DNA of 64,000 nt from Felixounavirus LF82P2. Positions 1 through 64,000 of this stretch are shown piece after piece; within the stretch, counting starts at the first letter, position 1; every line of letters begins with the position of its first letter. The position numbers and the translations under genes were made by a program. Below the pieces are notes generated by a model. The model did no database searches, was not told the origin of the DNA, and saw only the letters and a list, made by a program, of their open reading frames with translations. The stretch lies in the sequence record OZ035741.1; one strand, given 5' to 3'.

Positions 1-1343
1 ACATTGACTCTAGGTACATCCCAGCAGCTACTTTGAGTAATCTTGCCAAGCTGAGTGATGCAAACACTTTCAGGTCTGCACAGGTTATCAATCTGAATGG
101 CTCATTGTTACAGCTAAAGAACACTACACAAGACAGAGAGCTTTACTTTGCTGGTCATAATGCTGATGGTGTTAGAAGGTGGTACATCGGTAATGGGGAA
201 CCATCCAACCCAACAAGATTTACTATCCGCAACGACAGAACTGCAACTACGCTTTATATGCAAGACGATTTCTTGTTGGATAAAACTGTCAGAATTACTG
301 GTCAAGTTCAACCTTCAGATTTCTCTAACTTAGATGCTAGATATTTCTTAAAAACAAAACTGTTAAACCAATCTTTAATGACAAGGACAGCTAATAGACT
401 GGATGACCCATCATCATTCAACAAAGATTGTTCAGGGTTTGTAAGAAACAACGCTATTGAGCAGGGTCTGAAAGATTTAGCCATCCATGTAGCACATTCT
501 GCTGGTATTGCTCATGCCAGAGGTATTGCTTTTACATATGGGTCTAAAGGTCTTGATGTCTTCACATACGCTTATGGGTCAGATGGAGCATATGTTGGAG
601 AGGCACAGTTGTATTCAACGGCATTTAAACCAGCCCCTTCAGATATTGGTGCATACACTAAAGCTGAAACTGACCAGAAGATTGCACAGGCAGTAAGTGA
701 CTCTACAGACCTTAACAAAATCTATCCAGTAGGTATTGTAACATGGTTTAACAGTAATGTTGACCCTAATACGGCACTTCCTGGTCTAACTTGGACGTAC
801 CTGAACAATGGTGTTGGTAGAACTATCAGAATTGCAGCAGCAAATGGTTCAGATGTTGCTACAACTGGCGGTTCAGATTCTGTAACGTTAGCTGTTGGTA
901 ACTTACCATCACACACCCACAGCTTCTCTGCTACCACTTCATCTTTTGATTATGGTACGAAGAGCACTAATAGCACTGGTGGTCATACTCACTCTGTAAG
1001 TGGTACAACAAGTGCTGCTGGTAACCACGCTCACCACTTAGGTCTGCTATTGGTTAATGGTGGTGATGCTCAGTACGGTTATACAACTGTTAGCAATAAC
1101 AAGACGAGAACTCTTGACTGGCTTGACAGAACTGATAACAAGTTCCCTAACACTAACACAACTGGTAACCATACACACACATGGTCTGGTACTACAAGTA
1201 ACACTGGTGCTCACACCCACTCTGTAGGTATTGGTGCTCACACCCATACAGTTAGTGGTAACACTGGTGGTACAGGTTCTGGTTCAGCATTTAGTGTCAC
1301 TAACCAGTTCTACAAGTTAATGGCTTGGGTGAGAACTGCTTAA
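1..1343 (+). CDS. tail fibre protein, distal/receptor-binding part (5' end truncated by window edge)
   Basis: Frame is open to window start; Gly/Ser/Thr-rich C-terminal region with repeated HTHS/HAHH/HTHT (HxH) motifs typical of phage fibre tips. Confidence 0.55.
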
Positions 1344-1349
1344 TCCCTT

Positions 1350-1378
1350 GTTGACTGATTGTTAAGATGGTGTTAATA
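1350..1378 (+). promoter_or_regulatory. sigma70-like promoter (TTGACT-17-TAATAT)
   Basis: Consensus-like -35/-10 hexamers with 17 nt spacer upstream of small ORFs at 1423. Confidence 0.35.
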
Positions 1379-1422
1379 TTCTTTATGGGTATTCTCACCA
1401 TCTTGGCTGATGAGGTGATTAA

Positions 1423-1617
1423 ATGCCTACAATCCTAGCAATTCTTCTAAAAAATCTAGGTAGCTTCTTCTGGAAACTCATTTTATCCCTTCTAAGTGAA
1501 TACATGATTGAGAAAGTGTTCTTTAAGCTTGCAAGATACCTTGCGAGTAAAACAGACACACCTATTGATGATGAGTTCGTAGATAACTTAGAAAAAGCTT
1601 TTAAGGGGGAGAAATAA
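1423..1617 (+). CDS. hypothetical small protein
   Basis: ORF with hydrophobic N-terminus; no recognisable motif. Confidence 0.3.
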   Translation: MPTILAILLKNLGSFFWKLILSLLSEYMIEKVFFKLARYLASKTDTPIDDEFVDNLEKAFKGEK

Positions 1618-1989
1618 ATGAAGTGGCTAGAGGAAGCTTTTAAAAATAATATTGGTGCAATTGTAGTTGGTATTTTTAGTGTTATTGGGATGTATACCAC
1701 TATGCAAGTTTCAAGTGGTAAGCAAGAAGTGTCTGTCACAACAAAGTTACAGCAGCTAGATAATTATTCCAAAAGTAACTATTCAGCTATTCGTGATTTA
1801 CAGTCTGACATGAGACTGATTCAGCTAGGGATGGAGAACCAGAAAGTTCAGTTAGAGAATGTTAAGGGTGAAAACGCAAAACTTACCAAAACTCTTGATA
1901 AATTCTCTGACAGTGTGAATAATCTGGCTCAATCAGTATCAGCCCTCCAAGCTATTACTGAAAAGAACACAAAGAATACTGAAAAATAA
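1618..1989 (+). CDS. hypothetical membrane-anchored coiled-coil protein
   Basis: N-terminal hydrophobic helix followed by heptad-like Q/L/E-rich sequence; GGGG-AGAAATAA-ATG RBS. Confidence 0.4.
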   Translation: MKWLEEAFKNNIGAIVVGIFSVIGMYTTMQVSSGKQEVSVTTKLQQLDNYSKSNYSAIRDLQSDMRLIQLGMENQKVQLENVKGENAKLTKTLDKFSDSVNNLAQSVSALQAITEKNTKNTEK

Positions 1990-1995
1990 AGTTTA

Positions 1996-2024
1996 AGGCT
2001 CCTTTTTACGGGAGCCTTTTTTGT
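1996..2024. terminator. rho-independent terminator (bidirectional hairpin)
   Basis: AGGCTCC-loop-GGAGCCT hairpin followed by T-run, between convergent genes. Confidence 0.5.
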
Positions 2025-2025
2025 T

Positions 2026-2925
2026 TTACTTACCTACTGACAGAGGTGCTTCAATCTTCCCTGCATGTTGGTAGTTGTTAATGCCACCAATAAAATCACT
2101 TGCAGTAAGATGTTTTAAGTCACTTAAAGTGTTAAGTGGTACACCAATCTCAAAAGTAGGTGCATGGAACTCTTCGTTGTTCATCAGTTCATAAACCTGC
2201 TTCATATGATTCTGATAAATCTGAGTATCCCCAAAGACACCTATCAAGTATCGTGGAGTGTACCCAGTCATCTTACAAAGAACTTCCAGAATAAAACCAT
2301 AAGACGCAATATTAAACGGAAGTCCTAAAAAGGTGTCTACAGAACGTTGATACCATTGTAAGTCAACTTCACCTTCGTTAGTGATATAAATCTGAAACAG
2401 AACATGACAAGGTGCTAAAGCCATCGAGTTGGCTGCAATATCTGCTGCATTCCAAGCATTAACAAGCATGTAACGGTCTGTGATATCACCTTTCATCTTC
2501 GTTACTAAGGTCTCTAACTGGTCTACAACACAACCATTATGACCTTCAAAGTTTCTCCACTGAACCCCGTAGATTCTCCCACCTGCATCCTCTAACCAGT
2601 CTTGCTCAGAAGAATAGTTAGAGCTTAACCAGCGTTTAAAGTCATCTGACCAGATAGTCCAGCGTTCTCCATCATTTTCACCCCAAGTACGGTAACGGAG
2701 TTCGCCAAGTTTATTCTCACCATTCAGGAACCATAAAGCTTCCCCAATAACTTGCCGTGTAAACACCTGTTTAGATGTTAAGAGTGGAAAACCAGTACGC
2801 ATATCAAAGCGAAACTGTGGTGGAGCAAATGCAGAGATAACATCTCCAGTTCTTGTAGTACGCAGTTCACCAACGGATAAAACATGGTTCAGTATATTTT
2901 TGTAACTTGAATCTGCTTGTGACAT
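2026..2925 (-). CDS. thyA: thymidylate synthase
   Basis: 299 aa; ThyA motifs including active-site PCH (ALAPCHVLFQ) and conserved N-terminal FPLLTSK region; ORF appears uninterrupted. Confidence 0.85.
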   Translation of the reverse strand: MSQADSSYKNILNHVLSVGELRTTRTGDVISAFAPPQFRFDMRTGFPLLTSKQVFTRQVIGEALWFLNGENKLGELRYRTWGENDGERWTIWSDDFKRWLSSNYSSEQDWLEDAGGRIYGVQWRNFEGHNGCVVDQLETLVTKMKGDITDRYMLVNAWNAADIAANSMALAPCHVLFQIYITNEGEVDLQWYQRSVDTFLGLPFNIASYGFILEVLCKMTGYTPRYLIGVFGDTQIYQNHMKQVYELMNNEEFHAPTFEIGVPLNTLSDLKHLTASDFIGGINNYQHAGKIEAPLSVGK

Positions 2926-2926
2926 A

Positions 2927-3472
2927 TCAAAAGTGTCCTTTTACTTGTGGAACATAGATTTCAAAGGTTGCTTTACCATCTACTGATGGTTTTGACTGAA
3001 TCTTAGCGAAAATTTGACGGTCATGCAACTTATCAAAGAAATTCTCAAAAGGTAGATGCACAGTTGCCTCTTCAGTAACTTCATGGAAAACTGTATGGAA
3101 CACTACATCAGCATACGGTAAAGCACTGACAAGAATACCTACACCACCAATTACGAAGACGTCTTCTTCAATATTACTATCAAGATACTTTAAAAATGCT
3201 CCAAAAGAATCTTGATGAGCCTTAGCAAACATAACATCATCTTTGGTGAAGTCCATACCATAATAAGGCACAGAATTTGTTAAGATGAGGTTTGTACGTT
3301 CTGGTAAAGGTTTATTGCCCAGAGTCTTAAAAGTCTCGTTACCCATAACTACTAAGTTGTCTTTAGTAAGTCTCTTAAACTCTTGCATATCCTGTTTATG
3401 TCTAGGCCACGGCATACCAGTCGGTGTACCAAATTCACCGTTTTCACCACTTGCAAATATTAGCTTAATCAT
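2927..3472 (-). CDS. frd: dihydrofolate reductase
   Basis: 181 aa; DHFR-like N-terminus (IKLIFA..GxxGxxxxMPW) and VVMGxxTF motif; adjacent to thyA. Confidence 0.8.
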   Translation of the reverse strand: MIKLIFASGENGEFGTPTGMPWPRHKQDMQEFKRLTKDNLVVMGNETFKTLGNKPLPERTNLILTNSVPYYGMDFTKDDVMFAKAHQDSFGAFLKYLDSNIEEDVFVIGGVGILVSALPYADVVFHTVFHEVTEEATVHLPFENFFDKLHDRQIFAKIQSKPSVDGKATFEIYVPQVKGHF

Positions 3473-3729
3473 TTTGTAAACCCTTTCTTAATGAACCAGT
3501 TGATGACACTCTTCACAGCTTTATTGCTATGGTAGATTAAGTGTGGTGTAGGTTGGTATGAACCATAAGCCCAGAAAGCAATGATTTCATTACACCCTGT
3601 ACACCTTGTACTCTCTTCAGCGATATGACCATTGACTATTTCACTTACCTCACCTTGCAAGTCTGTACATCCACAATGTGGACATCGGATAGGTGTTCCA
3701 TCAGACTCATAGCAGTGTTCAATTTTCAT
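3469..3729 (-). CDS. hypothetical zinc-ribbon protein
   Basis: CPHCGC ... CTGCN cysteine pairs. Confidence 0.35.
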   Translation of the reverse strand: MKIEHCYESDGTPIRCPHCGCTDLQGEVSEIVNGHIAEESTRCTGCNEIIAFWAYGSYQPTPHLIYHSNKAVKSVINWFIKKGFTK

Positions 3730-4245
3730 CTATTTAACCTCAAAAACTGGCTCAAGAACCAATATAAAGTCTACACAGTCATCTTCTTCATCCAGAATAC
3801 CATCAAAGTTCTTAGGAACGAAGTCGAAGAGGCTCATAACAAAACAGTCAGAAGTGACCCTGATAGTTCCTCCAATGTTCTCTACAGTTAACACTGTACG
3901 ACTTTCTTTTACCTCCCTCAGAAGATTACCCACAAAGTCATCTAAGAAGTACTTCATCAGTGACTTAAACCCTTTAGGATAATCTGTACCAGAGTATGTT
4001 TCAATCTGAGGCACAAGCTTAACATTTATACTAGTCTTTGTTAAGAACGTGTTAGAGAACATACTATCAGGTAACTTACAAACAGTCTTCCCAGTACCTT
4101 CATGTTCAATCTCAACAAAACCAGCTTCGTCGCCACATGTAACTATTTTAAAAGATGCTTCATTCTCATACTGTGAAGCCATAAACTTTTTAAGCATCTC
4201 TTTAAGGAAATCTGCATGAGCATCTTGTAAGTAGATATCAATCAT
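3730..4245 (-). CDS. hypothetical protein
   Basis: 171 aa ORF in minus-strand operon. Confidence 0.4.
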   Translation of the reverse strand: MIDIYLQDAHADFLKEMLKKFMASQYENEASFKIVTCGDEAGFVEIEHEGTGKTVCKLPDSMFSNTFLTKTSINVKLVPQIETYSGTDYPKGFKSLMKYFLDDFVGNLLREVKESRTVLTVENIGGTIRVTSDCFVMSLFDFVPKNFDGILDEEDDCVDFILVLEPVFEVK

Positions 4246-4258
4246 AGTTAATCACCTA

Positions 4259-4618
4259 TTATGGGAACAAACACTTAATGTCATCGTTTTTGAAAACGAA
4301 ACTTGTGTAGTTATGACCATCAACATCCAACCAAACAGCCTGAACATCTACACCATCAAGATTCTGGTAAAGCTCTTTGATGAAGTGGTCTTTCACAAGC
4401 TGACTGCTAGTTGTTTCCAGCTTAATGTTCGAGATTGCTGAACCTACAGCCATATAGCCCATGACACGTTTCTTCTCAGTATGCTTAATCTTACCATCTT
4501 TGTAAGCCATAATGAGATTGGAGAGAATCTTCACACCATAATACTTTTCAAGGTGAGTGGGTACGCCATAAAAGCCTAATGCGAAGTTTTCAGAGTGGAT
4601 AATGTTTTCACGTTTCAT
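4259..4618 (-). CDS. hypothetical protein
   Basis: 119 aa ORF in minus-strand operon. Confidence 0.4.
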   Translation of the reverse strand: MKRENIIHSENFALGFYGVPTHLEKYYGVKILSNLIMAYKDGKIKHTEKKRVMGYMAVGSAISNIKLETTSSQLVKDHFIKELYQNLDGVDVQAVWLDVDGHNYTSFVFKNDDIKCLFP

Positions 4619-4619
4619 A

Positions 4620-4949
4620 TTAATCTGCCAACCTTAAATTAAAATTAACACCAAATTTTTCACATACTTCCAACATATACTCAAGGGAGACGTTACCAGT
4701 GAGATGGATTATGTTGGATACACGAGCCTGAGAGATACCACAAATTTTAGCAACTTGCTCTTGAGAAAGACCTCTGGATTTAATCTCTCTCTTAAAACGA
4801 TGTGCAACGAAATCTCTCATTTCATCTACATCCATTGGACAAATATAACTCTCCATTTCAGCCTCTCTATCAGCCTCCCAATCATCTTGTGGAGCATAAG
4901 GGTCAAAAATCTCATTCATCTTTCTTCTTCCGTTTGCGTGAAGTGTCAA
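4620..4949 (-). CDS. helix-turn-helix DNA-binding protein (XRE-like)
   Basis: LSQEQVAKICGISQARVSNI helix-turn-helix-like segment. Confidence 0.45.
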   Translation of the reverse strand: MTLHANGRRKMNEIFDPYAPQDDWEADREAEMESYICPMDVDEMRDFVAHRFKREIKSRGLSQEQVAKICGISQARVSNIIHLTGNVSLEYMLEVCEKFGVNFNLRLAD

Positions 4950-5124
4950 TCAATGAATCTATGTTTGTAGCCCTAACCTTTTCACGTTCATCGTTAAGAT
5001 AATCGTCAAGAGCCTTTTCAATCTGTGAATCATCTTGACAGATGACTGTAAAGACTGTAAATCCGTCTGTATCGTCAATTATCTTACCATAACCGCTTCT
5101 GGGATGTAACTTTTTAAGAGCCAT
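4912..5124 (-). CDS. hypothetical protein
   Basis: 70 aa ORF; basic C-terminus. Confidence 0.3.
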   Translation of the reverse strand: MALKKLHPRSGYGKIIDDTDGFTVFTVICQDDSQIEKALDDYLNDEREKVRATNIDSLIDTSRKRKKKDE

Positions 5125-5125
5125 A

Positions 5126-5509
5126 TCAAATACCTGTGCAGCTTCTGTTTTCTAAGAAATACTCAACACCATACATAGCTTTTTGCATCAAATCTTCTTT
5201 AAACTGGATACGGTGGTTGAGCATAGTTTGTACATCAATATCGTCATGGTGTTTATCTTTAATATTTGCAGATTGCAGGAAATACTCTGCAAGAACACGA
5301 TATTGATAGTCAGTTACCTTATCAGTCATCTCTGTCAAAGACTCTTCAGAGATTGGTTTAAGTAGCTCACCTTTAGATAGAGCAACACCTTTAACAATCT
5401 GGCAAGTGTCTTCTGGGACACCTGATAAGTCCACATTGGGAAGTTCTGTTGCATTGACTGGTAAATTCATTGCCATAACCATTGCAGCAGCTAATAAAAT
5501 CTTTTTCAT
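5126..5509 (-). CDS. hypothetical secreted protein
   Basis: N-terminal signal-peptide-like MKKILLAAAMVMAMNLPVNA. Confidence 0.45.
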   Translation of the reverse strand: MKKILLAAAMVMAMNLPVNATELPNVDLSGVPEDTCQIVKGVALSKGELLKPISEESLTEMTDKVTDYQYRVLAEYFLQSANIKDKHHDDIDVQTMLNHRIQFKEDLMQKAMYGVEYFLENRSCTGI

Positions 5510-5599
5510 AATGACCTCAAAGTTATATTAAATTTTGTATTACGTTGAGTATAAAAATAAGCTATAACACCTGACTTGTCAACAGATTTTATAGCTTAT

Positions 5600-5900
5600 T
5601 TGGCAGATTTTTTATAAGGCTACTGCCATCCTTCCATACCTTACCTTACCACACCTAACCATACCTAACCAAACTACACCATACAATACCTTGTTAAAAG
5701 ACCCTTTTAAAGACATTTTAAAAAGGTAAGTCTCATTTTAATGTAGCTGAGACTAACTACCCTTACCTAACCTTACATCACCTTACAAAGCCAAACCTCA
5801 CAATACCGAACCATACCTAGCATCACTTAAAAACCCTCTTAAAAGACTCTTAAATGATGCTGGTGAGTACCCGTTGGTTTATGCTGCTCAGTATACTCAC
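5600..5900. repeat. two tandem ~140 bp units: C/A-rich ACCTAACC-type short repeats, then TTAAAAG-rich AT segment, then a hairpin
   Basis: Unit 1 about 5600-5760 (hairpin AGTCTCA..TGAGACT); unit 2 about 5760-5900 (hairpin GGTGAGTA..TACTCACC); no ORF. Confidence 0.5.
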
Positions 5901-5913
5901 CAAATTTTCTATG

Positions 5914-6102
5914 TCAACAACTTTCTAATAAAGTTTTATGAAGATTTTGCTTAACGACCCGCCTCACATGCCTGTGTTCTTTCTTAATAAAGAGTGACCT
6001 CTTCTTGTCAGAGCGCCTATTCTTGTAAGTATTACTAGGATACTTATCATGAACCGGACAACAGCTACCCGGATTTGTAAACTTGATAATCTCTCTTTTC
6101 AC
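5914..6102 (-). CDS. hypothetical small basic protein
   Basis: 62 aa ORF, Arg/Lys-rich; weak. Confidence 0.25.
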   Translation of the reverse strand: MKREIIKFTNPGSCCPVHDKYPSNTYKNRRSDKKRSLFIKKEHRHVRRVVKQNLHKTLLESC

Positions 6103-7202
6103 TATTCATAATCCCTAATAACTAGCCCAACAGGGAACTGTAAAGAACCCTTACGAGTCATCTTCTGGAACTGAACCGTTAAAGGCTTCCCGATAAACTC
6201 TTCAGGATGCTCAGCAAGATACTGTTTCTTCTCGTGTGTAGTTTTCCATGAAACATCTACAAAGACGTTAGGAAGAGTCTCTACAACGAACTTACCATGA
6301 CCACGCTTATCGGTCTTTACACCAGTCACTTTAAACTCTTCAGTGTGCATCTTCTTGTGCTTAATCAAGAAGTATGAACGGTGACAACACTCATAGAAGG
6401 AGTCTTCAGAGATTGAACGGTACATTGCACCTTCAAACTTAGCTTCAACCCACTTATCATGAGCTTCATCAAACTCTTCCCAAGAATTTACACGGATAGT
6501 CTGTACAGGAACAACTCTACAGGTATCCCCAAGCTCAACAATAGGTGAGTTATCAATAACTTCACGACGCTCAGGCCAAGATTTTGAATTGTCACAGATA
6601 TCATACCAGTAGAATTTAAGAAGGTGACGGTCTGGATTGTCAGCATTCTTAATCATAGATACAATATCTTCTAAGTCCCAACCATGAGCATAAATCTCTC
6701 CGTCAAAGTCTTCAACTTGCGGATGTAATTTAAGCAACAAAAGCAAATCTGGGATTAGTTCTGTTGGAACGTTGTAAACAGTATTCTCACGAGAATAAGC
6801 TGTGAAACTGACTGCATCAGCATCTCTTGAAATTCTACAACGGACACCATCAAGTTTTGGTTGAGCATCAGCAGGGAACTTCAGATACTTTGCATGACTA
6901 ACCTTTGCAGCATCATGAGCAAGCTGTACACCTACCTTCTCAGTATTCTGTGCAGACTCTTTTGTGTAAGCATAACCTTTGCGGTCAACTTGCTTTTTAT
7001 ACTTAGCAGCAACTTCAAAGAGGGCTTGCTGTTCAGCGTTACGCTCATTCTTTTTACCGATGTTTTTAGGCTCTGCTGTATACTCTTCAAACATCATCTT
7101 GCCATTTTCTTTACCGTAGGTTGTAATAACTTTGTCACCTACAGCAACGCATGACCAGACGTTGAAGGAACCGTCTTTATTTTGTTTGTACAGAATTGTC
7201 AT
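6102..7202 (-). CDS. ATP-dependent DNA ligase
   Basis: 366 aa; KxDG adenylation motif (PKLDGVRC) and nucleotidyltransferase-like layout. Confidence 0.7.
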   Translation of the reverse strand: MTILYKQNKDGSFNVWSCVAVGDKVITTYGKENGKMMFEEYTAEPKNIGKKNERNAEQQALFEVAAKYKKQVDRKGYAYTKESAQNTEKVGVQLAHDAAKVSHAKYLKFPADAQPKLDGVRCRISRDADAVSFTAYSRENTVYNVPTELIPDLLLLLKLHPQVEDFDGEIYAHGWDLEDIVSMIKNADNPDRHLLKFYWYDICDNSKSWPERREVIDNSPIVELGDTCRVVPVQTIRVNSWEEFDEAHDKWVEAKFEGAMYRSISEDSFYECCHRSYFLIKHKKMHTEEFKVTGVKTDKRGHGKFVVETLPNVFVDVSWKTTHEKKQYLAEHPEEFIGKPLTVQFQKMTRKGSLQFPVGLVIRDYE

Positions 7203-7504
7203 TTTCTCTTACCACCAATCTCTACGTCGATAACTTGAACATCGCCAGCAACATCAAACTTATGTATGATGCTTTCCACAGTATAAGTCCAACCATCAAT
7301 GCGAACCATCTCACCTTCTCGTGGAACTATTGGATTACGTTGAGCTACAGTTGTAGTGGAGTGAACAACATCATAACGATAGATATAGTTTACTAGGACT
7401 TCCATCGTGAAAACCTCACTCAATAACCGTAGTATGTGATTGTCCATTTTTGCCATAGCTGTAAGATGTTGTTGTTTGAGAGTTTGGACATCTGACAACA
7501 ACAA
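7199..7504 (-). CDS. hypothetical protein
   Basis: 101 aa ORF abutting ligase gene. Confidence 0.35.
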   Translation of the reverse strand: MLLSDVQTLKQQHLTAMAKMDNHILRLLSEVFTMEVLVNYIYRYDVVHSTTTVAQRNPIVPREGEMVRIDGWTYTVESIIHKFDVAGDVQVIDVEIGGKRK

Positions 7505-7676
7505 TATCTCTGCTTATAGCATCACCATGTAACTTGTATACTCTGCAATCTTGCATCTCTGGTGGGAGGCTATAAGAAGCATTTTTATCTTCATAAGAAG
7601 GGTTGCAGCCAGATAGAAAAATAACACCAAGCGCAATTACCACTTTCCACATAACACTACTCCTATTACTGTTCAC
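7416..7676 (-). CDS. hypothetical lipoprotein
   Basis: Signal peptide ending in lipobox-like LSGC. Confidence 0.4.
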   Translation of the reverse strand: MNSNRSSVMWKVVIALGVIFLSGCNPSYEDKNASYSLPPEMQDCRVYKLHGDAISRDIVVVRCPNSQTTTSYSYGKNGQSHTTVIE

Positions 7677-7908
7677 GATGTTCTACTTCTCTGTACGTTC
7701 GTCGATAGTATATAATAAGCTGTGCTAACTCGTTGCTTTTAACATCTGAACGTAGCAGTTGCCAATCAAAACCTTTACCGACTCTTCCATATAAACTAAA
7801 CAGTTTTACTTTGCGTTTCATTTTGGTATACCAATACTCAGAAGTCAATATTAATACGTTCGCCCTTAAGGACTCCAGTACGGTCTCTTGCAATCTTGCC
7901 GTCAACAA
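7666..7908 (-). CDS. hypothetical protein
   Basis: 80 aa ORF. Confidence 0.3.
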   Translation of the reverse strand: MLTARLQETVLESLRANVLILTSEYWYTKMKRKVKLFSLYGRVGKGFDWQLLRSDVKSNELAQLIIYYRRTYREVEHREQ

Positions 7909-8065
7909 TAAGGATATGTGCAGCCCTTAAAGAGTCACTATTAAAAGCTTTTACGAACTTACTAGGCATCACTACAATGGGCATCTCCTGAATCAACTCT
8001 GGAGTATAGCAATTGTCGTGAAGTTGCTGAATAACGTCTGCAAGTGTCATTTTTGATGTCTCCAA
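7838..8065 (-). CDS. hypothetical protein
   Basis: 75 aa ORF. Confidence 0.3.
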   Translation of the reverse strand: METSKMTLADVIQQLHDNCYTPELIQEMPIVVMPSKFVKAFNSDSLRAAHILIVDGKIARDRTGVLKGERINIDF

Positions 8066-8256
8066 TACTCAATGTCAATAAGTTCTTGTGCAATGCTTTT
8101 AAGGTTACCTTTCAAGAAAACCTTCTCAGAACCTGAAAGAGATGAATTGTCAATTAACCTGTTCATTCTCTCAAACAACTTCTGCTTACGATTTTTGATA
8201 GTCTCCTTTGAAGCACCTTTCATCATTGCTGCATGGGTTCTTCCACGATGGCTCAT
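8047..8256 (-). CDS. hypothetical protein
   Basis: 69 aa ORF. Confidence 0.3.
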   Translation of the reverse strand: MSHRGRTHAAMMKGASKETIKNRKQKLFERMNRLIDNSSLSGSEKVFLKGNLKSIAQELIDIEYWRHQK

Positions 8257-8307
8257 AAGCCCTCCTATATAAGATACAGTATAAGGTACTCTTCCATGAG
8301 CACCTTG

Positions 8308-8871
8308 TCAACTTAGTTTTGCAAACTCTCCGTGGAGTTTAATAGCAGCTTCACAGTAAGCTTTATGGGCTTCTTCTGGTGTGTCAAACATACCAAGATG
8401 ATAGTTTTTACCTTGTAAACGTATCATTGCTCGAAACCTTTTACTTATCTTCTGTACACCTTTTGGCAACCCAGATGGGGACTTTCTTGACCGATTGCAA
8501 GAGTTTTGTGAAGCTGTACAAACCCTTAAATTCAAGTACCTATTGTCCCAACCGTCCCCATTCTTATGGTCAACCTGTAAGTTTTTATCAGGCAGGTATC
8601 CATCCACATATAGTATTGCTAGACGGTTAGCTTGGTAGCCTTTACCATCAAGCAATAACTGAACAGACTTGTGACCATCTGTGTTTATCCTATAATTTCC
8701 TGCCTTTTTACCTCCAAAACGAGAGTTGAAGTTCTTATTGCCTCGTGATACCGGCTCTCTAAACTTCCAAGTAAAGACCCCTGTTTCGGGGTCGTAGTCC
8801 AATAGCTCCTTAAGACGAATTTCTGTAATCATTTCAACACCATCAATGTACTTCCAACCAGCTCTTACCAA
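8308..8871 (-). CDS. HNH homing endonuclease (AP2-like DNA-binding domain)
   Basis: GVFTW motif, HKNGDGWDNRYLNLRVCTASQN HNH core; paralogous to ORF 18423-18947. Confidence 0.65.
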   Translation of the reverse strand: MVRAGWKYIDGVEMITEIRLKELLDYDPETGVFTWKFREPVSRGNKNFNSRFGGKKAGNYRINTDGHKSVQLLLDGKGYQANRLAILYVDGYLPDKNLQVDHKNGDGWDNRYLNLRVCTASQNSCNRSRKSPSGLPKGVQKISKRFRAMIRLQGKNYHLGMFDTPEEAHKAYCEAAIKLHGEFAKLS

Positions 8872-11572
8872 CCTTACCTGTGCCAGTTACAAGCGTCTCA
8901 CTCTTCAAACCTAAATTCTTAGATGCCTGACCATACATCCAGTCAGTTATGGCTTTCACTTCTTGAGTCATACTTTCTGGACATTCCCAACTGTTTTCAT
9001 CGTGGTATGCCAGCAAAAGCCTAGCACCAATTGCTGGTTTTCGTCCATTTAATTTTGTCAACCCTTCTTCACATGCTCTTCTACAAGCAAGGTTAATTGC
9101 CTCATTTTGAATCTGAGCCTCCGAACCCATGAGCAAATAATTCAATAACTTATGTGGAGATTTACACCACAACCAAGCTCCAGCAACCTTTACGAAGCCA
9201 CCTTTAGAGATTGCAGCAGTCTTACCAAACACCTCTTCAAGTGCCTTTTTAGTTGCTTTGTAGTCAGCTTCCAAGTCATCTAGCAGCTTCTTAATTTTAG
9301 GCAAACGAATAAAGTAAGTCTGTTTAGTCAGTGCACCTTCCTGAGTAGTTGCAGCTTTAATCGTCTTAGCAAACTTCTCATCACCTGCACCGAACAGCAG
9401 TGCATAGATACCATTCTTAGCTTTCTTACGGCCTTTGCTAATCTCATGGAGGAGGTTCTCATCCTGAGTAGCTCGACAAGTCAAGATGTCCTGCTCATCA
9501 TTCAAGCTAAAGTAAATACTGTTCAGTGTATGTGCATCAGTCCCTGAATAGACAACGTACAGGTCATTTTCAGAGTCATAGCGAAGGTACTTATCAATCT
9601 CTGGGTTGAGGTACTCATCAAAATGTTTGCAGTAATAGCGTCCATCTTCTTGACGAATGAACTCAATTTCTTCTTTACCTTGCGTTACCGCTTTGGTGAA
9701 GTCCTTATCACCCATAAAGTTACAAAGCAGAACTAGCTGGGCTGAGTTCATGTCTACAGAGACAACGTTAGTACCTTCCTCACAAATCCACACTGCCCTC
9801 ATTGGTTCCCCATAGACAGCAGCACCAGACGGTACGTTTACAATACCATATTGTGTCATACGTCCAGTTGAAGTACCGAACACCATTGCACCAGCACTAA
9901 GGCGACCATCAGGACGAATCTGGTTCAACCAACCTTTTTCATCATCCTTTGAGTTCTCAATAGTTCTGCGTCGGTGCATCAAAGTATAGTACTTAGCAAT
10001 CTTCTGTCCAAGTTCACCTTCAATCGTATCATAAGATGATTCAGTAAGTTTTGGTGAAGTACGGATTAAGCAAGGCTCAAGCAAATCTGTGTATTTCTTC
10101 ACAGACCAGTTATGCTCGATGTACTGGACGCCTTCATGCTCGACATAACTCAATCCACACCGTTCTACCATCTCCTGCCACTTAGGATGTTTTGTAATCA
10201 TCTTTTTATTGTCTTTGAAACGACAAACTTTGACAGGGCGACCGTCTGAGTCTTTCTTGTAGTTCCAGTCATCTGGAATCCAACCAACTGATTTCAAGTA
10301 GTCTTTTACAACTGCTACCTGAGTCATACGAGAAACTTCAAACTCAATTGGTGTATATGGTGCATCAATCAATCCTGTGTAGCGACTTGACTCAAGTTCA
10401 AAGTGGTTAACAACGTGGCTGTTATAGTACTTCACAGTTTTGACTGTTTTTACTGGCTTCCAGTCTTTGCATTTCTTACCAATCTTTGCGTTCAACTCAT
10501 TGCAAATTGCACGAGCATCCTTCATTGCTACAAAGCCTTCCTTGTACTCTTCACCAGTTACAGAGTTGGTTGGTGTATAGCAATTTCTCTTTTCAATGTT
10601 AAAAATCTTTGTAGTTGGCTTACCAAATGGTTTGATTTCGTATGTCTGCATCTCACCGTTACGCACCTGTTGACGGTACTTCGTCTTAGGATACTTGGTG
10701 ATTCTCTTCAACCCATCTGCATGACCAAATGTTTCAACATACTCATTCCAAGCCTTTGCAAACTCTTCACCAGTTACTTTACCTTTGGTCTTAATAGTTG
10801 GAGGTAGATGTGGTTCAACCTCTGAAGCAAGCTCATTAGTCAACTTGTCAAGTTCCTTTACATGGAACTCCATAAGCTCTTTATCAGCTTTCCAACCATT
10901 GATAGCTTGCTGGCTCATCCAGAAAGATGTTTCTTTAGCTCGCATGTAGGTTTCATAAGTATCTATGCCACACTTCTTAAGCTTGAGATACTCATTATCA
11001 AGTGCCCGTTTAGTTTTGGCGTTAATACGGATATCTTCTACAACACGAGTGAAGATTTCTGCATTCCACACACCCCAATGTTCAATCTCTGGTTTACGAA
11101 CACCAACACGAGCACCCCATGCAGCCAAACCATGAGCACCTTTATAACCCTTTGGAGTTGGTCTATCCATCCACTGAACACGAGACTGGATAAGAGAATC
11201 CTGAAAGAAATTACTCCACGGTTTACACTTTGGGTTATCAAAGTTCCATAAATCAGGTGCAATGTGATTGAAAACCCACCAGTCATAACCGAGACCGTTA
11301 TGGATGCAAAGACGTTTTGCCTTTAACGCAAACTCAATACCTTCACGTAAGCCACCCTTGATGTACTTGGTGTACTTGTGACCGAGAATAGGTTCATCTG
11401 TAAAGACCCATACAGGTGGCTCTTCATCGTCAGATTTATAGTCTGCGAAAGCCATTACGTGCACTTTAGTGAACTCAAGGAGTAAACCATCAGTTTCTGT
11501 ATCACCAACTAAATGTAAGTTTTTAAAATCTACGTTTTCCATTTTTACTCCCTCTAAAATCATTAACCTCAT
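8843..11572 (-). CDS. DNA polymerase, family A, with 3'-5' exonuclease domain
   Basis: 909 aa; Exo I DTETDGL; Pol A motif B-like RKKAKNGIYALLFG and motif C YHDE. Confidence 0.8.
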   Translation of the reverse strand: MRLMILEGVKMENVDFKNLHLVGDTETDGLLLEFTKVHVMAFADYKSDDEEPPVWVFTDEPILGHKYTKYIKGGLREGIEFALKAKRLCIHNGLGYDWWVFNHIAPDLWNFDNPKCKPWSNFFQDSLIQSRVQWMDRPTPKGYKGAHGLAAWGARVGVRKPEIEHWGVWNAEIFTRVVEDIRINAKTKRALDNEYLKLKKCGIDTYETYMRAKETSFWMSQQAINGWKADKELMEFHVKELDKLTNELASEVEPHLPPTIKTKGKVTGEEFAKAWNEYVETFGHADGLKRITKYPKTKYRQQVRNGEMQTYEIKPFGKPTTKIFNIEKRNCYTPTNSVTGEEYKEGFVAMKDARAICNELNAKIGKKCKDWKPVKTVKTVKYYNSHVVNHFELESSRYTGLIDAPYTPIEFEVSRMTQVAVVKDYLKSVGWIPDDWNYKKDSDGRPVKVCRFKDNKKMITKHPKWQEMVERCGLSYVEHEGVQYIEHNWSVKKYTDLLEPCLIRTSPKLTESSYDTIEGELGQKIAKYYTLMHRRRTIENSKDDEKGWLNQIRPDGRLSAGAMVFGTSTGRMTQYGIVNVPSGAAVYGEPMRAVWICEEGTNVVSVDMNSAQLVLLCNFMGDKDFTKAVTQGKEEIEFIRQEDGRYYCKHFDEYLNPEIDKYLRYDSENDLYVVYSGTDAHTLNSIYFSLNDEQDILTCRATQDENLLHEISKGRKKAKNGIYALLFGAGDEKFAKTIKAATTQEGALTKQTYFIRLPKIKKLLDDLEADYKATKKALEEVFGKTAAISKGGFVKVAGAWLWCKSPHKLLNYLLMGSEAQIQNEAINLACRRACEEGLTKLNGRKPAIGARLLLAYHDENSWECPESMTQEVKAITDWMYGQASKNLGLKSETLVTGTGKVGKSWLEVH

Positions 11573-11612
11573 ACATTACTGCAAAAAATTATAAAAAGCA
11601 AGTTGACAATGC

Positions 11613-11642
11613 ACTTGACAAGGTGTTAATCTTTGCGAAGTG
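11613..11642 (+). promoter_or_regulatory. candidate promoter with conserved ACTTGACAAGGTG box
   Basis: 13-mer ACTTGACAAGGTG (contains TTGACA) in divergent intergenic region; same 13-mer at 27958 and 56007. Confidence 0.4.
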
Positions 11643-11799
11643 GGTTTTTACTTAAAAGGTTACTTAACAGTTTAACTATACAGATACTTTAAAACTCTTA
11701 AAAGATTATTTAATAGCTTTTAAAAAGCTTTAAAGTATAACGTATAGAATACGTTAAGATAAAAGATTAAAACTTAATAGTTACTTAAAAGAGGCTTAC

Positions 11800-12222
11800 A
11801 TGCAGAAAATGTTTGTTCACCCAGACATAGCTGACTTTGTTAGAGCTTTGCAGAAGTTGGAAGAACTTGACATTGCTGCTCAGCGGGAATATGCTCACCA
11901 TCACAGGAGAATGGTTGATATACAACATGAAATAGAGTTGTCTGAAAACTATGAAGACGACTTAAAATGCTCTGTATTTGAGCATATGAAAGATGTTGCT
12001 ACAGCGAGACGTAAAGCTAAAGACACAGTTGCTTTACTAGATTCTCTTAAAAAGAGGTTGCAAAGTGGTACAGACCTGTGTAATCTAGCGTCACTGATTA
12101 ACGATGTTGAAACTTCTTGGGATAGGCACTATTATCCACGTTCTGAAAAGACACTTGACTTTTCTTCATCCGAAAACTTAAAATGTTCTAGAAAGAAACT
12201 TAACCAACTGAGAGAGAAATAA
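11800..12222 (+). CDS. hypothetical protein
   Basis: 140 aa ORF; first gene of plus-strand block. Confidence 0.4.
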   Translation: MQKMFVHPDIADFVRALQKLEELDIAAQREYAHHHRRMVDIQHEIELSENYEDDLKCSVFEHMKDVATARRKAKDTVALLDSLKKRLQSGTDLCNLASLINDVETSWDRHYYPRSEKTLDFSSSENLKCSRKKLNQLREK

Positions 12223-12223
12223 T

Positions 12224-13036
12224 ATGAATATCGATGTAGAAAAGATGCTTGAAGAGAAAGGTGTTGATGAAGCATTCTTAATCAATGCCGTAGAAATCAT
12301 GGCTATGATTCTTCGTGGTAATAACTACACAGAACAGTTTATGCCTGCAAGCTATAACTTGCCTGAAGACAAGTCTGATAACGGTGCTTTTGCAGAACAG
12401 GTCAACATGATGTTAACAGACACTACACTTGCTCTGGCATCTATTGCGGTTGGTGTTGATGCACTTGCTGAGTTCATTTTTTATGAAATGCAAAAGAATG
12501 ACTATATCAGGATGTCAGACGAAGATAAGGAACTGTTGCTGACTAAGGACACTGATTTCATTATTGATACGCTTATCTCATCAACGAGTGCTGTTATGGC
12601 TGTTCTTGAGAAGCGTATGGAAGAGAAACTTTCACGATATGAAAAACTTGATTGGGGCGTAGAAGAATTAAACCCACGAATCAAAGAGATTATCCAGCAA
12701 ACTAAAGAGTCTTTGGAAGAAGCTGTTGAAAATGACTCTGTAGCTGACATTGAACCACTTCAGGTGAAAGTTGCACTGATGATTCCAGCTATCTCTACGA
12801 TGATGAATATCGTTGCACTAATCCAACTGTCACAGATGATGGGTGTGAGTATTGAGTTCATTGAGGAAATGACTGGTGGCGTTAGTATGCAAGCAATCAA
12901 TGATGTTCTGGTGAGCATTGGTGCTTCAATCATTGAAGAGAAGCTGCGCATTAACTTTGGTGATGATTTTGTGAAGCAAATCTCAGCTATGGCTGAAAAA
13001 GAGTATTCACAGGCTAATACTGACCAACTGCACTAA
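12224..13036 (+). CDS. hypothetical protein
   Basis: 270 aa ORF. Confidence 0.45.
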   Translation: MNIDVEKMLEEKGVDEAFLINAVEIMAMILRGNNYTEQFMPASYNLPEDKSDNGAFAEQVNMMLTDTTLALASIAVGVDALAEFIFYEMQKNDYIRMSDEDKELLLTKDTDFIIDTLISSTSAVMAVLEKRMEEKLSRYEKLDWGVEELNPRIKEIIQQTKESLEEAVENDSVADIEPLQVKVALMIPAISTMMNIVALIQLSQMMGVSIEFIEEMTGGVSMQAINDVLVSIGASIIEEKLRINFGDDFVKQISAMAEKEYSQANTDQLH

Positions 13037-13054
13037 GTCTTTATAAATCTTACA

Positions 13055-13078
13055 AGCCTCCTTAGTTGGGGGCTTTTT
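13055..13078 (+). terminator. rho-independent terminator
   Basis: AGCCTCC..GGGGGCT hairpin followed by TTTTT. Confidence 0.4.
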
Positions 13079-13097
13079 AGTAATTAATGGAGATAAG

Positions 13098-13841
13098 ATG
13101 AGTAATATTATAGCATTTACTGGAAAGGCGCGTTCTGGAAAAGACACCTCATGTTCTATTGTGAAGAACATCTTAGAGGATGAGCACGGCTACAATGTTG
13201 CAGTAATGGCCTTTGCAGACAACCTTAAACTATCTGCATCAAAGATATTTGACTTGACTTGGAATGACCTGTACGGTGAAACTAAAGAGACTCCGCAGGT
13301 ATTTGACTTATCATATCATGAACTGATGTTTAAAGTTACGGAAGCTATGGAGTTCACCTTCAGGGATGAACGTTACCATATGGACTTCAAGCTTATGTCA
13401 GAGTTAACCGGACGATTAATCATGGAGCTTAAGAAGGTTGCTAAACCGACTCTATTGACACGTCTGGGGTTTAGTAAAAAGTATAAATTCTCATCAAGAC
13501 AAATTCAACAGATTTGGGGTACTGAAGTTGTCCGTAAAGTAATGGGCGACAAGTTCTGGTCTAAAGACCTTGAAAAAAGAATGGTTAGATTCCATGAAAT
13601 GTGCTCACTTAGAAATCAATATGGTTTTGTCTTAATCAGTGATTTAAGATTTGACTCTGAAGCTGAATGGCTGAGTAGATTTGCACACCAAACTATTGAA
13701 GTAAAAAGAGACAATGTGGACAAAGTTTCATCACATGTTTCAGAAAATGGGATTTCTACAAAATATGAGCGTGACATTATTCATAATAATGGTACTCTTG
13801 CAGACCTTGAGAACAAGCTAAGAGCCATCATTAAAGTTTGA
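13098..13841 (+). CDS. deoxynucleoside monophosphate kinase-like P-loop protein
   Basis: N-terminal IAFTGKARSGKDT Walker A resembling phage dNMP kinases. Confidence 0.5.
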   Translation: MSNIIAFTGKARSGKDTSCSIVKNILEDEHGYNVAVMAFADNLKLSASKIFDLTWNDLYGETKETPQVFDLSYHELMFKVTEAMEFTFRDERYHMDFKLMSELTGRLIMELKKVAKPTLLTRLGFSKKYKFSSRQIQQIWGTEVVRKVMGDKFWSKDLEKRMVRFHEMCSLRNQYGFVLISDLRFDSEAEWLSRFAHQTIEVKRDNVDKVSSHVSENGISTKYERDIIHNNGTLADLENKLRAIIKV

Positions 13842-14050
13842 AAGAGATAATGAAGATGAGAGTAAAAGACAATTTTAAAGTTATTGACCACCGTTTAGTG
13901 GAACTCTCATCTCTTTCCAATGAGGTAATGATTGAACGTCTTAAGAGAGTTGAATCACGAAGGAAAGAGATTGCAGATGAAATTCATGAACTGGACAAGA
14001 TTGAAAATGGATTGAAGGCAGAACTACAACGAAGAGGTGCTAATGTCTAA
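13838..14050 (+). CDS. hypothetical coiled-coil protein
   Basis: 70 aa ORF, charged helical sequence. Confidence 0.35.
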   Translation: MKEIMKMRVKDNFKVIDHRLVELSSLSNEVMIERLKRVESRRKEIADEIHELDKIENGLKAELQRRGANV

Positions 14051-16028
14051 AGGTCGTAAATTGAAAGAGGCTGGTCAGTTTGTTGGTCATTGCGCATGTC
14101 CACGTTGTGGTTCATCAGATGCTGGTTCAATCTATCACCATGACGATGATTCTTATTCAATGACTTGCTTTAGTTGTAACAAAGGTTTCCCAGAGTGGGA
14201 TTTTGATAAAGGACAAATCGTGAGCACTTATTCTACTGGTTCAGACAATAAAAACCGTACTTTCCGTGGAATGGATTTAGACGATGTGAGAGAAAACCTT
14301 GAAGCAATGGACTTAAAGGACAGGAAGATTCCTGCAAAAGTTCTTGAGCGTTTGGGTATCAAGGTTGACATTGACAGTGACGGTGAAATTGATGCGCATT
14401 TCTATCCAACTTACAAACGTAATGAAGATGGTAAGCTAGAGCACGTCGGTTACCGTGTACGTCATCGTTATCCAGAAGACCATCCAAAAGAACACCTACG
14501 AGGTAAGCTAAAAGACTTCTCAGGTGGTGTTGGAGACATTAAAGGTGAACTGGCAATGTTCGGTTCATGGATTGCTCCAGAAGGTGGTAACCGTCTATTC
14601 ATCTGGGAAGGTGAGATGGAATGTGCGACAGCAATCTATATGACTTCTCTTGCGATTAAGGACAAGTCTCGTCGTAAGAATTACTGTCACGTATCTGTTC
14701 CATCAGGTGCAAACATCAAGTCTATCAAAGATAACTATCAGTACATTACATCCTTTGATGAAATTTACTTGTGCTTTGATAACGATGAAGCAGGTGCTAA
14801 AGCTACTAAAGAGGCTGCTGGTATCCTACCTATTGAGAAGGTTCGTTTATTCCAGTACCCAGAGGGTGTAAAAGACCTTAACGAATGGTGGACAAAGTTC
14901 TATAAAGAAAAAGATACAGTTCTGGAAGGATTTAAGCAGCGTATCTACAATGCACCTCGTTACTGCCCTGCTGGTATCAAGAACTTCGCAGATGGTTTTG
15001 AGGCAATGAAGAATCGTGGTCAGATTCCATTGATTCCTTTCCCAGAATCATTCGGAGATTTGAACAGACTGACTTATGGTGGTTATGGTTTAGGTGAGAT
15101 TACAACTCTGGCAGCACCCTCTTCAGTGGGTAAATCTGCATACACTCGTGAAATGATTTATACTGCTTGGAAAGATACCGATTACAATATTGGTGTAATT
15201 CCTGTAGAAGATACCTATGAAGAGTTGATGGAGATGCTCTGTGCAATCCACCTGAGCAAGCAGATTTCTGAGATTCCTTATGACGAACGTGATTGGGATG
15301 AATTGAAGAAGGCACACGCAGAACTGTCTAAAGGTCGTCGTATCCACATCGTTGACCATCAAGGGGCAATTGACCAAGATAACTTGCTGGAGTTTGTTGA
15401 CTATCTTGTTAACAGCTTAGACTGTAAGATTATTATTCTTGACCCTATTACGTTGGCTCTGTCACGTTCAGATACGGACGAAGAGGAAGTTTTATCTGAG
15501 CTATTGCGTCGTTGCAAACGCTACCAGTATGCACAGGTGAACGTCTGTCACGTTCGTAAGAGTGCAGGTGGTCAGAAGGCTAACTCCGAAGGTGGAGATA
15601 TCTCTGAAGAGGATATTAAAGGTTCTGGTGCGTATTTCCAGATTTCTATGAACAACATTCTGTTAATGCGTAACAAGGTTGACCCAGACCCTGTTAAGAA
15701 AAACTTGACAAAAATCAAGTTAACTAAATGCCGTCGTCACGGTAAGTCAACAGGTATTGCTGGTCATACTTGGTACAATCCAGATACAGGACGTCTCATT
15801 AAAGCCTCTGGTTGTGGAGTTGACATTGATGGTGCAGCAGAAAATATTCGCCAACAGTTTGGTATTGGTGAAGCTGAAGACCATTACGATGACTCTTTGC
15901 CACATTATGAGGATGAAGTGTTTGACCGTGAGACTGGTGAAGTCTATACTGAAGAGCAGCGTCAAAGCTCAACGATTCCACCTGTATTAAGTGAGGATGC
16001 AGATGACTGCCCGTTCGAAACTGAGTGA
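14037..16028 (+). CDS. bifunctional DNA primase/helicase (T7 gp4-like)
   Basis: N-terminal Cys4 zinc ribbon (CPRCG..CFSCN), central primase-like region, C-terminal Walker A (APSSVGKSAYT) helicase. Confidence 0.7.
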   Translation: MLMSKGRKLKEAGQFVGHCACPRCGSSDAGSIYHHDDDSYSMTCFSCNKGFPEWDFDKGQIVSTYSTGSDNKNRTFRGMDLDDVRENLEAMDLKDRKIPAKVLERLGIKVDIDSDGEIDAHFYPTYKRNEDGKLEHVGYRVRHRYPEDHPKEHLRGKLKDFSGGVGDIKGELAMFGSWIAPEGGNRLFIWEGEMECATAIYMTSLAIKDKSRRKNYCHVSVPSGANIKSIKDNYQYITSFDEIYLCFDNDEAGAKATKEAAGILPIEKVRLFQYPEGVKDLNEWWTKFYKEKDTVLEGFKQRIYNAPRYCPAGIKNFADGFEAMKNRGQIPLIPFPESFGDLNRLTYGGYGLGEITTLAAPSSVGKSAYTREMIYTAWKDTDYNIGVIPVEDTYEELMEMLCAIHLSKQISEIPYDERDWDELKKAHAELSKGRRIHIVDHQGAIDQDNLLEFVDYLVNSLDCKIIILDPITLALSRSDTDEEEVLSELLRRCKRYQYAQVNVCHVRKSAGGQKANSEGGDISEEDIKGSGAYFQISMNNILLMRNKVDPDPVKKNLTKIKLTKCRRHGKSTGIAGHTWYNPDTGRLIKASGCGVDIDGAAENIRQQFGIGEAEDHYDDSLPHYEDEVFDRETGEVYTEEQRQSSTIPPVLSEDADDCPFETE

Positions 16029-16280
16029 TAGCTATAAAAGAGAGGGGTTCACACCCTTATTTGAAGAAAAAAGCTTAAATAAATTTCATGAAGAGTGTTT
16101 GACAAAGATTGATAGGTTCTATAGAATGCTCCACATGAAATGCGATGGAGAAGTTGAAATAGAACAGCAGTTCCATCAAAGTATGATTACAGTCATCATT
16201 ACACTGCCTCAGCATAATATTGGTTGGCTGTTTATAATGAAAGAAAATGTGTTTGAATATCAAGTATATCGGAGAATATC

Positions 16281-16430
16281 ATGAAACACTCTAAAGCATT
16301 TGAAAAAGTTTTTGGGGATTCCTTAAAAGCCACTGCTGGAAAACCAGCAAAATACTATGAAGAAAAACGTGTAAGAACTGGAAAAACTGCACGTAAAGCA
16401 GCTTCTAAAGATAAGCACAACTTCCAGTAA
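16281..16430 (+). CDS. hypothetical small basic protein (49 aa, not in ORF track)
   Basis: GGAGAA RBS 5 nt before ATG; Lys-rich ORF. Confidence 0.3.
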   Translation: MKHSKAFEKVFGDSLKATAGKPAKYYEEKRVRTGKTARKAASKDKHNFQ

Positions 16431-16460
16431 TTAGTATTTGACAATAGAGTATCAACAAAT
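16431..16460 (+). promoter_or_regulatory. sigma70-like promoter (TTGACA-17-TAGAAT)
   Basis: Good -35/-10 match upstream of 16503 gene. Confidence 0.4.
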
Positions 16461-16502
16461 TAGAATTGATACTCTTCATAAATTGAGATAGAGGTTTAAA
16501 TA

Positions 16503-17360
16503 ATGTCTAAAGTTGTTAAAATGAAAGCTCCGGTAGAGAAGTACAACGGTACTGAACGTCAAACTCTGCGTTACCTGCTGAAAGATGTCTGGTTTTATTA
16601 CCTGAACACTTCACCACGTCCGGGTAAAGGTAAATCTATTGACAAGAAATTCCCAGGAAAAGATTGTAACTACAGCGTATCAATTCTGGCAGAAGACGGT
16701 AACAAACTCTTTAAAGAGTTTACTAAGTCTAAGAAGAACCCAGAGGGTTGGGATAAAGTTACTACTGAAGCAGTTGATGCAGATGACTTCGAAGAGAAGT
16801 TTGGCTGCAAACCACCATTTGAAGCAGACACTTACTACATCTTGAAAGTAAGTCGTGCAGCAGCTTATAAAGATGGTGCTGTATGGACAGCTAAACAGTC
16901 ATTCCCTGTAATGCTGATTGAAGAAGTGAATGGTAAGCGTGTAGCTGTTAAGCAGCCGATGAAGAAAATCAAAGCTCAAGCATCTGATAAACATGAAGAT
17001 GACAAGAACTATGATGTAATTCATCCAGATATCGCAGTTGGTAACGGTTCTTTTGGTAGTGTGATTCTTTCTACTCACTTCTACACTTTTGAGAACAATG
17101 TTCTGACAAAACCTATTCAGGAACAGTTTATCATCGATACCCTTGTACCTTACACTGGTGGTAACGGTGCTAATGGTGAACCTGAACTGGATGAAGATGA
17201 ACTGGCTATGCTTGGTCTTGATGGTGTCGAAGATAACGGTGAAATCACTGAAGAAGACGCAACAGACCATAAATCTTCGAATGATTCTGATGATGGTGAT
17301 GATGAAGATTTGCCAGACCCAGATGACGAAGAAGATGAAGACTTCGATACAGAAGACTAA
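16503..17360 (+). CDS. single-stranded DNA-binding protein (putative)
   Basis: Strongly acidic C-terminal tail (DDGDDEDLPDPDDEEDEDFDTED); sits between helicase and 5'-3' exonuclease. Confidence 0.4.
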   Translation: MSKVVKMKAPVEKYNGTERQTLRYLLKDVWFYYLNTSPRPGKGKSIDKKFPGKDCNYSVSILAEDGNKLFKEFTKSKKNPEGWDKVTTEAVDADDFEEKFGCKPPFEADTYYILKVSRAAAYKDGAVWTAKQSFPVMLIEEVNGKRVAVKQPMKKIKAQASDKHEDDKNYDVIHPDIAVGNGSFGSVILSTHFYTFENNVLTKPIQEQFIIDTLVPYTGGNGANGEPELDEDELAMLGLDGVEDNGEITEEDATDHKSSNDSDDGDDEDLPDPDDEEDEDFDTED

Positions 17361-17378
17361 TCTCTAAAAGTTACTTTA

Positions 17379-17407
17379 AAGCCCTGTACTTAGTATGGGG
17401 CTTTTTC
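17379..17407 (+). terminator. rho-independent terminator
   Basis: AGCCC..GGGGCT hairpin followed by TTTTT. Confidence 0.45.
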
Positions 17408-17422
17408 ATATGGAGAGCCATA

Positions 17423-18469
17423 ATGGAGAAGTACACATTAACAAAACTTCCCGATTCAGTTACACATGTTTTTATTGACTCTGACAGCATTGCCTATAAA
17501 GGTGCTTGTGTAGTTGAGAAAGCAAAATATAAATACGTCAATAAACTCACAGCAGAAGAATCTGAACCATTTGACAATGCGAAAGATGCTGCAAGATGGT
17601 TAGCAGACCAGAGAATCCTTGTGGAAGAACTTGGCCTGACATTTGATGAAGATGAATGGGAAAGACAGACTTGGAAAGAAGCTAAGAGTGAAAAAGAAGC
17701 TATCATGGCTACTCAACAGGTGCTTCAGGAATGGCTTAAGATTGTTGGTAAAGAAAGAACTTGGGTAGGCTATTTAACAGAGAAAGGTGTGCATAAACAT
17801 AAAGACATTAAAGGTCTTGAGCACCAATATCAAGGGAACCGTAAAGATGCTGTCACACCAACACACTTAGTCGCTTGTCGTGAATACCTTCTGTCAAGAC
17901 CAGAGTTCAAACTCTTAAAGGGAGGATTCGAAGCCGATTCAATCGTAATTGCTAAAGCTGAAAAGATGGGTAAGAAAGCTGCTCTTATGAGTATTGACAA
18001 AGACCTTCGACAAGCTGAAGGAACTTATTGTATTGATATGACTTATGAAAAGTCACCACTAATTTTTATCGCTGATAATAATGTTGGTGATATCTGGGAT
18101 TGTCCTATCAAATCAAAACCAAAAGCTGCAAAAACAGTTGGTGTAGGTTTTAAATTCTTGTGTTATCAGGCTGTTGCTGGAGATAATGCAGACAACTACT
18201 TCGGCCTAAAAGGTGCTGGTAAAGTAGCTGTGATGAATGCTTTAGATGGTAAAGAGACCTACAAAGAGTGTCTTGACGCTATCTATGAACTCTATGCTAA
18301 AAAAGACTCTTATACCTATGTGTCATGGGATGGACAGACTGTTACAAAGACACCGTTAGAGTTAATGGAACAGCATTTCTTCCTAGCTTATCAAGAGCGA
18401 AATAAATCAGATATTTTTTCATTTGAAAAGTATGGTTGGACTCCAAATGTTGACTCAGCAGATACTTAA
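17423..18469 (+). CDS. 5'-3' exonuclease / flap endonuclease
   Basis: H3TH-like GDNADNYFGLKGAGKVA motif and acidic residues near N-terminus. Confidence 0.55.
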   Translation: MEKYTLTKLPDSVTHVFIDSDSIAYKGACVVEKAKYKYVNKLTAEESEPFDNAKDAARWLADQRILVEELGLTFDEDEWERQTWKEAKSEKEAIMATQQVLQEWLKIVGKERTWVGYLTEKGVHKHKDIKGLEHQYQGNRKDAVTPTHLVACREYLLSRPEFKLLKGGFEADSIVIAKAEKMGKKAALMSIDKDLRQAEGTYCIDMTYEKSPLIFIADNNVGDIWDCPIKSKPKAAKTVGVGFKFLCYQAVAGDNADNYFGLKGAGKVAVMNALDGKETYKECLDAIYELYAKKDSYTYVSWDGQTVTKTPLELMEQHFFLAYQERNKSDIFSFEKYGWTPNVDSADT

Positions 18470-18947
18470 AGAATATCTACACTATGACCCCGAAACAGGG
18501 GTCTTTACGTGGATAAAGAAATCAGCTAACAGAACAGTTATAGGTTCCATTGCAGGTACACCACATAAGCGAGGTTATATTAGGATAAAAATTAAAAGAA
18601 AACCCTATATGGCTCATGATTTAGCAATCCTGTACACAGACGGTTTCCTACCTAACAGAGTAGACCATCGCAACGGTATTACTAATGATAATCGGAGATT
18701 AAATCTAAGGGTTTGCACACAAGCTGAAAACTCTTGGAATAGAAGAACACACTCCAACAACACATCTGGAGTTAAGGGTGTATCTTTCTATAAGGCTAAC
18801 CAAAAATGGAAGGCCAGAGTTATGACACACGGAGTATCTCACTTTCTGGGGTATTTTGACAGTATTGAAGATGCCAAAGATGCAGTCACAAAGAAAAGAG
18901 AAGAACTACATAAAGAGTTTTCAAATCACGGAGAAGCTTATGAATGA
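18423..18947 (+). CDS. HNH homing endonuclease (AP2-like)
   Basis: GVFTW motif; DHRNGITNDNRRLNLRVCTQAEN core; paralog of 8308-8871. Confidence 0.6.
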   Translation: MKSMVGLQMLTQQILKEYLHYDPETGVFTWIKKSANRTVIGSIAGTPHKRGYIRIKIKRKPYMAHDLAILYTDGFLPNRVDHRNGITNDNRRLNLRVCTQAENSWNRRTHSNNTSGVKGVSFYKANQKWKARVMTHGVSHFLGYFDSIEDAKDAVTKKREELHKEFSNHGEAYE

Positions 18948-19441
18948 AGATTAAAGGATTTGGCAATTGCCCCACCTATGGTCATTGGGTATCTTTATGT
19001 GGGGAAGTTGACCCCACTAAACATTTTGGCTTTGTCTATTTAGTACACTGTAAGAAGACTGGACAATATTATATCGGAAAGAAACAGCTTAATAGTGTGA
19101 CTAAAAGAAAAGTTGCTGGCAAGACTCGGAAGAAGGTAGTCACTAAGGAGAGTGATTGGATGACTTATGAGACTTCTTCTGAGTATATCAAAAAAGATAT
19201 TGAAAGCTTTGGAAAAGAATCTTTTGACTTTTATATTATTCAAACCTACTACACGAAAGGTGGTCTAGTTTATGGTGAAGCAAACCTCCAACATAAATTC
19301 GATGTAATGACAAAAAGGATTGACTCTAAGCTCAGACTCTTCTACAATGCCAATATTGCAGCAATTAAGTTTATTACTAAAGAAACTTATGAAGATGCTG
19401 AAAAAAGAATCCATAAGGTAATGAAAGCAAATTGTGCTTGA
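18944..19441 (+). CDS. hypothetical protein
   Basis: 165 aa ORF. Confidence 0.4.
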   Translation: MKIKGFGNCPTYGHWVSLCGEVDPTKHFGFVYLVHCKKTGQYYIGKKQLNSVTKRKVAGKTRKKVVTKESDWMTYETSSEYIKKDIESFGKESFDFYIIQTYYTKGGLVYGEANLQHKFDVMTKRIDSKLRLFYNANIAAIKFITKETYEDAEKRIHKVMKANCA

Positions 19442-19447
19442 TAACTA

Positions 19448-19711
19448 TTGAGAGAGAATAAAATGTTTAACAAAAGTAAAGCTGTGAGTCATGTAGCAAA
19501 GGTTGACAGCAAGATTGAAGAACTTGAGCGCATTCTTGCAAATGCCAGAGAGTCAATAATTAAAGAAGTTGAAGCTGTTGAATCCCAAATGCAGCACCTA
19601 ATGCTTAAACGTCAAGAGTTACGTGAGCATCTGGAATATATTGAAACACGAGAGCTAAAAGTTAACAGATATTTTAAGGAGTCCGAATGTTTAACTCAAG
19701 AGAATCAGTAA
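19448..19711 (+). CDS. hypothetical coiled-coil protein
   Basis: 87 aa ORF. Confidence 0.35.
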   Translation: MRENKMFNKSKAVSHVAKVDSKIEELERILANARESIIKEVEAVESQMQHLMLKRQELREHLEYIETRELKVNRYFKESECLTQENQ

Positions 19712-20442
19712 AAAACTGGAACCTTCGTTGTGGAAACACTCAAAAGCAACCTTACAGTAATGAGTATTGGGAATCTTTAAAATCTCAATCTCTGTGTATG
19801 CTTGAAGAAGCAAAAGAGCTTGTAAAAGCAATTGAAGAGAAAGACCCCATTGAGACACTGGATGCTCAGGCGGATTTACAATATGTTCTTGACGGTTTGA
19901 TTTACCTGTCACAACATGACCACAATGGTGCTATGAAAGCTGTTTGCCATAATAATGACCTGAAGTACACAGATGACTATGAAGAAGCTTTAAAACGTCT
20001 TGCAGACATTGAAAAGCGTACTGGTCAAGAGTGTATTATCAGAATGTCAGTAGTTGATGGTAAAGAGTGGTATGCGATTGTTCGTGCAGCCGATGGGAAG
20101 ATTATGAAGCAATCAAATCTCCCTAAAGTACAGCTTGGTGAATACATTGTAGAACTTGAAAGCCAAGAACTTTTTGTGGTAGTATCTGAGACATGCGTTA
20201 TCTGCAAAGGTATTGTAGGTAGCTTAAAGGATTTGGGTGTAGATGGTTTTGTAGAAGTTAATCCAATTACCTCTAAAGCAGATAAAGACTTCTGTAAAGA
20301 GAATGGACTATGGATTGCAGATATTGTCTACTATGATGGTGAGCAGTTCCATGTAACCTCATACCCGAAACTGAATTATGATGCTAATAACCTGAAGTGC
20401 TGGTTAAAAGGGGTTGGTTATAATGGATTCACAGAACATTAA
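19687..20442 (+). CDS. hypothetical protein
   Basis: AAGGAG RBS before ATG; 251 aa. Confidence 0.4.
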   Translation: MFNSRESVKNWNLRCGNTQKQPYSNEYWESLKSQSLCMLEEAKELVKAIEEKDPIETLDAQADLQYVLDGLIYLSQHDHNGAMKAVCHNNDLKYTDDYEEALKRLADIEKRTGQECIIRMSVVDGKEWYAIVRAADGKIMKQSNLPKVQLGEYIVELESQELFVVVSETCVICKGIVGSLKDLGVDGFVEVNPITSKADKDFCKENGLWIADIVYYDGEQFHVTSYPKLNYDANNLKCWLKGVGYNGFTEH

Positions 20443-20746
20443 TAAAGAGGGTGTGGCTCAGAAGAGCCACTTCTCAAACTACAACATTTCTATGACGGTG
20501 TTTATGAATGACCCGTTACTAGAAAAGTATGGTGAGACTCCAGATACACTTCTGGACAATGAACAAGTTTTAAAAGCAGTCCTGTACAAATACGGGATTG
20601 ACATTGAGAAAGAGTATTCTTTTGAAATCTGCCAACACAGGAATACTTTTGGGAAAGTTGTGATGGCCCCGCTCTTTATGGGTGTAGAAAGGACTGACTA
20701 TGGTTGGTTATATCTAAAAAGAAACTTGGAGAAATACCGTGTCTAA
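20423..20746 (+). CDS. hypothetical protein
   Basis: ORF; start moved to first ATG after purine-rich RBS. Confidence 0.35.
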   Translation: MDSQNINKEGVAQKSHFSNYNISMTVFMNDPLLEKYGETPDTLLDNEQVLKAVLYKYGIDIEKEYSFEICQHRNTFGKVVMAPLFMGVERTDYGWLYLKRNLEKYRV

Positions 20747-21077
20747 AGCAAAAAAGCTATCTTATGATGATATTGTCTCAGGTGCTAAGTTAGGCGTTGA
20801 CAGCCTCGGACAAGATGTTAAGCACGGGGACACAGTTATGTACTGTGATGACCGAAGAGGCAGAAGTGCAATCTTGTTTGGAAGAATTGTTTGCAAGATG
20901 CGAGGCAATTACGTTGTTGCAGACATGGATGTGAACGTTACACAAAAACTTGAAACACTTATGAATGATAATACACCATCATGGTTCTCCCTGAATTGTA
21001 TGCACACTTCTTCAGTCACAAAAGTAAGTGATAAGTTTTACGATATGTGGCAGAATGAGCAAATTTTCAAGATTTAA
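20739..21077 (+). CDS. hypothetical protein
   Basis: 112 aa ORF. Confidence 0.35.
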   Translation: MSKAKKLSYDDIVSGAKLGVDSLGQDVKHGDTVMYCDDRRGRSAILFGRIVCKMRGNYVVADMDVNVTQKLETLMNDNTPSWFSLNCMHTSSVTKVSDKFYDMWQNEQIFKI

Positions 21078-21081
21078 ACTA

Positions 21082-21105
21082 GGGAGCCTCTTCGGAGGCT
21101 CTTTT
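21082..21105 (+). terminator. rho-independent terminator
   Basis: GGGAGCCTC-TTCG-GAGGCTC hairpin followed by TTTT. Confidence 0.45.
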
Positions 21106-21123
21106 CATCTGTAGGATTCGAAA

Positions 21124-23358
21124 ATGATTAAGACAATTAAAAAATCAAATGGTACAGTAGTAAGCTTTGACCCAGAAAGACTGAATAAGTGGGCATCATG
21201 GGCAGATAAACGTGGAATTATCTGGTCAGAAGTCACTATGGAAGCTATGAAACGTGTCTATGAGGGTTGCACTACAAAAGAGATGCACCAAGCCATGATT
21301 GATGTTTGTGTTGATAAACAAACTCAAGAGTACTCAGATATGGCTGGGCGGCTACTTCTAGGGATTATCTACAAAGAAGCCTTTGGAGGCTTTACTAAGG
21401 TTCCTACGCTGATTACCTTCGTTAAAAATATGGAGAGAGCAGGACTTTGGGAGAAGATGGACTATTCACAGGAAGAGCTTGAATACCTGCAAGGTTACAT
21501 CGTACACTCAAAAGATATCTCTTACGGCTATGCGGTCTTGAAACAGTTCAGAGACAAGTACGGTATCCGTGATATTAAAACGGGAAGACTGTTTGAGTCA
21601 CCACAATTTATGTTTATGGGTATGGCTATGAAAGCCTTTGAGAAGCAACCAAAGCACCGTAGACTGCAAGATGTTATCAAGCTGTACACTTACCTATCTG
21701 ACCTGAAGATTAACGCTCCTACACCTTATTTAAACGGTTTAAGAGCAACTAAATCAGGCTATGCGTCATGCTGTTTGATTAAGGCAAATGATACTGCTGA
21801 GTCACTTGGTATTGCTGCAAAGGTTGCTTATGATATGACCACAAAGCAAGCTGGTATTGGTATGCTGATGGAGACTCGAACTATTGGTGATGGTATCCGT
21901 CAAAATACTATTGAGCACATGGGTAAGCTACCTTATTACAAGCTTGTACGTTCATCTGTAGAGGCAAACAAACAGAAGAGTCGTGGTGGTTCAGCTAATA
22001 ACTTCTACACTGCTCTAGACCCGCAGATTGAAGATTTACTGCGTTTGAAGCACCCTACAACGGTTCCTTCTAAACGTATTAATGAGATGGACTACTCATT
22101 CGGCACAAACGATTATTTCTGGCAGTGTGTCCAGTATGATACAGATTGGTTGCTATTCTCTTACAAAGATGCACCAAAACTCTATGACATGTTCTACACA
22201 GCATCTGCTGATGAGTTTGCTATGGCAGTTGGTCACGCAGTACATTCAGGTGTTAAACACAGACGGGTAAAGGCTCGTGAAATTGCTAAACTGTTTATTC
22301 AGCAGCGTTATGCTACAGGTCGTGTGTATCCATTCTTCACTAACAATGCAAACACACATACACCATTCAAAGAACCATTGAAGATGTCAAATCTTTGTAT
22401 GGAAATTGTATTGCCAGTGTATGGTTTTGAGAAAGAGACAGACCTTTACAGAGACGATGCTGTGAAAGAGGATGGTGAGGTGGCTCTTTGCTTCCTAGCT
22501 AGTTTGGTTGCAGGGAGAATTTCAGAAGATGAATACGCTGACGTTGCTTATTATGCTCTTGCAATGGTTGACTCCGTTATTGACCTTATGGATTATCCGT
22601 ATCCGTCGATGCGTAACCATGTTCAGAAGCGTCGTTCTGTTGGGATTGGCCTTACAAATGTGGCTCATTACCTTGCGAAGAACTACGTGAACTACTCTTC
22701 ACGAGCAGGTAAAACGAAGCTTCATGAACTTGCAGAGATGCACTCTTACTATCTACATGAAGCCTCTCTGAGACTTGCTAAAGAGCGTGGAGTTCCAGAG
22801 TACATGAAGTTCACTAAGTATCCTGAAGGCTGGGTTCCTCCAAAGACAGCCAACAAGAAGATTGATGAGAAGCATGATGCAAAACTAAGATATGATTGGG
22901 ATGACTTAGCACAACGTATCAAAGAAAATGGTGGAATCCGAAACTCTGTATTAGAAGCTTACATGCCTAATGAGAGTTCTTCACTAGCAACTAATACGAC
23001 AAACGGCTTGTACCCAATTCGTGACTTTATTTTAACTAAAAAGTCTGCAACTGGTAACGTACTGTTTATTGTTCCAGATTATGAAGAGTTGAAGTATGTA
23101 TATGAAATTGCTTGGGGTATTGACACCTTTGACCTGATTGATTGTTATGCAATTGTTCAAAAGTTCACTGGTCAAGCTATCTCTTCAGACTTCTATGTTG
23201 ACTATGCAAAGTCTAAGAAGGTATCATTGGCTCAAGCTTTGAAGTACATGATTTATGCCAACTCTGTAGGTATGAAAACCATGTACTACCTTAACAGTCG
23301 CATTGGTGTAGGTAAATCTGCACTGCAAGATGCTTATTGCGAGGGATGTGGTGTTTAG
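21124..23358 (+). CDS. nrdA: ribonucleotide reductase class I large subunit
   Basis: 744 aa; ATP-cone-like N-terminus, C-terminal CxxC tail (YCEGCGV). Confidence 0.8.
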   Translation: MIKTIKKSNGTVVSFDPERLNKWASWADKRGIIWSEVTMEAMKRVYEGCTTKEMHQAMIDVCVDKQTQEYSDMAGRLLLGIIYKEAFGGFTKVPTLITFVKNMERAGLWEKMDYSQEELEYLQGYIVHSKDISYGYAVLKQFRDKYGIRDIKTGRLFESPQFMFMGMAMKAFEKQPKHRRLQDVIKLYTYLSDLKINAPTPYLNGLRATKSGYASCCLIKANDTAESLGIAAKVAYDMTTKQAGIGMLMETRTIGDGIRQNTIEHMGKLPYYKLVRSSVEANKQKSRGGSANNFYTALDPQIEDLLRLKHPTTVPSKRINEMDYSFGTNDYFWQCVQYDTDWLLFSYKDAPKLYDMFYTASADEFAMAVGHAVHSGVKHRRVKAREIAKLFIQQRYATGRVYPFFTNNANTHTPFKEPLKMSNLCMEIVLPVYGFEKETDLYRDDAVKEDGEVALCFLASLVAGRISEDEYADVAYYALAMVDSVIDLMDYPYPSMRNHVQKRRSVGIGLTNVAHYLAKNYVNYSSRAGKTKLHELAEMHSYYLHEASLRLAKERGVPEYMKFTKYPEGWVPPKTANKKIDEKHDAKLRYDWDDLAQRIKENGGIRNSVLEAYMPNESSSLATNTTNGLYPIRDFILTKKSATGNVLFIVPDYEELKYVYEIAWGIDTFDLIDCYAIVQKFTGQAISSDFYVDYAKSKKVSLAQALKYMIYANSVGMKTMYYLNSRIGVGKSALQDAYCEGCGV

Positions 23359-23413
23359 TTTTAACAACTATGAGGGTCGTAAAAGACCCTCTAAAAATAA
23401 CTTTGGAGAGACC

Positions 23414-23671
23414 ATGAAAGATTTAATAGAAAAACATGAGCGACCAATATACTTGCTCTACAAACCCCGCAAAGCATTGTACTATGTGAGCAGCACAGGT
23501 ATCATGATAAAGCAGAATAATGACTTATGGGTCACTGGAGCCTCTTACATCTCTACAGCAGATGGTAAAATCTATGCAAGACCTTATGAGATGTTTAACA
23601 AAGAAAATTGGGAAGTTTTAGACAGAAAACAAGCCTTAGAAATGATAAAGAAAGGAGAAATCACGCTATGA
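23414..23671 (+). CDS. hypothetical protein
   Basis: GGAGAG RBS before internal ATG; lies between nrdA and nrdB. Confidence 0.3.
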   Translation: MKDLIEKHERPIYLLYKPRKALYYVSSTGIMIKQNNDLWVTGASYISTADGKIYARPYEMFNKENWEVLDRKQALEMIKKGEITL

Positions 23672-24741
23672 TTAACCAGCACCCAATCTTTTTAGGTGGT
23701 GAGAGAAAAACTTTTGACTCACTTAATAAGCACTACCCAAAAATCTTTGAGCTTTATAAACAACAAAAAGCACAAGATTGGTCAGAAGATGAGTTCCCTT
23801 TTGAACAATCACGTCTTGATTTTGAGAGTGTTCCAGCATCTATGTCAGGTGTAATGCTTGAGATTCTTAAGTGGCAGTGGGAAGCAGATACTCAAGTTGC
23901 TAAGAGCTTGGCATTTGCCTTTGCACCATTTATCTCTGATGACATCTATGCAACTGCAATTATGAAGCAGTCTGAGATTGAGAACCTTCATGCTTTGACT
24001 TACTCAGAGATTGTGAGGCAATGTATTAAAAACCCTGAAACAATCTTAGATGAGATTAACCAGAATGTTGCTGTGCAAGACCGATTAAAAACTGTGAATC
24101 GTGTTCTTGAAGAATTACTGGATGAAGGGATAAACTACCGACTGAGTTATGTCCGTGATTCACTTCTGGACAAAGACCCTTTACACTTCCATAAAGTGAT
24201 TCTGAAAGGTCTATTTGCAGTGACTGCACTGGAAGGTATATCTTTTATGGCATCCTTTGCATGTACTTTTGCACTTGATGCTCAAGATAAATTTCAGGGT
24301 ATTGCTCAAGCGGTACAGAAAATTATGCTTGACGAAATCCTTCACACTAAAATTGATATTGAAGTTTTAAAAGAAACTTTAAGAGATGATGAGTGGCAGA
24401 AAGCTTTTCAACAAGTTCTTCCAGAGATTAAAGTAATCTTAGATGAAGTAGTTGAAAGTGAAGAGAAATGGTCGTATTATATCTTCTCCGAAGGACGTGC
24501 TGTAGTTGGCTTAAATACAAAGCTTCTTCATGAGTGGGTTTACTATAATGCTGCACCACTGTATGATATGTTTGGCATTCCCAGAGATTTTGTAGCTCCT
24601 AAAGAACCACCTTTGAAGTACATGATTAAGAAGATGGAAATTGATAAAGAGCAGAATGCTAATCAGGAGCAACAGAACGGTGCGTACCTATTGAATACTG
24701 TTGTAGATGATTTGAATAGTGGATTTTTAGAGGTTCCTTAA
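23668..24741 (+). CDS. nrdB: ribonucleotide reductase class I small subunit
   Basis: AAAGGAG RBS before ATG at 23668; ferritin-like helices with conserved E/H spacing typical of R2. Confidence 0.65.
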   Translation: MINQHPIFLGGERKTFDSLNKHYPKIFELYKQQKAQDWSEDEFPFEQSRLDFESVPASMSGVMLEILKWQWEADTQVAKSLAFAFAPFISDDIYATAIMKQSEIENLHALTYSEIVRQCIKNPETILDEINQNVAVQDRLKTVNRVLEELLDEGINYRLSYVRDSLLDKDPLHFHKVILKGLFAVTALEGISFMASFACTFALDAQDKFQGIAQAVQKIMLDEILHTKIDIEVLKETLRDDEWQKAFQQVLPEIKVILDEVVESEEKWSYYIFSEGRAVVGLNTKLLHEWVYYNAAPLYDMFGIPRDFVAPKEPPLKYMIKKMEIDKEQNANQEQQNGAYLLNTVVDDLNSGFLEVP

Positions 24742-24983
24742 TGACTTATGTAATTTACTCCAAAACTGGATGCCCTCAGTGTGAGACTGCAAAGAATTTT
24801 GCAAAAGCTCGTGGTATTGACCATGTTGTGAGAATGTTAGGGCAGGATTATGAACTGTCAGACCTGATGGATATTGCACAGATGCCAGTTCGTCAGATGC
24901 CATTCATCATGAAGACTGATGGTCAAAATCTAAAACCTGTTGGGACGCTACAGAATTTTATGGCAGAGGTGAATAATGCTTAA
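24741..24983 (+). CDS. glutaredoxin/NrdH-like redoxin
   Basis: 80 aa with N-terminal CPQC active site; directly follows nrdB. Confidence 0.5.
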   Translation: MTYVIYSKTGCPQCETAKNFAKARGIDHVVRMLGQDYELSDLMDIAQMPVRQMPFIMKTDGQNLKPVGTLQNFMAEVNNA

Positions 24984-25182
24984 ACGCCTTTGGGAAGGTT
25001 TGGTTGTTGATGCACCAGCCATTGTGATTGGTATGCTTGTTGTTAACCTATTTACTGATTTTGAACAAGGTTCATTGTTTGGAGCCATGCTATTATGGGT
25101 TATCTTTGAAATATTAGAGATACAGCTAGGCATCACTGAAAAACTAAGAGAAATCTTTGCGAAGTTTTCTAAAAAGATTTAA
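24976..25182 (+). CDS. hypothetical small membrane protein
   Basis: Hydrophobic 68 aa ORF. Confidence 0.3.
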   Translation: MLKRLWEGLVVDAPAIVIGMLVVNLFTDFEQGSLFGAMLLWVIFEILEIQLGITEKLREIFAKFSKKI

Positions 25183-25188
25183 AATGAA

Positions 25189-25213
25189 AGGGTCTCTTCG
25201 GAGACCTTTTTAG
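25189..25213 (+). terminator. rho-independent terminator
   Basis: GGGTCTC-TTCG-GAGACC hairpin followed by TTTTT. Confidence 0.45.
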
Positions 25214-25230
25214 CATGTAAAGGGGCAATA

Positions 25231-27375
25231 ATGAACAAAGTACAGATTATTAAAAAGAATGGCTCACTTGAAGAACCTGATATCAAAAAAGTTTTAGCAG
25301 CAGTCACAAAGTCAGCTAACAGAGTTGGTTATAAAGAGCTTCCACCAGATGTTACTCAAGCTCTTGAGTCAGCATTTATGAGGATTCTGGTAAAGTCCAC
25401 TAAACAGAATAATTTGCTAATTTCGGTAAATGATATTCACAGTATTGTTGAGGGTGCTTTGGCAGAAGTCAATCACGAGATTTATGAGTCTTACTCAACA
25501 TATAGAAATTACCGTAAAGAGGTTGCTCAAAATTGGGATGAACTCTACCAGAAGACCAAAGATACACTCTTCTTAGGCGACCGAGAAAACGCTAATTTTG
25601 ACAGCAGTTTAATTTCTACAAAAGGCTCAATTATTCGTGGTTACCTGACTAAAGAAATCTTTAAACAGTACCATTTAACACCAGAGGAACTTGAAGCCAT
25701 TGAAAAAGGATTTATCTATATCCATGATTTAAGAGACCTAATTTTTGGTGGTATCAACTGTTGCCTGTTTGACATTGGTAAAGTCCTGAAAGGTGGCTTT
25801 GAAATGTCTGGCATCGAATATTGTGAACCGAAGTCTGTGCTGTCAGCCTTACAGGTTATTGGTGATGTAGTTCTTTCAGCAACTGCACAGCAATTTGGTG
25901 GCTTTACTTTAGCAGAGATTGATAAGGTACTTGTACCGTATGCTAAGAAGTCTCTACGCTATCATGCTGAGAAAGCAGCATCTTATGGTATTCCTAAAGA
26001 ACATTACCATAATTATGTCATGGAGCAGCTACAGATTGAATTAACTCAAGGTTTTCAGTCACTTGAAATGAAACTGAACACTGTACCTTGCAGCCGTGGT
26101 GATTTCGCATTCACAACTTTAACATTTGGGTTGCTCGACTCAGATATGTCTAATGAAGACAACCGACTACAATACATGATTGCAAGTACTCTCCTAGATG
26201 TTCGTATGAATGGACAAGGTAAGAGCAAGAAGCCTGTTGTATTTCCTAAACTGGTTTATATTTATGACCAGAAGAGACATGATGAAAATATCTGTCAAGG
26301 TCACCTGTACAGTAAAGCTATTGAGTGTTGCTCTAAAGCAATGTATCCAGATTTCTTAAGTGTATCTGGTCATGGTGCTGTAGCAGAGGCTTTTGAGCGT
26401 TCTGGCAAGGTTATTTCGCCGATGGGTTGCCGAGCGTTCTTATCTCCGTATCTTAACGAGAATGGGGAAGAGTTCTACGTTGGTCGTGCTAACATTGGTG
26501 CTGTATCTTTGAACTTACCAATGATTTACCAGTATTCTAAAGAGAATGGTTTAGATTTCTGGAAAGAGCTTGATAAGTACCTAGAAATGATTCGCAGCTT
26601 CCACAAGAAACGCTACGAAATGATTGCTAATATGCCAGCAAGTTCTAACCCTCTTGCATTCACGCAAGGTGGTCTGTACAAAGGGACTAAGAAGCCTACT
26701 GATAAGGTTGGTTGGGATATCGTGAAATCTTTCACAGCCTCTTTTGGGGTTACTGCTCTTGATGAGTTGTCTGTTCTTGCTGAGGGTAAACGACTCCATG
26801 AAGTTGGAAGCTGTAGTTTTGCATATGATGTTCTGGCATACATTAACATGAAAACTGAAGAGTTTAAGAACGAAGATGGCTTCTTGTATGCGGTATATGG
26901 CACTCCAGCAGAGTCATTGTGTGGAACTCAGCTAAAACAGTTCAGAGATATGTTTGGTGTTATTAAAGGCGTTTCTGACAAGGAATACTTTACAAACAGT
27001 TTCCATATGAATGTTGCAGCAAACATCTCACCATTTGAGAAGCAGGACTTAGAAGAGCCATTCTTCCATATCTGTAGAGGTGGCAGAATCCAGTATGTAA
27101 GGGTAGCTAACCCAGAAAACTTACCAGCACTTAAAAGTTGTATTACCAGAGGGATGTTGAAGGGTTTTTATCAGGGACTTAACTTTGACTTAGCAATCTG
27201 TGAACATTGTGGTAACAGACCAAAGGCTGATGTTGAAGAATGTGAGGTTTGTCATTCACACGATATCTCTGTGATTAACAGGGTGTGCGGGTACTTGTCA
27301 TTCACAAAAATTAAAGGTCAGTCTCGAATGAATGACGCTAAGATGGCAGAAATTAAGGATAGGGTTTCTATGTAG
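25231..27375 (+). CDS. nrdD: anaerobic ribonucleoside-triphosphate reductase
   Basis: 714 aa; C-terminal glycyl-radical motif RVCGYL and Cys-rich zinc site (CEHCG..CEVCH). Confidence 0.8.
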   Translation: MNKVQIIKKNGSLEEPDIKKVLAAVTKSANRVGYKELPPDVTQALESAFMRILVKSTKQNNLLISVNDIHSIVEGALAEVNHEIYESYSTYRNYRKEVAQNWDELYQKTKDTLFLGDRENANFDSSLISTKGSIIRGYLTKEIFKQYHLTPEELEAIEKGFIYIHDLRDLIFGGINCCLFDIGKVLKGGFEMSGIEYCEPKSVLSALQVIGDVVLSATAQQFGGFTLAEIDKVLVPYAKKSLRYHAEKAASYGIPKEHYHNYVMEQLQIELTQGFQSLEMKLNTVPCSRGDFAFTTLTFGLLDSDMSNEDNRLQYMIASTLLDVRMNGQGKSKKPVVFPKLVYIYDQKRHDENICQGHLYSKAIECCSKAMYPDFLSVSGHGAVAEAFERSGKVISPMGCRAFLSPYLNENGEEFYVGRANIGAVSLNLPMIYQYSKENGLDFWKELDKYLEMIRSFHKKRYEMIANMPASSNPLAFTQGGLYKGTKKPTDKVGWDIVKSFTASFGVTALDELSVLAEGKRLHEVGSCSFAYDVLAYINMKTEEFKNEDGFLYAVYGTPAESLCGTQLKQFRDMFGVIKGVSDKEYFTNSFHMNVAANISPFEKQDLEEPFFHICRGGRIQYVRVANPENLPALKSCITRGMLKGFYQGLNFDLAICEHCGNRPKADVEECEVCHSHDISVINRVCGYLSFTKIKGQSRMNDAKMAEIKDRVSM

Positions 27376-27382
27376 AATACAA

Positions 27383-27946
27383 ATGAATTACGAACTAATA
27401 TATAATGCAATTATTAAAAAGGCACATTCTGAAAGGGGTGTGCCTCTCACATACTACAAATGTCAAGGTAAGGGTTATGAAAGACACCATATCATACCAG
27501 TATGTCTAGGTGGCGATAAAATTAGTGGAGATAACATTGCTTTACTTACACCTAGAGAGCATTATATAGCTCATAAATTACTGGTTAAGATGTATCCAAA
27601 CAATCATAAGTTATGGTTTGCATGGAGCAGGTTAGCTCATGATGGCCTAGATAGGAAAATATCATCCAGAGACTATGAAAAGGTAAGGGCTTTAAACTCG
27701 AAAGCTCTATCGATTGTGAATAAAGGTAGGGTTTTCACTGAAGAGCATCGAAGACGATTAGGAGAAGTTCAAATAGGTAATACAAAGTCAAAAGGTTGTA
27801 AAAGGTCTATGGAAACAAGGAAGAAGATGTCAGAAGCCGGAAAAAAGCCAAAGAAAAAGAAAACTTGCCCGCATTGTGGCATGACTGGTGGTGCTGGTAA
27901 CATGACTCGATATCATTTTGACAATTGTAAGAAAAAAAAAAAATAA
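27383..27946 (+). CDS. HNH endonuclease
   Basis: ERHHIIPVCLGGDKISGDNIALLTPREHYIAH HNH core; start placed at ATG 27383 just after nrdD stop. Confidence 0.6.
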   Translation: MNYELIYNAIIKKAHSERGVPLTYYKCQGKGYERHHIIPVCLGGDKISGDNIALLTPREHYIAHKLLVKMYPNNHKLWFAWSRLAHDGLDRKISSRDYEKVRALNSKALSIVNKGRVFTEEHRRRLGEVQIGNTKSKGCKRSMETRKKMSEAGKKPKKKKTCPHCGMTGGAGNMTRYHFDNCKKKKK

Positions 27947-27957
27947 CCTTATGTAAA

Positions 27958-27990
27958 ACTTGACAAGGTGGTGTGGGTCTTGATAGGCTT
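27958..27990 (+). promoter_or_regulatory. candidate promoter with conserved ACTTGACAAGGTG box
   Basis: Same 13-mer as at 11613 and 56007. Confidence 0.4.
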
Positions 27991-28018
27991 ACATCACCTT
28001 TTTATTTGGAGTTACATT

Positions 28019-28354
28019 ATGGACTTGTGGCTTTATGTAGCAGTTTGTGGGATTGTATGTCTGATAATCTTATTTATTCTTGGAATAATGCGATTTAGAG
28101 ACATCATACAGTCAGATTTTTTACCTGAGTTTGCCATGATGGTTGGAGTTATTGCACTTTGTGTCTTGGCGGTGTTCTATTCATACAAAACTGTGATATG
28201 GATGAAGTCAAACAATTGTGTAAAAACTCATCAACATCGTGAGGTTACTTATTTTGTGAGTGTACTTAGTGGGAACACCACTGTACTTGTCCCACAAACT
28301 TCTGTAGAGTATCTTTACACATGTGATAATGGTAAAACTATATGGTGGAATTAA
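28019..28354 (+). CDS. hypothetical membrane protein
   Basis: Two predicted hydrophobic helices; start moved to ATG after GGAG RBS. Confidence 0.35.
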   Translation: MDLWLYVAVCGIVCLIILFILGIMRFRDIIQSDFLPEFAMMVGVIALCVLAVFYSYKTVIWMKSNNCVKTHQHREVTYFVSVLSGNTTVLVPQTSVEYLYTCDNGKTIWWN

Positions 28355-28557
28355 CAATGGCAACACTCTTAAAGGTATTGACACCCACACTACACATAGT
28401 AATCTTCTTCTTTGGTGTTAGTGTTATGGTATGGGGTTTTTCAGACCCACAATGGAATTTCTCATATCATGGTCAGATGGATTTATGGTCATGCTTCAAA
28501 CCATTTTTAGGGTTAGCTATAGCATTCAGTGCATTACCAACTAAGGTGAGATTATGA
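28342..28557 (+). CDS. hypothetical membrane protein
   Basis: 71 aa hydrophobic ORF. Confidence 0.3.
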   Translation: MVELTMATLLKVLTPTLHIVIFFFGVSVMVWGFSDPQWNFSYHGQMDLWSCFKPFLGLAIAFSALPTKVRL

Positions 28558-28949
28558 TTAAGTTGAACCAAAAACAATTAGAGTGGATTAAAGATTACGC
28601 CTCAGAGTGTGGCTCTTGCGAAAAGAATCATGTAAGATACTCAACATTCCACACAGTATTCACATTGTATATCGGCGACAATGTTCTAAGTGATTCTGTA
28701 GAAGATGGCGTAGCATTGCCTAACGAATTGCTTGACAAATTAGCTGTAGTCACTGGAACTTGGTCTGAAGAAGACGGTCATGAACTATCTAATGATATTG
28801 TCTTCTACAGTCTTGAAAACATTATGAATCCAGAGTACATTATGCTAATGACTTGTGCACAAGACTGTGTGCCATTACAAAGCTTCATTAAAGAGCACTG
28901 CGAAGAGTTTATTACTAAACAGGTTCCCTGTCAGGTGGTGTTTGAATGA
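28554..28949 (+). CDS. hypothetical protein
   Basis: 131 aa ORF. Confidence 0.35.
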   Translation: MIKLNQKQLEWIKDYASECGSCEKNHVRYSTFHTVFTLYIGDNVLSDSVEDGVALPNELLDKLAVVTGTWSEEDGHELSNDIVFYSLENIMNPEYIMLMTCAQDCVPLQSFIKEHCEEFITKQVPCQVVFE

Positions 28950-29245
28950 GTAAAACAATTCGAAGAAAAGGTTTAAAGAACGTTCATGGACTCTATGAGT
29001 GGAGAAATGAGGTACGTAACAGAGAAAATGCTTCAGATGTCTACTTCCATTCTGATATGATGTCCAGAAAAGGTGGCTCTTATGACTTTACAAGTCAGCC
29101 TTGTAGAGAGATTAAGCAGGCTACTAAACGTCTTACAAGAACACAAATCAGGCAGCTTTCTAAGACATCCTTCTTAGATGAAGACTTTGACATTGATAGC
29201 AAGTCTCCAAAGAAAGCCGCTAAGAACACTTATATGTATTGGTGA
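28946..29245 (+). CDS. hypothetical protein
   Basis: 99 aa ORF. Confidence 0.35.
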   Translation: MSKTIRRKGLKNVHGLYEWRNEVRNRENASDVYFHSDMMSRKGGSYDFTSQPCREIKQATKRLTRTQIRQLSKTSFLDEDFDIDSKSPKKAAKNTYMYW

Positions 29246-29254
29246 GGTAACTAG

Positions 29255-29740
29255 ATGAATTACATGGAGATTCGACCATTTGACACAGCTAATGGTGAAG
29301 GGGTTCGTGTAAGCCTCTTCGTAGCTGGTTGTAAGCATCACTGTGAAGGCTGCTTTAACAGGGAGTCTTGGAAGTTTAATGCTGGTAAAGTATTTACTTA
29401 TGCAAACCTCTACGTCATCATTAAGCTAATGGATGATGAGGCCATCAGTGGGTTGTCAATACTTGGTGGGGAGCCTCTGGATGATAGAAACATTCAAGAG
29501 GTCACCAACATATGCAAGCGTATTAAAACTGTTTATCCAGAAAAGTCTATATGGCTTTGGACAGGTTTTCAACTGCACGAAAAAATCCACTTAGATGTGA
29601 TGAAATATGTTGACGTGGTGATTGATGGTAAGTATGATTCATCTAAACCAACAGTTAAACCATATCGTGGTTCTGATAACCAAAACCTCTGGAGAAAAGA
29701 GTATGGGTGGCAAGGTGATTGCCAATGGCGAGCAGAATGA
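29255..29740 (+). CDS. nrdG: anaerobic ribonucleotide reductase activating protein (radical SAM)
   Basis: N-terminal CKHHCEGC (CxxxCxxC) radical-SAM cluster motif. Confidence 0.65.
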   Translation: MNYMEIRPFDTANGEGVRVSLFVAGCKHHCEGCFNRESWKFNAGKVFTYANLYVIIKLMDDEAISGLSILGGEPLDDRNIQEVTNICKRIKTVYPEKSIWLWTGFQLHEKIHLDVMKYVDVVIDGKYDSSKPTVKPYRGSDNQNLWRKEYGWQGDCQWRAE

Positions 29741-29978
29741 TTATTCTGGTAAGTGGACTTATGACATCAACAAGTTAGATGCCTGGATGATTTATACGAG
29801 AGAAAAATTTGGTGCACGTTCATTATGTGCTCTTGCAACGATGGTGAAGAACGTTACCTTTGAAATTCATGAATCAGATAAGTTTGGAGACTTCTACAGG
29901 ATTCAAAACATCAGAGAAGGTATAACTCCAATCGGTATCACTGAAGAAGAACTTCATAAGTTCTGTATTAAACTTTAA
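29703..29978 (+). CDS. hypothetical protein
   Basis: GGAG RBS before internal ATG; overlaps nrdG 3' end. Confidence 0.3.
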   Translation: MGGKVIANGEQNDYSGKWTYDINKLDAWMIYTREKFGARSLCALATMVKNVTFEIHESDKFGDFYRIQNIREGITPIGITEEELHKFCIKL

Positions 29979-30259
29979 TGAGAGAGACTAAAATGGGAAT
30001 TTTAGGCAATATTAAAGCTGGCTTTTTGAAGGTACTGGCAAAAGCAGCAGCAATCATTTCTATGACTGGGAAGCAGGTTGGTGTAGATGCTTCAGCAATT
30101 GCACAGGTTCTTGCAAGCCAAATTGAACAGCAGCCTTACATCCACGTTGGACGTGGTAAAGGTGGTAAAAAACAAGCACATCGACCAACTGGTGCAGCAG
30201 CAATTAAACGTGCAGCTAAGAAAGCTCGTAACCGTAAACGTAATAAGAAGGCTAAATAA
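29978..30259 (+). CDS. hypothetical basic protein
   Basis: Lys/Arg-rich C-terminus (KRAAKKARNRKRNKKAK). Confidence 0.35.
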   Translation: MRETKMGILGNIKAGFLKVLAKAAAIISMTGKQVGVDASAIAQVLASQIEQQPYIHVGRGKGGKKQAHRPTGAAAIKRAAKKARNRKRNKKAK

Positions 30260-30261
30260 TC

Positions 30262-30573
30262 ATGAGCAAAGTTTATAACACTCGTAAGATTCAGATTGCA
30301 GTTCTGTGTCAGTTTATGGTTGAGCAACATAACGCACATTATTGTGGTACGGGATTTCTAACCTTTGGTGGCGAACACATCCCATTTAAGAAAGCTGTGA
30401 AGATGTACAACGAATCTCTTGATGGTAGTAAAGAGCTAGAACAGCTTAAACTAACTTACAATAAGAAAGACAAGAAGATTGTATGTCTAAACCACTCTAT
30501 TAAACCTACAAATTACATTATAAGCAACATTGGCGAAGAAGGCTTCCTCAAAGTGTTGAAAATCTCACAGTAA
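30262..30573 (+). CDS. hypothetical protein
   Basis: 103 aa ORF. Confidence 0.35.
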   Translation: MSKVYNTRKIQIAVLCQFMVEQHNAHYCGTGFLTFGGEHIPFKKAVKMYNESLDGSKELEQLKLTYNKKDKKIVCLNHSIKPTNYIISNIGEEGFLKVLKISQ

Positions 30574-30586
30574 TATTATATGATTA

Positions 30587-30615
30587 GGGAACTGTAAAGG
30601 TTCCCTTTTTATTTT
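30587..30615 (+). terminator. rho-independent terminator
   Basis: GGGAAC..GTTCCC hairpin followed by TTTTTATTTT. Confidence 0.5.
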
Positions 30616-30624
30616 GGAGATAAC

Positions 30625-31140
30625 ATGTATCTGTCAAACCTGAAACGTTCGGCTGCAATGTCAGTTCTAAGACTCAGCTTTGAGGAACGTCAAGAATTTA
30701 TAGACTCCCACAAATATGACCCTTCAAATTCTAATCACATGGTTCTTTGGAATCGTGATAACTTCCGTGAAAGAGCACTTGTCCGTTATTACCCACACTA
30801 CACAATAGATAACCTGTATGAATGGTGTGTTGTGAAGAACACCATTGCAACACTGAACAATCTTTGCAGGTATACGGGTAAGCAAACATTTACACTAGGC
30901 CACCACAAACCTGTTACAAAAGGTGGTGAACATCACTGTGCGAACTGGTTTATCCAAACTAAAGCTGATAACCAGAAGCAAGGAGATAGCCTCCTAAGTA
31001 TCCCTAAGATGACCTATGAAGAGCAAGAGAAATATATCAAAAATAATATGCCAGATGTGCTTGACAACAACTATACAGATTTGGCAATATCTCTCCTGTT
31101 GAAGTTCGAGACAGTTTATAGGGCAACTTATAATGGCTAA
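30625..31140 (+). CDS. HNH endonuclease-like protein
   Basis: GHHKPVTKGGEHHCANWFIQTKADN resembles HNH core. Confidence 0.45.
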   Translation: MYLSNLKRSAAMSVLRLSFEERQEFIDSHKYDPSNSNHMVLWNRDNFRERALVRYYPHYTIDNLYEWCVVKNTIATLNNLCRYTGKQTFTLGHHKPVTKGGEHHCANWFIQTKADNQKQGDSLLSIPKMTYEEQEKYIKNNMPDVLDNNYTDLAISLLLKFETVYRATYNG

Positions 31141-31411
31141 AGAAAAGTGGGAGATTTTACCATTAGTCAGTGAAGGAGGTAATGGTTGTGAAATGTACAT
31201 GATACGTGGTCATGTTCCAGAGCCAATTGCACTTGAGATGGTAAACAACTTTACAGATGGTTCTTACAAAGACTTAGGCGAACCAACTGTCAAGCAACAA
31301 TGGGTTAAACCTGTACCAGACAGCACAGGTAACTGTAGTGTACTTTATCACGTTGTAGACCCTGCAAAATGCAAATCTGCAATGGCAGTAACAAACGTAA
31401 CTTTTGATTGA
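31133..31411 (+). CDS. hypothetical protein
   Basis: 92 aa ORF. Confidence 0.35.
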   Translation: MAKEKWEILPLVSEGGNGCEMYMIRGHVPEPIALEMVNNFTDGSYKDLGEPTVKQQWVKPVPDSTGNCSVLYHVVDPAKCKSAMAVTNVTFD

Positions 31412-31422
31412 GAGAGAAAACT

Positions 31423-32304
31423 ATGAAAACATCTATCCGTGTTACAGTTCATTCACCAACTAAAGGGACTCATGAAGAAGAGTTTAACATCGTCCAATTC
31501 CCTTCTGGTGAGATTGGTGGACACTTTTCGCCAGAGTTTGTTGATTTTACTGCTTATGCAGCATCATCCATCAACAATGTGATTATGATTGTAAAAGGTT
31601 ATGACAAGGACACATTGTTTGCTGTGGCACTTGCTAAAGAAGCAATTGATGATTTAATTCCTCATGATTATGCTTTAAAGACTGTCATCTTTTACTACTT
31701 ACCAAATGCACGATATGACCGTCACATGTTTAAAGGTGACGCAGCAGCTTTAAAGGTTTTTGCTAAACAGATTAATGCAATGGGATTTGGCGCAGTCTGT
31801 GCAGTTGACCCTCACAGTTATGTACCAGATAACCTGTTTAACTGCTTCCAAAGTATTCCTCAAAAGGAGATTGCAGTCCACTATGCAAATGACCCTCTAA
31901 TTGATTACTTAGTAGCCCCAGATGCAGGTGCTGCTAAGAAGATTGCAGAGACTGCTAAAGAGGTGGATAAACCATACATCACAATGTCTAAAGTGCGTAA
32001 CCTTAAGACTGGTGAAATTACTGGTATGCGAATCCTTGATGATGTTGATTTGACAGATAAAACCGTCATGATTCTGGATGATATCTGTGATGGTGGTCGA
32101 ACCTTCATAGAAGCAGCGAAGCATCTTCGTGAAGCAGGTGCAAAACGTGTGGAACTTTATGTAACACATGGTATCTTCTCTAAAGATGTTGAAAACCTTC
32201 TTGACAATGGTATCGACCATATTTACACTACAAACTCTTTAGGCGAAGCTAAAGACCGTGGCTTAACACATTACAGTCAAGTTACTGTAGCAAACCTTGA
32301 TTGA
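31423..32304 (+). CDS. phosphoribosyltransferase-fold protein, probable ribose-phosphate pyrophosphokinase
   Basis: PRPP-binding loop VMILDDICDGGRTF; adjacent to nadV. Confidence 0.5.
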   Translation: MKTSIRVTVHSPTKGTHEEEFNIVQFPSGEIGGHFSPEFVDFTAYAASSINNVIMIVKGYDKDTLFAVALAKEAIDDLIPHDYALKTVIFYYLPNARYDRHMFKGDAAALKVFAKQINAMGFGAVCAVDPHSYVPDNLFNCFQSIPQKEIAVHYANDPLIDYLVAPDAGAAKKIAETAKEVDKPYITMSKVRNLKTGEITGMRILDDVDLTDKTVMILDDICDGGRTFIEAAKHLREAGAKRVELYVTHGIFSKDVENLLDNGIDHIYTTNSLGEAKDRGLTHYSQVTVANLD

Positions 32305-32312
32305 AAGTTTAT

Positions 32313-32333
32313 AGGGGCTTAAAAGCCCCATTT
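32313..32333 (+). terminator. rho-independent terminator
   Basis: GGGGCTTAAAAGCCCC followed by ATTTT. Confidence 0.4.
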
Positions 32334-32349
32334 TGAGAGAGATTAAAAG

Positions 32350-34131
32350 ATGACTAAATCACTTTATGCAGTACCAGCAGGTTTAAACGCAGATGCTTAC
32401 AAATCTGGTCATGTTTACCAGTACCCTAGTGCAACAGAGTACTTGATGTTCAACCTGACACCACGTAGTGACAAATGGTTTAACAGCCCCTTAGCAATTG
32501 ATGGTGTAGTAGCTTTTGGTATTCAACGTTTCGTTAAAGATTACTTGATAGACCACTGGAACGCCACTTTCTTTGAACGTGATAAAAAAGAAGCCATTGA
32601 TGAAATCTTAGAAGTCATGAATGGTGTTCTGGGTAAAGATGCTATCAGTCGAGAGCATTGGGAAGCACTTCACGACTTAGGTTATCTACCAGTTGAAGTA
32701 TACGCTGTAGAAGAAGGTACAGTTGTCCCTATGCGTGTCCCAATGATTGTTTTCCAGAACACTGTTTCAGGTTTCCATTGGGTAGCAGGTTATCTGGAAG
32801 ATGCTTTCTCTGCTGAGATTTGGAAGGCTTGTACCATTGCAACTATTGCATTGCACTACAAACGTATCTGTAAGAAGTGGGCTGACCTTACTTGTGACAA
32901 CGACTTACATTTGCCTTATCAGTGCCATGACTTTGCTATGCGTGGTATGTCCGGCTTTACTGATGACGCATTTAACGCTGTAGGCCACTTAACCAGCTTT
33001 AAAGGAACTGATAGCTTCCCTGCTGTGTATACGGCTAAACGAATCTATGGACAGTCCTACCCAATCTCTGATATTGGTAGCTCTGTACCAGCCACTGAGC
33101 ACTCTGTAATGTGTGCAAACATTGCTTGGGAAGGTGGTAATGAGTTGATTGAAGAAGAAAGACGCTTTAAAGGTGAGTTACAAACCTTCCGTCGTTTCTT
33201 AACAGAAACTTACCCAACTGGTATTGCAAGTATTGTTTCAGATACTTATAACTTCTGGAGAACTGTGTCAGAAATCTTACCAGCACTCCGTAAAGAAATT
33301 ATGGAACGTGATGGTAAACTGGTAATTCGCCCTGACTCTGGAGACCCTGTACATATTGTCACAGGTTATAAAGCAATCCACTTAGAGTGTGCTAAAAAGG
33401 CTTATTACGAGCACCTAAGCAAGCTTGAAGCCAGCGACACAATGTTGAATGCTGTTCTGAACATGAAGCTTGAAAACATCAATTATGGTATTGCTGGATG
33501 GCTACTGTCAGAAGGCTACGAAATGGTTGTTGACAGAGAAGACTTTGAAGTTGCTGATACAGTGCTGTTGAAAAATGCTTATATGGTTGGTTCTGCAAAC
33601 GTTGTAACACGTCCTGTAGCGGAGATTGATGGAGCTATCAAGACACTGTATAACATCTTTGGAGGAACTATCAACTCTAAAGGTTTTAAAGTACTGGATG
33701 AGCATATCGGGCTTATTTATGGCGACTCTATCACGCTGGAACGTGCAAACGAAATACTGAAGCGTTTGTATGAAATGGGTTTTGCAAGCTCTAACGTAGT
33801 GTTTGGTGTAGGTTCTTACACTTACCAGTACATGACTCGTGACACCTTTGCATTTGCTGTCAAAGCAACTCTTGCAAGCATTGGTGGTAAAGAGATTATG
33901 CTTGCAAAAGACCCTAAAACAGATAGTGGTGTTAAGAAATCTGCCTTTGGTGGTGTAGCACCTATGTGGGATGGTGATAAGCTGAAAGCTGTAGATGGCT
34001 ATGGATTCCAGAGTTTTGCAGATGTACTTGACCACCCAGCTTGTGCTTTACGTTTAGTCTTTAGCGACTCTGAGCAGTTTGGTTACACAACTCTTGGGGA
34101 TATTCGAAATAATATTGACAAGCAGCTTTAA
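32350..34131 (+). CDS. nadV: nicotinamide phosphoribosyltransferase
   Basis: 593 aa; N-terminal DAYKSGH..YP signature of NAMPT family. Confidence 0.7.
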   Translation: MTKSLYAVPAGLNADAYKSGHVYQYPSATEYLMFNLTPRSDKWFNSPLAIDGVVAFGIQRFVKDYLIDHWNATFFERDKKEAIDEILEVMNGVLGKDAISREHWEALHDLGYLPVEVYAVEEGTVVPMRVPMIVFQNTVSGFHWVAGYLEDAFSAEIWKACTIATIALHYKRICKKWADLTCDNDLHLPYQCHDFAMRGMSGFTDDAFNAVGHLTSFKGTDSFPAVYTAKRIYGQSYPISDIGSSVPATEHSVMCANIAWEGGNELIEEERRFKGELQTFRRFLTETYPTGIASIVSDTYNFWRTVSEILPALRKEIMERDGKLVIRPDSGDPVHIVTGYKAIHLECAKKAYYEHLSKLEASDTMLNAVLNMKLENINYGIAGWLLSEGYEMVVDREDFEVADTVLLKNAYMVGSANVVTRPVAEIDGAIKTLYNIFGGTINSKGFKVLDEHIGLIYGDSITLERANEILKRLYEMGFASSNVVFGVGSYTYQYMTRDTFAFAVKATLASIGGKEIMLAKDPKTDSGVKKSAFGGVAPMWDGDKLKAVDGYGFQSFADVLDHPACALRLVFSDSEQFGYTTLGDIRNNIDKQL

Positions 34132-34145
34132 AAGTATATGATAAG

Positions 34146-34170
34146 AGGCTCCTACGGGAGCCTTTTTAAT
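34146..34170 (+). terminator. rho-independent terminator
   Basis: GAGGCTCC-TACG-GGAGCCT followed by TTTTT. Confidence 0.45.
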
Positions 34171-34181
34171 TTCTGGAGAAG

Positions 34182-34529
34182 ATGATGGATAGCCTTTCTA
34201 TATGGTTTAACAAGAAACCTGTGCAACCAAAATACTTACAAGTTGCCTATACAGACATCCTTGAAGTTCTCGGTAAAGAAAAGTTTGAAAAGTTTTGTGA
34301 AGGTATCTACAATCACCACTGCCAATTTGCTACAAAAGAAGGTATGTTTGTCATAGAACAATTCTTTGGCAGAGACCCAGATGACTATGAAGAGATTAGC
34401 TTTGTAATGAAATACATGATAGATTATATTGAAAATCGTGGATTCGAAGTTAATCCTGAGTTTTATGAACATGAGGGTGTACCTTTAGCAAAAGGTTTTG
34501 ATGGTATACTCGTTAACTGGACTTGGTGA
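34182..34529 (+). CDS. hypothetical protein
   Basis: 115 aa ORF. Confidence 0.35.
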   Translation: MMDSLSIWFNKKPVQPKYLQVAYTDILEVLGKEKFEKFCEGIYNHHCQFATKEGMFVIEQFFGRDPDDYEEISFVMKYMIDYIENRGFEVNPEFYEHEGVPLAKGFDGILVNWTW

Positions 34530-34870
34530 AAACTATGAAAATCAAAGAGATGAATATCAACATTGTCTTAGAAGAACGTTGGGAGAATATTAAGAAACCT
34601 GAAAATGGTCATAAGTTCCTTAACAAAATTTTAGTAGCAGCTAAAGAAGAACTGACTGGTAAGATTGCAGCAGCAATCACAATAAAGGTCTGCGTAAAAG
34701 GTCTTCCAGACAATCACCAATTTGCACTTGACGAGTTTAAAGGAAGCTTCTACAATCCAAACAAACAGATGCTTGAAAGTAACTTTGCAGTGTCTACAAG
34801 TATCGTTCATGACAGAAGCTTTATCCTTTACAAGAATATGAGAGGTGAGTCATGCAAGCATATTGGATAG
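34523..34870 (+). CDS. hypothetical protein
   Basis: 115 aa ORF. Confidence 0.35.
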   Translation: MVKTMKIKEMNINIVLEERWENIKKPENGHKFLNKILVAAKEELTGKIAAAITIKVCVKGLPDNHQFALDEFKGSFYNPNKQMLESNFAVSTSIVHDRSFILYKNMRGESCKHIG

Positions 34871-35028
34871 AAATTTTGCTGTCACTTGGTAGTGTAGCAG
34901 TATTTGTTTACCTCCTTTGTAAGTACTTTGCAGAGCACAAAAAATGTGACTACTGTAATGGAGAGGGGTACATAAGGGCAGGATGTTGCCCTATGTGTGG
35001 TGGTTCTGGTAAAATGTTTAATAAGTAA
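34852..35028 (+). CDS. small membrane-anchored protein with DnaJ-type zinc finger (58 aa, not in ORF track)
   Basis: GAGGTG RBS; N-terminal hydrophobic helix then CDYCNGEG and CPMCGGSG (CxxCxGxG x2). Confidence 0.35.
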   Translation: MQAYWIEILLSLGSVAVFVYLLCKYFAEHKKCDYCNGEGYIRAGCCPMCGGSGKMFNK

Positions 35029-35056
35029 TTTAACAGTAAACTGAGAGGAAAGTATT

Positions 35057-37423
35057 ATGCGCATGGTAAATGACCACGCAGAAGTGATTAAGAGTTCAAC
35101 TTCTTTAGAGACGTCTCAAGCACAGATTACAATGACACCTGAGATGTTCAGCCTTTTGAGTTCTGGTGTATATACCTTTAAAGAAAGGGCAGTGATTCGT
35201 GAACTGTCATGTAACGCAGTAGATGCTCAGAAAGAAGCTGGAAAAGAGAACATCCCATTCCATGTGCATTTACCTACTCGTTTTGAGCCTTACTTCGAAG
35301 TTCGTGATTTTGGAACTGGATTGACTCATGATAAAGTTATGAGTTTGTACCTAAACTATGGAGCTTCTACGAAGAATGACTCTAATGACTACATTGGTGC
35401 AATGGGTATCGGCTCAAAGTCACCATTTGCAATTGCTCAGTCATTCACAGTATCTAGTTATGTTGACGGTGTTGTTAATAAGTACTCTGTTTATCTTGAG
35501 AATGGTATCCCTCAAGTAACTAAGCTGACAACTAACCAAACAAAAGAACCTAATGGTTTAGCTGTACGTGTGGCAGTTGCTGACCACCGTATCTCAAAGT
35601 TCTTTGAAGAAGCTGGGAATGTGTACTCATACTTCACTGTAAAACCAGAAAGTAATATTGAGTACGACGATGTATTAGCAGATATGAACGTAATTGCCCG
35701 TGAAGAAGGTGTTTATGATGCCATGATTCATAAGCACAGCTGGCGTTCTAGTGATAACAGGACAGAGTTTAATGTGGTGATGGGTAACATTGCCTATCCA
35801 GTGAACATGGAAGCGTTACTTGGTGATGATTTCTTCAAAGTCTTGCCAGAGTTTTTCCGTAGGAGCGTAGACCTTGTAAACATCTACATGCCTATTGGTT
35901 CAGTTGCTATTGCAGCTTCTCGTGAAGCATTGCAGATGAATGACACGACAAAAAATGTTATCATTGAGGCTACTAAAAAGATAACTGAAGCAATTACAAA
36001 GGATGTTATCAAAAAGATTAACAATCAGCCCACACTCATGGATGCTGCACAGGCTTATGCTGAGTTGCGTTTGAACTCACGAGAAATGTTTAATGCTGTG
36101 TGTCCAAAGCTAGAGTGGGGAGGCGTTAAGCTTGATTCTCTGGAAGAAGAGTTGCTAAACATTCGTCGCGGGATTATCTACGCAGAAGACGGCTCAGTCA
36201 TTTATGAACGTGACGGTAAAGGTAACATTAAGGTTGATAGGAACGGAAACAACATCCCTAAAGTAGATTACCTTTATGACCCAGTTGCTTATGTCAAGTT
36301 CAACTCTTTAGAGAGTAAGATTCGTGCAACAGCACTTTCCTACACTCAAGAGGCAAGTATGTTCAATATCTTTGGTGCAATGCGTAAAAGCCAAATTGAA
36401 CAGTTTTTGTTTGTTATAAATGACCGTCGCAATAAAAATGGTACTGAGAAGACTGTAGGACGCAATCAAATCTTGCGTGGTGCATGTCGAGACTATGCCA
36501 GTGAGTCTAGTCTGTTTCACAGATACAATGGTATTGTCTTTGTATTCTCAACTGAAAAAGAGTTAGATGACCTAATCAATCTACACAAACTTGATAAAAG
36601 CTTGTTAAAGATTGTGAAGATGTCTGATAAGGAACACCATTATCAGCGTAAAGAAGCTGTAAGAGGTGTTGTAAAACTCTGGAAAGCTGTTCCAGCAGAA
36701 GGTGTAGCTTCCTATAAAGAGGTTTCAGAGGACTTTGATACAATTGAAGAACCCCAGCTTTACATTAAGGCAATTGGTGACACAGTTGATGGTGAATGTT
36801 TTTGCTCATCCCCAGAAGATGTAGCTAAGTCAGTTGCTAATGTTATTGGAAAGACAGTCTATGTTTTCCGAAAAGCAAATTGGAAAAAGATACCAGAAGA
36901 CTGGATTGAAGTAGATGAGAAACTCTTGAACGATAGCTTAACTGATGTTCATTGGATTAATCATAACAGGTATATGACACGTATCTATATGAATGGTGTC
37001 CTTGACCTTACAAGCAGTTGGATTATTGCCAGAAACTTTACGTTCAATAACAGGAAGATTTCTCGTGGCTATTGCTATTCACGGGATACAAACAAAACTA
37101 TCTTCCTAGAAGGTAATGAAGAGGCTGTAGAGGCAATGTTTGGTAAAATCCAGTATGTTGCTGCACCATTTGCATACACTTACACTATTAGTGTGTTGAA
37201 AACTTTGAAAGATTGTCTTGACAACGATACAAAGCTTTACAAGAAAATTAAGAAAGCTGGTGACCGTATGGTTATTAAGGTGACAAACTACCTTTCAAAA
37301 AGAAAACAAGAAAACTTCTTGCTTTCCCATTTAGATTGGAATAAAGTGTCACCCATCGAAGTGAGTAAGTTCTTAGGTTTTGATGTGAAGTGTGTTCCAG
37401 AAGGAACTACAGTTTACGATTAA
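35057..37423 (+). CDS. rIIA-like protein (GHKL-type ATPase fold at N-terminus)
   Basis: 788 aa; N-box-like RELSCNAVDA and G1-like VRDFGTGL; followed by rIIB-like gene. Confidence 0.5.
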   Translation: MRMVNDHAEVIKSSTSLETSQAQITMTPEMFSLLSSGVYTFKERAVIRELSCNAVDAQKEAGKENIPFHVHLPTRFEPYFEVRDFGTGLTHDKVMSLYLNYGASTKNDSNDYIGAMGIGSKSPFAIAQSFTVSSYVDGVVNKYSVYLENGIPQVTKLTTNQTKEPNGLAVRVAVADHRISKFFEEAGNVYSYFTVKPESNIEYDDVLADMNVIAREEGVYDAMIHKHSWRSSDNRTEFNVVMGNIAYPVNMEALLGDDFFKVLPEFFRRSVDLVNIYMPIGSVAIAASREALQMNDTTKNVIIEATKKITEAITKDVIKKINNQPTLMDAAQAYAELRLNSREMFNAVCPKLEWGGVKLDSLEEELLNIRRGIIYAEDGSVIYERDGKGNIKVDRNGNNIPKVDYLYDPVAYVKFNSLESKIRATALSYTQEASMFNIFGAMRKSQIEQFLFVINDRRNKNGTEKTVGRNQILRGACRDYASESSLFHRYNGIVFVFSTEKELDDLINLHKLDKSLLKIVKMSDKEHHYQRKEAVRGVVKLWKAVPAEGVASYKEVSEDFDTIEEPQLYIKAIGDTVDGECFCSSPEDVAKSVANVIGKTVYVFRKANWKKIPEDWIEVDEKLLNDSLTDVHWINHNRYMTRIYMNGVLDLTSSWIIARNFTFNNRKISRGYCYSRDTNKTIFLEGNEEAVEAMFGKIQYVAAPFAYTYTISVLKTLKDCLDNDTKLYKKIKKAGDRMVIKVTNYLSKRKQENFLLSHLDWNKVSPIEVSKFLGFDVKCVPEGTTVYD

Positions 37424-37502
37424 AGTGTTTGACAAGGGGCTTCAAAGCCCCTTAGAATAACCTCACAAAATGATTTATTAACTAACAAGAGAGAGTAATA
37501 AG

Positions 37503-38612
37503 ATGACTACTAAAACTAAAGCACAGATTGACGCAGAAATTTACAAACTGGTTAAAGAAGGTAAGCTGACTAAAACAGCTATTGCACAGAGATTTAATAC
37601 TTCAACCCGTTCAGTTGGTCGTGCTGTAGAGCGTCATGAAGCAACTTTAAAAGGGGATAAGAAGGCAACTTCTACACCAGCTACGAAGACTTTGAAGCAA
37701 GTTGCTAAGACATTTAAAAAGAAAGCTGACAAACCAGTTGAAAAGGTCGTTAAAGATGCTGTACAGAAAGCTCCAGTAAATAAACTGCATGAAGCTATGC
37801 AGAAAGATGACAAAATTGAGTACATGATTACTGGCGACTCTGTAATTATGACTTATGGTTCAGAATCTGAAATTGTTGAGTCTACTCATCCGAACTATCA
37901 AGAGATTGTAGTTCATGTTGTGAAAGGTGAGTTCAAGAAAGCCTTTGAACTGATGAATATTCGTAAGTCTATCGAAAACTTCACTCAGGGTGCTATCACA
38001 ATCAAAGGTGACAAGCTATTCTACGGTGCTGTTGAGATGCGTTCTACTCTGGTTGACCGTATTCTTCACATGATGAAGACTGGAGATAAAGGCTTTGAAC
38101 GCCTTGTGATGTTCTTCGAAAAACTGATGGAAAACCCATCTAAAGACTCTGTAGAACAACTTTGGGGCTTTGTATCTCACCTTGATGTTGAAATTGATGA
38201 AGAAGGCTACATCATTGGTTGGAAGAAAGTATCTACTCGTGAAGGTAAGCTGGTTGACTCCCACACCTACAAAGTTCCTAACGATTTGGGTAACATTGTA
38301 GAGATGCCACGTTGGATGGTTGATAATAACCGTAACGTGACTTGCTCTCAAGGTCTTCATGTTGGTGCTTGGGATTATGTTCGTAGCTTCTCAGGTGATA
38401 CAATCCTGAAAGTTCGTGTCCACCCACGAGATGTTGTATCTGTTCCAACTGATTACAATGATATGAAAATGCGTTCATCACGTTATGAAGTTGCAGCTAT
38501 CGTTGATAGCCAGCGTAATGTTCTGAAAGCATGGGATGGCAAGACTGAAGCTCTACATGTTATCGTTGGTACTGCTGGCGAACTTATTTCTCAGCGTAAA
38601 CGTGAAATCTAA
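37503..38612 (+). CDS. rIIB-like protein (putative)
   Basis: 369 aa immediately downstream of rIIA-like gene; assignment by synteny only. Confidence 0.3.
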   Translation: MTTKTKAQIDAEIYKLVKEGKLTKTAIAQRFNTSTRSVGRAVERHEATLKGDKKATSTPATKTLKQVAKTFKKKADKPVEKVVKDAVQKAPVNKLHEAMQKDDKIEYMITGDSVIMTYGSESEIVESTHPNYQEIVVHVVKGEFKKAFELMNIRKSIENFTQGAITIKGDKLFYGAVEMRSTLVDRILHMMKTGDKGFERLVMFFEKLMENPSKDSVEQLWGFVSHLDVEIDEEGYIIGWKKVSTREGKLVDSHTYKVPNDLGNIVEMPRWMVDNNRNVTCSQGLHVGAWDYVRSFSGDTILKVRVHPRDVVSVPTDYNDMKMRSSRYEVAAIVDSQRNVLKAWDGKTEALHVIVGTAGELISQRKREI

Positions 38613-38628
38613 TAAGTAATTCTCTTAA

Positions 38629-38657
38629 AAGGCTGCTTCGGCGGCCTTTTTTATTTG
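38629..38657 (+). terminator. rho-independent terminator
   Basis: AAGGCTGC-TTCG-GCGGCCTT followed by TTTTTATTT. Confidence 0.5.
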
Positions 38658-38713
38658 TATTTTGTGCAGAGTGCTGTATAATTGTTGTCACGATAAACTA
38701 AACAGGAGAACCA

Positions 38714-39262
38714 ATGAAGAAATTGATTCTAGGTTTGTGCTTAATGTTTACAGCACACTTATCTTATGCAGTTGACTGCCCAGAGCTATCAATTAGCCAA
38801 AAAGTGAACATGTTAAAAGCTTACCAGTATGGCGAGAATAACATGGGTAAAGGTTGGGGTATCACTCTAGCAGCTATAGCCTTACAAGAGTCAGAGTTAG
38901 GTCTGAAGGTAGAAAATAAAAAGACACATGATTATGGTATTTTCCAGAATCACTTGAAGACTGTTGTAAAGCGTAACAAAATTAGCCCTAATGTGGCTAA
39001 AAAGAAACTCTTAAGAGACTTTGATTATGCTGCGAAGGAAACTCACAAAGAGCTTGAGTTTTGGACAAAGGTGCATGGTCAGCCAAAGTCAAAGAAGACT
39101 TTACAAAAAGTTTTAGCATCATATAATGCTGGGTATTCGTACAGAATCCCTAAAGCTAAGAAGTATTCTCAAGATGTCTATAACAACATGAAAGTAATTG
39201 CTCAATGTGAATTTGCAACAAACATTTCTAAGGTAAATCATGAAAAAATTAAGAAAGTCTGA
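38714..39262 (+). CDS. hypothetical secreted protein (possible lytic transglycosylase-like)
   Basis: Signal peptide; ALQESELGL..GIFQ weakly resembles SLT catalytic region. Confidence 0.35.
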   Translation: MKKLILGLCLMFTAHLSYAVDCPELSISQKVNMLKAYQYGENNMGKGWGITLAAIALQESELGLKVENKKTHDYGIFQNHLKTVVKRNKISPNVAKKKLLRDFDYAAKETHKELEFWTKVHGQPKSKKTLQKVLASYNAGYSYRIPKAKKYSQDVYNNMKVIAQCEFATNISKVNHEKIKKV

Positions 39263-39935
39263 TGAAGTACTGTGTCATGCTTATGACTTACATCCTCATG
39301 AGTTAGGTCTTGATTCCTGTGTATGGTCTCCAGAACAGTGTAGGGATTTTGAAGACACTGCAAGAGAAGTTGTATGTTCACTTGAAGAGTTCCACACATC
39401 AGAACCAATTGTGAACGTTGTGGACAAAGAGACTGGACAATCTATAGGAGTAAGTCGTGATAGCTTAGTCATAGTCAATAAAGACCTTGTAGAAAAAGGG
39501 AATCTCATCTTAGCAGATATTGATGGTGTTCTTACAAATTTTAATCACGAAGATTGTTCAACGGAATTGACTGATGGGTCATTCTCACAGTACACTAATC
39601 TTCTTGATTCTGTAAGAGCAAAACCAACGTATGTTTTTAGTATTATTGATGCAATTGCTAATCATGCTGCCATTGGACTCTTGACAGCGAGAGGTGAATC
39701 TCAGAGAATACCTACTGAGATGTTTTTAAGGCATAACATAGAGCATGACTACATGCTTTTTATGCGTGGTTTTGGAACTAACTCTATAAGTGCAGAAAGT
39801 TTGAAAGTGAGGATGATTCAGTCTTGCATCCTGCCTTACTTTAATATAGTATGTTTTATAGAAGACACAGAGAAGAATGTGCAGAAGGTGAACAGAATCC
39901 TTCCACACATTAAAACCATGTTAGTTAAACATTGA
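39240..39935 (+). CDS. hypothetical protein
   Basis: 231 aa ORF. Confidence 0.4.
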   Translation: MKKLRKSDEVLCHAYDLHPHELGLDSCVWSPEQCRDFEDTAREVVCSLEEFHTSEPIVNVVDKETGQSIGVSRDSLVIVNKDLVEKGNLILADIDGVLTNFNHEDCSTELTDGSFSQYTNLLDSVRAKPTYVFSIIDAIANHAAIGLLTARGESQRIPTEMFLRHNIEHDYMLFMRGFGTNSISAESLKVRMIQSCILPYFNIVCFIEDTEKNVQKVNRILPHIKTMLVKH

Positions 39936-39945
39936 GAGAAAACTT

Positions 39946-40410
39946 ATGAACAATATCATTACGGTAGCACTGGACGATACGGTAAACAAATCTGCAATAG
40001 TTCGTAAAATGATTCAAGGTAACTTTGAAGGTAAAATTTTTCGTGCTGTTAATGTAAAAGCTGATGGCAGCATTCGTGAATATCGTGCATTATTGAATGT
40101 TAAAAAACACGTAAAAGGTGCTGGTTCAACTACTGCACACAAAGAAAACCTGATGACTATCTATGATATGGGCAAGGCTTCAGAGTTAGGTGCTGAAGGT
40201 ATCGTTAAAGAAGGTGCTCCGTATCGCTCTTTCAATCTGGAAACTACTCTTATGCTTTCCTTTACAAGTGGTTCTAAAACAATCACTTATCTCTTTACTG
40301 ATGCTGCAACGGTATCTGCTATTAAGGATAGCACTGTCAAAGCTGGCGTAGTTGCTGCTGCAAAAGCTTCTTCGATGGCTGCGAATATCCTTGCTAAAGT
40401 CCTCGGTTAA
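39946..40410 (+). CDS. hypothetical protein
   Basis: 154 aa ORF, Ala/Gly-rich C-terminus. Confidence 0.4.
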   Translation: MNNIITVALDDTVNKSAIVRKMIQGNFEGKIFRAVNVKADGSIREYRALLNVKKHVKGAGSTTAHKENLMTIYDMGKASELGAEGIVKEGAPYRSFNLETTLMLSFTSGSKTITYLFTDAATVSAIKDSTVKAGVVAAAKASSMAANILAKVLG

Positions 40411-40420
40411 GGTTAAGATA

Positions 40421-40450
40421 CAGGCTCCTTCGGGAGCCTTTTTCATTTTA
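40421..40450 (+). terminator. rho-independent terminator
   Basis: CAGGCTCC-TTCG-GGAGCCT followed by TTTTCATTTT. Confidence 0.45.
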
Positions 40451-40462
40451 GGAGATTGTTAA

Positions 40463-40810
40463 ATGACATTTAAAGAGTTCTGTCAAGCTACTTTCATAAT
40501 TGTTTTCTTAGTTGGTGCAGGTGTCTGGGGAGGATACTCTTACAGAGACTATCAAGTTGCTGAAACTGAGCTAAATAATGAGAAACTAATAAGTGTTGCT
40601 AAAGATGCTTATCAGGAAGGTTTAGCCACACTCAGCACCAATTACAAAAATGATTTGAAAGATGTGCTTGCTAAGAATAAGCATACAAAAGAGGTACTAA
40701 CATATGAAAAAACTAAGCCAGAGTTTTATAATGTTTGTGTTACTGATAACTATGTCAGGGTGTTCAACGAACAAAGTGAGCAGTACATTCAAAAACTCCC
40801 AAGTAAGTGA
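40463..40810 (+). CDS. i-spanin-like protein (putative)
   Basis: N-terminal TM helix then helical periplasmic-type domain; 3' end overlaps lipoprotein ORF in another frame. Confidence 0.35.
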   Translation: MTFKEFCQATFIIVFLVGAGVWGGYSYRDYQVAETELNNEKLISVAKDAYQEGLATLSTNYKNDLKDVLAKNKHTKEVLTYEKTKPEFYNVCVTDNYVRVFNEQSEQYIQKLPSK

Positions 40811-40973
40811 GGGTGATAAGTACACCCAAGAAGAATCACGGTATATCATCAAAGGCAACACAGGCAGCGATGTAGCAGCAGCCCTTGAGTTCTATCGTGA
40901 CGGCTTTTACCAGTGCACAATCAAAGCTAACAACCTTATTGACATGATTTTATTAGGGAATAAGCAGCAATGA
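40704..40973 (+). CDS. o-spanin-like lipoprotein (putative)
   Basis: Signal peptide with lipobox LITMSGC; embedded/overlapping with preceding TM protein gene. Confidence 0.35.
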   Translation: MKKLSQSFIMFVLLITMSGCSTNKVSSTFKNSQVSEGDKYTQEESRYIIKGNTGSDVAAALEFYRDGFYQCTIKANNLIDMILLGNKQQ

Positions 40974-41239
40974 CAGAGAATCAAGATACTTTTTACGTAG
41001 AAGGGTACTTACTGTTACCACGACCAAAAGAGACTTATATGCGAATTGATTTCTCACCAACCATTATGGATAATGTGATGTGCCATATCTTTATGCAAGG
41101 TGTCACAGCACAGCTTAAACATGTTGGTAAAGAGTGCAAAATAAAGGTTGACACTCATCCAGAAATCAAAGAGAATCACTACACATGGTTCTTACCAGAT
41201 TCTAAAGAAATCTTAGCAGTTCTTAAAACGAGGAAGTAA
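40970..41239 (+). CDS. hypothetical protein
   Basis: 89 aa ORF. Confidence 0.35.
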   Translation: MTENQDTFYVEGYLLLPRPKETYMRIDFSPTIMDNVMCHIFMQGVTAQLKHVGKECKIKVDTHPEIKENHYTWFLPDSKEILAVLKTRK

Positions 41240-41241
41240 CT

Positions 41242-41568
41242 ATGCAGATTAATGGAAGAGACTTTGTAGCCGTTTACTATGAGAAAGGTAAAGAAGTTGG
41301 CGTAGCACAAGTATCTTATGGCAATGGTAAGTGGCTATATGGAACAATCGCAGTAGTAGGAACAAGAAGTGATACAAAAACCTTTAAAGATTGTGTTGAC
41401 CTTCTTGAAGAATCCATCCAGAATCATTGGTGTCTGATATGGATGACTGATAACGAAGTGATGGAGCGTTTCAAAAAGATTGATATCAACATTGACAGTA
41501 TTGAGCATGTTGATTTATATGAACTAACTGAGAAGGTAAACTATGAAAGTAATACTAGCCAGAGATAA
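41242..41568 (+). CDS. hypothetical protein
   Basis: 108 aa ORF. Confidence 0.35.
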   Translation: MQINGRDFVAVYYEKGKEVGVAQVSYGNGKWLYGTIAVVGTRSDTKTFKDCVDLLEESIQNHWCLIWMTDNEVMERFKKIDINIDSIEHVDLYELTEKVNYESNTSQR

Positions 41569-41770
41569 AAAGACACGAAAACTTATAAGGTCAGCAGTAT
41601 TCATTGGACGAAATGAGGTCATCCCATTTACAGCAAATGATGTGATAGCTTACAGGAAGAACTTAGTATTCACTGACTGCTTACGTGGCTTCATCTCTGA
41701 ACCATTGGAAGACTTTAAAAGTCGTTGTGGTAAAGGTATCATCATTCAAGAGGCAATTATTCATGGCTGA
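41543..41770 (+). CDS. hypothetical protein
   Basis: 75 aa ORF. Confidence 0.3.
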   Translation: MKVILARDKKTRKLIRSAVFIGRNEVIPFTANDVIAYRKNLVFTDCLRGFISEPLEDFKSRCGKGIIIQEAIIHG

Positions 41771-41963
41771 CTTCTGTAAAGACTGTTCTATCGAAATGTT
41801 CGGACGTGATACAGGTGACTTAAAAGGTCTTATCACTGAAGATGATTTTAAAGCTGGTTATGCAATGCCAGTAATCTGTGAAGGTTGTGGGTGCATCTGG
41901 GTAGACCATGAGGGGCAACGTGTAAAACCTTCAGAAGATAAAGAATCTTGGGAGAGATGCTAA
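41763..41963 (+). CDS. hypothetical Cys-rich small protein
   Basis: CKDCS ... CEGCGC cysteine pairs; start moved to internal ATG. Confidence 0.3.
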   Translation: MADFCKDCSIEMFGRDTGDLKGLITEDDFKAGYAMPVICEGCGCIWVDHEGQRVKPSEDKESWERC

Positions 41964-42749
41964 ATGGGTATTGTAAAAATCATCAATGGTGATATCTTTG
42001 CTGCATTTGATAAAGGTAAGTTTGACATCATTGGTCATGGTTGTAACTGCATGAACCTAATGGGCGCAGGTATCGCTGACAAGATTTCTAAACTTTACCC
42101 AAAAGCATATGAGACCGATACAGAAGTTTATCTCTATGCAGGTGGTATAGGTCACAAACCCTGTGAGAATTTACTAGGTAATTTCTCTGTAGCACGCTTA
42201 AAACAAGGTCGTATAGCTAACCTTTACACTCAGCTTAAGACTGGTAAAGATGCCCGATACAGTGCTTTAGAGTCATCTTTGAAACAGCTTAACAGATACT
42301 GTGAAGTTAATCAGTTGAAGAAAGTTGGTTTACCTATGATTGGTGCAGGTATCGGTGGACTTGACCCTCAAGCCATCACAGTTATCATCAATCAGGTGAT
42401 GAAGAGTGTAGATGTTTATCTGTATGTCTATGAAGGCGAGATGTACCACAAGTTACGCTCAGGTTGGAAGAACTACTGTGAACCAGAATACTTTGCAGGT
42501 GTAGCAGTGTTCACAGATAACGCAGTTACCCTCTTCAGACGAAGAAAAGGTAAGATACATCAAAGTAACCCTCCGGTTGAAAAGATGTCTCTAAGTAACG
42601 CTCTAGTTACCCACCTGTCAAAGAGCAATCACAGAATTGCTGTAACATTTGGTAGTGATGCAGAAGCTTATATCTATGCAAGAACTGATGAGGATATCGA
42701 GGCAATCTTCTCTTCACCAGAAGTTACCTTCTTAGACGCAAAGAACTAA
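41964..42749 (+). CDS. macro-domain protein (ADP-ribose binding/processing)
   Basis: N-terminal IINGDIF..GHGCNCMNLMGAGIA resembles macro-domain core. Confidence 0.45.
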   Translation: MGIVKIINGDIFAAFDKGKFDIIGHGCNCMNLMGAGIADKISKLYPKAYETDTEVYLYAGGIGHKPCENLLGNFSVARLKQGRIANLYTQLKTGKDARYSALESSLKQLNRYCEVNQLKKVGLPMIGAGIGGLDPQAITVIINQVMKSVDVYLYVYEGEMYHKLRSGWKNYCEPEYFAGVAVFTDNAVTLFRRRKGKIHQSNPPVEKMSLSNALVTHLSKSNHRIAVTFGSDAEAYIYARTDEDIEAIFSSPEVTFLDAKN

Positions 42750-42817
42750 GAAACTCTGTAGGATATTCACAATAGCCTAAGCCTTTCTTATCTGGTAAAT
42801 TTTTCAGGTAAGGAGGG

Positions 42818-43000
42818 CTTTTTCATTTTAGAATTGTGCAGGTAGAGTTCTGTAGAGAAATCTGTAGAGAGAATTTTGAACTCCAAAGAGAAAATTCATT
42901 TTCAAACTGTGCAGGTAATCTCCAAAGAGCTTTTTCATTTTCAAAACGTGCAGACCCCGCTCAGGTCGGGCAAGAAAAATCATTTTAGAATTGTGCAGGT
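42818..43000. repeat. four direct repeats of ~25 bp (TTTTCATTTTAGAATTGTGCAGGTA consensus)
   Basis: Copies at about 42818, 42893, 42931, 42975, irregular spacing; followed by C-rich tract 43021-43056. Confidence 0.6.
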
Positions 43001-43179
43001 AGGTTTTTATAGACAGCCAGCCCAACCCCTCTCCCCCTCTTACTCCCCCTCTCCCCAAAAGTCAAGAGAAAAATTTGTAGCGGATTGAAAAATAATTCTT
43101 GATTTGCGTTCTGTTTTGTGGTAGTCGTGCGCACCCGTTTCATTACAGTTTTGCCAAAAATATTTTTAAAATTTTTATT

Positions 43180-43208
43180 GACTCTTTGAACGTGGTTATC
43201 TAATATTT
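43180..43208 (+). promoter_or_regulatory. sigma70-like promoter (TTGACT-17-TAATAT)
   Basis: Immediately upstream of conserved leader hairpin. Confidence 0.45.
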
Positions 43209-43210
43209 AC

Positions 43211-43269
43211 ATCAACGGGGAGGGAATGACCTTCCCCACTAAATAAAATCCTAAACTGGAGATTCAAAA
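43211..43269 (+). promoter_or_regulatory. conserved leader module type A (hairpin + RBS)
   Basis: CATCAACGGGGAGGGAATGACCTTCCCCACTAAATAAA..CCTAAACTGGAGATTCAAAAATG; near-identical copies end at 44259, 45525, 45855. Confidence 0.6.
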
Positions 43270-43458
43270 ATGGCATCAAGAAAAATTAAAGTTGGCGATG
43301 AGGTTAACATTAAGCACGAATACTCTTACAAAATGCTAACTATACGCTCTTATAAGGTTTATCAGGTGGAAGCTATCCACAAAGATAATACTTTTTCCTT
43401 AAAAGGGTATAGCGAACGTTTCCCTGCTGAACTCTTTGAGAAATGGAGCGCGAAATAA
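43270..43458 (+). CDS. hypothetical small protein (cassette ORF)
   Basis: Starts right after type A leader. Confidence 0.45.
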   Translation: MASRKIKVGDEVNIKHEYSYKMLTIRSYKVYQVEAIHKDNTFSLKGYSERFPAELFEKWSAK

Positions 43459-43664
43459 TGCTTTACAGTCGCGAATTGATGGTTACAACTAACGTTAACA
43501 CAAAGGCAAAACGTTTTTACATGCAAATCTGTGGCGTATGGTCCAGAATATCAGAAGCTGACTATTGCAACTATGTAGAAACAGCTATAAACTCTAATTG
43601 CTACCTTACAAGAAATACTAAAAAATTTACGAGACAGACAGCAATTTACTACTACGATAAATAA
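43443..43664 (+). CDS. hypothetical small protein
   Basis: 73 aa ORF overlapping previous stop. Confidence 0.35.
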   Translation: MEREIMLYSRELMVTTNVNTKAKRFYMQICGVWSRISEADYCNYVETAINSNCYLTRNTKKFTRQTAIYYYDK

Positions 43665-43666
43665 AA

Positions 43667-43753
43667 AGTACTTTACAAGGGGCTTATAGTTCGATAAAGT
43701 AAGCCCCAGATAAAGAGCTTTACCACTCAATCCTAAATTGGAGAACTTAAAAA
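43667..43753 (+). promoter_or_regulatory. conserved leader module type B (terminator-like hairpin + RBS)
   Basis: AGTACTTTACAAGGGGCTT..AAGCCCCAGATAAAGAGCTTTACCACTCAATCCTAAATTGGAGA..ATG; second copy 44508-44593. Confidence 0.55.
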
Positions 43754-44158
43754 ATGGCTATTAATAACCGTGAATTATCAACCTTAAAAGCACGTTTGAC
43801 CGTTAATCGAATCAACATTATGACATCATCAGCGCCTGATGAGACATTGCACAACATTATCGGAAAGATTCAAAGCGTTATTTTAGACGTTGAAAACGTA
43901 AAAAATTCATTGGCTGACGTTGCAGCAGGTATCACGCTAGACGGTGCGCAATATGAAATGTCCGACATGTTAGGCAAATCTAAGGTAATGAATAAAGAGT
44001 TAGATTTGAAAATGTTCCGATTTGCTGTTAAAGTGTGGCTATCTGTCGAGTATGATGCTAACTTTGCAATCGCTGACTTTTTCGCCACTTGGTTGCAGCG
44101 TAATTTGACTAATCATGACTTCCGTAATATCTGTGATGCAATTTATGCAGAACTTTAA
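43754..44158 (+). CDS. hypothetical protein (cassette ORF)
   Basis: Preceded by type B leader. Confidence 0.45.
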   Translation: MAINNRELSTLKARLTVNRINIMTSSAPDETLHNIIGKIQSVILDVENVKNSLADVAAGITLDGAQYEMSDMLGKSKVMNKELDLKMFRFAVKVWLSVEYDANFAIADFFATWLQRNLTNHDFRNICDAIYAEL

Positions 44159-44166
44159 AAAATTTT

Positions 44167-44259
44167 GTTGACACTGATTTTTAGATAGGTTAAATTACAC
44201 ATCAACGGGGAGGGAATGACCTTCCCCACTAAATAAAGTCCTAAACTGGAGATTCTAAA
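44167..44259 (+). promoter_or_regulatory. promoter (TTGACA-17-TAAATT) plus leader module type A
   Basis: Hairpin GGGGAGGGAATGACCTTCCCC at 44207-44227; GGAG RBS. Confidence 0.55.
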
Positions 44260-44508
44260 ATGATGAATTTTTTAAATATCCCTGATACTTGCCGACTGTT
44301 GACGCAACCAGAAAATTTAGGCAAACCTTTCCTGTACCATATGCCAGACAATACACCAAAAACATATAGCTACACGGTTAACCGCTTTACGGGTTACGCT
44401 GCAAAAAACGGTTACAAGGTTACTACTCAAAAAGTAACACTATTTACAAATATCGAAGAGCTTCCAACAATCGCTGTAAAACTAATATTTACGAAGAAGA
44501 CGCAATAA
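44260..44508 (+). CDS. hypothetical small protein (cassette ORF)
   Basis: Preceded by type A leader. Confidence 0.45.
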   Translation: MMNFLNIPDTCRLLTQPENLGKPFLYHMPDNTPKTYSYTVNRFTGYAAKNGYKVTTQKVTLFTNIEELPTIAVKLIFTKKTQ

Positions 44509-44593
44509 AGTACTTTACAGGGGGCTTGGAAGTTGATATCTTAAGCCCCAGATAAAGAGCTTTACCACTAAATCCTAAACTGGAGATTCAAAA
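44508..44593 (+). promoter_or_regulatory. conserved leader module type B
   Basis: Hairpin GGGGCTTGGAAGTTGATATCTTAAGCCCC then AGATAAAGAGCTTTACCACTAAATCCTAAACTGGAGATTCAAAAATG. Confidence 0.55.
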
Positions 44594-45136
44594 ATGAAAT
44601 GTTTTCACGGTACTACTCAAGAAAATTTCCTCAACCTGATTAATAACGGTGATAAACCATCAGGCGCATGGAATTGTTCGGATATGGACGGCAATTTTTA
44701 CGTGTATCCAGAAAATAAAATCTATGGCGACGATGAGGAAGAAATAATCTCTGAAGGTATCCAGCAAGCTCTTGGCAATGCCACTATAACGGCAGCTTTT
44801 CAGATGAAAACTCAAAATATTGTTATCTTGGAACTTGATATTCCAGAGGATGAGTTGAATGATGATTATTCTTGTGATAATATGTCGAGCGTGGCAAGTT
44901 TTACAGAGTATTTTGATATAAGCTGGATTAAAAAGGTTTACATCACTGAATTTAATGCCATGTTTTCACCTTTTTGTCTTCCTTCATTGGATAACCCAAA
45001 TTTAAATTATCTTGATGAGTCTCTGGAGCTTCTTGCTAAAAGTGTTCAACAGTCGGACAGTATTCAGGTTTTTTGTGACATCATGGATACACTAACAGGA
45101 AACATCACAGAAGAAGATTTAAAGAGCTTTTTCTAA
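44594..45136 (+). CDS. hypothetical protein (cassette ORF)
   Basis: Preceded by type B leader; 180 aa. Confidence 0.45.
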   Translation: MKCFHGTTQENFLNLINNGDKPSGAWNCSDMDGNFYVYPENKIYGDDEEEIISEGIQQALGNATITAAFQMKTQNIVILELDIPEDELNDDYSCDNMSSVASFTEYFDISWIKKVYITEFNAMFSPFCLPSLDNPNLNYLDESLELLAKSVQQSDSIQVFCDIMDTLTGNITEEDLKSFF

Positions 45137-45167
45137 AAACCTATGCAATCACCTTATAAACACTAAT

Positions 45168-45189
45168 CAGCCCCTCACAGGGGCTTTTA
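45168..45189 (+). terminator. rho-independent terminator
   Basis: AGCCCCTCACAGGGGCT followed by TTT; identical hairpin recurs at 46144. Confidence 0.45.
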
Positions 45190-45202
45190 GGGGGCTTAAA
45201 TC

Positions 45203-45436
45203 ATGCTAACAACCATTTATCTCATCCTCTCAATTTGTAATGGCCATTCATGTGATTTTAAAGGGCTTGAGGAGTTCACAGGAAGTAAAGAAAATGCTAT
45301 TCAAGTTTGCCAGATAGCAAGGCAAGACTACCCCGCAAGTGATGATATTCAGTGTTACTTTAAGACAGAAGATGACGACGGAATCTATTTCGATAGTGTT
45401 GATGGTCAGTATGAAATTATCATTGAAAAAGACTAG
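45203..45436 (+). CDS. hypothetical small protein
   Basis: 77 aa ORF. Confidence 0.4.
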   Translation: MLTTIYLILSICNGHSCDFKGLEEFTGSKENAIQVCQIARQDYPASDDIQCYFKTEDDDGIYFDSVDGQYEIIIEKD

Positions 45437-45460
45437 ACAAGCCTGATAAAAGTCTGTAAA

Positions 45461-45525
45461 TTGTCAATCAACGGGGAGGGAATGACCTTCCCCACTAAAT
45501 AAAGTCCTAAACTGGAGTTATCAAG
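45461..45525 (+). promoter_or_regulatory. leader module type A
   Basis: Hairpin GGGGAGGGAATGACCTTCCCC 45473-45493; GGAG RBS. Confidence 0.55.
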
Positions 45526-45789
45526 ATGGAAAACGTAGAATTAACCACACTTTTACAAATTGCAACCGACAAAGAAAACGTAGCTTTATTTCACCGCATC
45601 GAAAGTGATTTGTTCAATGGTGAAATCATCAAAGAGTCTTACGAGGTTGTTGGATTCAAAGATGGTAAAACATTTGGATTCTTTGACCTCGAAAAAGGCA
45701 ACGCTGTTACAAAATATGATGTTTTATCTTGTGAGATTCTTACAAAATACAACGAAAAAAGGCTTGCAACATACGCCAATATGCAGTAA
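45526..45789 (+). CDS. hypothetical small protein (cassette ORF)
   Basis: Preceded by type A leader. Confidence 0.45.
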   Translation: MENVELTTLLQIATDKENVALFHRIESDLFNGEIIKESYEVVGFKDGKTFGFFDLEKGNAVTKYDVLSCEILTKYNEKRLATYANMQ

Positions 45790-45796
45790 ATTACTA

Positions 45797-45855
45797 ATCA
45801 ACGGGAGGCGATAACCTCCCCACTAAATAAAACCCTTAAACTAGGAGATTCAAAA
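45797..45855 (+). promoter_or_regulatory. leader module type A (variant hairpin)
   Basis: Hairpin GGGAGGCGATAACCTCCC with compensatory changes; same downstream ACTAAATAAA..GGAGATTCAAAAATG. Confidence 0.5.
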
Positions 45856-46104
45856 ATGGCAACTATCCGCGCTACTGTTAACGAGTTCGGTTTTTCCTCT
45901 CTGGATGTTAAATTTGACATTGCAGGCACTGATAACGCCTTTGAAATGGTGAAAGGTCTTATCAGTCAGACCATCAAAGACTATAATCCTTCTGATGAGT
46001 TCTGGAAAGAAACAAAACAGGAAGTTCTCAAAGAGGGTTATTCTTATCACTATTGGGGTGAAAAAATTGTCTCTCTGTACTACGACAAAGAAGGCACTAA
46101 CTAA
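45856..46104 (+). CDS. hypothetical small protein (cassette ORF)
   Basis: Preceded by type A leader variant. Confidence 0.45.
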   Translation: MATIRATVNEFGFSSLDVKFDIAGTDNAFEMVKGLISQTIKDYNPSDEFWKETKQEVLKEGYSYHYWGEKIVSLYYDKEGTN

Positions 46105-46143
46105 ACGCCGCAGCGGGGCTAAATAGCCCCAGATACCTTTATA

Positions 46144-46167
46144 CAGCCCCTCACAGGGGCTTTTTTA
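46144..46167 (+). terminator. rho-independent terminator
   Basis: AGCCCCTCACAGGGGCT followed by TTTTTT. Confidence 0.5.
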
Positions 46168-47713
46168 CGTCTATCCAATCCTTATACAATCCCTTTCCTC
46201 ACCTTTTCAGAATCTTATCAGACCTTAAAAGCAATAACTCTATAGTCTACTCTATAGCCTTTTATCAAATCAACTTAAATATAAGCCAATAACCCCAGAA
46301 AGGGGATGGCCCACTTAAACGCTCTATAAAGCGCTATAACAACCTTATCAATCTAACTTAAGGGATTGCATTAACTCACCCTTAAAAGCTCTTTACAGGG
46401 CTTTATAGAGGCTTAAAAGAATCTTATAAGGTTATGAGCTTTATTGTCTCGTTAGTATCTTGTGAATAGTTAAACAATCCCCTTGATAGTCACTAAAAAG
46501 TATGTTATAGGGGCTATAAAGTTACTTCAAAGTTACGTAAAAGGGGCTATAAAGTTACGTAAATGCTAGCCCCCTTAACATTTTCTTAACAATTTCTTAA
46601 CAATCCCTACATAGTTATGCTTTTAAGGCACTTGTTAGCAACTTGTTAGTCCCTTGTTAAATCTCTGTTAAGACCACGTAAAAGCCTTGTAAGAGTCTTT
46701 GACATAGCCTTAAAAGCTCCTGTAAAGCCCTATAAAGAGCTATCTGTACAGTTGGGGGGATAGATACTAGGAAGAGGCTTAAAAGGGCTTATAAAGAGCT
46801 ATAGAGAGCTTTTAAGAGGTATGTTTAAGGAATCACTAAGAAAGGGAAGGGAACGATAAGAAAAGAGATAGTGACCGTGTTAATAGCTTGTTAAAAAGAT
46901 TAGACACTTGTTAGAAACTTGTTAATTATCTTAACAAAATAACTCTTAAAAATTAACTTGTTAGCTCTTGTTAGTCATCTGTTAAGAGACTATAAAGACC
47001 ATGTATCGACTGTTAAGAACTTGTTACAGCTTTGTTAGTTCTGTTAAGAGTCTGTTAAGACCTCTGAAGAGATGTTAAGAGGATGTAATAGTTGTTAAGA
47101 GATTGTTAATGATATTTTAAAATTCTGAAAAGGGGGGTGTTACAGGGATGTTAAGGGCTACCAAGCAGATATACATCTTCTACAGATATTTTTCAGTTCC
47201 TTCAGAGACCCTAAAAAATGACTTGATAGTCCTATTTTATAAAAATTTTAAGATTCTGAATAATTACCTATACAGCCTTTTAAAAATACAGGTAATAACA
47301 GGCTTATAAGATACCTTGTTAGTACCGTGTTAGACCTTGTGAGATAAGGTCTGTAAAGATATTCCTGTTAAGTTTGTTAAAACAGTCTATATAGAGGCTT
47401 AGTAGCACCTAGTGAACACCTATAGAGAGTATCATAGCTTACCTAGAGATTAAGAGGTGTATAGGAGCTTCTAAGAGGGTATAGAGAGAGGGTTAAGGTG
47501 ATTGTATAGGTTGTTAAGAAGGCTTGTTAGAGGGCTAGTTAGAAGGGTTATACAGAGGTCTATTAAGACCACTAGATAGATACTAAGATACTATATAGTA
47601 CTATATAACTATATAGAGAGTAAGATTAAGAAGGTTGTTAAGAAGGGTAGATATTTTGTTCACATATGATGGTGACCCAGAGGTTGGGACAACCGATAAA
47701 ATTTTATAAAAGT

Positions 47714-47738
47714 AAAAAGCCCCCAATTAAGGAGGCTC
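47714..47738 (-). terminator. rho-independent terminator (minus strand)
   Basis: Reverse complement GAGCCTCC..GGGGGCTTTTT downstream of minus-strand gene ending at 47749. Confidence 0.4.
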
Positions 47739-47748
47739 TTAAGATATT

Positions 47749-48372
47749 TTAAATCAGTGTTTCCAGAACTGTTTTTAGGGATGACTTAGTTGTCTGATAA
47801 AAATGAGTGAATCCGTTGTTATTATCGAATATCTGCATCATGATATCATCTCCCTTGATTGGATACACTCGGATATCATAGTGAAACCCATTAAAGACAG
47901 CAGAACCATTACAGAACACACTAAAATCATCCACTGAGATGTACTCTTCATGACCTGTGATTTTTATACAAACGCCTTTACTCGGTCTCTTAGGGTTGAT
48001 ATCTTCCATCACAGAAATACTCTGTCCACCAAGAGATACCATAGTGACCACTTTACGGTTCTTCTGTTTAAAGTACATCTTAACTTTCTGCAAAGTGTCT
48101 TCATAGAATGGATAAGACCTTTCTACAAAGATTCCTTCAAGTGGCTCTTTACCATTTTCAACTTCTCGGTTATGCCGTACTGCAAAGATAATTTGTTCGA
48201 ACCAGTCAAGATTTTCTTCGGAGAGTGCTTCTCGAACATCACTCCAGTCAAGTACTAGGTAGTTACCTTCAACTTCTTTTAAGTTATCTTTTTCCATAGA
48301 TATCACACCATTATCGTAAAACTTGATATTCTGGTACTGCGAATTTATTACTATTGTTCTTGATGAGGTCAT
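47749..48372 (-). CDS. hypothetical protein
   Basis: 207 aa ORF. Confidence 0.45.
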   Translation of the reverse strand: MTSSRTIVINSQYQNIKFYDNGVISMEKDNLKEVEGNYLVLDWSDVREALSEENLDWFEQIIFAVRHNREVENGKEPLEGIFVERSYPFYEDTLQKVKMYFKQKNRKVVTMVSLGGQSISVMEDINPKRPSKGVCIKITGHEEYISVDDFSVFCNGSAVFNGFHYDIRVYPIKGDDIMMQIFDNNNGFTHFYQTTKSSLKTVLETLI

Positions 48373-48775
48373 CCTCTGAAACTAAAAATGTAATACCACA
48401 TAAGTGTCTGTAACGACTATCATACTCGAATATCTTAAACAGATATTTACCATCATGATAAACCTGTTGCACTTCACCTTCTGCAACAATCTCGCCTGTA
48501 ATAAAATTTTTTAGTTTATACACATTACCAACCTTAGGTACTGTTTTCATCTCAGGCTCTTTTAGTGCTACGCCTATTTTTACATCACCGAGTAAATGAG
48601 AACTCTCAAAAGCTACGTGTTTCATATAGGCTTCTGAGCATTCCCAAATAAAACAATGTACAAGAACCTTAGCAGCATGTCTTGAGCAGTTCAACTTATC
48701 ACAAATTTCTGTGTACATCTCATCTTTAGTAGAATTGTCAAGCATTGCTCTTTGCACTACTTCTTTAATTTTCAT
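48311..48775 (-). CDS. hypothetical protein
   Basis: 154 aa ORF. Confidence 0.4.
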   Translation of the reverse strand: MKIKEVVQRAMLDNSTKDEMYTEICDKLNCSRHAAKVLVHCFIWECSEAYMKHVAFESSHLLGDVKIGVALKEPEMKTVPKVGNVYKLKNFITGEIVAEGEVQQVYHDGKYLFKIFEYDSRYRHLCGITFLVSEDDLIKNNSNKFAVPEYQVLR

Positions 48776-49193
48776 AAGCTCTCCGAATAACCCTATTAAG
48801 CATCTCTAAAGTCAGCTTTCCAGATTCTAAATGTGGCATGATGAGTTTTAAAGCTTTTTCAACATCATTCACAACATCTATTATACCTTCTGCATAGGCT
48901 TCTACAAGGATATCTTTTACGTTTTGTTGGTTACCTTTTTGTGGTATCACTAGACGCATATCAAAATCATTTGCTTGAGGATGGTCACTGCCACGCCAAT
49001 AACCCTCTTTGTTAAAGCTGATGTAGTTACCGTGGTAAAAGTGTATACCATTAACTTTAAACTTTTCCAGTACAAGGCATTGAATGGGGTATTCAGTATA
49101 CCAATCCCTGACTCCTAGAGCCTTCACTGTTGCGATATACTTCTGTGTTTTTGCATCTATGATGTCAAGTTCTCGACCAGCAATGATTTGCAT
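48765..49193 (-). CDS. hypothetical protein
   Basis: 142 aa ORF. Confidence 0.4.
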   Translation of the reverse strand: MQIIAGRELDIIDAKTQKYIATVKALGVRDWYTEYPIQCLVLEKFKVNGIHFYHGNYISFNKEGYWRGSDHPQANDFDMRLVIPQKGNQQNVKDILVEAYAEGIIDVVNDVEKALKLIMPHLESGKLTLEMLNRVIRRAYEN

Positions 49194-49247
49194 ATTCGCT
49201 ACCTTCTAAGTTCTATAAAGGGGCTATCAAGTAACCCCCTCAAGTTA

Positions 49248-49472
49248 CTACTCAGACTTTTCAGTCTTCTTATCGGATTTCTTGCTAGTCTTCTTCTCAG
49301 CTTTCTGCTCAGGTTCCTTCTCAGAAGTTGCCTTGATAACCATATCAAGAAGTTCTGATAAGTCACTCTTCAGAAGCGTTACAGGCTGCTCATTATAGAA
49401 GTTTTTGTCAAGATAAACTTTAAACTCTTCTATAGAAGGAAATCCAAAAATTGGTACAGGTGTCTTAATCAT
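49248..49472 (-). CDS. hypothetical protein
   Basis: 74 aa, Lys/Glu-rich C-terminus. Confidence 0.35.
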   Translation of the reverse strand: MIKTPVPIFGFPSIEEFKVYLDKNFYNEQPVTLLKSDLSELLDMVIKATSEKEPEQKAEKKTSKKSDKKTEKSE

Positions 49473-49548
49473 TACTTAGTCTCTCCATAGGCATCTTTTA
49501 AGATTGCCTTGTTAATCATTTCAGCGATTGCAAAACGAATACATACAG

Positions 49549-50082
49549 CTATAATTGTAGGTTGCATTCTTTACTTACCTCTTCAAGTTTAACCTCAGAG
49601 TCCTTAAGTCGTTTCTTATGAACTCTGAATCTCATTAGTGAGATGATGATACCAACTAAAGGAGCAGTATACAAGTACCAGATATCATGTAGCTTTGCAG
49701 TAATCTGTGTAATGGTCAAGTCTTGAGCTATGTAGCTGATTGCTGATACGGCTAGTAATGTTGCTAAGAAGAAAACCAGTATCATAACAATATTCAGACA
49801 ACCTCTGGCGTGGTATTCATGCTTAATGCACTTATTCTTCTCTTCAACAACCCTGTTGTAGTCATTTGTAAAGTCTCTGTAGAAAGCTTTCAAGTATTCT
49901 TGAGTGTAGCCTTCAAAGCAACCTGTACCGTACCAATAATCACCACCAAAATGTGCTATGATACCAGTATCCCCATTTGGTTTGGTTACTCTTAAAGAAG
50001 TATGGTGGCGAGTATCCTGATAGTCTATCTTATATCTTTCTTCGTAAATCATTTCCCAACCCCTCTCAATCGTTTGTTCCAT
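49549..50082 (-). CDS. hypothetical membrane protein
   Basis: Two hydrophobic helices in C-terminal half. Confidence 0.4.
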   Translation of the reverse strand: MEQTIERGWEMIYEERYKIDYQDTRHHTSLRVTKPNGDTGIIAHFGGDYWYGTGCFEGYTQEYLKAFYRDFTNDYNRVVEEKNKCIKHEYHARGCLNIVMILVFFLATLLAVSAISYIAQDLTITQITAKLHDIWYLYTAPLVGIIISLMRFRVHKKRLKDSEVKLEEVSKECNLQL

Positions 50083-50267
50083 TCAAGGTCAACAAATCTT
50101 TGCAGAACTTTTCCTCTAGGTGTTACACCTTTTAAATCTGCATCGTAACAATGGTAAAAGTCACCTTCAGCGTGCTTACCATAGCATTTTCTTATATTCT
50201 GGCTTCTGCGATACTGTTCTAACAAGGACAGTTTGTAGTAATCTTCAACTGTAGTTAGTTTTTTCAT
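50049..50267 (-). CDS. hypothetical protein
   Basis: 72 aa ORF. Confidence 0.3.
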   Translation of the reverse strand: MKKLTTVEDYYKLSLLEQYRRSQNIRKCYGKHAEGDFYHCYDADLKGVTPRGKVLQRFVDLEWNKRLRGVGK

Positions 50268-50809
50268 TCTTTCACCATAGCATTTCTGAACTGGCGTTGT
50301 GTTTCTCTTGTAATTTCGTTTGGGGTAAACCCTGCTTTTAGCATATCTCTGAAAAGAACTTCTAAGTGGTCCCTCTCAATGATGTAAATAGCATTCTGAA
50401 TAGCTGTTTTACGCTCCTTCAGGTCACTACTAATTTCTTCGCACTTACTGGTAAGTTCTGTATCAACTTTCTTATAGACTGGCATAACATGTGCGTAGCA
50501 ACCTTTATTAGTCTCCATGAAAAATTTAAAAGATTCTTCAGAATCCTTTAGAGCAATCCCTATAAAGTTTTTGTAAGCACCTGTGAAAGATAAGGAATCA
50601 ATCTCAGCAGTTGAGTATACAGTCCCTGCACACAGTCTTGCAGAAGTACTGAATGTGTGGTTTGGTGTTGTGTCAAAGTCTAAGTTCTTCAGTGGTCGGA
50701 AATAAACTGTACCATTGTGTGAGATGTGTGTTACAACAGCCTCAACACTCTTTGAAGGATTCTGTTTAACATACAAAATAATTTTATCGTGTTCTTTCAC
50801 TTTAGCCAT
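50264..50809 (-). CDS. hypothetical protein
   Basis: 181 aa ORF. Confidence 0.4.
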   Translation of the reverse strand: MAKVKEHDKIILYVKQNPSKSVEAVVTHISHNGTVYFRPLKNLDFDTTPNHTFSTSARLCAGTVYSTAEIDSLSFTGAYKNFIGIALKDSEESFKFFMETNKGCYAHVMPVYKKVDTELTSKCEEISSDLKERKTAIQNAIYIIERDHLEVLFRDMLKAGFTPNEITRETQRQFRNAMVKE

Positions 50810-50881
50810 ATCTACTCTCCAGAAACTAAAAAGGGAACTACCTCTCGATAGCTCCCATCATAGTCAATATTGTATACTCGG

Positions 50882-51463
50882 TCAAGAGTATTTTTTAGGC
50901 AGCAATGCACTGCGCTTGTTACTCTCTTCACTCAATAGTGCAATGAAATCATCACTTTTACCTTTCCACGGGCTGAATGAAGGGATATGTTCGCGGATAG
51001 CCTCAATCACTGTTTTAAGTGCTGTGTTCTTCATCCACCAATCAGAATCTGCTGATGCTACCACGTAGTATCCACCGTCATCAGTTAAAATTGGCTCTGA
51101 AATACATGGCGAAATCAAAGTGGTGATGATTGAACCATTGTTCATGTAGTATGTACGCTTAATAACCTTTTCAAGAAGCTTGTGTAGGTCACCAAACAGT
51201 GTGACAAGCTCTTTATGGTCAATGTCTTTTTCGAGGCTTGCTCGATACTTCAATAGTGCAGCATCAACTTCTCTGTCATTGAATTTGAAGTATTGTACTT
51301 CATCAACAAGGCAAACACTGATATTGTTGACATTCATAGTCAACTTACAGACTTTTGCAGGAGAATTGATACTTGGTTGAAAAAGTGCAACACAACCTTC
51401 AATGTTCCCAAAATGTTGGACTAGTGTTACTTGTGGGGTAATATTCTGTTGCTCTTCGGACAT
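50882..51463 (-). CDS. hypothetical protein
   Basis: 193 aa ORF. Confidence 0.4.
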   Translation of the reverse strand: MSEEQQNITPQVTLVQHFGNIEGCVALFQPSINSPAKVCKLTMNVNNISVCLVDEVQYFKFNDREVDAALLKYRASLEKDIDHKELVTLFGDLHKLLEKVIKRTYYMNNGSIITTLISPCISEPILTDDGGYYVVASADSDWWMKNTALKTVIEAIREHIPSFSPWKGKSDDFIALLSEESNKRSALLPKKYS

Positions 51464-51807
51464 TACAGTTTCCTCATTAAATACTTTTTAAGTTGTGTGT
51501 TAGGTTTCTCAAAAACTTCTATAGAAGATATCTTGACAGATTCACCACGCATACCTGTATGTTTGAATATATAGTACTCTAGCATTCCTATATACTTTGC
51601 TGGTAAGTCATGTTTGACATACACCGTTACAGAATCTTCAAATTCAACAACCTTTGTACCATCTTTGTAGTTAAACTCTTTAGGATGATTGTAGTTATCT
51701 ATGTCATACATTAAAAAGAGTCTTTTACGTTGTAAGTCAAGCTTATTTGTTAAAGACTCTTTGATATCTGAGAAGTTTTTGTACACTGTGACATGGAGCT
51801 TACTCAT
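51463..51807 (-). CDS. hypothetical protein
   Basis: 114 aa ORF. Confidence 0.4.
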   Translation of the reverse strand: MSKLHVTVYKNFSDIKESLTNKLDLQRKRLFLMYDIDNYNHPKEFNYKDGTKVVEFEDSVTVYVKHDLPAKYIGMLEYYIFKHTGMRGESVKISSIEVFEKPNTQLKKYLMRKL

Positions 51808-52093
51808 CGTTAAACTCTCTGACGAAGAAATAGTTGACTTTGTTATTACCTACCATAAGGTCAAAGCAGGTATTCTCAAAAGGTTTGTTGTAGGCATCAT
51901 AGGTAGTGTATGTATCAGCTACTTGTTTAGTATTGAGCTTTTTACTTGATGGGTTTAAGAGGCCACCATACAGTTTCTTGATAGCCTCTTCTACAACAGA
52001 CCAGATAATTTCGTCAGTAATTTCTTCGTACAGGTCAAGTTCACGCTCTAGTGAGAAGTCACAAATAGGGAAAACAACCTGTACTTTACTCAT
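51800..52093 (-). CDS. hypothetical protein
   Basis: 97 aa ORF. Confidence 0.35.
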   Translation of the reverse strand: MSKVQVVFPICDFSLERELDLYEEITDEIIWSVVEEAIKKLYGGLLNPSSKKLNTKQVADTYTTYDAYNKPFENTCFDLMVGNNKVNYFFVREFNDE

Positions 52094-52482
52094 TAACGAA
52101 TAACCTGTGAGACTTGAATTGCTTCGGTTACTGACAAGTCACCTACTTTCTCTTCTTTGATAAAAGTGAAGGTAAGTTCAACGGGTTCTTGCTCTTCTTG
52201 CTCAACTGGAATACCGTTAAGCTCATCGCGGATTGATTGAGTTGTCCAGTCTTCTCCACCATCTGGATAATGGATGGCATAAAGAGGAAACTCCATATCA
52301 TACCAGCCAAATACAGGGCAACCATCTTCATCATCTCGCACTCTGCGAAGGGTGCTACCTGAGTCTGTAAAACGAAGACTAATATTACCGTTACACTCAA
52401 AAATTATTGCATCAGCGAGACCAATATCTTCTCGACCATCATGAGCAAAAGTGTCAACTTTTACTTGAATCTCTTTATTCAT
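52093..52482 (-). CDS. hypothetical protein
   Basis: 129 aa ORF. Confidence 0.4.
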   Translation of the reverse strand: MNKEIQVKVDTFAHDGREDIGLADAIIFECNGNISLRFTDSGSTLRRVRDDEDGCPVFGWYDMEFPLYAIHYPDGGEDWTTQSIRDELNGIPVEQEEQEPVELTFTFIKEEKVGDLSVTEAIQVSQVIR

Positions 52483-52873
52483 AAAAACCTCTCTCTGCTT
52501 GTTCGATTTTTGCTCTTAAAGTTTCGCAATGCTGTAAATGGTAGTTAGCTTCTTGTTCATGTGTTGCTAACTGCCTTTCCAGAACAGATTTATAGTAACC
52601 TGCAAGTTGCTCTTTTGTCAATGGGTGCTCTGAAATAATATCAAGTCCACTTTCACCAAGAGGGTTGAATTGTCCATGTTCGTTGACATTGTAAGTCTCA
52701 AACTTGAACAGGCCATTGTTCACAGACTCAATAGGCGACAGTTCAACAAGTTCTACAGTAAACCGTGTATACACCTTGTCGCCTCTTGAAACAACATTGT
52801 TTCCTACAATGCGTACAAGAGAACCATTACGAGTGTATTTAAAAGTTCCAAAGTCACTAGCCCAAAGTTTCAT
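52475..52873 (-). CDS. hypothetical protein
   Basis: 132 aa ORF. Confidence 0.4.
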   Translation of the reverse strand: MKLWASDFGTFKYTRNGSLVRIVGNNVVSRGDKVYTRFTVELVELSPIESVNNGLFKFETYNVNEHGQFNPLGESGLDIISEHPLTKEQLAGYYKSVLERQLATHEQEANYHLQHCETLRAKIEQAERGFYE

Positions 52874-52888
52874 AGTTTTCTCCTTAGA

Positions 52889-52916
52889 AAATAAAAAAGG
52901 CTCCCGAAGGAGCCTA
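52889..52916 (-). terminator. rho-independent terminator (minus strand)
   Basis: Reverse complement AGGCTCC-TTCG-GGAGCCTTTTTTATTTT downstream of lysozyme gene. Confidence 0.5.
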
Positions 52917-52924
52917 TGAAGATA

Positions 52925-53389
52925 TTACTTTGGATATACACTGTCAAGATAAATGTCAGCTTCCATTCTACGTCTGTTTTTCAGGCCGTTTGAAGTGACT
53001 TTCTGACCTTTGACTGTAACCTTGTTCCACCACTGCATAGCCTCTGCACAACCTACCTTATTACCAGCGTTGTGGCGCTTGATAAATGTGGAATCCTGCA
53101 TAGCTGTGATACCAATGTTGTATGTTTCACTTACAAGTGCGTCAAACTCATTCTGAGAAGTTGGAACCTTGATGGCTTTGTTCACTGCTGCAACGAACTT
53201 TTCAACATCTGCGAGAAGATACTGTTCAGCTTGTTCAGCGGTAATCTTCATACCCATCTTAACAGGTTTACCAGCAATACGGATAGTCCCGTACCCAATT
53301 GTTGGGATTCCAGCAGAATCTTCGTAAGCCTCTAGCTTAAGACCTTCAAAGAACTTAATAGCTTCTAAACCTTTTCTTGAGAGTTGCAT
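52925..53389 (-). CDS. lysozyme (T4 e-like, GH24 endolysin)
   Basis: N-terminal LEAIKFFEGLKLEAYEDSAGIPTIGYGT matches catalytic Glu/Asp/Thr region of T4-type lysozymes. Confidence 0.75.
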   Translation of the reverse strand: MQLSRKGLEAIKFFEGLKLEAYEDSAGIPTIGYGTIRIAGKPVKMGMKITAEQAEQYLLADVEKFVAAVNKAIKVPTSQNEFDALVSETYNIGITAMQDSTFIKRHNAGNKVGCAEAMQWWNKVTVKGQKVTSNGLKNRRRMEADIYLDSVYPK

Positions 53390-54522
53390 TATGCCTCCCC
53401 TGCTGGGTTAACAGTAACTGTTGCTGCATTAGATGTTACAGAACCACCTGCACCAGTAACTACACAGGTGTAGCTTCCTGCATCAGCAGCGGTTGCACCT
53501 TCTTTGGTGTAAGTTGCAGTAGTTGCATCGAGGATGTCTTCCTCACCTTTCTTCCACTGGTAACCTGTCGCACCTGTTGCCACAACATTCAGCGTTAAGG
53601 TATCACCTTCAGTGATTTCTTGATTGGTTGGCTGTTGAGTGATTACTGGAAGTGCATTCACAGTTACTACAGCAGCATTAGATTCCACTACACCACCTGC
53701 ACCTGTTACAACGCAAGTGTATGAACCAGCATCTGCTGGCAGCGCACCAGACTTGCTATAGGTAGCATCTGTAGCCGAAGGAATGTCAGAGCCATCTTTC
53801 TTCCACTGGTAGCCTGTTGCACCTGTTGCAGTCACTTCCAAGTTAATGCTTTCACCCTCATTGATGGTCTGGCTAGAAGGTTGCTGTGTAATCACAGGCA
53901 GTGCGTTGACAGTAACTGTTGCCGCATCTGAGGTAACACTTGTCCCAGCCTCTCCAGACACAACACAAGTATAGGAACCAGCATCAGAAGGTGCTACAGA
54001 CTGTTTTGTGTAGGTTGCAGATGTGGCGCTAGTGATATCCTCACCATTCTTTTTCCATTGATATCCAGTGGCATTAGTTGCAATAACGCTTAGGGTAAGT
54101 GTGCCACCTTCATTTACTGTTTGGTTGGTTGGTTGCTGAGTGATTGATGGTGGCTTGATAGCATCCTTCAGCTTAGCATTCAACATTGAGAATGGCTTAA
54201 CTCTTGCCAACCATTCACAATAAACTGTATCAACGTCTTTACCATTGATAATTGCATATTGTAAGTCCATGAAGAAGTCAGAAGTTCTCATTTGAGCGCC
54301 GATGCTGTAAAGCAACTCATCACTAAATGGGACTTTATAGTCGGGTTTGTAGTCAAACTTCTCAACTTCTGCAATATCAGCTTCAGGCCAATATGAACTA
54401 TAGGTAAGTGGTAAAATAGCCTCTTGATATGTTCTAAAATCATATCTCTTACCAGCCTTTACATTTGCAATGAAACCCTTCACAAACTCTTTGAAGTCTG
54501 GGTAAGTCTTTGCTTTAATCAT
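53389..54522 (-). CDS. virion-associated protein with three Ig-like repeats (putative)
   Basis: Three tandem ~90 aa repeats each containing GATGYQWKK..DAGSYTCVV (Ig-like); N-terminal domain paralogous to 54519-54890. Confidence 0.5.
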   Translation of the reverse strand: MIKAKTYPDFKEFVKGFIANVKAGKRYDFRTYQEAILPLTYSSYWPEADIAEVEKFDYKPDYKVPFSDELLYSIGAQMRTSDFFMDLQYAIINGKDVDTVYCEWLARVKPFSMLNAKLKDAIKPPSITQQPTNQTVNEGGTLTLSVIATNATGYQWKKNGEDITSATSATYTKQSVAPSDAGSYTCVVSGEAGTSVTSDAATVTVNALPVITQQPSSQTINEGESINLEVTATGATGYQWKKDGSDIPSATDATYSKSGALPADAGSYTCVVTGAGGVVESNAAVVTVNALPVITQQPTNQEITEGDTLTLNVVATGATGYQWKKGEEDILDATTATYTKEGATAADAGSYTCVVTGAGGSVTSNAATVTVNPAGEA

Positions 54523-54890
54523 TTCTTTTTAGCCTCTAAATGTGCGTTTAGTCTAAAATAACCTTTGTGATGCGGAGATACATCACCAACAACAATACCT
54601 TTAACCTTATAGCCTTTACCAATTACATACTGGATATCCATAAGGAATCTTCCAAGACCAACAATATGGAACATTGGATATAATAGATTCTCAGAATCTG
54701 GAATATTGATTTCAGGTTTGTAGGTGCGTTGTTCGCTTGTTGGTGTAATATCTTCTTCAGGCCATTTACTGAGTCTCCATGTCAAAGGTGTTGGGATAAC
54801 ATCATTAAGGTTGTACCTTTCACCATTTTGCACGGAATTGATATAGGATTGTAGGAAGCAATAAAAGTCTTTTGCACTCTTAGCTTTCAT
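54519..54890 (-). CDS. hypothetical protein, paralog of N-terminal domain of Ig-repeat protein
   Basis: Shares FxxFxxxYIxxVxxGxRY and MDxQYxI motifs with 53389-54522 N-terminus. Confidence 0.4.
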   Translation of the reverse strand: MKAKSAKDFYCFLQSYINSVQNGERYNLNDVIPTPLTWRLSKWPEEDITPTSEQRTYKPEINIPDSENLLYPMFHIVGLGRFLMDIQYVIGKGYKVKGIVVGDVSPHHKGYFRLNAHLEAKKK

Positions 54891-54937
54891 TAAATATCCT
54901 TATAAATAGTTAAAGGGGCATCAGCCCCTATTCACAC

Positions 54938-55528
54938 TTAAGCTTTGGTCTTAAGTAGGTTCTTAAGTTTTTTAAGATTCATACTCTCATCAAACTTAAA
55001 ACCAAATCCATTGACATAATCAATGAACTCGGATTTCTTACTGAGTGACAATGCGTAACTCATATCAAAGTTCTTACTTGTTTCTGCGTCTGGACTAGAG
55101 TTCACATCAAATGAAATTTCTGTAGGCTCTTGCTTACTTTTCCTCATATTATCAACCAACAAACATGTATAGTTTGCTGGATAGAAGTTTACACTACCAT
55201 CAACGTAGCTGTACTTATTATTATGGATAAGGTTGGAAAATACCTTAAGGAATGTTTCTGAGTCGTGGCAAACAAGTTTGAATTGGCTGCTCTCTCCAAG
55301 CGCAACTAATGAGTACGGACTTTCACTATCAAAGTCATAATTTGGATTCGATGCCGTCACTGTTACACGCATCAAGTTATTAGCAATAGTCTTCTGTTTA
55401 AAAGAATTTTGAACATAGTGAAGACCTCTATCACACTGATTGACTAGCTCTTTAAGTAGGTCATTTGCATATGGTGAATTAATTGATACAGAGCCATCAC
55501 TATTGTAATTAAAACTTACTGTTAACAT
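54938..55528 (-). CDS. hypothetical protein
   Basis: 196 aa ORF. Confidence 0.4.
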   Translation of the reverse strand: MLTVSFNYNSDGSVSINSPYANDLLKELVNQCDRGLHYVQNSFKQKTIANNLMRVTVTASNPNYDFDSESPYSLVALGESSQFKLVCHDSETFLKVFSNLIHNNKYSYVDGSVNFYPANYTCLLVDNMRKSKQEPTEISFDVNSSPDAETSKNFDMSYALSLSKKSEFIDYVNGFGFKFDESMNLKKLKNLLKTKA

Positions 55529-55755
55529 TTTTCAGTTCTCCTGCGATTTATGATTTTGCTGCAATAGAGAAACGAAGTAAACTCACTGGAAGAAACCATT
55601 AAGTGTTGTTCACTAGATTGAGCCATTGCCCTGAAATACATTCCAGTCAAAGCATCATAGTGACTATTCTTTCCAATTGAGGTTATATAGCCATGACTCT
55701 TTGCAGTTTGATATAAATCTATAATATCTGCGATTTCTAATTGGGAACTACACAT
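55522..55755 (-). CDS. hypothetical protein
   Basis: 77 aa ORF. Confidence 0.3.
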   Translation of the reverse strand: MCSSQLEIADIIDLYQTAKSHGYITSIGKNSHYDALTGMYFRAMAQSSEQHLMVSSSEFTSFLYCSKIINRRRTEKC

Positions 55756-55919
55756 AGATAATCCTCTTGTCTTCTGTAATTTTGAAAGAACAGGTACAGA
55801 CCAATTTCAGAGGATGAATAGTAGATTGACTCTACCCTTTTTGATTCCTTACAGTGATTGGTATTCTTACCTTTCTTCGGTTTATTTGATTTTCTCATTA
55901 AGTCTCCTTTGTAGAACAA
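55737..55919 (-). CDS. hypothetical protein
   Basis: 60 aa basic ORF. Confidence 0.3.
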   Translation of the reverse strand: MFYKGDLMRKSNKPKKGKNTNHCKESKRVESIYYSSSEIGLYLFFQNYRRQEDYLCVVPN

Positions 55920-56006
55920 GGCAGACCTACAGCTTTAAGTAAGATGGTACAGTAATCCATACAACAAGTCAAGAACTATTGCAAGTTAAAAAAGTTGTTG
56001 ACAAAG

Positions 56007-56040
56007 TACTTGACAAGGTGTAGGCTTATAAATACTTAGA
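56007..56040 (+). promoter_or_regulatory. candidate promoter with conserved ACTTGACAAGGTG box
   Basis: Third copy of 13-mer; in divergent intergenic region before 56148 gene. Confidence 0.4.
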
Positions 56041-56147
56041 AGATTACTTAAAAGGTTCCTCTAAAAAGGCTATTTAAACAGATATCTTTCTGGATATCTA
56101 TCTTTTATCTTAAAAGCCTTTTAAGAGGTCTTATAAGAGGCATACCA

Positions 56148-56519
56148 ATGAAAAACAGAACAAACAAAGGCCAGTTTAAAAAAGGCCAATCTGGAAACCC
56201 ATCTGGAAGACCAAAAGGCTCTCGCAACAAAAGCTCACTTGTAAAAGCTCAACTGACCATTGACAATTCTGCTGAGTTTGCTGCAAAGTTATTTGAAGCG
56301 ATTGTTACAAGGGATGCTGCTAAGCTTGCAGAGTTCGGGTTAAACACAGATGACGTAACCATCAAGAGTATGATTGAGGTCGGTAAAACTATCTTTACTC
56401 ACTCAGCAGGTGAGATGAAAGCACTTGCAGCAGACACTAAGAAGACTCCTGATAATGGTGGTCAACAACAGACAGATAACAAACCAACGTTCTCTGCTGT
56501 AGCGACTCTTAAAAAATAA
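56148..56519 (+). CDS. hypothetical protein with N-terminal GNPSGRPKG motif
   Basis: 123 aa ORF; basic Gly/Pro-rich N-terminus. Confidence 0.4.
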   Translation: MKNRTNKGQFKKGQSGNPSGRPKGSRNKSSLVKAQLTIDNSAEFAAKLFEAIVTRDAAKLAEFGLNTDDVTIKSMIEVGKTIFTHSAGEMKALAADTKKTPDNGGQQQTDNKPTFSAVATLKK

Positions 56520-56600
56520 TTTTAAAAGGTGTTGACAGACTCTATAAAGTTGCTCTAAAGTCTGTCACATCAAACAACAAATGAGAGAAGAGAGTAAAAT

Positions 56601-58016
56601 ATGAGCGAATTATTTAAACATGCGCACCTTCATGCAGGTCGAACTGAAAATGGTGCTGTAAACCATACTTCATCAATGTCTGCTCTTGTAGACTTTTACA
56701 AAGCTGCTGGTTCAAGCCGTAGCAATGTAGAAATCTTACCAGACCTGTTCTACAAAGCTTTGCGTGAGGATGTTGATGTTGCAGTTCGTATTTTACTGCA
56801 TATGCGAGATGTACGAGAAGGTATGGGTGAGCGTAAAGCCTTCAGAACTGTTTTGCTTCAAGCAATTGAAGATAAAGTTTTAGAGCCTACACAGGTTCTT
56901 CGCATTATGGATAAGATTGCAGAACTTGGTCGTTTTGATGACTTCAAAATCTTCGTAGGTACTCGTTTCGAGACAGATGCCTTCAAACATTTAGAAGCAG
57001 CATTACTAGACCCTGCAACAGCAGGTTTGGCAGCTAAGTGGTTACCACGAGTAAAACCACGTCACAAACAGTTTGTAAAACGTTTCTGCAAGTTTGCAAA
57101 CTTGAGTGAGAAGGAGTATCGCACACTGTTATCTGCACTGTCTGATACGGTTGAGCAAAAAATCTCTGCTAATGAGTTTGGTAAGATTGACTACAGTAAG
57201 ATTCCTTCACTTGCTGCTGCACGTTACCAAAAACTCTTTAACCGTAAAGATGGAGAACGCTACAAAGCTTACATTGAGTCCTTATCAAAGGGCGAGACTA
57301 AGATTAATGCTGGTGCTGTTTATCCATACGATGTGATTAAATCTGTTAAGTATGGTAATGCAGATGTTGCTAATGAGCAGTGGAAAGCACTACCAAACTG
57401 GATGGCAGAGGGTGAAAACATTCTATGTATGTCTGATGTTTCAAGTTCAATGTCTTGGGTGAATTTTGGTTCAATTACTGCTCTTGATATTGGTGTTTCA
57501 CTTGCATTGTATGTAGCAGAACGTAATACAGGTTGCTTTAAGAATGAGTTGATGGTTTATTCAACAAACCCTCACTTCATTGAACTGAGTGGTGATTTAC
57601 GAAACCGTCATCGTCAGGTGATGCGACACGTTGAATATGGCTCAACTAACTTACAAGCAGCTTTTGACCGTATTCTTGAGACAGGTAAAAGAAACAACTT
57701 GACTCAGAAAGATATGCCAAGTAAGCTTATCATCTTCTCCGATATGGAGTTCAATCAGGTTGATGGAGCTAACGGTCGTACAAACTTTGAAGCAATTCAG
57801 AGTAAGTACAAAAAAGCTGGATATGAGATGCCACAACTGGTATTCTGGTACTTAGCAAACCGTAATGGTACTTGCGAAGTATCTGTTAAGGATAACGGTG
57901 TAGCAATGGTATCAGGGTTCTCTCCAGCCACTTTAAAAGCTCTGCTTGGTGGTGAGAAGTTTGACCCAATCAGTGTAATGCTCAAAGCAGTAATGATTGA
58001 CCGTTATATCTGGTAA
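56601..58016 (+). CDS. von Willebrand factor A (vWA) domain protein
   Basis: 471 aa; MIDAS-like DVSSSMS (DxSxS) near residue 280 followed by Rossmann-like pattern; helical N-terminal domain. Confidence 0.4.
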   Translation: MSELFKHAHLHAGRTENGAVNHTSSMSALVDFYKAAGSSRSNVEILPDLFYKALREDVDVAVRILLHMRDVREGMGERKAFRTVLLQAIEDKVLEPTQVLRIMDKIAELGRFDDFKIFVGTRFETDAFKHLEAALLDPATAGLAAKWLPRVKPRHKQFVKRFCKFANLSEKEYRTLLSALSDTVEQKISANEFGKIDYSKIPSLAAARYQKLFNRKDGERYKAYIESLSKGETKINAGAVYPYDVIKSVKYGNADVANEQWKALPNWMAEGENILCMSDVSSSMSWVNFGSITALDIGVSLALYVAERNTGCFKNELMVYSTNPHFIELSGDLRNRHRQVMRHVEYGSTNLQAAFDRILETGKRNNLTQKDMPSKLIIFSDMEFNQVDGANGRTNFEAIQSKYKKAGYEMPQLVFWYLANRNGTCEVSVKDNGVAMVSGFSPATLKALLGGEKFDPISVMLKAVMIDRYIW

Positions 58017-58035
58017 AAAGTTTTAAAAAGGGTAT

Positions 58036-58064
58036 TGACAATGTGTTTAATACCCTTTAATATG
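58036..58064 (+). promoter_or_regulatory. sigma70-like promoter (TTGACA-17-TAATAT) upstream of tRNA cluster
   Basis: Consensus -35 and near-consensus -10. Confidence 0.45.
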
Positions 58065-58171
58065 TTCTACATAGAAGCGAAATGAGAGCTTTTCTAAGAT
58101 ACTGAAAAATATTTTAAAAAAGCTCTTGACAACCACTAAAAAATAATGTTAAAGTGGTTACATAGAGTTTG

Positions 58172-58248
58172 AAAAGTTTATCTCTGTTTAGCTCAGCTTG
58201 GTAGAGCGTTCCGTTTGGGGCGGTAAGGCCGGAGGTTCAAGTCCTCCA
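58172..58248 (+). tRNA. tRNA-Pro (anticodon TGG)
   Basis: 7 bp acceptor stem, T-loop GGTTCAAGTCC, anticodon loop TTTGGGG, encoded CCA. Confidence 0.7.
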
Positions 58249-58265
58249 ACAGAGACCAAATTAAT

Positions 58266-58343
58266 GTTCCAGTAGACAAAATGGTATAGTCACCACTCTT
58301 TCAAAGTGGACATCTGAGGGTTCAAATCCCTTCTGGAACGCCA
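58266..58343 (+). tRNA. tRNA-Glu (anticodon TTC)
   Basis: Acceptor GTTCCAG/CTGGAAC, anticodon stem CCACT/AGTGG, loop CTTTCAA. Confidence 0.65.
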
Positions 58344-58434
58344 GTTTTGACAGAAGACCAAATACAGCAAACTTAATCTTATTCATCTGAAGGTAAATCG
58401 GACAAAGAAGAGATTTGGTCTGGTCATTAAGAAT

Positions 58435-58511
58435 TGCGGGTATAGAGAAAGGGCGTCTCACATGTCTCATTAGCATGGTATCGGCAGGTTCGACTCCTGC
58501 ACCCGCCTCCA
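58435..58511 (+). tRNA. tRNA-Met (anticodon CAT), atypical (T at position 37, mismatch at pair 1-72)
   Basis: Anticodon stem CATGT/GCATG, loop CTCATTA, T-loop GGTTCGACTCC. Confidence 0.5.
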
Positions 58512-58594
58512 AATTTACAGAAGACCGTTTACAGCAACATTTATTAAATTTTTAGCGGAAAAATTGAAAGATACGGTCTGGTAATACTAAACAT

Positions 58595-58671
58595 GGTTAG
58601 GAAGCACATAAGGTATGTGCGGTCGCCTGTTAAGCGAATGGCACAGGGTTCGAATCCCTGACTAACCGCCA
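58595..58671 (+). tRNA. tRNA-Asn (anticodon GTT)
   Basis: Anticodon loop CTGTTAA; T-loop GGGTTCGAATCCC; CCA encoded. Confidence 0.65.
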
Positions 58672-58740
58672 AATTTAGGAGAGAAGCGATTGCTCACCGA
58701 TTTGTAAGGTGCAAGTCCTTAGCCTGAATAGAAATTAAAT

Positions 58741-58828
58741 GTGTCGTTATCCCGTAGATGGTAGCGGTGGGGACTGTAAATCCCTTGTCATTGAGACTCG
58801 GTAGGTTCGACTCCTACACGGCACACCA
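58741..58828 (+). tRNA. tRNA-Tyr (anticodon GTA), long variable arm
   Basis: Acceptor GTGTCGT/ACGGCAC, anticodon stem GGGGA/TCCCT loop CTGTAAA, 88 nt. Confidence 0.7.
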
Positions 58829-58833
58829 ATAAA

Positions 58834-58911
58834 GGTTATGTAGTTTAATTTGGTTAAAATACTCCCCTGTCACGGGAGATGATGAGGGTTCAAATCCCTT
58901 CGTAACCGCCA
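58834..58911 (+). tRNA. tRNA-Asp (anticodon GTC)
   Basis: Acceptor GGTTATG/CGTAACC, anticodon stem CTCCC/GGGAG loop CTGTCAC. Confidence 0.7.
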
Positions 58912-59081
58912 ATTTTGAGAGGGCTATTTAGCCCCTCCCTTAAAGGGTTCTTACGAGTATCCTTTAAAGGAGCAGAAGACCAAATACAGCAAGTTACTTA
59001 AAATTTCAAGCCAATTTAATTTTGAAAAATTTAAAACTTGGTCTGGCTCAACAAATTTACAGAAGACCGTTTACAGCAAAA

Positions 59082-59178
59082 CTTAAACAATCTATTTCTC
59101 GGTAAAGAAAAGGCGAAGGTTCGATTCCTTCACTCGGCAGATGTCGAGTTGGTGTAATGGTAGCACTTAAGATGATAA
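59082..59178 (+). pseudogene. tRNA halves in permuted order (3' half upstream of 5' half); possible circularly permuted tRNA or rearranged pseudogene
   Basis: 3' part 59082-59139 (CTTAA, variable-arm hairpin, T-arm GAAGG-TTCGATT-CCTTC, acceptor ACTCGGC) then 5' part 59143-59178 (acceptor GTCGAGT, D-arm, TTAAG, loop ATGATAA). Confidence 0.35.
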
Positions 59179-59339
59179 ACAACGGTCTGGTAATTATCTT
59201 TGTAGATAAGTTATTAAGCTTACCTGTGAGTATGCGACCACAAAGGGTGAAAGGGTAAATTCTAGATTTAAACCCAAAAAGGCACATCGCTACAGACCTT
59301 AAGCAAGTCTGGGTAGCTTATCTACAAAGATAATTTAAT

Positions 59340-59415
59340 GGAAGTGTAGCAGAATGGTGATGCGGCAGACTTTTAATCTGACAGGCGATGGGTTCGAATC
59401 CCTCCACTTCTACCA
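59340..59415 (+). tRNA. tRNA-Lys (anticodon TTT)
   Basis: Acceptor GGAAGTG/CACTTCT, anticodon loop CTTTTAA, T-loop GGGTTCGAATCCC. Confidence 0.65.
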
Positions 59416-59419
59416 ATAT

Positions 59420-59496
59420 GGTTCAGTCGCAGATAAGGTAATGCAAGGGTCTCATAAGCCCTATGAATGTGGGTTCGAATCCCATCTGAACCTCCA
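59420..59496 (+). tRNA. tRNA-Met (anticodon CAT), GGG/CCC anticodon stem (initiator-like feature)
   Basis: Anticodon arm AGGGT-CTCATAA-GCCCT; acceptor GGTTCAG/CTGAACC fully paired. Confidence 0.65.
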
Positions 59497-59498
59497 AT

Positions 59499-59573
59499 TG
59501 TGGGTTAGCATAAATGGTAATGCAAACGGCTGATAACCGTTAGAAGAGGGTTCGATACCCTCACCTACAACCA
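59499..59573 (+). tRNA. tRNA-Ile (anticodon GAT)
   Basis: Anticodon arm AACGG-CTGATAA-CCGTT; T-loop GGGTTCGATACCC. Confidence 0.7.
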
Positions 59574-59591
59574 AGTTCAATAAAGTTGTTG

Positions 59592-59620
59592 ACATTGAGA
59601 TGTGACTACTTTATAGTAAC
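59592..59620 (+). promoter_or_regulatory. sigma70-like promoter inside tRNA cluster (TTGACA-17-TATAGT)
   Basis: Consensus -35 and good -10 in spacer after tRNA-Ile. Confidence 0.45.
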
Positions 59621-59821
59621 CTTAGTTTTCGTTGCGTAGCGTCTATTTTGCAAATTTAAAATAAATGCAAACGACAATGTTTTTCTGGCAGTAGCTTGAT
59701 AGGCTAAACACCAGTGAGGTCTTCCAATCCCTCATCAAAGAATTTGGCGTACTCGCCCACGGTATGATTAATAAGGTGGGCATCTTTAAGGGCTTTCTAA
59801 GAGAGTCTTTAAAGATAATTA

Positions 59822-59903
59822 CGGGGCGTATCTCAGCGGTCTTCTAAACCGCCGTTAACCGAGTAAGTGGAGTATGCGGGTTCGAGTCCTGCCGCCTCGA
59901 CCA
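59822..59903 (+). tRNA. atypical tRNA-like gene (possible Arg, anticodon TCT), non-canonical arm arrangement
   Basis: Acceptor CGGGGCG/CGCCTCG plus T-arm GCGGG-TTCGAGT-CCTGC and CCA; perfect hairpin GCGGT-CTTCTAA-ACCGC sits where the D-arm should be. Confidence 0.4.
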
Positions 59904-60046
59904 ATTTAGTTAGCAGATTACTTAGACGACCTAAGCGGGTCTTCCTGTAGGGAGGTGGTCTGTATCTCATGTTTTCCAGAACATGTAAATAATCTGAGAA
60001 GGGGCTTTACAGTGTTGAGATAATACGGTAAGCTTCGAATTATAGT

Positions 60047-60129
60047 ATGGGACGATGTTAAGACTCTAAGGCATGAGCAACGGCCTCCAAAACCGTTTCA
60101 AAGGGGTTCAACTCCTCCGTCCCATGCCA
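60047..60129 (+). tRNA. tRNA-Trp (anticodon CCA), enlarged D region (83 nt)
   Basis: Perfect acceptor ATGGGAC/GTCCCAT, anticodon arm ACGGC-CTCCAAA-ACCGT, T-loop GGGGTTCAACTCC. Confidence 0.5.
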
Positions 60130-60142
60130 AAGTCTTATTAGG

Positions 60143-60230
60143 GGTAGGTAGCGGCTAATGGCAGCCAAACAGTCTTGAAAACTGTTGCCACTGTAGAGAT
60201 ACGGTGAGGGTTCGACTCCTTTACTTACCG
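60143..60230 (+). tRNA. tRNA-Ser (anticodon TGA), long variable arm, CCA not encoded
   Basis: Anticodon arm ACAGT-CTTGAAA-ACTGT; long variable arm; T-loop GGGTTCGACTCC. Confidence 0.65.
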
Positions 60231-60488
60231 CCTAATAAGATTTTTAAAGCCAAGCTTCATTCGGATGTTGCTTTGGTATCCCTCGTGTATTGTCGTACAC
60301 ACTGATAAAACACCTAGTAGGTGTCACGGAGAAGAGATAATATCAAGCTCTCCAAAGGTTCTAGTCACCGGATTAAACAAGACTATGCAAAGACCTTTTA
60401 GGTCTTTTTAGAGGGCTTCTAAGGTTATTACAGCTTGTTGTGGAACCTTGTTGCTTAGGTTCTTAGAAGTTCTCTAAAAAGATTTAAT

Positions 60489-60566
60489 GGGAGATTGACG
60501 GTAATTGGTAAACCTATCTCGCTTAGAACGAGATGTTTGAGGGTTCGAATCCCTTGTCTCCTACCA
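60489..60566 (+). tRNA. tRNA-Leu (anticodon TAG) with short variable loop
   Basis: Anticodon arm TCTCG-CTTAGAA-CGAGA perfect; discriminator A; T-loop GGGTTCGAATCCC. Confidence 0.55.
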
Positions 60567-60573
60567 AATTAAT

Positions 60574-60649
60574 GCAGGTGTAGCAAAATGGTTATGCGGC
60601 TGACTCTTAATCAGTAAGACGATGGGTTCAATTCCCTCCACCTGTACCA
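60574..60649 (+). tRNA. tRNA-Lys (anticodon CTT)
   Basis: Scaffold similar to tRNA-Lys(TTT); anticodon arm GCTGA-CTCTTAA-TCAGT. Confidence 0.55.
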
Positions 60650-60655
60650 AACAAT

Positions 60656-60731
60656 GGGGTCATAGTTTATATGGTTAAAATTCGAGTTTTGCAAACTTGG
60701 GAACTGAGTTCAATTCTCAGTGACTCCACCA
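60656..60731 (+). tRNA. tRNA-Ala (anticodon TGC)
   Basis: Acceptor GGGGTCA/TGACTCC with G3-T70 wobble; anticodon loop TTTGCAA. Confidence 0.65.
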
Positions 60732-60737
60732 ATTAGT

Positions 60738-60812
60738 GCATCCATAGTTTAAACGGGAAAATTACAGTCTTCCAAACTGAGGTTGAGGGTTCGATTCCCT
60801 CTGGATGCTCCA
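60738..60812 (+). tRNA. tRNA-Gly (anticodon TCC)
   Basis: Acceptor GCATCCA/TGGATGC; anticodon arm ACAGT-CTTCCAA-ACTGA. Confidence 0.65.
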
Positions 60813-60826
60813 AATTAAGGTGTGAT

Positions 60827-61240
60827 ATGAAAATATGCAGTACTTGCAGAATACCAAAAGATGAAAGCTTATTCCATAAGAATAAGAACAAGAAAGACGG
60901 TCTTCAAAGTCAATGCAAAGATTGTGCAAGACTCCGTGATGCAAAGAGTTATCAAGCAAATGATAAAAGGAAAGAGGCTATTAAAAGCACTCGTAACTTC
61001 AAGAGAGAGCATAACAAGACTCTAGCTAGAAGGTACAAAGCTTTATGCAAATGTCATATATGTGGTGAGAAAGAACCAGTTGCACTGGATTTACACCATA
61101 CAGACCCTTCCCAGAAAGATTTGAATCCTGCATCACTTTATTCATACTCCACAAAAAGATTAAAAGATGAAATCAGAAAGTGCATTGTCTTGTGCGCTAA
61201 CTGTCACAGAAAAGTACATGCTGGTATCATAAAAGTTTAA
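60827..61240 (+). CDS. HNH endonuclease embedded in tRNA cluster
   Basis: Cys-rich N-terminus and C-terminal DLHHTD..CANCHRKVH HNH motif. Confidence 0.6.
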   Translation: MKICSTCRIPKDESLFHKNKNKKDGLQSQCKDCARLRDAKSYQANDKRKEAIKSTRNFKREHNKTLARRYKALCKCHICGEKEPVALDLHHTDPSQKDLNPASLYSYSTKRLKDEIRKCIVLCANCHRKVHAGIIKV

Positions 61241-61241
61241 T

Positions 61242-61318
61242 GCTGCTTTCGTATAATTGGCTATTACACATCCCTTGTAAGGATGGAAATGCAGGTTCGA
61301 GTCCTGTGAGCAGCACCA
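61242..61318 (+). tRNA. tRNA-Thr (anticodon TGT)
   Basis: Anticodon arm CATCC-CTTGTAA-GGATG; T-loop GGTTCGAGTCC. Confidence 0.7.
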
Positions 61319-61413
61319 ATTCAGAGGTCAAGTGAAAGACCGCTGGTGTCAACTGAAGACCGTAACAAATTCCACGGAGTTGAGTTAGCGGCACAACTTC
61401 AGACCTCTTTCAT

Positions 61414-61488
61414 ACTCGCTTAGTTTATATGGTAAAACATCACCCTTACAAGATGAAGAAAAAGGTTCAAGTCCTTTAGTGAGTACCA
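61414..61488 (+). tRNA. tRNA-Val (anticodon TAC), one mismatch in anticodon stem
   Basis: Acceptor ACTCGCT/AGTGAGT; anticodon arm TCACC-CTTACAA-GATGA (C-A mismatch). Confidence 0.5.
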
Positions 61489-61489
61489 T

Positions 61490-61567
61490 GTTCCAGTATC
61501 CCAATTGGCAGAGGATGCAAGCTCAAACCTTGTACTAGTGACGGTTCGAATCCGTCTTGGAACACCA
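61490..61567 (+). tRNA. tRNA-Leu (anticodon CAA) with short variable loop
   Basis: Anticodon arm GCAAG-CTCAAAC-CTTGT; discriminator A; T-loop GGTTCGAATCC. Confidence 0.55.
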
Positions 61568-61572
61568 ATTTT

Positions 61573-61648
61573 GCAGGATTAGTTCAAATGGATAGAGCAA
61601 CAGTCTACGAAGCTGTTAATAGGGGTTCGAATCCCTTATCCTGCGCCA
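61573..61648 (+). tRNA. tRNA-Arg (anticodon ACG)
   Basis: Acceptor GCAGGAT/ATCCTGC; anticodon arm ACAGT-CTACGAA-GCTGT. Confidence 0.7.
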
Positions 61649-61667
61649 ATTTAAAGAGGCTATTTAG

Positions 61668-62225
61668 ATGAGATATTTGAAGTATGCTTCATGGATTTTC
61701 TTAGCTTTGTTAGAACCATTTGCAGCAATCTTAGCAGTTATCTTAGCACCTTTTGTAGTTCCATTTTACAGTGAGAAGAAAGGACACTTACCTTTCGGAT
61801 TTAGATGGATGGAAACTTATGACAACCCAATTGATGGTGATGAAGGTCACGTTAAAAGATGGGCTAATATTAGATGGATTGGTAAGCTTGGTGTCTATAT
61901 GCAGAGAGTCGGTTGGCTCTGGAGAAACAAAGCTTATAACTTCTCTTACCATGTGTTAGGAAGAGATGTAAAAGATGTTACTAAGTGGAAAGGTAATATC
62001 AACGTAAGTTCTAACCCTGAAGATAATCAGACAGGTTATCTCCTAATGTGGAACAGCAATGCTTGGGGATTATTCGCTTTTATACCATCAATTAAAATCT
62101 TTGGTAAACAGTTCTACTGGAGAATTTATATTGGGTGGAAGCTAAAAAGTGTTGTCCCAGAAGAAAGAGCATTCTCAAGGGAAAGAGTTATGTTGGCATT
62201 CTTTATTCATCCACTAAGAAATTAA
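61668..62225 (+). CDS. hypothetical membrane protein embedded in tRNA cluster
   Basis: 185 aa; hydrophobic N-terminal segment, Trp-rich. Confidence 0.4.
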   Translation: MRYLKYASWIFLALLEPFAAILAVILAPFVVPFYSEKKGHLPFGFRWMETYDNPIDGDEGHVKRWANIRWIGKLGVYMQRVGWLWRNKAYNFSYHVLGRDVKDVTKWKGNINVSSNPEDNQTGYLLMWNSNAWGLFAFIPSIKIFGKQFYWRIYIGWKLKSVVPEERAFSRERVMLAFFIHPLRN

Positions 62226-62233
62226 AGATTTAA

Positions 62234-62309
62234 AGGGGATTAGTTTACAAGGTTAAAACCTCGGTCTTTGAAATCGAAGAAGTTGGTTCAATTCCAACAT
62301 CCCCCGCCA
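62234..62309 (+). tRNA. tRNA-Gln (anticodon TTG)
   Basis: Anticodon arm TCGGT-CTTTGAA-ATCGA; T-loop GGTTCAATTCC; pair 1-72 mismatched. Confidence 0.6.
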
Positions 62310-62311
62310 AT

Positions 62312-62390
62312 GCTCCATTACTCCAATTGGCAGAGAGGCCAGACTTAAAATCTGTGTTATGTATCGGTTCGAATCCGATATGGAGTACCA
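62312..62390 (+). tRNA. tRNA-Leu (anticodon TAA) with intermediate-length variable region
   Basis: Anticodon loop CTTAAAA; discriminator A; D region similar to tRNA at 61490. Confidence 0.5.
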
Positions 62391-62395
62391 AATTT

Positions 62396-62471
62396 AGCGG
62401 TATAGCATAACTGGCAATGCAACAGTCTCTGAAGCTGTCTTATTAAGGTTCAAATCCTTATGCCGCTGCCA
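62396..62471 (+). tRNA. tRNA-Gln (anticodon CTG)
   Basis: Anticodon arm ACAGT-CTCTGAA-GCTGT; T-loop GGTTCAAATCC. Confidence 0.55.
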
Positions 62472-62502
62472 CTTCTAAGGGTTCTTACGAGAGTCCTTAA
62501 AT

Positions 62503-62578
62503 GTGGCCTTATCATAAATGGTAATGACCCATGCTGTGAACATGGTCTATACGGGTTCAAATCCCGTAGGTCACCCCA
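62503..62578 (+). tRNA. tRNA-His (anticodon GTG)
   Basis: Anticodon arm CCATG-CTGTGAA-CATGG; discriminator C. Confidence 0.7.
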
Positions 62579-62583
62579 ATTTA

Positions 62584-62660
62584 TAGTCCAAGTAGCTTAT
62601 ATGGTTAAAGCGCGTGTCTGAAAAACATGAGAAGAGGGTTCAAATCCCACTGGACTACCA
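62584..62660 (+). tRNA. tRNA-Phe (anticodon GAA)
   Basis: Acceptor TAGTCCA/TGGACTA; anticodon loop CTGAAAA. Confidence 0.6.
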
Positions 62661-62676
62661 ATTTCAAAGGTGCTTA

Positions 62677-63411
62677 ATGAAAGAGATGACAGAACAAGGT
62701 AAGGAGATTTTTAATCTCTTAAAAACCGGTAAAGGGTTTTCTAACCCACTTATTACTGGTGCAGCAGTTCTCGGTGGAACCGTAGCTGCTTCTACATCAC
62801 TTGTAAGCTCTATTAGTTCTGTAACAGACCCTACAATGCAGGAGAAACTTGTTGCTGCTGGACTTACAACAGTCCTTCTAAACAGCTTTACAACAAGCCT
62901 TACAAGCACTACAGCAACTACTAAGACCCTGACAGACTACGGTCAAAAATCTATTGATGAGTTTTCATCACGTATGCAGGTAGCAAAGGGATATTCCAAT
63001 GTTATGGGTGCAGCAGGAGAACAAGTTGGTTGTACACCGTTCAGTGGTATTATGGGTGTTGCTACAGAATATGGTCAAAAAGCTATTGATACGATTAACA
63101 GTACACTAGAGAGTGTTAACAATGTATTAAGTGACTTACAAGACGCTATTGACAAGGGTCTTGATACTGTTTCTGATTTAGCTAACCAAGCTGTCAGTAA
63201 GATTAATGAAGGTATCTCAAAGATTACAGCTTATGCAGATGAAGTTGTGCAGATGATTGAAGAAGAATCTGCCCTTATTGCAGAGTACCTTAAAACGAAT
63301 ATCAATGGGTTCTTAGCAGGTATCTTACCAGACTGGTTTGATGATGCCTGTAAAACTGGTGTAATTGACACTATTGCAACACCAGAAATGAAGAACGCAT
63401 TACAGAAATAA
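62677..63411 (+). CDS. hypothetical protein embedded in tRNA cluster
   Basis: Track ORF 62614-63411 overlaps tRNA-Phe; start moved to ATG 62677 after AAAGG RBS; Thr/Ser-rich then helical. Confidence 0.45.
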   Translation: MKEMTEQGKEIFNLLKTGKGFSNPLITGAAVLGGTVAASTSLVSSISSVTDPTMQEKLVAAGLTTVLLNSFTTSLTSTTATTKTLTDYGQKSIDEFSSRMQVAKGYSNVMGAAGEQVGCTPFSGIMGVATEYGQKAIDTINSTLESVNNVLSDLQDAIDKGLDTVSDLANQAVSKINEGISKITAYADEVVQMIEEESALIAEYLKTNINGFLAGILPDWFDDACKTGVIDTIATPEMKNALQK

Positions 63412-63412
63412 T

Positions 63413-63505
63413 GGAAGATTAACCCTAAAAGGTAAGGGAGCAGTTTGCTAAACTGACAGTAGCTGAGAAATCGGTGTACCAGTTCAAGTCTGGTATCTTC
63501 CTCCA
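63413..63505 (+). tRNA. tRNA-Ser (anticodon GCT), long variable arm
   Basis: Perfect acceptor GGAAGAT/ATCTTCC; anticodon loop TTGCTAA; 93 nt. Confidence 0.65.
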
Positions 63506-63509
63506 ATTT

Positions 63510-63585
63510 GAATCCGTGACAGAAATGGCTATGTGCCTGTCTGCAAAACAGGTTTATAAGGGTTCGAGTCCCTTCGGATTCTCCA
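63510..63585 (+). tRNA. tRNA-Cys (anticodon GCA)
   Basis: Acceptor GAATCCG/CGGATTC; anticodon arm CCTGT-CTGCAAA-ACAGG. Confidence 0.7.
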
Positions 63586-63622
63586 AGTTATTTTACTCTC
63601 TCTCAATTAAAATAATAATAAT

Positions 63623-63682
63623 GCCCTGCTATAAGTATTCTTCCTTTCGCTACCGAAGAGTATTTTTAGACAGGGCTTTTTT
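63623..63682 (+). terminator. rho-independent terminator closing tRNA cluster
   Basis: Long hairpin GCCCTG..CAGGGC followed by TTTTTT. Confidence 0.5.
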
Positions 63683-63807
63683 ACAGAGTTATACTTTATA
63701 GGAAGACTTATACAGTATGTCTCTGACGTACATTGTGGTTTCTCCTTGACGGTCTCTGTGCCGTCTTTTTTAAGGGGAAACATGGTTAATTATTTGGAGA
63801 AAACATA

Positions 63808-64000
63808 ATGAGTGAGACCGTTTACAAAGAACTTTATGAAGCTAATAAAAAGCTAGAATTTATGCAGAACACTATCATGGCAATTGCAGATAGATTATCT
63901 GTAGCAACAGGTATTGATATTAAAGAAGCATCTATGGATGCACTTCTTGATGCTGTTGATGAAAAGTTCGAAGTTAAAAAAGAAGAGACTGCTACAGACT
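63808..64000 (+). CDS. hypothetical protein (3' end truncated by window edge)
   Basis: GGAGAAAACATA-ATG RBS; ORF runs to window end. Confidence 0.4.
   Translation, partial: MSETVYKELYEANKKLEFMQNTIMAIADRLSVATGIDIKEASMDALLDAVDEKFEVKKEETATD

Follow-up and report, generated by a model that had tools for sequence, protein, structure and literature searches.

Anti-TRAP (RtpA; PF15777; PDB 2bx9/3lcz/3ld0) is a soluble, oligomeric protein of 53 aa that binds TRAP in the trp regulon of Bacillus, and it is built as a single-zinc module of about 30 residues with two CxxCxGxG motifs, in which we take C12, C15, C26 and C29 to be the zinc ligands. The same signature is found four times in DnaJ (Hsp40), a protein with two interleaved zinc centres, a J domain and substrate-binding domains. 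It is also present in LQY1 and CYO1/SCO2, DnaJ-like zinc-finger proteins of plant thylakoid membranes that have one or more transmembrane (TM) segments and no J domain; these eukaryotic proteins are far larger, a disulfide-isomerase activity has been reported for them, and they are compared here for the motif alone.

In Felix O1-like phages, a small gene for a protein with such motifs and a predicted membrane helix is already known from public annotation, as ORF131 of Felix O1 (Felix01p243, NP_945023.1, 'hypothetical membrane protein'), as the family PHROG 3931 and through a COG0484 note. Orthologues are gene 83 of Bas63 (97% identical) and gp080 of SUSP1, the latter assigned to PHROG 3931 in the CRISPRi-ART annotation table (PMC11879866). 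The three of them are like the protein studied here in length, TM helix and Cys pattern, and they are also encoded last before rIIA, with no substantive difference. The labels given to the gene are diverse, with 'putative membrane protein' in the Z31 and Bas63 records, 'possible membrane protein' in that of Meda and 'dnaJ / chaperone protein' in that of Erwinia phage Tian, and the relatives found among predicted viral structures are all labelled 'uncharacterized'. We analyzed the copy of this gene carried by a stretch of 64,000 nucleotides of Felixounavirus LF82P2 (OZ035741.1), called the window from here on. The window belongs to a Felix O1-like myovirus, and over positions 34400-35300 it shares 99.9% identity with Salmonella phage FSL SP-107 (KC139638) and 93-97% with dozens of Felixounavirus genomes.

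A conserved 58-codon gene upstream of rIIA

The coding sequence extends from 34852 to 35028 on the + strand, and its product is MQAYWIEILLSLGSVAVFVYLLCKYFAEHKKCDYCNGEGYIRAGCCPMCGGSGKMFNK (58 aa). A Shine-Dalgarno element, GAGGTG (34842..34847, + strand), is located inside GAGAGGTGA, 4 nt 5' of the ATG, and elements of the GGAG/GAGG type are found 5-10 nt before the start in all of the 12 lineages compared. The first 19 nt of the gene (34852..34870, + strand) overlap the 3' end of an upstream ORF of 115 codons (34523..34870, + strand; PHROG 4262, the ORF130 homologue). An identical overlap is present in Felixounavirus, Mooglevirus and Suspvirus, and it is likely to act as a site of translational coupling. 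On the other side, 28 nt separate the end of the small ORF from the ATG of rIIA at 35057. An earlier sequence-only reading of the window had pointed out this ORF with the same limits and length, its GAGGTG ribosome-binding site, the overlap with the upstream ORF and the position just upstream of an rIIA-like gene, and on all these points the ORF listing and the sequence agree with it. The same reading had called the ORF unlisted, which is true of the track supplied to it, with a cut-off of 60 aa, but not of the databases, as the ORF is CDS SP107_00270 of KC139638 (AGF89424.1, 'COG0484 DnaJ-class molecular chaperone with C-terminal Zn finger domain') and most related genomes have it annotated. 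The match to the PHROG 3931 HMM covers the whole protein (residues 1-58 on profile positions 1-59 of 59; E=1.5e-33).

The coding status of the ORF was examined with 22 distinct Felixounavirus alleles. In its frame pN/pS was 0.09, with 29 of the 44 variable sites at codon position 3, whereas a value of 2.4 was obtained in the frame of a 60-codon antisense ORF (34882..35064); the only other frame with a low pN/pS was the antisense one that shares wobble positions with the sense strand, a recognized artefact. Two CxxCxGxG motifs are encoded, CDYCNGEG (nt 34945-34968) and, six residues later, CPMCGGSG (nt 34987-35010), and they are the only two across all six frames of the window, whereas in 100 shuffled windows the mean number was 0.17 and the maximum was 1, never two. 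Based on these pN/pS values and motif counts, the ORF is a real gene under strong purifying selection, and both a spurious ORF and an antisense gene were discarded.

The protein was detected by tblastn in 263 phage records, in 262 of them at full length, including Mooglevirus and Suspvirus phages with 47-59% identity, and the four ligand Cys and the TM helix described below are retained in the 262 records. Conservation of the frame and of the cysteines in relatives, a point that the earlier reading had left to be checked, is thus observed, and few small accessory genes of the Ounavirinae are as conserved as this one. Frameshifted alleles are present in several deposited or assembled genomes, such as phiWec177 and NJ12, and in at least one of these alleles (P0005) the predicted protein departs at the codons of an A6 run (34939-34944). 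Such alleles are consistent with either dispensability or sequencing error.

The gene order is also conserved. The succession nadV (NAMPT) - variable ORF - ORF130 homologue - small ORF - rIIA - rIIB is common to Felixounavirus, Mooglevirus, Suspvirus and Kolesnikvirus, the small gene being downstream of nadV and directly upstream of rIIA in these four genera of the Ounavirinae. A consensus scan of the window gave a sigma-70-like promoter match, TTGACA-16-TATGAT (34115-34142, + strand), abutted by a hairpin that would be the nadV terminator (34143-34166, + strand). From this promoter to 38563 no terminator match was found by the scan, and the next strong one (38627-38650) is located after rIIB. 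The promoter match is therefore a possible start for a transcription unit formed by the two ORFs, the small ORF and rIIA. In Felix O1, ORFs 129, 130 and 1 (rIIA) showed maximal expression at 25 min in RT-PCR assays that covered 102 ORFs, ORF131 itself not being among them (PMC3185647).

Predicted zinc knuckle and membrane helix

The two motifs delimit a putative Cys4 zinc knuckle at residues 32-53 (34945..35010, + strand), for which zinc binding is predicted from the invariant Cys and Gly residues and the profile matches. Its predicted ligands are C32, C35, C46 and C49, with the spacing C-x2-C-x10-C-x2-C, and since there are two motifs and not four, one Cys4 site is possible and not two. In alignments across genera the invariant positions are M1, C32, C35, G37, G39, C46, C49, G51 and G53, and the Cys and Gly of both motifs are kept from Felixounavirus to Kolesnikvirus and in Krischvirus-type and metagenomic homologues, at identities of 23-60%. 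Other cysteines are frequent but not invariant, namely the juxtamembrane C23 and C45, which forms a CC doublet by the second motif in most members; C45 is absent in P0010, P0088, P0102 and P0108, and in the Erwinia version the extra Cys is placed beside the first motif instead.

A profile built from the family matches each half of the cysteine-rich domain of E. coli DnaJ (1exk) with E=2.7e-11, so that, as judged from sequence, the C-terminal 30 residues correspond to one half of that domain. By contrast, no member of the family passes any curated Pfam or NCBIfam cut-off. The score against PF00684 (DnaJ_CXXCXGXG), a family with four CxxCxGxG repeats and two zinc centres where this protein has only two motifs, was 18.3 bits versus a threshold of 32.7, and the best member (E=3.3e-5) was still below it; TIGR02349 gave 18.6 bits versus 377.2, covering only profile positions 179-212, and DUF5351 19.9 bits versus 27. 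The anti-TRAP models were also missed, with 11.7 bits versus 32 for PF15777 and 14.4 versus 65 for NF058604. The search of defence families with PADLOC returned only a 12-bit noise match. A match below threshold to Gad1 of Pfam (E=0.006), seen for one member, was not judged meaningful.

A TM helix is predicted by hydropathy at residues 5-23 (34864..34920, + strand; mean Kyte-Doolittle of 2.1), and the AlphaFold2 model, obtained with an alignment of 12 sequences and having a mean pLDDT of 78.6, places a helix over residues 4-29 (nt 34861-34938) followed by a small beta knuckle. In this way, the description of the protein in the sequence-only reading as an N-terminal hydrophobic helix, or membrane anchor, fused to a DnaJ-type zinc finger with the motifs CDYCNGEG and CPMCGGSG is supported by the match to 1exk and by the conservation of the helix and the four Cys across genera. 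Regarding its orientation, none of 16 homologues has a K or R on the N-terminal side of the helix, where an acidic residue is usual (E7, E4 or D2), and all 16 have between 1 and 7 K/R on the C-terminal side, generally with one directly after the helix. According to the positive-inside rule, this distribution predicts an N-out/C-in topology with the knuckle facing the cytoplasm, a reducing compartment where Cys4-Zn sites are stable. The argument is weaker for the Mooglevirus and Suspvirus versions, because a net-acidic stretch comes right after their TM helix.

Compared with anti-TRAP chains, the family profile gave an E value of about 0.02, in an alignment of residues 30-53 of the query on 10-33 of anti-TRAP. 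This is the same +20 offset that relates the numbering of the ligands, and the spacing of the presumed anti-TRAP ligands equals that of the phage protein, with two CxxCxGxG motifs and 10 residues between the inner Cys. A Foldseek search of the model against the PDB produced one match only, the anti-TRAP of B. licheniformis (3ld0), with an rmsd of 0.6 Å over 23 residues, 43% identity and a probability of 0.89; its E value of 0.64 is weak because the aligned module is so small. Both proteins, of 53 and 58 aa, are mini-proteins of around 55 aa, too small for catalysis. What sets the phage protein apart from anti-TRAP is a TM helix at its N-terminus, scores that stay under the cut-offs of the family models and a gene located in a phage rII operon context, and to our knowledge neither Salmonella nor E. 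coli, the hosts, has TRAP. With DnaJ, in turn, the protein has in common the motif signature and the similarity to either half of the domain, but it has two motifs and one predicted centre where DnaJ has four and two, and it carries a TM helix and no J domain. On the basis of these comparisons, its architecture resembles that of the 53-aa inhibitor anti-TRAP more closely than that of a chaperone.

A wide search with the family profile, over 1.84 billion representatives, gave 1,688 matches at E<=1e-3. Most of the 19 listed matches whose sequences were examined are multi-repeat DnaJ-like proteins, and the bacterial ones among these multi-repeat relatives start with MKK-type signal peptides, in contrast to the phage protein. 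The full architecture of one TM helix and one knuckle was found, among the matches listed, in only about a dozen clusters, all of them phage-derived or on phage-like contigs. Outside the Felix O1-like phages, this architecture is represented by ORFs of 52-58 aa in Krischvirus (RB49-like) phages (RB49 Q7Y3T0, MIZ3 WNA14696.1), which encode a TM helix, a knuckle and an acidic N-terminus, with 35-45% identity.

Dispensability, proposed role and rival explanations

The orthologues Bas63 gene 83 and SUSP1 gp080 are dispensable in two published phage-wide screens. In the accessible sheets of PhageMaP, a mutagenesis of Bas63 (bioRxiv 10.1101/2024.10.10.617714), the fitness of gene 83 is at least about 0 on S17-1, on a second laboratory host, on the TerY-P strain and on a further defence strain. 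On qatABCD it is neutral (+0.77/+0.66/+0.81), whereas in the same sheet rIIA (g84; -1.26/-1.30/-1.61) and rIIB (g85; -1.05/-2.46/-2.45) are depleted, and the authors name g84 and g85, and no other gene, as co-essential counters to QatABCD. In CRISPRi-ART, gp080 of SUSP1 was scored 'Not Fit' (1.05, p=0.11) and the adjoining rIIA Semi-Fit (PMC11879866). A third source, the HIDEN-SEQ preprint, contains no Felixounavirus data.

With these data, we give about an even chance to the protein being an accessory bitopic membrane mini-protein whose cytoplasmic single-zinc knuckle binds a partner in a non-enzymatic way. It would be the product of a genuine, translated accessory gene of the Ounavirinae, expressed from one transcription unit with rIIA. 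Its four-residue N-terminus, acidic or neutral, would lie in the periplasm, and a single TM helix (about residues 5-27) would cross the inner membrane. The C-terminal 30 residues would then be cytoplasmic, with C32, C35, C46 and C49 holding one Zn2+ in a knuckle of the DnaJ-CR/anti-TRAP type, followed by a short basic tail. A protein of this size leaves no room for an enzyme. Stoichiometric binding is its most likely way of acting, and we conjecture by analogy with anti-TRAP that the tethered module would hold or block its partner at the inner membrane face, the partner being perhaps a protein of the phage, a factor of the host or a component of a defence system. As the phages can do without the gene on laboratory hosts, it must be of benefit only under certain conditions.

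A more specific and rather unlikely version of this role makes the protein the founding member of a group of membrane-tethered, anti-TRAP-like phage knuckles, acting as stoichiometric inhibitors of a host factor associated with the inner membrane. One such target could be an effector of defence or abortive infection that acts on membranes and lies outside the screens carried out so far, and the protein might act on it alongside RIIA/RIIB. Such a tethered inhibitor would account at the same time for the deep synteny with rII and for the absence of a phenotype on laboratory hosts.

The same synteny could also reflect a direct role in the RII system, as an accessory subunit that, through its TM helix, would anchor or help RIIA/RIIB at the inner membrane and be required for their counter-defence function, an idea implied by the position noted in the sequence-only reading and to which we assign a low probability. 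The location of the gene just before rIIA and in the same orientation, with no terminator between them, in four genera is what this explanation would expect, and the order is kept even in a 4-kb metagenomic contig (NAMPT - small ORF - HNH endonuclease - RIIA) despite its RIIA being only 37% identical; the mildly positive, non-significant CRISPRi-ART score of gp080 beside a Semi-Fit rIIA goes in the same direction. Nevertheless, the neutrality of gene 83 on QatABCD in the PhageMaP sheet that shows depletion of rIIA and rIIB, together with the report of g84 and g85 alone as co-essential, argues against it, so that of the implied link with rIIA the conserved synteny stands and a common phenotype on QatABCD does not. 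Moreover, the Krischvirus-type homologues are not near rII, but after a thioredoxin/glutaredoxin-fold gene between nrdG and gp55. Nor do the two genes co-occur in general, as rIIA is present in 2,917 phage records and the small protein in 263. The protein encoded at the same position in T4, rIIA.1, was considered as a homologue and rejected, as it is an unrelated soluble protein of 67 aa without Cys. An obligate role as RII subunit is therefore disfavoured.

If the topology were reversed (N-in/C-out), the Cys-rich domain would be periplasmic and could participate in thiol-disulfide chemistry, as reported for LQY1 and CYO1, an alternative that we regard as quite improbable. We retain it as a lesser rival on account of the additional Cys beside one or the other motif and of the neighbour of the Krischvirus-type homologues, which always overlap by 11 nt the 3' end of the thioredoxin/glutaredoxin-fold gene; the acidic C-terminal flanks of the helix in Mooglevirus and Suspvirus would also fit it. 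However, the N-terminal side of the helix, mostly acidic and free of basic residues in the 16 homologues, is the opposite of the n-region of a signal anchor, and it is the bacterial multi-repeat relatives, by contrast, that have signal peptides. Furthermore, the extra Cys is missing in the four members named above, and the protein encoded by the thioredoxin-fold neighbour is, by default, a cytoplasmic one.

A lysis function is very improbable, whether as an antiholin, as the holin that is missing from Felix O1-like phages or as some other protein that times their lysis. Whichard et al. (2010; PMC3185647) included gp131 among five holin candidates, selected for their TM domains and charged C-terminus, and no holin was identified in Felix O1 according to the CRISPRi-ART supplement (PMC11879866), which counts in favour of this idea. 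The protein is indeed small, has one TM helix and a charged tail (KMFNK or KKFKK), and its gene lies beside the 'lysis inhibition' genes rIIA/rIIB. A sole holin, though, should be needed for plaques, and the candidate was rejected on the dispensability of Bas63 gene 83, on five hosts or strains in the accessible PhageMaP sheets, and of SUSP1 gp080, scored as 'Not Fit'. In addition, there is a single TM helix, the endolysin gene is not adjacent, the flanking ORFs peak with the middle and not the late genes, and the annotation of Bas63 gives 'holin*' to genes 29 and 153 instead. Holins are not known to carry a conserved Cys4 zinc knuckle.

Finally, a bona fide DnaJ-type co-chaperone, as annotated in Erwinia phage Tian and as suggested by the words 'chaperone-like' in the sequence-only reading, is hardly credible and was excluded by domain content, given that, in spite of the CxxCxGxG signature, the match to the DnaJ cysteine-rich profile and the COG0484/dnaJ labels in GenBank, the protein has no J domain (HPD), no C-terminal substrate-binding domains, two of the four motifs and scores below the cut-offs of PF00684 and TIGR02349, and 58 aa of which half are a TM helix cannot hold the missing domains.

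Significance for the Ounavirinae

As it stands the finding has little weight, as both the gene and its domain composition were already public and the gene is dispensable in two genome-wide screens. Some labels should nonetheless be corrected, as both 'Chaperone protein DnaJ' in Erwinia phage Tian and the overlaps with 'baseplate distal hub' elsewhere are unsupported. The value that remains is that of a candidate, located in the neighbourhood of the rII counter-defence genes and with a clear architecture that can be tested, in a group of phages that serve for typing Salmonella, for biocontrol and in phage therapy. Should a partner be identified for the accessory membrane-tethered knuckle proposed here, it would join, as a membrane-tethered variant, the very short list of single-knuckle DnaJ-like inhibitors exemplified by anti-TRAP, and it is on conditional, membrane-proximal interactions between these phages and their hosts that the candidate bears.

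Alleles and homologues of the small ORF

The small ORF (34852-35028, plus strand, 58 aa) contains a run of six adenines (A6, 34939-34944, plus strand), and frameshifted or truncated versions of its protein form several clusters in the database, with a length of 63 aa in P0003 and P0005-P0007 and of 41 aa in P0004. These versions come from phage genomes that are otherwise complete, such as those of phiWec177 and NJ12, and in P0005 the divergence from the small-ORF protein coincides with the codons that make up the A6 run. They could represent either natural loss or sequencing errors at the homopolymer.

In Krischvirus-type T4-like phages the homologous ORF, which also encodes a transmembrane helix and a zinc knuckle, is 52-58 aa long, and in every case it shares 11 nt with the end of an 89-aa gene of thioredoxin/glutaredoxin fold (PHROG 22), as found at positions 2236-2653 of locus L007, 2736-3153 of L047 and 2742-3177 of both L050 and L052. 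Judging from this arrangement, the thioredoxin/glutaredoxin-fold gene is a different coupling partner for the Krischvirus-type homologue, likewise conserved.

Annotation of the locus in related records

The DNA of phage CHB7 (MK562504; locus L006, 2501-2753) carries an intact small ORF (58 aa, 53% identity) that the record leaves unannotated. Its 3' half is instead covered by gp2 (2613-2753), an ORF of 46 codons annotated in a different frame, which is probably a mis-annotation. In the records of Escherichia phage SP22 (LC519489, H47) and Salmonella phage GEC_vB_B1 (MW006474, H69), a "baseplate distal hub subunit" is listed under the small-ORF match, a label implausible at this locus and probably due to an error of annotation transfer. 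The start codon of rIIA also differs between records, in such a way that Meda and Bas63 use the equivalent of the ATG at 35057 (MRMVNDH...), whereas KC139638 (Salmonella phage FSL SP-107) and Z31 use the ATG located two codons further downstream, at 35063 (MVNDH...).

The 3' side of nadV and the counter-defence neighbourhood

A consensus scan detected a candidate sigma-70 promoter (TTGACA-16-TATGAT, 34115-34142, plus strand) matching 11 of the 12 consensus positions, and the terminator hairpin of nadV (34143-34166, plus strand) starts exactly where this match ends, so that a transcript from this candidate promoter would have its 5' end inside the hairpin. The slot of the first ORF 3' of nadV is variable. 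Here it holds a 115-aa ORF of PHROG 20372 (34182-34529), and for many Felixounaviruses the alignment starts only around position 34524. In Felix O1, ORF130 follows nadV directly, without an intervening ORF; in Mooglevirus and Suspvirus the slot is filled by an ORF of 71-73 aa unrelated to that of PHROG 20372, and in Erwinia phage Tian by a ProQ-like gene. From these gene contents, the slot just 3' of the nadV terminator looks like a site of accessory-gene swapping.

Upstream of the small ORF, the interval 31408-34131 contains a ribose-phosphate pyrophosphokinase-like gene and nadV, encoding NAMPT; the orthologues of these two genes in Bas63, g79 and g80, are reported to counter the Sir2-HerA defence (PhageMaP, bioRxiv 10.1101/2024.10.10.617714). 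Given this reported activity of g79 and g80, the small ORF lies between NAD salvage and rII, two modules whose role in counter-defence has experimental support.

What the first reader, a model, noticed from the sequence alone, without database searches (positions are those of the whole stretch)
40463..40973. Overlapping TM-protein and lipoprotein genes resembling an embedded spanin pair
ORF 40463-40810 has an N-terminal transmembrane helix and a helical ectodomain. ORF 40704-40973 starts inside it in another frame and encodes a lipoprotein (lipobox LITMSGC). This overlapped layout is characteristic of i-spanin/o-spanin pairs, yet the lysozyme gene is 12 kb away on the other strand and no holin was identified.
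Basis: inference. Interest (0 to 1): 0.4.

Follow-up and report, generated by a model that had tools for sequence, protein, structure and literature searches.

The report
Known Felix O1-type overlapped spanin genes
These two overlapping genes are the already catalogued inner- and outer-membrane spanin pair of a Felix O1-like phage of E. coli and Salmonella, thought to break the host's outer membrane at the end of infection, so the finding is correct but ordinary.

Summary
ORF 40463-40810 (+, 115 aa) has an N-terminal transmembrane segment. ORF 40704-40973 (+, 89 aa) starts inside it in the +1 frame, shares 107 nt with it, and carries a canonical lipobox (LITMSG|C).

The window is a Felixounavirus genome, 100% identical over this stretch to Felixounavirus NRG857CP1 and 99.8% to Escherichia phage ekra. 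This gene pair is listed for Felix O1 in the spanin census of Kongari et al. 2018 (PMC6139136) as an 'overlapped' two-component spanin, with the same lengths (115 and 89 aa) and the same 107-nt overlap. Several GenBank records annotate it as i-spanin/o-spanin.

Across 29 related phage contigs both ORFs are intact with identical geometry. Third-codon-position variation follows the i frame before the overlap and the o frame after it. Variation drops and loses periodicity inside the overlap. Both genes are therefore truly coding.

Two corrections apply. The layout is 'overlapped', not 'embedded'. The distance to the lysozyme gene (52925-53389, minus strand) is normal, because Felix O1-like phages, like T4, scatter their lysis genes.

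Spanin function rests on signals, architecture and family membership. I found no experimental test for this family.

Verdict: already known; low interest.

The parts
40463..40810 (+). i-spanin gene (115 aa): N-terminal transmembrane segment at residues ~6-24 (nt 40478-40534), then a ~90-residue periplasmic domain with an invariant Cys92
   Evidence: ORF. Hydropathy. phrog_1152 'Rz-like spanin' at E=8e-42. 113/115 identical to Felix01 p014 in the spanin census. Intact at 115 aa in 29 related loci. Third-position periodicity p=7e-14.
40704..40973 (+). o-spanin gene (89 aa precursor): signal peptide with lipobox LITMSG|C (Cys20 codon at 40761-40763); 70-residue mature lipoprotein with Ser at +2 and an invariant Cys71
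   Evidence: ORF. PROSITE-type lipobox rule met. phrog_4180 at 1e-49, and a weak hit to phrog_456 'Rz-like spanin' at 2e-3. Named o-spanin in Moogle and ekra. Intact at 89 aa in 29 loci and in a 53%-identity relative. Third-position periodicity in its own frame downstream of the i-spanin stop, p=1e-13.
40704..40810 (+). 107-nt dual-coding overlap (o-spanin in the +1 frame of the i-spanin). It encodes the i-spanin C-terminus, and the o-spanin signal peptide, lipobox and first mature residues.
   Evidence: Only 24% of sites are variable here, against 39% and 42% in the flanks. There is no codon-position periodicity (chi-square p=0.69). Fisher test for overlap against non-overlap gives p=0.002. 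The overlap length equals that listed for Felix O1.
40450..40454 (+). Shine-Dalgarno AGGAG, 8 nt upstream of the i-spanin ATG
   Evidence: Read from the sequence. The same motif is recorded for Felix01 p014 in the census table.
40690..40694 (+). Shine-Dalgarno AGAGG, 9 nt upstream of the o-spanin ATG, inside the i-spanin gene
   Evidence: Read from the sequence. It supports 40704 as the true start rather than the truncated start at 40752 used in some records.
40422..40449 (+). Terminator-like GC-rich hairpin plus T-run, between the upstream 154-aa gene and the i-spanin gene
   Evidence: Consensus scan. A 'terminator' is also annotated under the matched stretch in phages ASO1A and ASO1B. Its function is not tested.

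Best explanation
This is the two-component spanin of a Felix O1-like myophage (genus Felixounavirus), in the 'overlapped' gene arrangement.

What the sequence shows:
- The 115-aa product carries an N-terminal transmembrane helix.
- The 89-aa product carries a lipoprotein signal peptide and no inner-membrane retention residue at +2.

Inferred by analogy with lambda Rz/Rz1:
- The 115-aa protein anchors in the inner membrane and projects a largely helical ~90-residue domain into the periplasm.
- The 89-aa protein is exported, lipid-modified at Cys20, cleaved by signal peptidase II and sorted to the inner leaflet of the outer membrane.
- When the holin and the endolysin (52925-53389, minus strand) have removed the peptidoglycan, the complexes are free to act. 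They disrupt the outer membrane, most likely by fusing it with the inner membrane, and this completes lysis.

The 107-nt overlap in the +1 frame saves coding space and keeps the two partners genetically linked. It is not needed mechanistically.
For: - Identity of the window: megablast gives 100% to Felixounavirus NRG857CP1 and 99.8% to phage ekra, with 257 matching phage records that are almost all E. coli, Salmonella, Shigella or Citrobacter phages.
- Prior annotation: i-spanin and o-spanin CDSs in ekra; 'Rz-like spanin' in RefSeq VpaE1; o-spanin in Moogle.
- Published census: Kongari et al. 2018 (PMC6139136) list Felix01 as 'ovl', 115 aa plus 89 aa, 107-nt overlap, in the JH2 i- and o-spanin families.
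- Family match: phrog_1152 'Rz-like spanin' at E=8e-42.
- Signals: transmembrane segment and PROSITE-type lipobox, with Ser at +2.
- Conservation: 29 IMG/VR loci with 76-100% i-spanin identity all keep both ORFs, the same start offset, the lipobox Cys and both periplasmic Cys. A 53%-identity relative keeps the 89-aa lipoprotein and the 107-nt overlap.
- Dual coding: the codon-position substitution pattern switches from the i frame to the o frame at the i-spanin stop, and variability is depressed in the overlap.
- Genomic setting: Felix O1-like lysis genes are documented as scattered. The T4 spanin genes pseT.3 and pseT.2 are likewise unlinked to e and t, and sit next to the polynucleotide kinase gene.
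Against: - I found no experimental test of this spanin family. [quoted passage not shown]
- Neither protein resembles lambda or T4 spanins in sequence. There are no Pfam hits above noise. BLASTP to T4 PseT.3 gives E=18, and the match to PseT.2 covers the signal peptide only.
- The census records no predicted coiled coil in the Felix O1 i-spanin (supplementary file 4).
- The mature o-spanin has no proline at all, so two motifs important in lambda are absent.
- The AF2 monomer models have low confidence: pLDDT 60.6 and 45.2.
- The orientation of the transmembrane helix is not strongly dictated by flanking charges.
- A terminator-like hairpin sits directly upstream, so the timing and level of expression are unknown.
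Confidence: 0.9

Rival explanations
1. Both genes are real, but the lipoprotein is not a spanin. It would be an envelope lipoprotein with another role, for example superinfection exclusion by blocking a receptor (as T5 Llp or the lambdoid Cor do). The transmembrane protein would be an unrelated membrane protein that merely overlaps it.
For: The o-spanin's own PHROG (phrog_4180) is labelled 'unknown function', and its link to a spanin PHROG is weak (phrog_456, E=2e-3). No experimental data exist for this family. The pair lies among early-type genes (rIIA, rIIB, polynucleotide kinase) and not next to the endolysin.
Against: The strict pairing of a TMD protein gene with an overlapped +1-frame lipoprotein gene is kept unchanged down to 53% identity. 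The i-spanin hits a spanin PHROG at E=8e-42. Periplasmic Cys are invariant in both partners, which fits the disulfide rule for spanins. The only other lipobox ORF in these 64 kb has no transmembrane partner and no C-terminal TMD. The T4 spanins are equally remote from its endolysin.
Confidence: 0.06
2. The pair forms an envelope-spanning complex, but its main role is in lysis timing or lysis inhibition together with the neighbouring rIIA/rIIB genes, or in DNA entry or exclusion, rather than outer-membrane disruption.
For: The pair lies about 1.9 kb downstream of rIIA (35057-37423) and rIIB (37503-38612) on the same strand. Coiled-coil and proline-rich motifs are absent.
Against: Proximity is the only argument. 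In T4 the bona fide spanins also lie in an early-gene region beside pseT. More than 120 catalogued i-spanins lack coiled-coil predictions.
Confidence: 0.03
3. The 89-aa ORF is a chance open frame inside and beyond a real gene, and is not translated.
For: Many gene callers omit or truncate it.
Against: Downstream of the i-spanin stop, 46 of 55 third positions in the o frame vary, against 15 and 8 at first and second positions (p=1e-13). The overlap shows depressed, aperiodic variation. The ORF, its ATG, its lipobox and its length are kept in all 30 relatives examined. It has a good Shine-Dalgarno sequence at the right spacing. Truncation by gene callers is a documented artefact for overlapped o-spanins.
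Confidence: 0.01

Closest known systems
[quoted passage not shown] 2018, PMC6139136)
   Same: It is essentially the same genes. The i-spanin is 113/115 identical to the listed Felix01 sequence. The o-spanin has the same 89-aa length, the overlap is the same 107 nt, and the neighbours are the same.
   Different: Only two conservative substitutions in the i-spanin (Q40E, V55A relative to Felix O1) and a few in the o-spanin. There is no structural or architectural difference.
Phage lambda Rz/Rz1 (paradigm two-component spanin)
   Same: An inner-membrane type II protein plus an outer-membrane lipoprotein, encoded by genes sharing DNA, with the lipoprotein in the +1 frame. Both partners have periplasmic cysteines. 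The inferred role is outer-membrane disruption after peptidoglycan removal.
   Different: Lambda Rz1 is wholly embedded in Rz, whereas here the o-spanin runs 163 nt past the i-spanin stop (overlapped class). There is no detectable sequence similarity. Rz1 is proline-rich and unstructured, while this o-spanin has no proline and a predicted C-terminal helix. No coiled coil is predicted for the Felix O1 i-spanin. Lambda's genes sit in a lysis cassette; these do not.
Phage T4 PseT.3/PseT.2 spanins
   Same: The spanin genes are unlinked to the holin and endolysin and lie close to the polynucleotide kinase gene (pseT) in an early-gene region. The sizes are similar (117 and 99 aa in RefSeq). The o-spanin has a helical C-terminal part.
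   Different: The T4 genes are of the 'separated' class (4-nt junction overlap) and lie upstream of pseT rather than downstream. There is no significant sequence similarity. They belong to different PHROGs: 739/812 against 1152/4180. The T4 i-spanin has no periplasmic Cys, whereas this one has Cys92.

Membership tests
Two-component spanin (functional class; criteria of Summer et al. 2007 as recalled from memory, and Kongari et al. 2018) | i-spanin: small protein with a single N-terminal transmembrane domain and the rest of the chain beyond it | tested here: met
   The Kyte-Doolittle maximum is 1.75 over residues 6-24, with no other hydrophobic segment. The N-in/C-out orientation itself is not testable with these tools.
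Two-component spanin (functional class; criteria of Summer et al. 2007 as recalled from memory, and Kongari et al. 2018) | o-spanin: signal peptidase II signal with a lipobox and Cys, and no inner-membrane retention signal (Asp at +2) | tested here: met
   MFVLLITMSGC fits the PROSITE-type rule with Cys at position 20. K2 and K3 are present. The +2 residue is Ser. The lipobox Cys is invariant in 30 relatives.
Two-component spanin (functional class; criteria of Summer et al. 2007 as recalled from memory, and Kongari et al. 2018) | The two genes are adjacent, with the i-spanin first, in an embedded, overlapped or separated arrangement | tested here: met
   Overlapped arrangement: the o-spanin starts at nt 242 of the i-spanin gene in the +1 frame, with 107 nt shared.
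Two-component spanin (functional class; criteria of Summer et al. 2007 as recalled from memory, and Kongari et al. 2018) | Both reading frames are genuinely protein-coding | tested here: met
   Codon-position periodicity gives p=7e-14 (i frame) and p=1e-13 (o frame). Variation in the overlap is depressed and aperiodic.
Two-component spanin (functional class; criteria of Summer et al. 2007 as recalled from memory, and Kongari et al. 2018) | At least one periplasmic cysteine available for homotypic intermolecular disulfide bonds | tested here: met
   i-spanin Cys92 and o-spanin Cys71 are invariant in all relatives. Disulfide formation itself is not tested.
Two-component spanin (functional class; criteria of Summer et al. 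2007 as recalled from memory, and Kongari et al. 2018) | Phage of a Gram-negative host | tested here: met
   The nearest records are phages of E. coli, Salmonella, Shigella and Citrobacter.
Two-component spanin (functional class; criteria of Summer et al. 2007 as recalled from memory, and Kongari et al. 2018) | The two periplasmic domains bind each other and the pair is required for outer-membrane disruption in lysis | not testable with these tools
   This needs genetics or biochemistry. I found no published test for this family.
Felix O1 / JH2 spanin sequence families (at least 40% identity over at least 40% of length; Kongari et al. 2018) | Sequence identity to listed members | tested here: met
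   113/115 identical to the listed Felix01 p014. The o-spanin is 80% identical to the Moogle o-spanin. Felix01 and Moogle are members of both JH2 families.
'Embedded' spanin architecture (lambda type), as in the finding's title | The o-spanin gene lies entirely within the i-spanin gene | tested here: not met
   The o-spanin ends at 40973, 163 nt beyond the i-spanin stop at 40810. The census classes the pair as 'ovl'.
Lambda Rz / Rz1 and T4 PseT.3 / PseT.2 sequence families | Detectable sequence homology | tested here: not met
   There are no Pfam hits above noise for either protein. BLASTP to T4 PseT.3 gives E=18, and the match to PseT.2 gives E=0.04 over the signal peptide only. The PHROGs differ.

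The most novel reading that the evidence does not exclude
The Felix O1-type pair has no predicted coiled coil in the i-spanin, no proline in the o-spanin, and a conserved C-terminal o-spanin helix with the motif LEFYRDGFYQC.IKANNLID. It might therefore disrupt the outer membrane by a mechanism different from the lambda coiled-coil/proline-rich fusion model, or carry a second role linked to the neighbouring rII genes. Nothing here excludes that, because no member of the family has been tested.
Probability: 0.08. Interest if true: 0.35.

Novelty: already known. Interest (0 to 1): 0.07.

Why it matters
It matters little beyond correct annotation. The pair is already in the published spanin catalogue and in several GenBank records.

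The practical point is that automatic gene callers often drop or truncate the o-spanin, starting it at Met17 and so removing the signal peptide. The true start is 40704.

The real open question in these phages is the identity of the holin, which lies outside this finding.

Tried and rejected
- Homology to T4 PseT.3/PseT.2, suggested by the shared linkage to the polynucleotide kinase gene: BLASTP shows no significant similarity, and the gene order relative to pseT differs. I treat this as analogy only.
- Pfam: nothing above noise for either protein.
- Deep searches for distant o-spanin relatives: the word-indexed search found only Ounavirinae-type proteins at 79% identity or more, plus truncated gene calls. 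The exhaustive HMMER search of 1.8 billion representatives found 8 hits. Only P0041 and P0045 look like genuine distant relatives. Hits to proteins of 600-4000 aa with many matched stretches were not examined and are probably compositional.
- AF2 monomer models of both proteins came out at low confidence (pLDDT 60.6 and 45.2). I therefore did not run structure-library searches, and I use the models only as weak support for helical content.
- The original Summer et al. 2007 paper could not be read, as it is not held. What I say about it is from memory.
- A second spanin system: the only other lipobox ORF in the window (7416-7652, minus strand) has no transmembrane partner and no C-terminal TMD, so it is neither a second two-component spanin nor a u-spanin.

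Full report
**Observation**

- ORF 40463-40810 (+) encodes 115 aa beginning MTFKEFCQATFIIVFLVGAGVWGG...
- ORF 40704-40973 (+) encodes 89 aa beginning MKKLSQSFIMFVLLITMSGCSTNK...
- The second ORF starts 241 nt into the first, in the +1 frame. The two share 107 nt, and the second runs 163 nt beyond the stop of the first.

A hydropathy scan gives one transmembrane-grade segment in the 115-aa protein, at residues 6-24 (mean Kyte-Doolittle 1.75). The 89-aa protein meets the PROSITE-type lipoprotein rule: MFVLLITMSGC, Cys20, two Lys near the N-terminus. The +2 residue of the mature protein is Ser, so there is no inner-membrane retention signal.

Both ATGs are preceded by Shine-Dalgarno motifs at 8 and 9 nt (AGGAG at 40450-40454, AGAGG at 40690-40694).

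Only two ATG-ORFs of at least 40 aa in all six frames of the 64-kb window meet the lipobox rule. Shuffled sequence gives 0.45 on average.

**Are both frames really coding?**

I fetched 29 related loci from IMG/VR, with i-spanin identity from 76 to 100%. Every one keeps a 115-aa and an 89-aa ORF. All share the same start offset, the same overlap, a lipobox ending [MI]SGC, and invariant Cys92 (i-spanin) and Cys71 (o-spanin).

Variable sites in 28 distinct sequences:

| Region | Frame read | Variable sites at codon position 1 / 2 / 3 | Test |
|---|---|---|---|
| Upstream of the overlap | i frame | 22 / 14 / 59 | p=7e-14 |
| Downstream of the i-spanin stop | o frame | 15 / 8 / 46 | p=1e-13 |
| Inside the overlap | i frame | 9 / 7 / 10 | no periodicity, p=0.69 |

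Only 24% of sites vary inside the overlap, against 39% and 42% in the flanks (Fisher p=0.002). This is the signature of two overlapping protein-coding genes.

A more distant relative from a public sequencing run (i-spanin 53% identical) has the same 89-aa lipoprotein (lipobox SMSAC) with the same 107-nt overlap.

**What it is**

The window is a Felixounavirus, a Felix O1-like myophage. Megablast of 39900-41600 gives 100% identity to Felixounavirus NRG857CP1 and 99.8% to Escherichia phage ekra. There are 257 matching phage records, almost all from E. coli, Salmonella, Shigella and Citrobacter phages.

Existing annotation of the two genes:
- In ekra they are annotated i-spanin and o-spanin.
- In RefSeq VpaE1 the first is 'Rz-like spanin' and the second 'hypothetical protein'.
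- The i-spanin matches phrog_1152 'Rz-like spanin' at E=8e-42.
- The o-spanin matches phrog_4180 (unlabelled) at 1e-49, and only weakly a spanin PHROG (phrog_456, 2e-3).

The spanin census of Kongari et al. 2018 (PMC6139136) lists Felix01 (NC_005282) p014 with a sequence 113/115 identical to the window protein. It records an 89-aa o-spanin, architecture 'ovl' and a 107-nt overlap. It places both proteins in the 'JH2' i- and o-spanin families together with Moogle, Mushroom, wV8, UAB_Phi87 and others. The finding therefore rediscovers a catalogued gene pair.

First, the title calls the pair 'embedded'. In the standard nomenclature, 'embedded' means the o-spanin gene lies wholly inside the i-spanin gene, as in lambda Rz/Rz1. 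This pair is 'overlapped'.

Second, the distance to the lysozyme is not a difficulty.
- The endolysin is at 52925-53389 on the minus strand (PF00959, E=9e-41).
- The Felix O1 genome paper notes that holin-lysin cassettes are absent and that, as in T4, no holin gene lies beside the lysin (PMC3185647).
- The Moogle and Meda genome papers state that Felix O1-like lysis genes are scattered (PMC4319497; PMC6486253).
- The T4 spanin genes pseT.3 and pseT.2 are likewise unlinked to e and t. They lie beside the polynucleotide kinase gene, as this pair does; the kinase homologue is at 39240-39935.

Third, on the holin: Moogle's annotators called CPT_Moogle54 a 'putative holin'. Its homologue is in this window at 1618-1989 (+). 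It is 123 aa, with one N-terminal hydrophobic segment and a long helical tail. It has no labelled family. The Meda paper says a holin was not identified, so this remains open.

**Mechanism**

*Shown here:* the membrane-targeting signals, the architecture, the coding status of both frames, the invariant periplasmic cysteines, and family membership.

*Inferred by analogy with lambda Rz/Rz1*, as summarised in PMC6139136:
- The 115-aa protein is a type II inner-membrane protein.
- The 89-aa protein is an outer-membrane lipoprotein.
- Their periplasmic domains (about 90 and 70 residues) associate to span the periplasm, with homotypic disulfides.
- After the endolysin removes the peptidoglycan, the complex disrupts the outer membrane, probably by fusing it with the inner membrane.

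**Caveats**

- The census authors themselves say that essentially all experimental work is on lambda. My literature searches found no test of the Felix O1 family.
- The family lacks two features important in lambda. No coiled coil is predicted in the i-spanin, and there is no proline at all in the o-spanin. This is common among catalogued spanins.
- The AF2 monomer models are of low confidence: pLDDT 60.6 for the i-spanin, which comes out mostly helical, and 45.2 for the o-spanin, which shows a C-terminal helix at residues 54-84. They give only weak support for the 'helical ectodomain'.

**Comparison with known families**

The pair has no significant sequence similarity to the T4 spanins and no Pfam hit above noise. 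It therefore works like Rz/Rz1 and PseT.3/PseT.2 but is not a sequence relative of either. It is a member of the Felix O1/JH2 families.

The o-spanin family is narrow. The word-indexed search found only proteins of at least 79% identity. An exhaustive HMMER scan found only two plausible distant relatives. One of them, P0045, is an 88-aa lipoprotein that shares the C-terminal motif around the conserved Cys and falls in phrog_2425.

**Rival explanations**

- A chance ORF is excluded by the substitution pattern.
- A non-spanin lipoprotein, such as a superinfection-exclusion factor, overlapping an unrelated membrane protein cannot be formally excluded without genetics. It is disfavoured by the strictly conserved pairing, the spanin PHROG match and the conserved cysteines.
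- A role tied to the neighbouring rIIA/rIIB genes has no support beyond proximity.

**Verdict**

The feature is already known and ordinary for this phage group. Interest is low.

Noticed in passing
window 1423-1989 (+): ORF 1618-1989 is the homologue of Moogle's annotated 'putative holin'. It is 123 aa with one N-terminal hydrophobic segment and a long helical tail, and matches phrog_4038 (unknown function). A 64-aa hydrophobic ORF (1423-1617, phrog_402, unknown function) precedes it. Both lie between the tail-fibre gene and thymidylate synthase. The holin of Felix O1-like phages is still unidentified according to the Meda paper, and the 123-aa protein's TMD-plus-helical-tail layout would also fit an i-spanin-like protein.
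   Followed up: partly
window 7416-7652 (-): This is the only other ORF in the window with a canonical lipobox: 78 aa, MWKVVIALGVIFLSGC..., phrog_902 (unknown function). It lies between the DNA polymerase and DNA ligase genes, with no transmembrane partner beside it. It might be an envelope or exclusion lipoprotein.
   Followed up: partly
window 38714-39262 (+): A 182-aa protein with a cleavable-looking signal peptide and a sub-threshold match to the SLT lytic transglycosylase domain (PF01464, E=1.2e-3, 18.9 bits against a cut-off of 21.3). It is annotated 'putative lysin' in phage ekra. It lies between rIIB and the polynucleotide kinase gene, 1.2 kb upstream of the spanins.
   Followed up: partly
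window 40704-40752; L001 3853-4074; L035 1289-1510: Public gene calls often truncate the o-spanin to 73 or 68 aa by starting at Met17 (window 40752), which removes the signal peptide. One such truncated cluster stands for 303 member sequences. In RefSeq VpaE1 the full-length CDS is labelled only 'hypothetical protein'.
   Followed up: yes
window 40422-40449 (+): A terminator-like hairpin (AGGCTCC-TTCG-GGAGCCT) with a T-run ends 1 nt before the i-spanin Shine-Dalgarno sequence. Spanin expression must therefore depend on read-through or on a promoter that was not recognised.
   Followed up: no
window 58182-63585 (+): An array of 25 tRNA genes interspersed with small ORFs, typical of Felix O1-like phages.
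   Followed up: no
window 53389-54522 (-): The 377-aa ORF immediately upstream of the endolysin contains three tandem repeats of about 90 aa that look Ig-like (...ITQQPTNQ...ATGYQWKK...AGSYTCVV...). Its shorter counterpart in VpaE1 is annotated 'tail protein'.
   Followed up: no
window 49549-50082 (-): A 177-aa protein of unknown function (phrog_4343) with two hydrophobic segments in its C-terminal half. It is another membrane protein on the endolysin-side strand that could be considered in a holin search.
   Followed up: no
protein P0045 (from the exhaustive search; no locus): An 88-aa lipoprotein (lipobox LVSGC), 32% identical to the o-spanin. It shares the C-terminal motif LE[FY][YW]R[DN]..[FY].[QE]C.I..N.LID and falls in phrog_2425 (unknown function). 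This suggests that phrog_2425 is an unlabelled o-spanin family.
   Followed up: partly

Follow-up and report, generated by a model that had tools for sequence, protein, structure and literature searches.

The open reading frame at positions 41964..42749 (plus strand) of Felixounavirus LF82P2 encodes a two-domain macro protein of 261 residues, which is probably an ADP-ribose C1'' hydrolase serving counter-defence. As to its target, we tentatively favour an ADP-ribose hydrolase of the AdfM type directed against DarT2 toxins, a reading in which we infer both the substrate and the role. Phage macrodomains have been reported as counter-defence enzymes since 2025-26; the distinguishing features of the present protein are its orphan C-terminal domain and its occurrence in the genus in which the NARP1 pathway was discovered, yet without an operon link to that pathway. 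The window analyzed here, a stretch of 64,000 nucleotides, comes from a Felix O1-like phage (Felixounavirus).

The gene and its two-domain product

Read directly from the sequence, the gene begins with ATG and is preceded by a Shine-Dalgarno-like GGGAGAG (41950..41956, plus strand), located 7 nt 5' of the start codon. The stop codon TAA of a preceding small ORF (41961-41963, plus strand) ends one base before the ATG, and this abutment of stop and start suggests that the translation of the macro gene is coupled to that of its upstream neighbor. An intrinsic-terminator-like hairpin with 17 pairs and a subsequent T run was computed 30 nt 3' of the macro stop codon (42779..42820, plus strand), and another terminator-like hairpin was computed at 40422..40439 on the same strand. 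As these hairpins lie on either side, they are predicted to bracket one transcription unit, which contains, besides the macro gene, the spanin pair and four small uncharacterized ORFs. In nucleotide searches, about 200 phage records matched the 786-bp gene at 90% identity or more, among them Felixounavirus LF110P1 and LF82P5, in which it is 100% identical. Its GenBank labels are "putative phosphatase", "hypothetical protein" or, in one record, "O-acetyl-ADP-ribose deacetylase". The macrodomain identity is already mirrored in public annotations, and a literature search for a link between Felixounavirus and macrodomains found none.

Residues 1-157 (41964..42434, plus strand) were assigned to a macrodomain of the ALC1-like, TARG1-DarG-Poa1p-SCO6735 type. 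The Pfam family Macro (PF01661) matched residues 25-138 with 30.5 bits against a gathering cut-off of 22 (E 3.9e-7), and phrog_335 matched with an E value of 5.5e-113. The AlphaFold2 model of the whole protein, built from 28 homologues, had a mean pLDDT of 92.4 and a pTM of 0.90, and it showed the three-layer alpha/beta/alpha macro fold, which Foldseek recovered as well. With this model, TARG1, DarG and Poa1p were found at E values of about 1e-8 and target-normalised TM scores (TMt) of 0.74-0.84; with viral macrodomains included, E values ranged from 5e-9 to 2e-7 and TMt from 0.7 to 0.84. The earlier note had placed a macro domain in the N-terminal 120 residues and had named a non-macro prediction as grounds for abandoning it; the structure prediction returned a macro fold with TM scores of about 0.8 to TARG1 and DarG, while the extent of the domain had to be enlarged to residue 157. 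The match is well beyond chance, and on profile and model together we identify with confidence a macrodomain, which would bind ADP-ribose. The family is present in 2,849 of 50,697 phage records.

Among solved structures, the closest by sequence were TARG1 (E 1.4e-5), coronavirus Mac1 (8e-4), DarG (1e-3) and Poa1p (0.013), and MacroD-like chains scored below TARG1. Human TARG1 (OARD1) was the best match both by sequence and by fold (TMt 0.80-0.84). Yeast Poa1p resembled the model structurally (TMt 0.74, rmsd 2.6 Å), although its sequence similarity was marginal and confined to 40 residues. In both NCBIfam and PADLOC, the best match was DarG, covering the macro part only; the score against NCBIfam NF048014 was 46.8 bits, compared with an equivalog cut-off of 250, and positions 4-154 of the 338 in the profile were matched.

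The C-terminal domain (residues 158-261; 42435..42746, plus strand) does not figure in the earlier note. In the model, a first helix leads into six or seven beta strands, and a terminal helix closes the domain; the pLDDT was about 90 within the full-length model and 79 for the domain by itself. No Pfam family matched it, an exhaustive phmmer search against 1.8 billion representatives returned close orthologues only, and a profile built from 13 diverse C-terminal domains found no relatives. Foldseek gave nothing significant against the PDB (the top E value was 0.21, in a set of weak PH-like matches) and only the SUSP2 orthologue against BFVD, and the domain did not match the DarG profiles of NCBIfam or PADLOC. 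Outside the Ounavirinae, we detected no relative of the domain by sequence or by fold, and within that group neither charge nor pI showed a consistent acidic or basic character. The macrodomains of other Ounavirinae proteins are 37-52% identical to that of LF82P2, whereas their C-terminal domains are only 15-23% identical; the domain is missing from T4 Tk.4, from every Adpp and from the closer macro-only relatives. This faster divergence is the pattern expected of a partner-binding module engaged in an arms race, and we infer that the domain is a binding module whose partner, be it a toxin or a targeting factor, varies; a part in catalysis is unlikely.

The active site and its studied relatives

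The glycine-rich core pointed out before, GHGCNCMNLMGAGIA, is indeed present at residues 24-38 (42033..42077, plus strand), and in the alignment it forms the first Gly-rich loop with His25 and Asn28. The invariant NLYTQ at residues 86-90 (42219..42233, plus strand) puts Gln90 at the catalytic-Lys position, and the second Gly-rich, diphosphate-binding loop, PMIGAGIGG, occupies residues 124-132 (42333..42359, plus strand); within the two loops, MGAGIA (33-38) and IGAGIGG (126-132) make up the ADP-ribose diphosphate site. The invariant set among 28 homologues includes His25, Gly26, Asn28, Cys29, Gly36, Asn86, Leu87, Thr89, Gln90, Pro124, Gly127 and Gly129, and Gly34 is nearly invariant. The sole exception is the Kolesnikvirus orthologue, examined apart from this alignment, in which His25 is replaced by Gln.

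Gln90 aligns with Lys84 of TARG1 and Lys80 of DarG (profile alignment and two DarG structures), and Asp125 of TARG1 aligns with a Gly in the second Gly-rich loop in the profile alignment. A mechanism of the DarG/TARG1 type was rejected, as the catalytic Lys (and Asp) positions hold the invariant Gln90 and Gly. The DarG sequence around the lysine, NFPTKKHW, corresponds to NLYTQLKT here, and DarG has an Asn at the position of His25, whereas Asn28 is shared as DarG N22. The MacroD type (YmdB or "RNase III inhibitor", O-acetyl-ADP-ribose deacetylase) was also set aside: its motif is N-x6-GG[VLI]-D with a catalytic Asp, compared with N28-x5-GAGIA in the macro protein, in which residue 39 is an Asp that varies in the family alignment (D, A, Q, R, G, K, V, T, L, Y, P).

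Three studied proteins carry this His/Asn/Gln trio, namely Gary Adpp, described below, and two that are connected with DarT. SCO6735 from Streptomyces coelicolor (PDB 5e3b), an ALC1-like macrodomain that also lacks the TARG1/DarG lysine, cleaves thymidine-linked ADP-ribose (dT-ADPr) from DNA and gives protection from DarT; the Q85A substitution inactivates it, and the enzyme additionally de-ADP-ribosylates a protein substrate (PMC9411070). Its His24, Asn27 and Gln85 correspond to His25, Asn28 and Gln90; it differs in being bacterial and single-domain. Catalytically dead variants of SCO6735 (Q85A) and DarG (K80A) nevertheless neutralise DarT2 toxicity. A single-sequence comparison with SCO6735 was insignificant (E 0.65), and the family profile matched 5e3b at E 1.9e-15. 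The second protein, T4 Tk.4, is nearest in sequence among the relatives whose function has been studied, with 35% identity over about 155-160 residues (tblastn E 7e-16, 82.8 bits); it shares the HGCNC, NLYTQ and IGAGIG motifs and likewise has Gln where DarG has its lysine. In a transposon screen (HIDEN-SEQ), tk.4 was the sole T4 gene conditionally essential on DarTG2, and a clean tk.4 knockout sensitized T4 to DarTG2, for which the product was named AdfM, anti-DarT factor Macrodomain (bioRxiv 10.1101/2025.11.20.689424). An objection that the Gln rules out an anti-DarT role was rejected, as SCO6735 and Tk.4 carry this same Gln. Both Tk.4 and the present protein are encoded by lytic coliphages. 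However, Tk.4 is a single domain of 155 residues, compared with 261 residues and an extra C-terminal domain of 104 residues in LF82P2; its gene lies in the vs/tk region, whereas the LF82P2 gene lies in an rII/PNK/spanin region; and T4 does not have NARP1. In a neighbor-joining tree of 35 macrodomains, the Ounavirinae two-domain clade was supported at 97%, the backbone bootstraps were 1-32% and the NARP1-linked macros were scattered across the tree; with such backbone values, orthology with Tk.4 is not established.

Another group of relatives is metabolic. Osterman et al. reported that 15% of NARP1 operons include a Poa1p-like macro gene, and Adpp of Vibrio phage Gary (KNV71_gp137) converts ADPR-1''P to ADPR, which lets NARP1 rebuild NAD+; ADPR-1''P is the product of the RES-domain NAD+ phosphorylases of aRES defence, and the Gary H24A mutant loses its anti-aRES function (bioRxiv 10.64898/2026.01.28.702374). 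Gary Adpp is 27% identical to the macro protein (E 2e-13), with homology over the full length of the macrodomain, and other NARP1-adjacent macros are 30-34% identical (E 1e-21, 75-82 bits), those of Bobbio (82 bits) and JG004 (75 bits) coming close to the score of Tk.4. His25 aligns with H24 of Gary Adpp and with that of SCO6735, and the N-x-Y-x-Q motif is kept. On the other hand, most Adpps carry HQxNC, YGQ and GCGLAG motif variants (the HGCNC/YTQ type does occur among NARP1-adjacent macros of Acinetobacter and Aeromonas phages), and an Adpp consists of a single domain of about 150-170 residues. The PDB ranking of Gary Adpp is that of the macro protein, namely TARG1, SCO6735, DarG and Poa1p, so this ranking cannot separate the two functions. 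Both activities proposed in the earlier note, the reversal of an ADP-ribosylation-based defence and the processing of an NAD-derived metabolite, have experimental precedents in phage homologues, the former in Tk.4/AdfM acting against DarTG2 and the latter in Gary Adpp; the further suggestion of host takeover found no support.

Genomic setting and the NARP1 genes

The window does contain the pair of genes that had been described as nadV plus a PRPP-synthetase-like gene; it is NARP1 and does not constitute classical NMN salvage. Adps, the Prs-like ADPR pyrophosphokinase, lies at 31408..32304, 9.7 kb upstream of the macro gene, and Namat, the Nampt-like nicotinamide ADPR-transferase, lies at 32350..34131 and ends 7.8 kb upstream (both ORF matches, plus strand). 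The founding NARP1, by which NAD+ is rebuilt from ADP-ribose, consists of genes 79-80 (Adps and Namat) of Bas63, a phage of the same genus. The connection that had been drawn between the macro gene and these NAD genes was apt, but the macro gene stands outside the NARP1 operon: it is at least 13 ORFs downstream and in a separate predicted transcription unit, with rIIA, rIIB, a PNK-like gene, the spanins and a terminator-like hairpin in between. The PNK-like gene (polynucleotide kinase; profile match to phrog_3970) is located at 39240-39935, 2 kb upstream of the macro gene. In the ORF scan, the immediate neighbors were the spanins and small unknowns; no darT was found among the neighboring ORFs, and no Tpt1/KptA, 2H phosphoesterase or RNA ligase among the 17 neighboring ORFs scanned. 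The window carries 25 tRNA genes.

The block running from NARP1 through rIIA, rIIB and PNK to the macro gene with its C-terminal domain is kept in Kolesnikvirus, which retains NARP1 despite the Gln at the His25 position, and in three metagenomic relatives with Ounavirinae gene order, whose macro proteins are 33-41% identical to that of LF82P2. In every divergent Ounavirinae contig examined, NARP1 and the two-domain macro gene share one 10-kb block, and at 60% identity or more there were 252 Adps records versus 243 records of the two-domain gene. These matching counts reflect the shared ancestry of core genes in one lineage and no independent association, so co-occurrence with NARP1 was rejected as evidence for function. 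Family-wide, macro records outnumber Adps records by 2,849 to 1,249 overall and by 1,000 to 178 in Escherichia phages, T4 being among those without Adps. The nearest macro-only relatives do not adjoin NARP1, and one of them lies directly after rIIA/rIIB-like genes, among replication genes. In another relative (P0026), the macrodomain is fused to a cyclic-phosphate-processing cREC_REC domain.

Candidate functions and their meaning

Considering the relatives and the setting together, we propose a plausible model. The macrodomain would bind ADP-ribose and hydrolyse the group attached to C1'' of the distal ribose, with His25, Asn28 and Gln90 and an activated water as in SCO6735, without the TARG1/DarG lysine. 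The likeliest substrate would be the ADP-ribosyl-thymidine that DarT2 toxins set on phage single-stranded DNA, and the protein may thus act as an "orphan antitoxin", like its T4 homologue. The free ADP-ribose released could then become a substrate of the phage's own NARP1 pathway.

The anti-DarT2 role, which we hold tentatively, draws on a score to Tk.4 above that to Gary Adpp with motif types identical to those of Tk.4, on the precedent of SCO6735, where the same active site works on dT-ADPr DNA, on a DarG-like layout of macrodomain plus extra domain, on the rapid divergence of that extra domain, and on nearest macro-only relatives that do not sit beside NARP1. However, NARP1-linked macros score about as high as Tk.4, and the evidence for T4 AdfM is genetic (bioRxiv 10.1101/2025.11.20.689424), so that activity on DNA is putative for phage macrodomains of the Gln type; the chimallivirus AdfM (PhiKZ gp104), shown biochemically, is of the Lys type (PMC13309987). 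The C-terminal domain of DarG binds DarT (PMC13309987), but that of LF82P2 is unrelated to it, and the predicted co-transcription with spanin genes does not obviously fit an early anti-defence role. It is somewhat unlikely that the protein is instead, as the main rival reading has it, an ADPR-1''-phosphate phosphatase feeding NARP1 (31408-34131) as a third, unlinked gene of a NARP1-AP pathway 7.8 kb away. Homology to the biochemically validated Gary Adpp and to other NARP1-adjacent macros, the correspondence of His25 with the mutation-sensitive H24, and the discovery of NARP1 in this genus all speak for such a phosphatase, the DarG-like structural matches being no counter-argument where Gary Adpp shares them, and aRES is present in E. 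coli (bioRxiv 10.64898/2026.01.28.702374). The published survey looked at two genes on either side of NARP1, and its table has no Escherichia or Salmonella phages (bioRxiv 10.64898/2026.01.28.702374), so the LF82P2 gene would have been missed. Against this reading, Adpps are defined as lying within two genes of Adps/Namat, and the macro gene is separated from NARP1 by rIIA/rIIB and a terminator-like hairpin; its co-occurrence with NARP1 is explained by core-gene status, and most members of the macro family are in phages without Adps. Kolesnikvirus keeps NARP1, yet its macro orthologue lacks the His on which Adpp depends, and DarG has Asn at that position, which favours the anti-DarT2 role; moreover, a metabolic phosphatase needs no fast-evolving extra domain. 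Both reactions break a bond at C1'' of ADP-ribose, and a single enzyme might therefore do both. A convergently built two-job orphan antitoxin, which would strip DarT2-modified DNA, dephosphorylate ADPR-1''P, pass the ADP-ribose on to NARP1 and block the toxin by binding DarT2 or aRES through its C-terminal domain, is improbable as a joint claim. In the PhageMaP screen of Bas63, DarTG and aRES were not among the defences, and the macro gene was not discussed.

Other ADP-ribose targets, such as ADP-ribosylated RNA (CmdTAC-type) or proteins, O-acetyl-ADP-ribose, or the cyclic ADPR signals of Thoeris-type systems, are unlikely. The class is promiscuous, SCO6735 acting on protein and TARG1 being a hydrolase of both protein-ADPr and OAADPr, and a comparative survey made the case that soluble ADPr derivatives are the main targets of phage macrodomains (PMC9503650). 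One GenBank record does name an O-acetyl-ADP-ribose deacetylase, but annotation names are transferred by similarity; no homologue in the phage macro family is tied to such substrates, and the LF82P2 protein lacks the catalytic dyad with which TARG1 acts on protein-Glu/Asp-ADPr. The likeness to Poa1p, the PNK-like gene and tRNA genes, and the cREC_REC fusion would suit a housekeeping role in RNA repair, namely the clearance, as by Poa1p, of ADPR-1''P or ADPR>P arising from a 2'-phosphotransferase step during the repair of tRNAs cut by host anticodon nucleases, and in PhageMaP the structure of Bas63 gp107 was noted to have a "slight" similarity to an RNA 2'-phosphotransferase. We consider this very improbable, as none of the 17 neighboring ORFs scanned was a Tpt1/KptA, a 2H phosphoesterase or an RNA ligase, T4-type PNK/ligase repair yields no ADPR>P, and the sequence similarity to Poa1p is marginal. 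Some macrodomains bind ADP-ribose only (PMC9503650), and on that basis one could imagine a non-catalytic reader or sponge whose effector is the C-terminal domain; the invariance in 28 homologues of the Gly loops and of His25, Asn28 and Gln90, which are catalytic in SCO6735 and Adpp, Kolesnikvirus excepted at His25, makes it hardly credible.

Felix O1-like phages are widely used in biocontrol and therapy against Salmonella and E. coli. If their conserved macro gene counters DarT2, belongs to NARP1 as a hidden third gene, or does both, part of the resistance of these phages to ADP-ribose- and NAD+-based immunity would be explained. If true, surveys based on operon adjacency would undercount NARP1-AP, and nature would have provided a test of whether DNA repair and metabolite recycling can both be served by a single macrodomain of the Gln type. 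The orphan C-terminal domain represents a candidate new toxin-binding or targeting module and, should the two-job reading hold, one gene would couple damage reversal, enzyme inhibition and NAD+ recycling.

NARP1 genes and the His25 position

A Prs-like gene (298 aa) and a Nampt-like gene (593 aa) were located at 31408-34131 of the window. The earlier note had described these genes as nadV plus a PRPP-synthetase-like gene; both genes are indeed present, while the classical nadV/PRPP salvage assignment did not hold, as the pair is the NARP1 pathway, consisting of Adps and Namat. NARP1 converts ADP-ribose and nicotinamide to NAD+, which was demonstrated with genes 79-80 of Bas63, a phage of the same genus.

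A two-domain orthologue of the macro gene was found in the Kolesnikvirus Erwinia phage vEam_W_28 (L006, 9998-10780), with a Nampt-like gene retained upstream of it. The position of the macrodomain active-site residue His25 is occupied by Gln in this orthologue and by His in all other family members examined. In Gary Adpp, an ADPR-1''-phosphate phosphatase of a Vibrio phage, function is lost upon mutation of the residue matching His25.

Genetic setting of the macro gene

The macro gene is preceded by a 66-aa ORF (41763-41963) of unknown function (phrog_2210), which is zinc-ribbon-like with two CxxC pairs (CKDC...CEGC), and the arrangement of the two reading frames suggests that they are translationally coupled. 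In the relatives at L002-L004 a small ORF likewise ends at the macro start, a likeness that refers to the arrangement of the genes. The same predicted transcription unit, bracketed by terminator-like hairpins, also houses a spanin pair (40463-40973), composed of an Rz-like ORF (40463-40810) and a lipoprotein ORF overlapping it in another frame (40704-40973; lipobox-like LITMSGC). Lysis genes beside a putative counter-defence gene in one unit are an odd combination.

Downstream of the macro gene, in a 520-bp non-coding gap, a 34-nt direct repeat is present four times (42808-43013), and three of the copies have the exact core TCATTTTNNAANTGTGCAGGTA in common. Within the window the motif is confined to this interval (0 expected by chance), and the repeats may constitute a regulatory array. 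Elsewhere, 25 tRNA genes are clustered at 58182-63585, including Met x2, Lys x2, Gln x2, Ser x2 and Leu x3.

Macrodomain relatives in other contexts

Neither locus of the macro-only relatives P0024 (L007, 8001-8468) and P0025 (L008, 8001-8492) has NARP1 genes nearby (0/2). One of the two immediately follows rIIA/rIIB-like genes, amid DNA polymerase, ligase and helicase genes, and the other has a reverse transcriptase and HATPase pair close by on a contig of ~87 kb. The metagenomic relative P0026 (339 aa) combines the same macrodomain with a cREC_REC domain (PF20274, "cyclic-phosphate processing receiver") in one protein, and this fusion hints that some members of the macro family act on small molecules of the ADPR>P or ADPR-1''P type.
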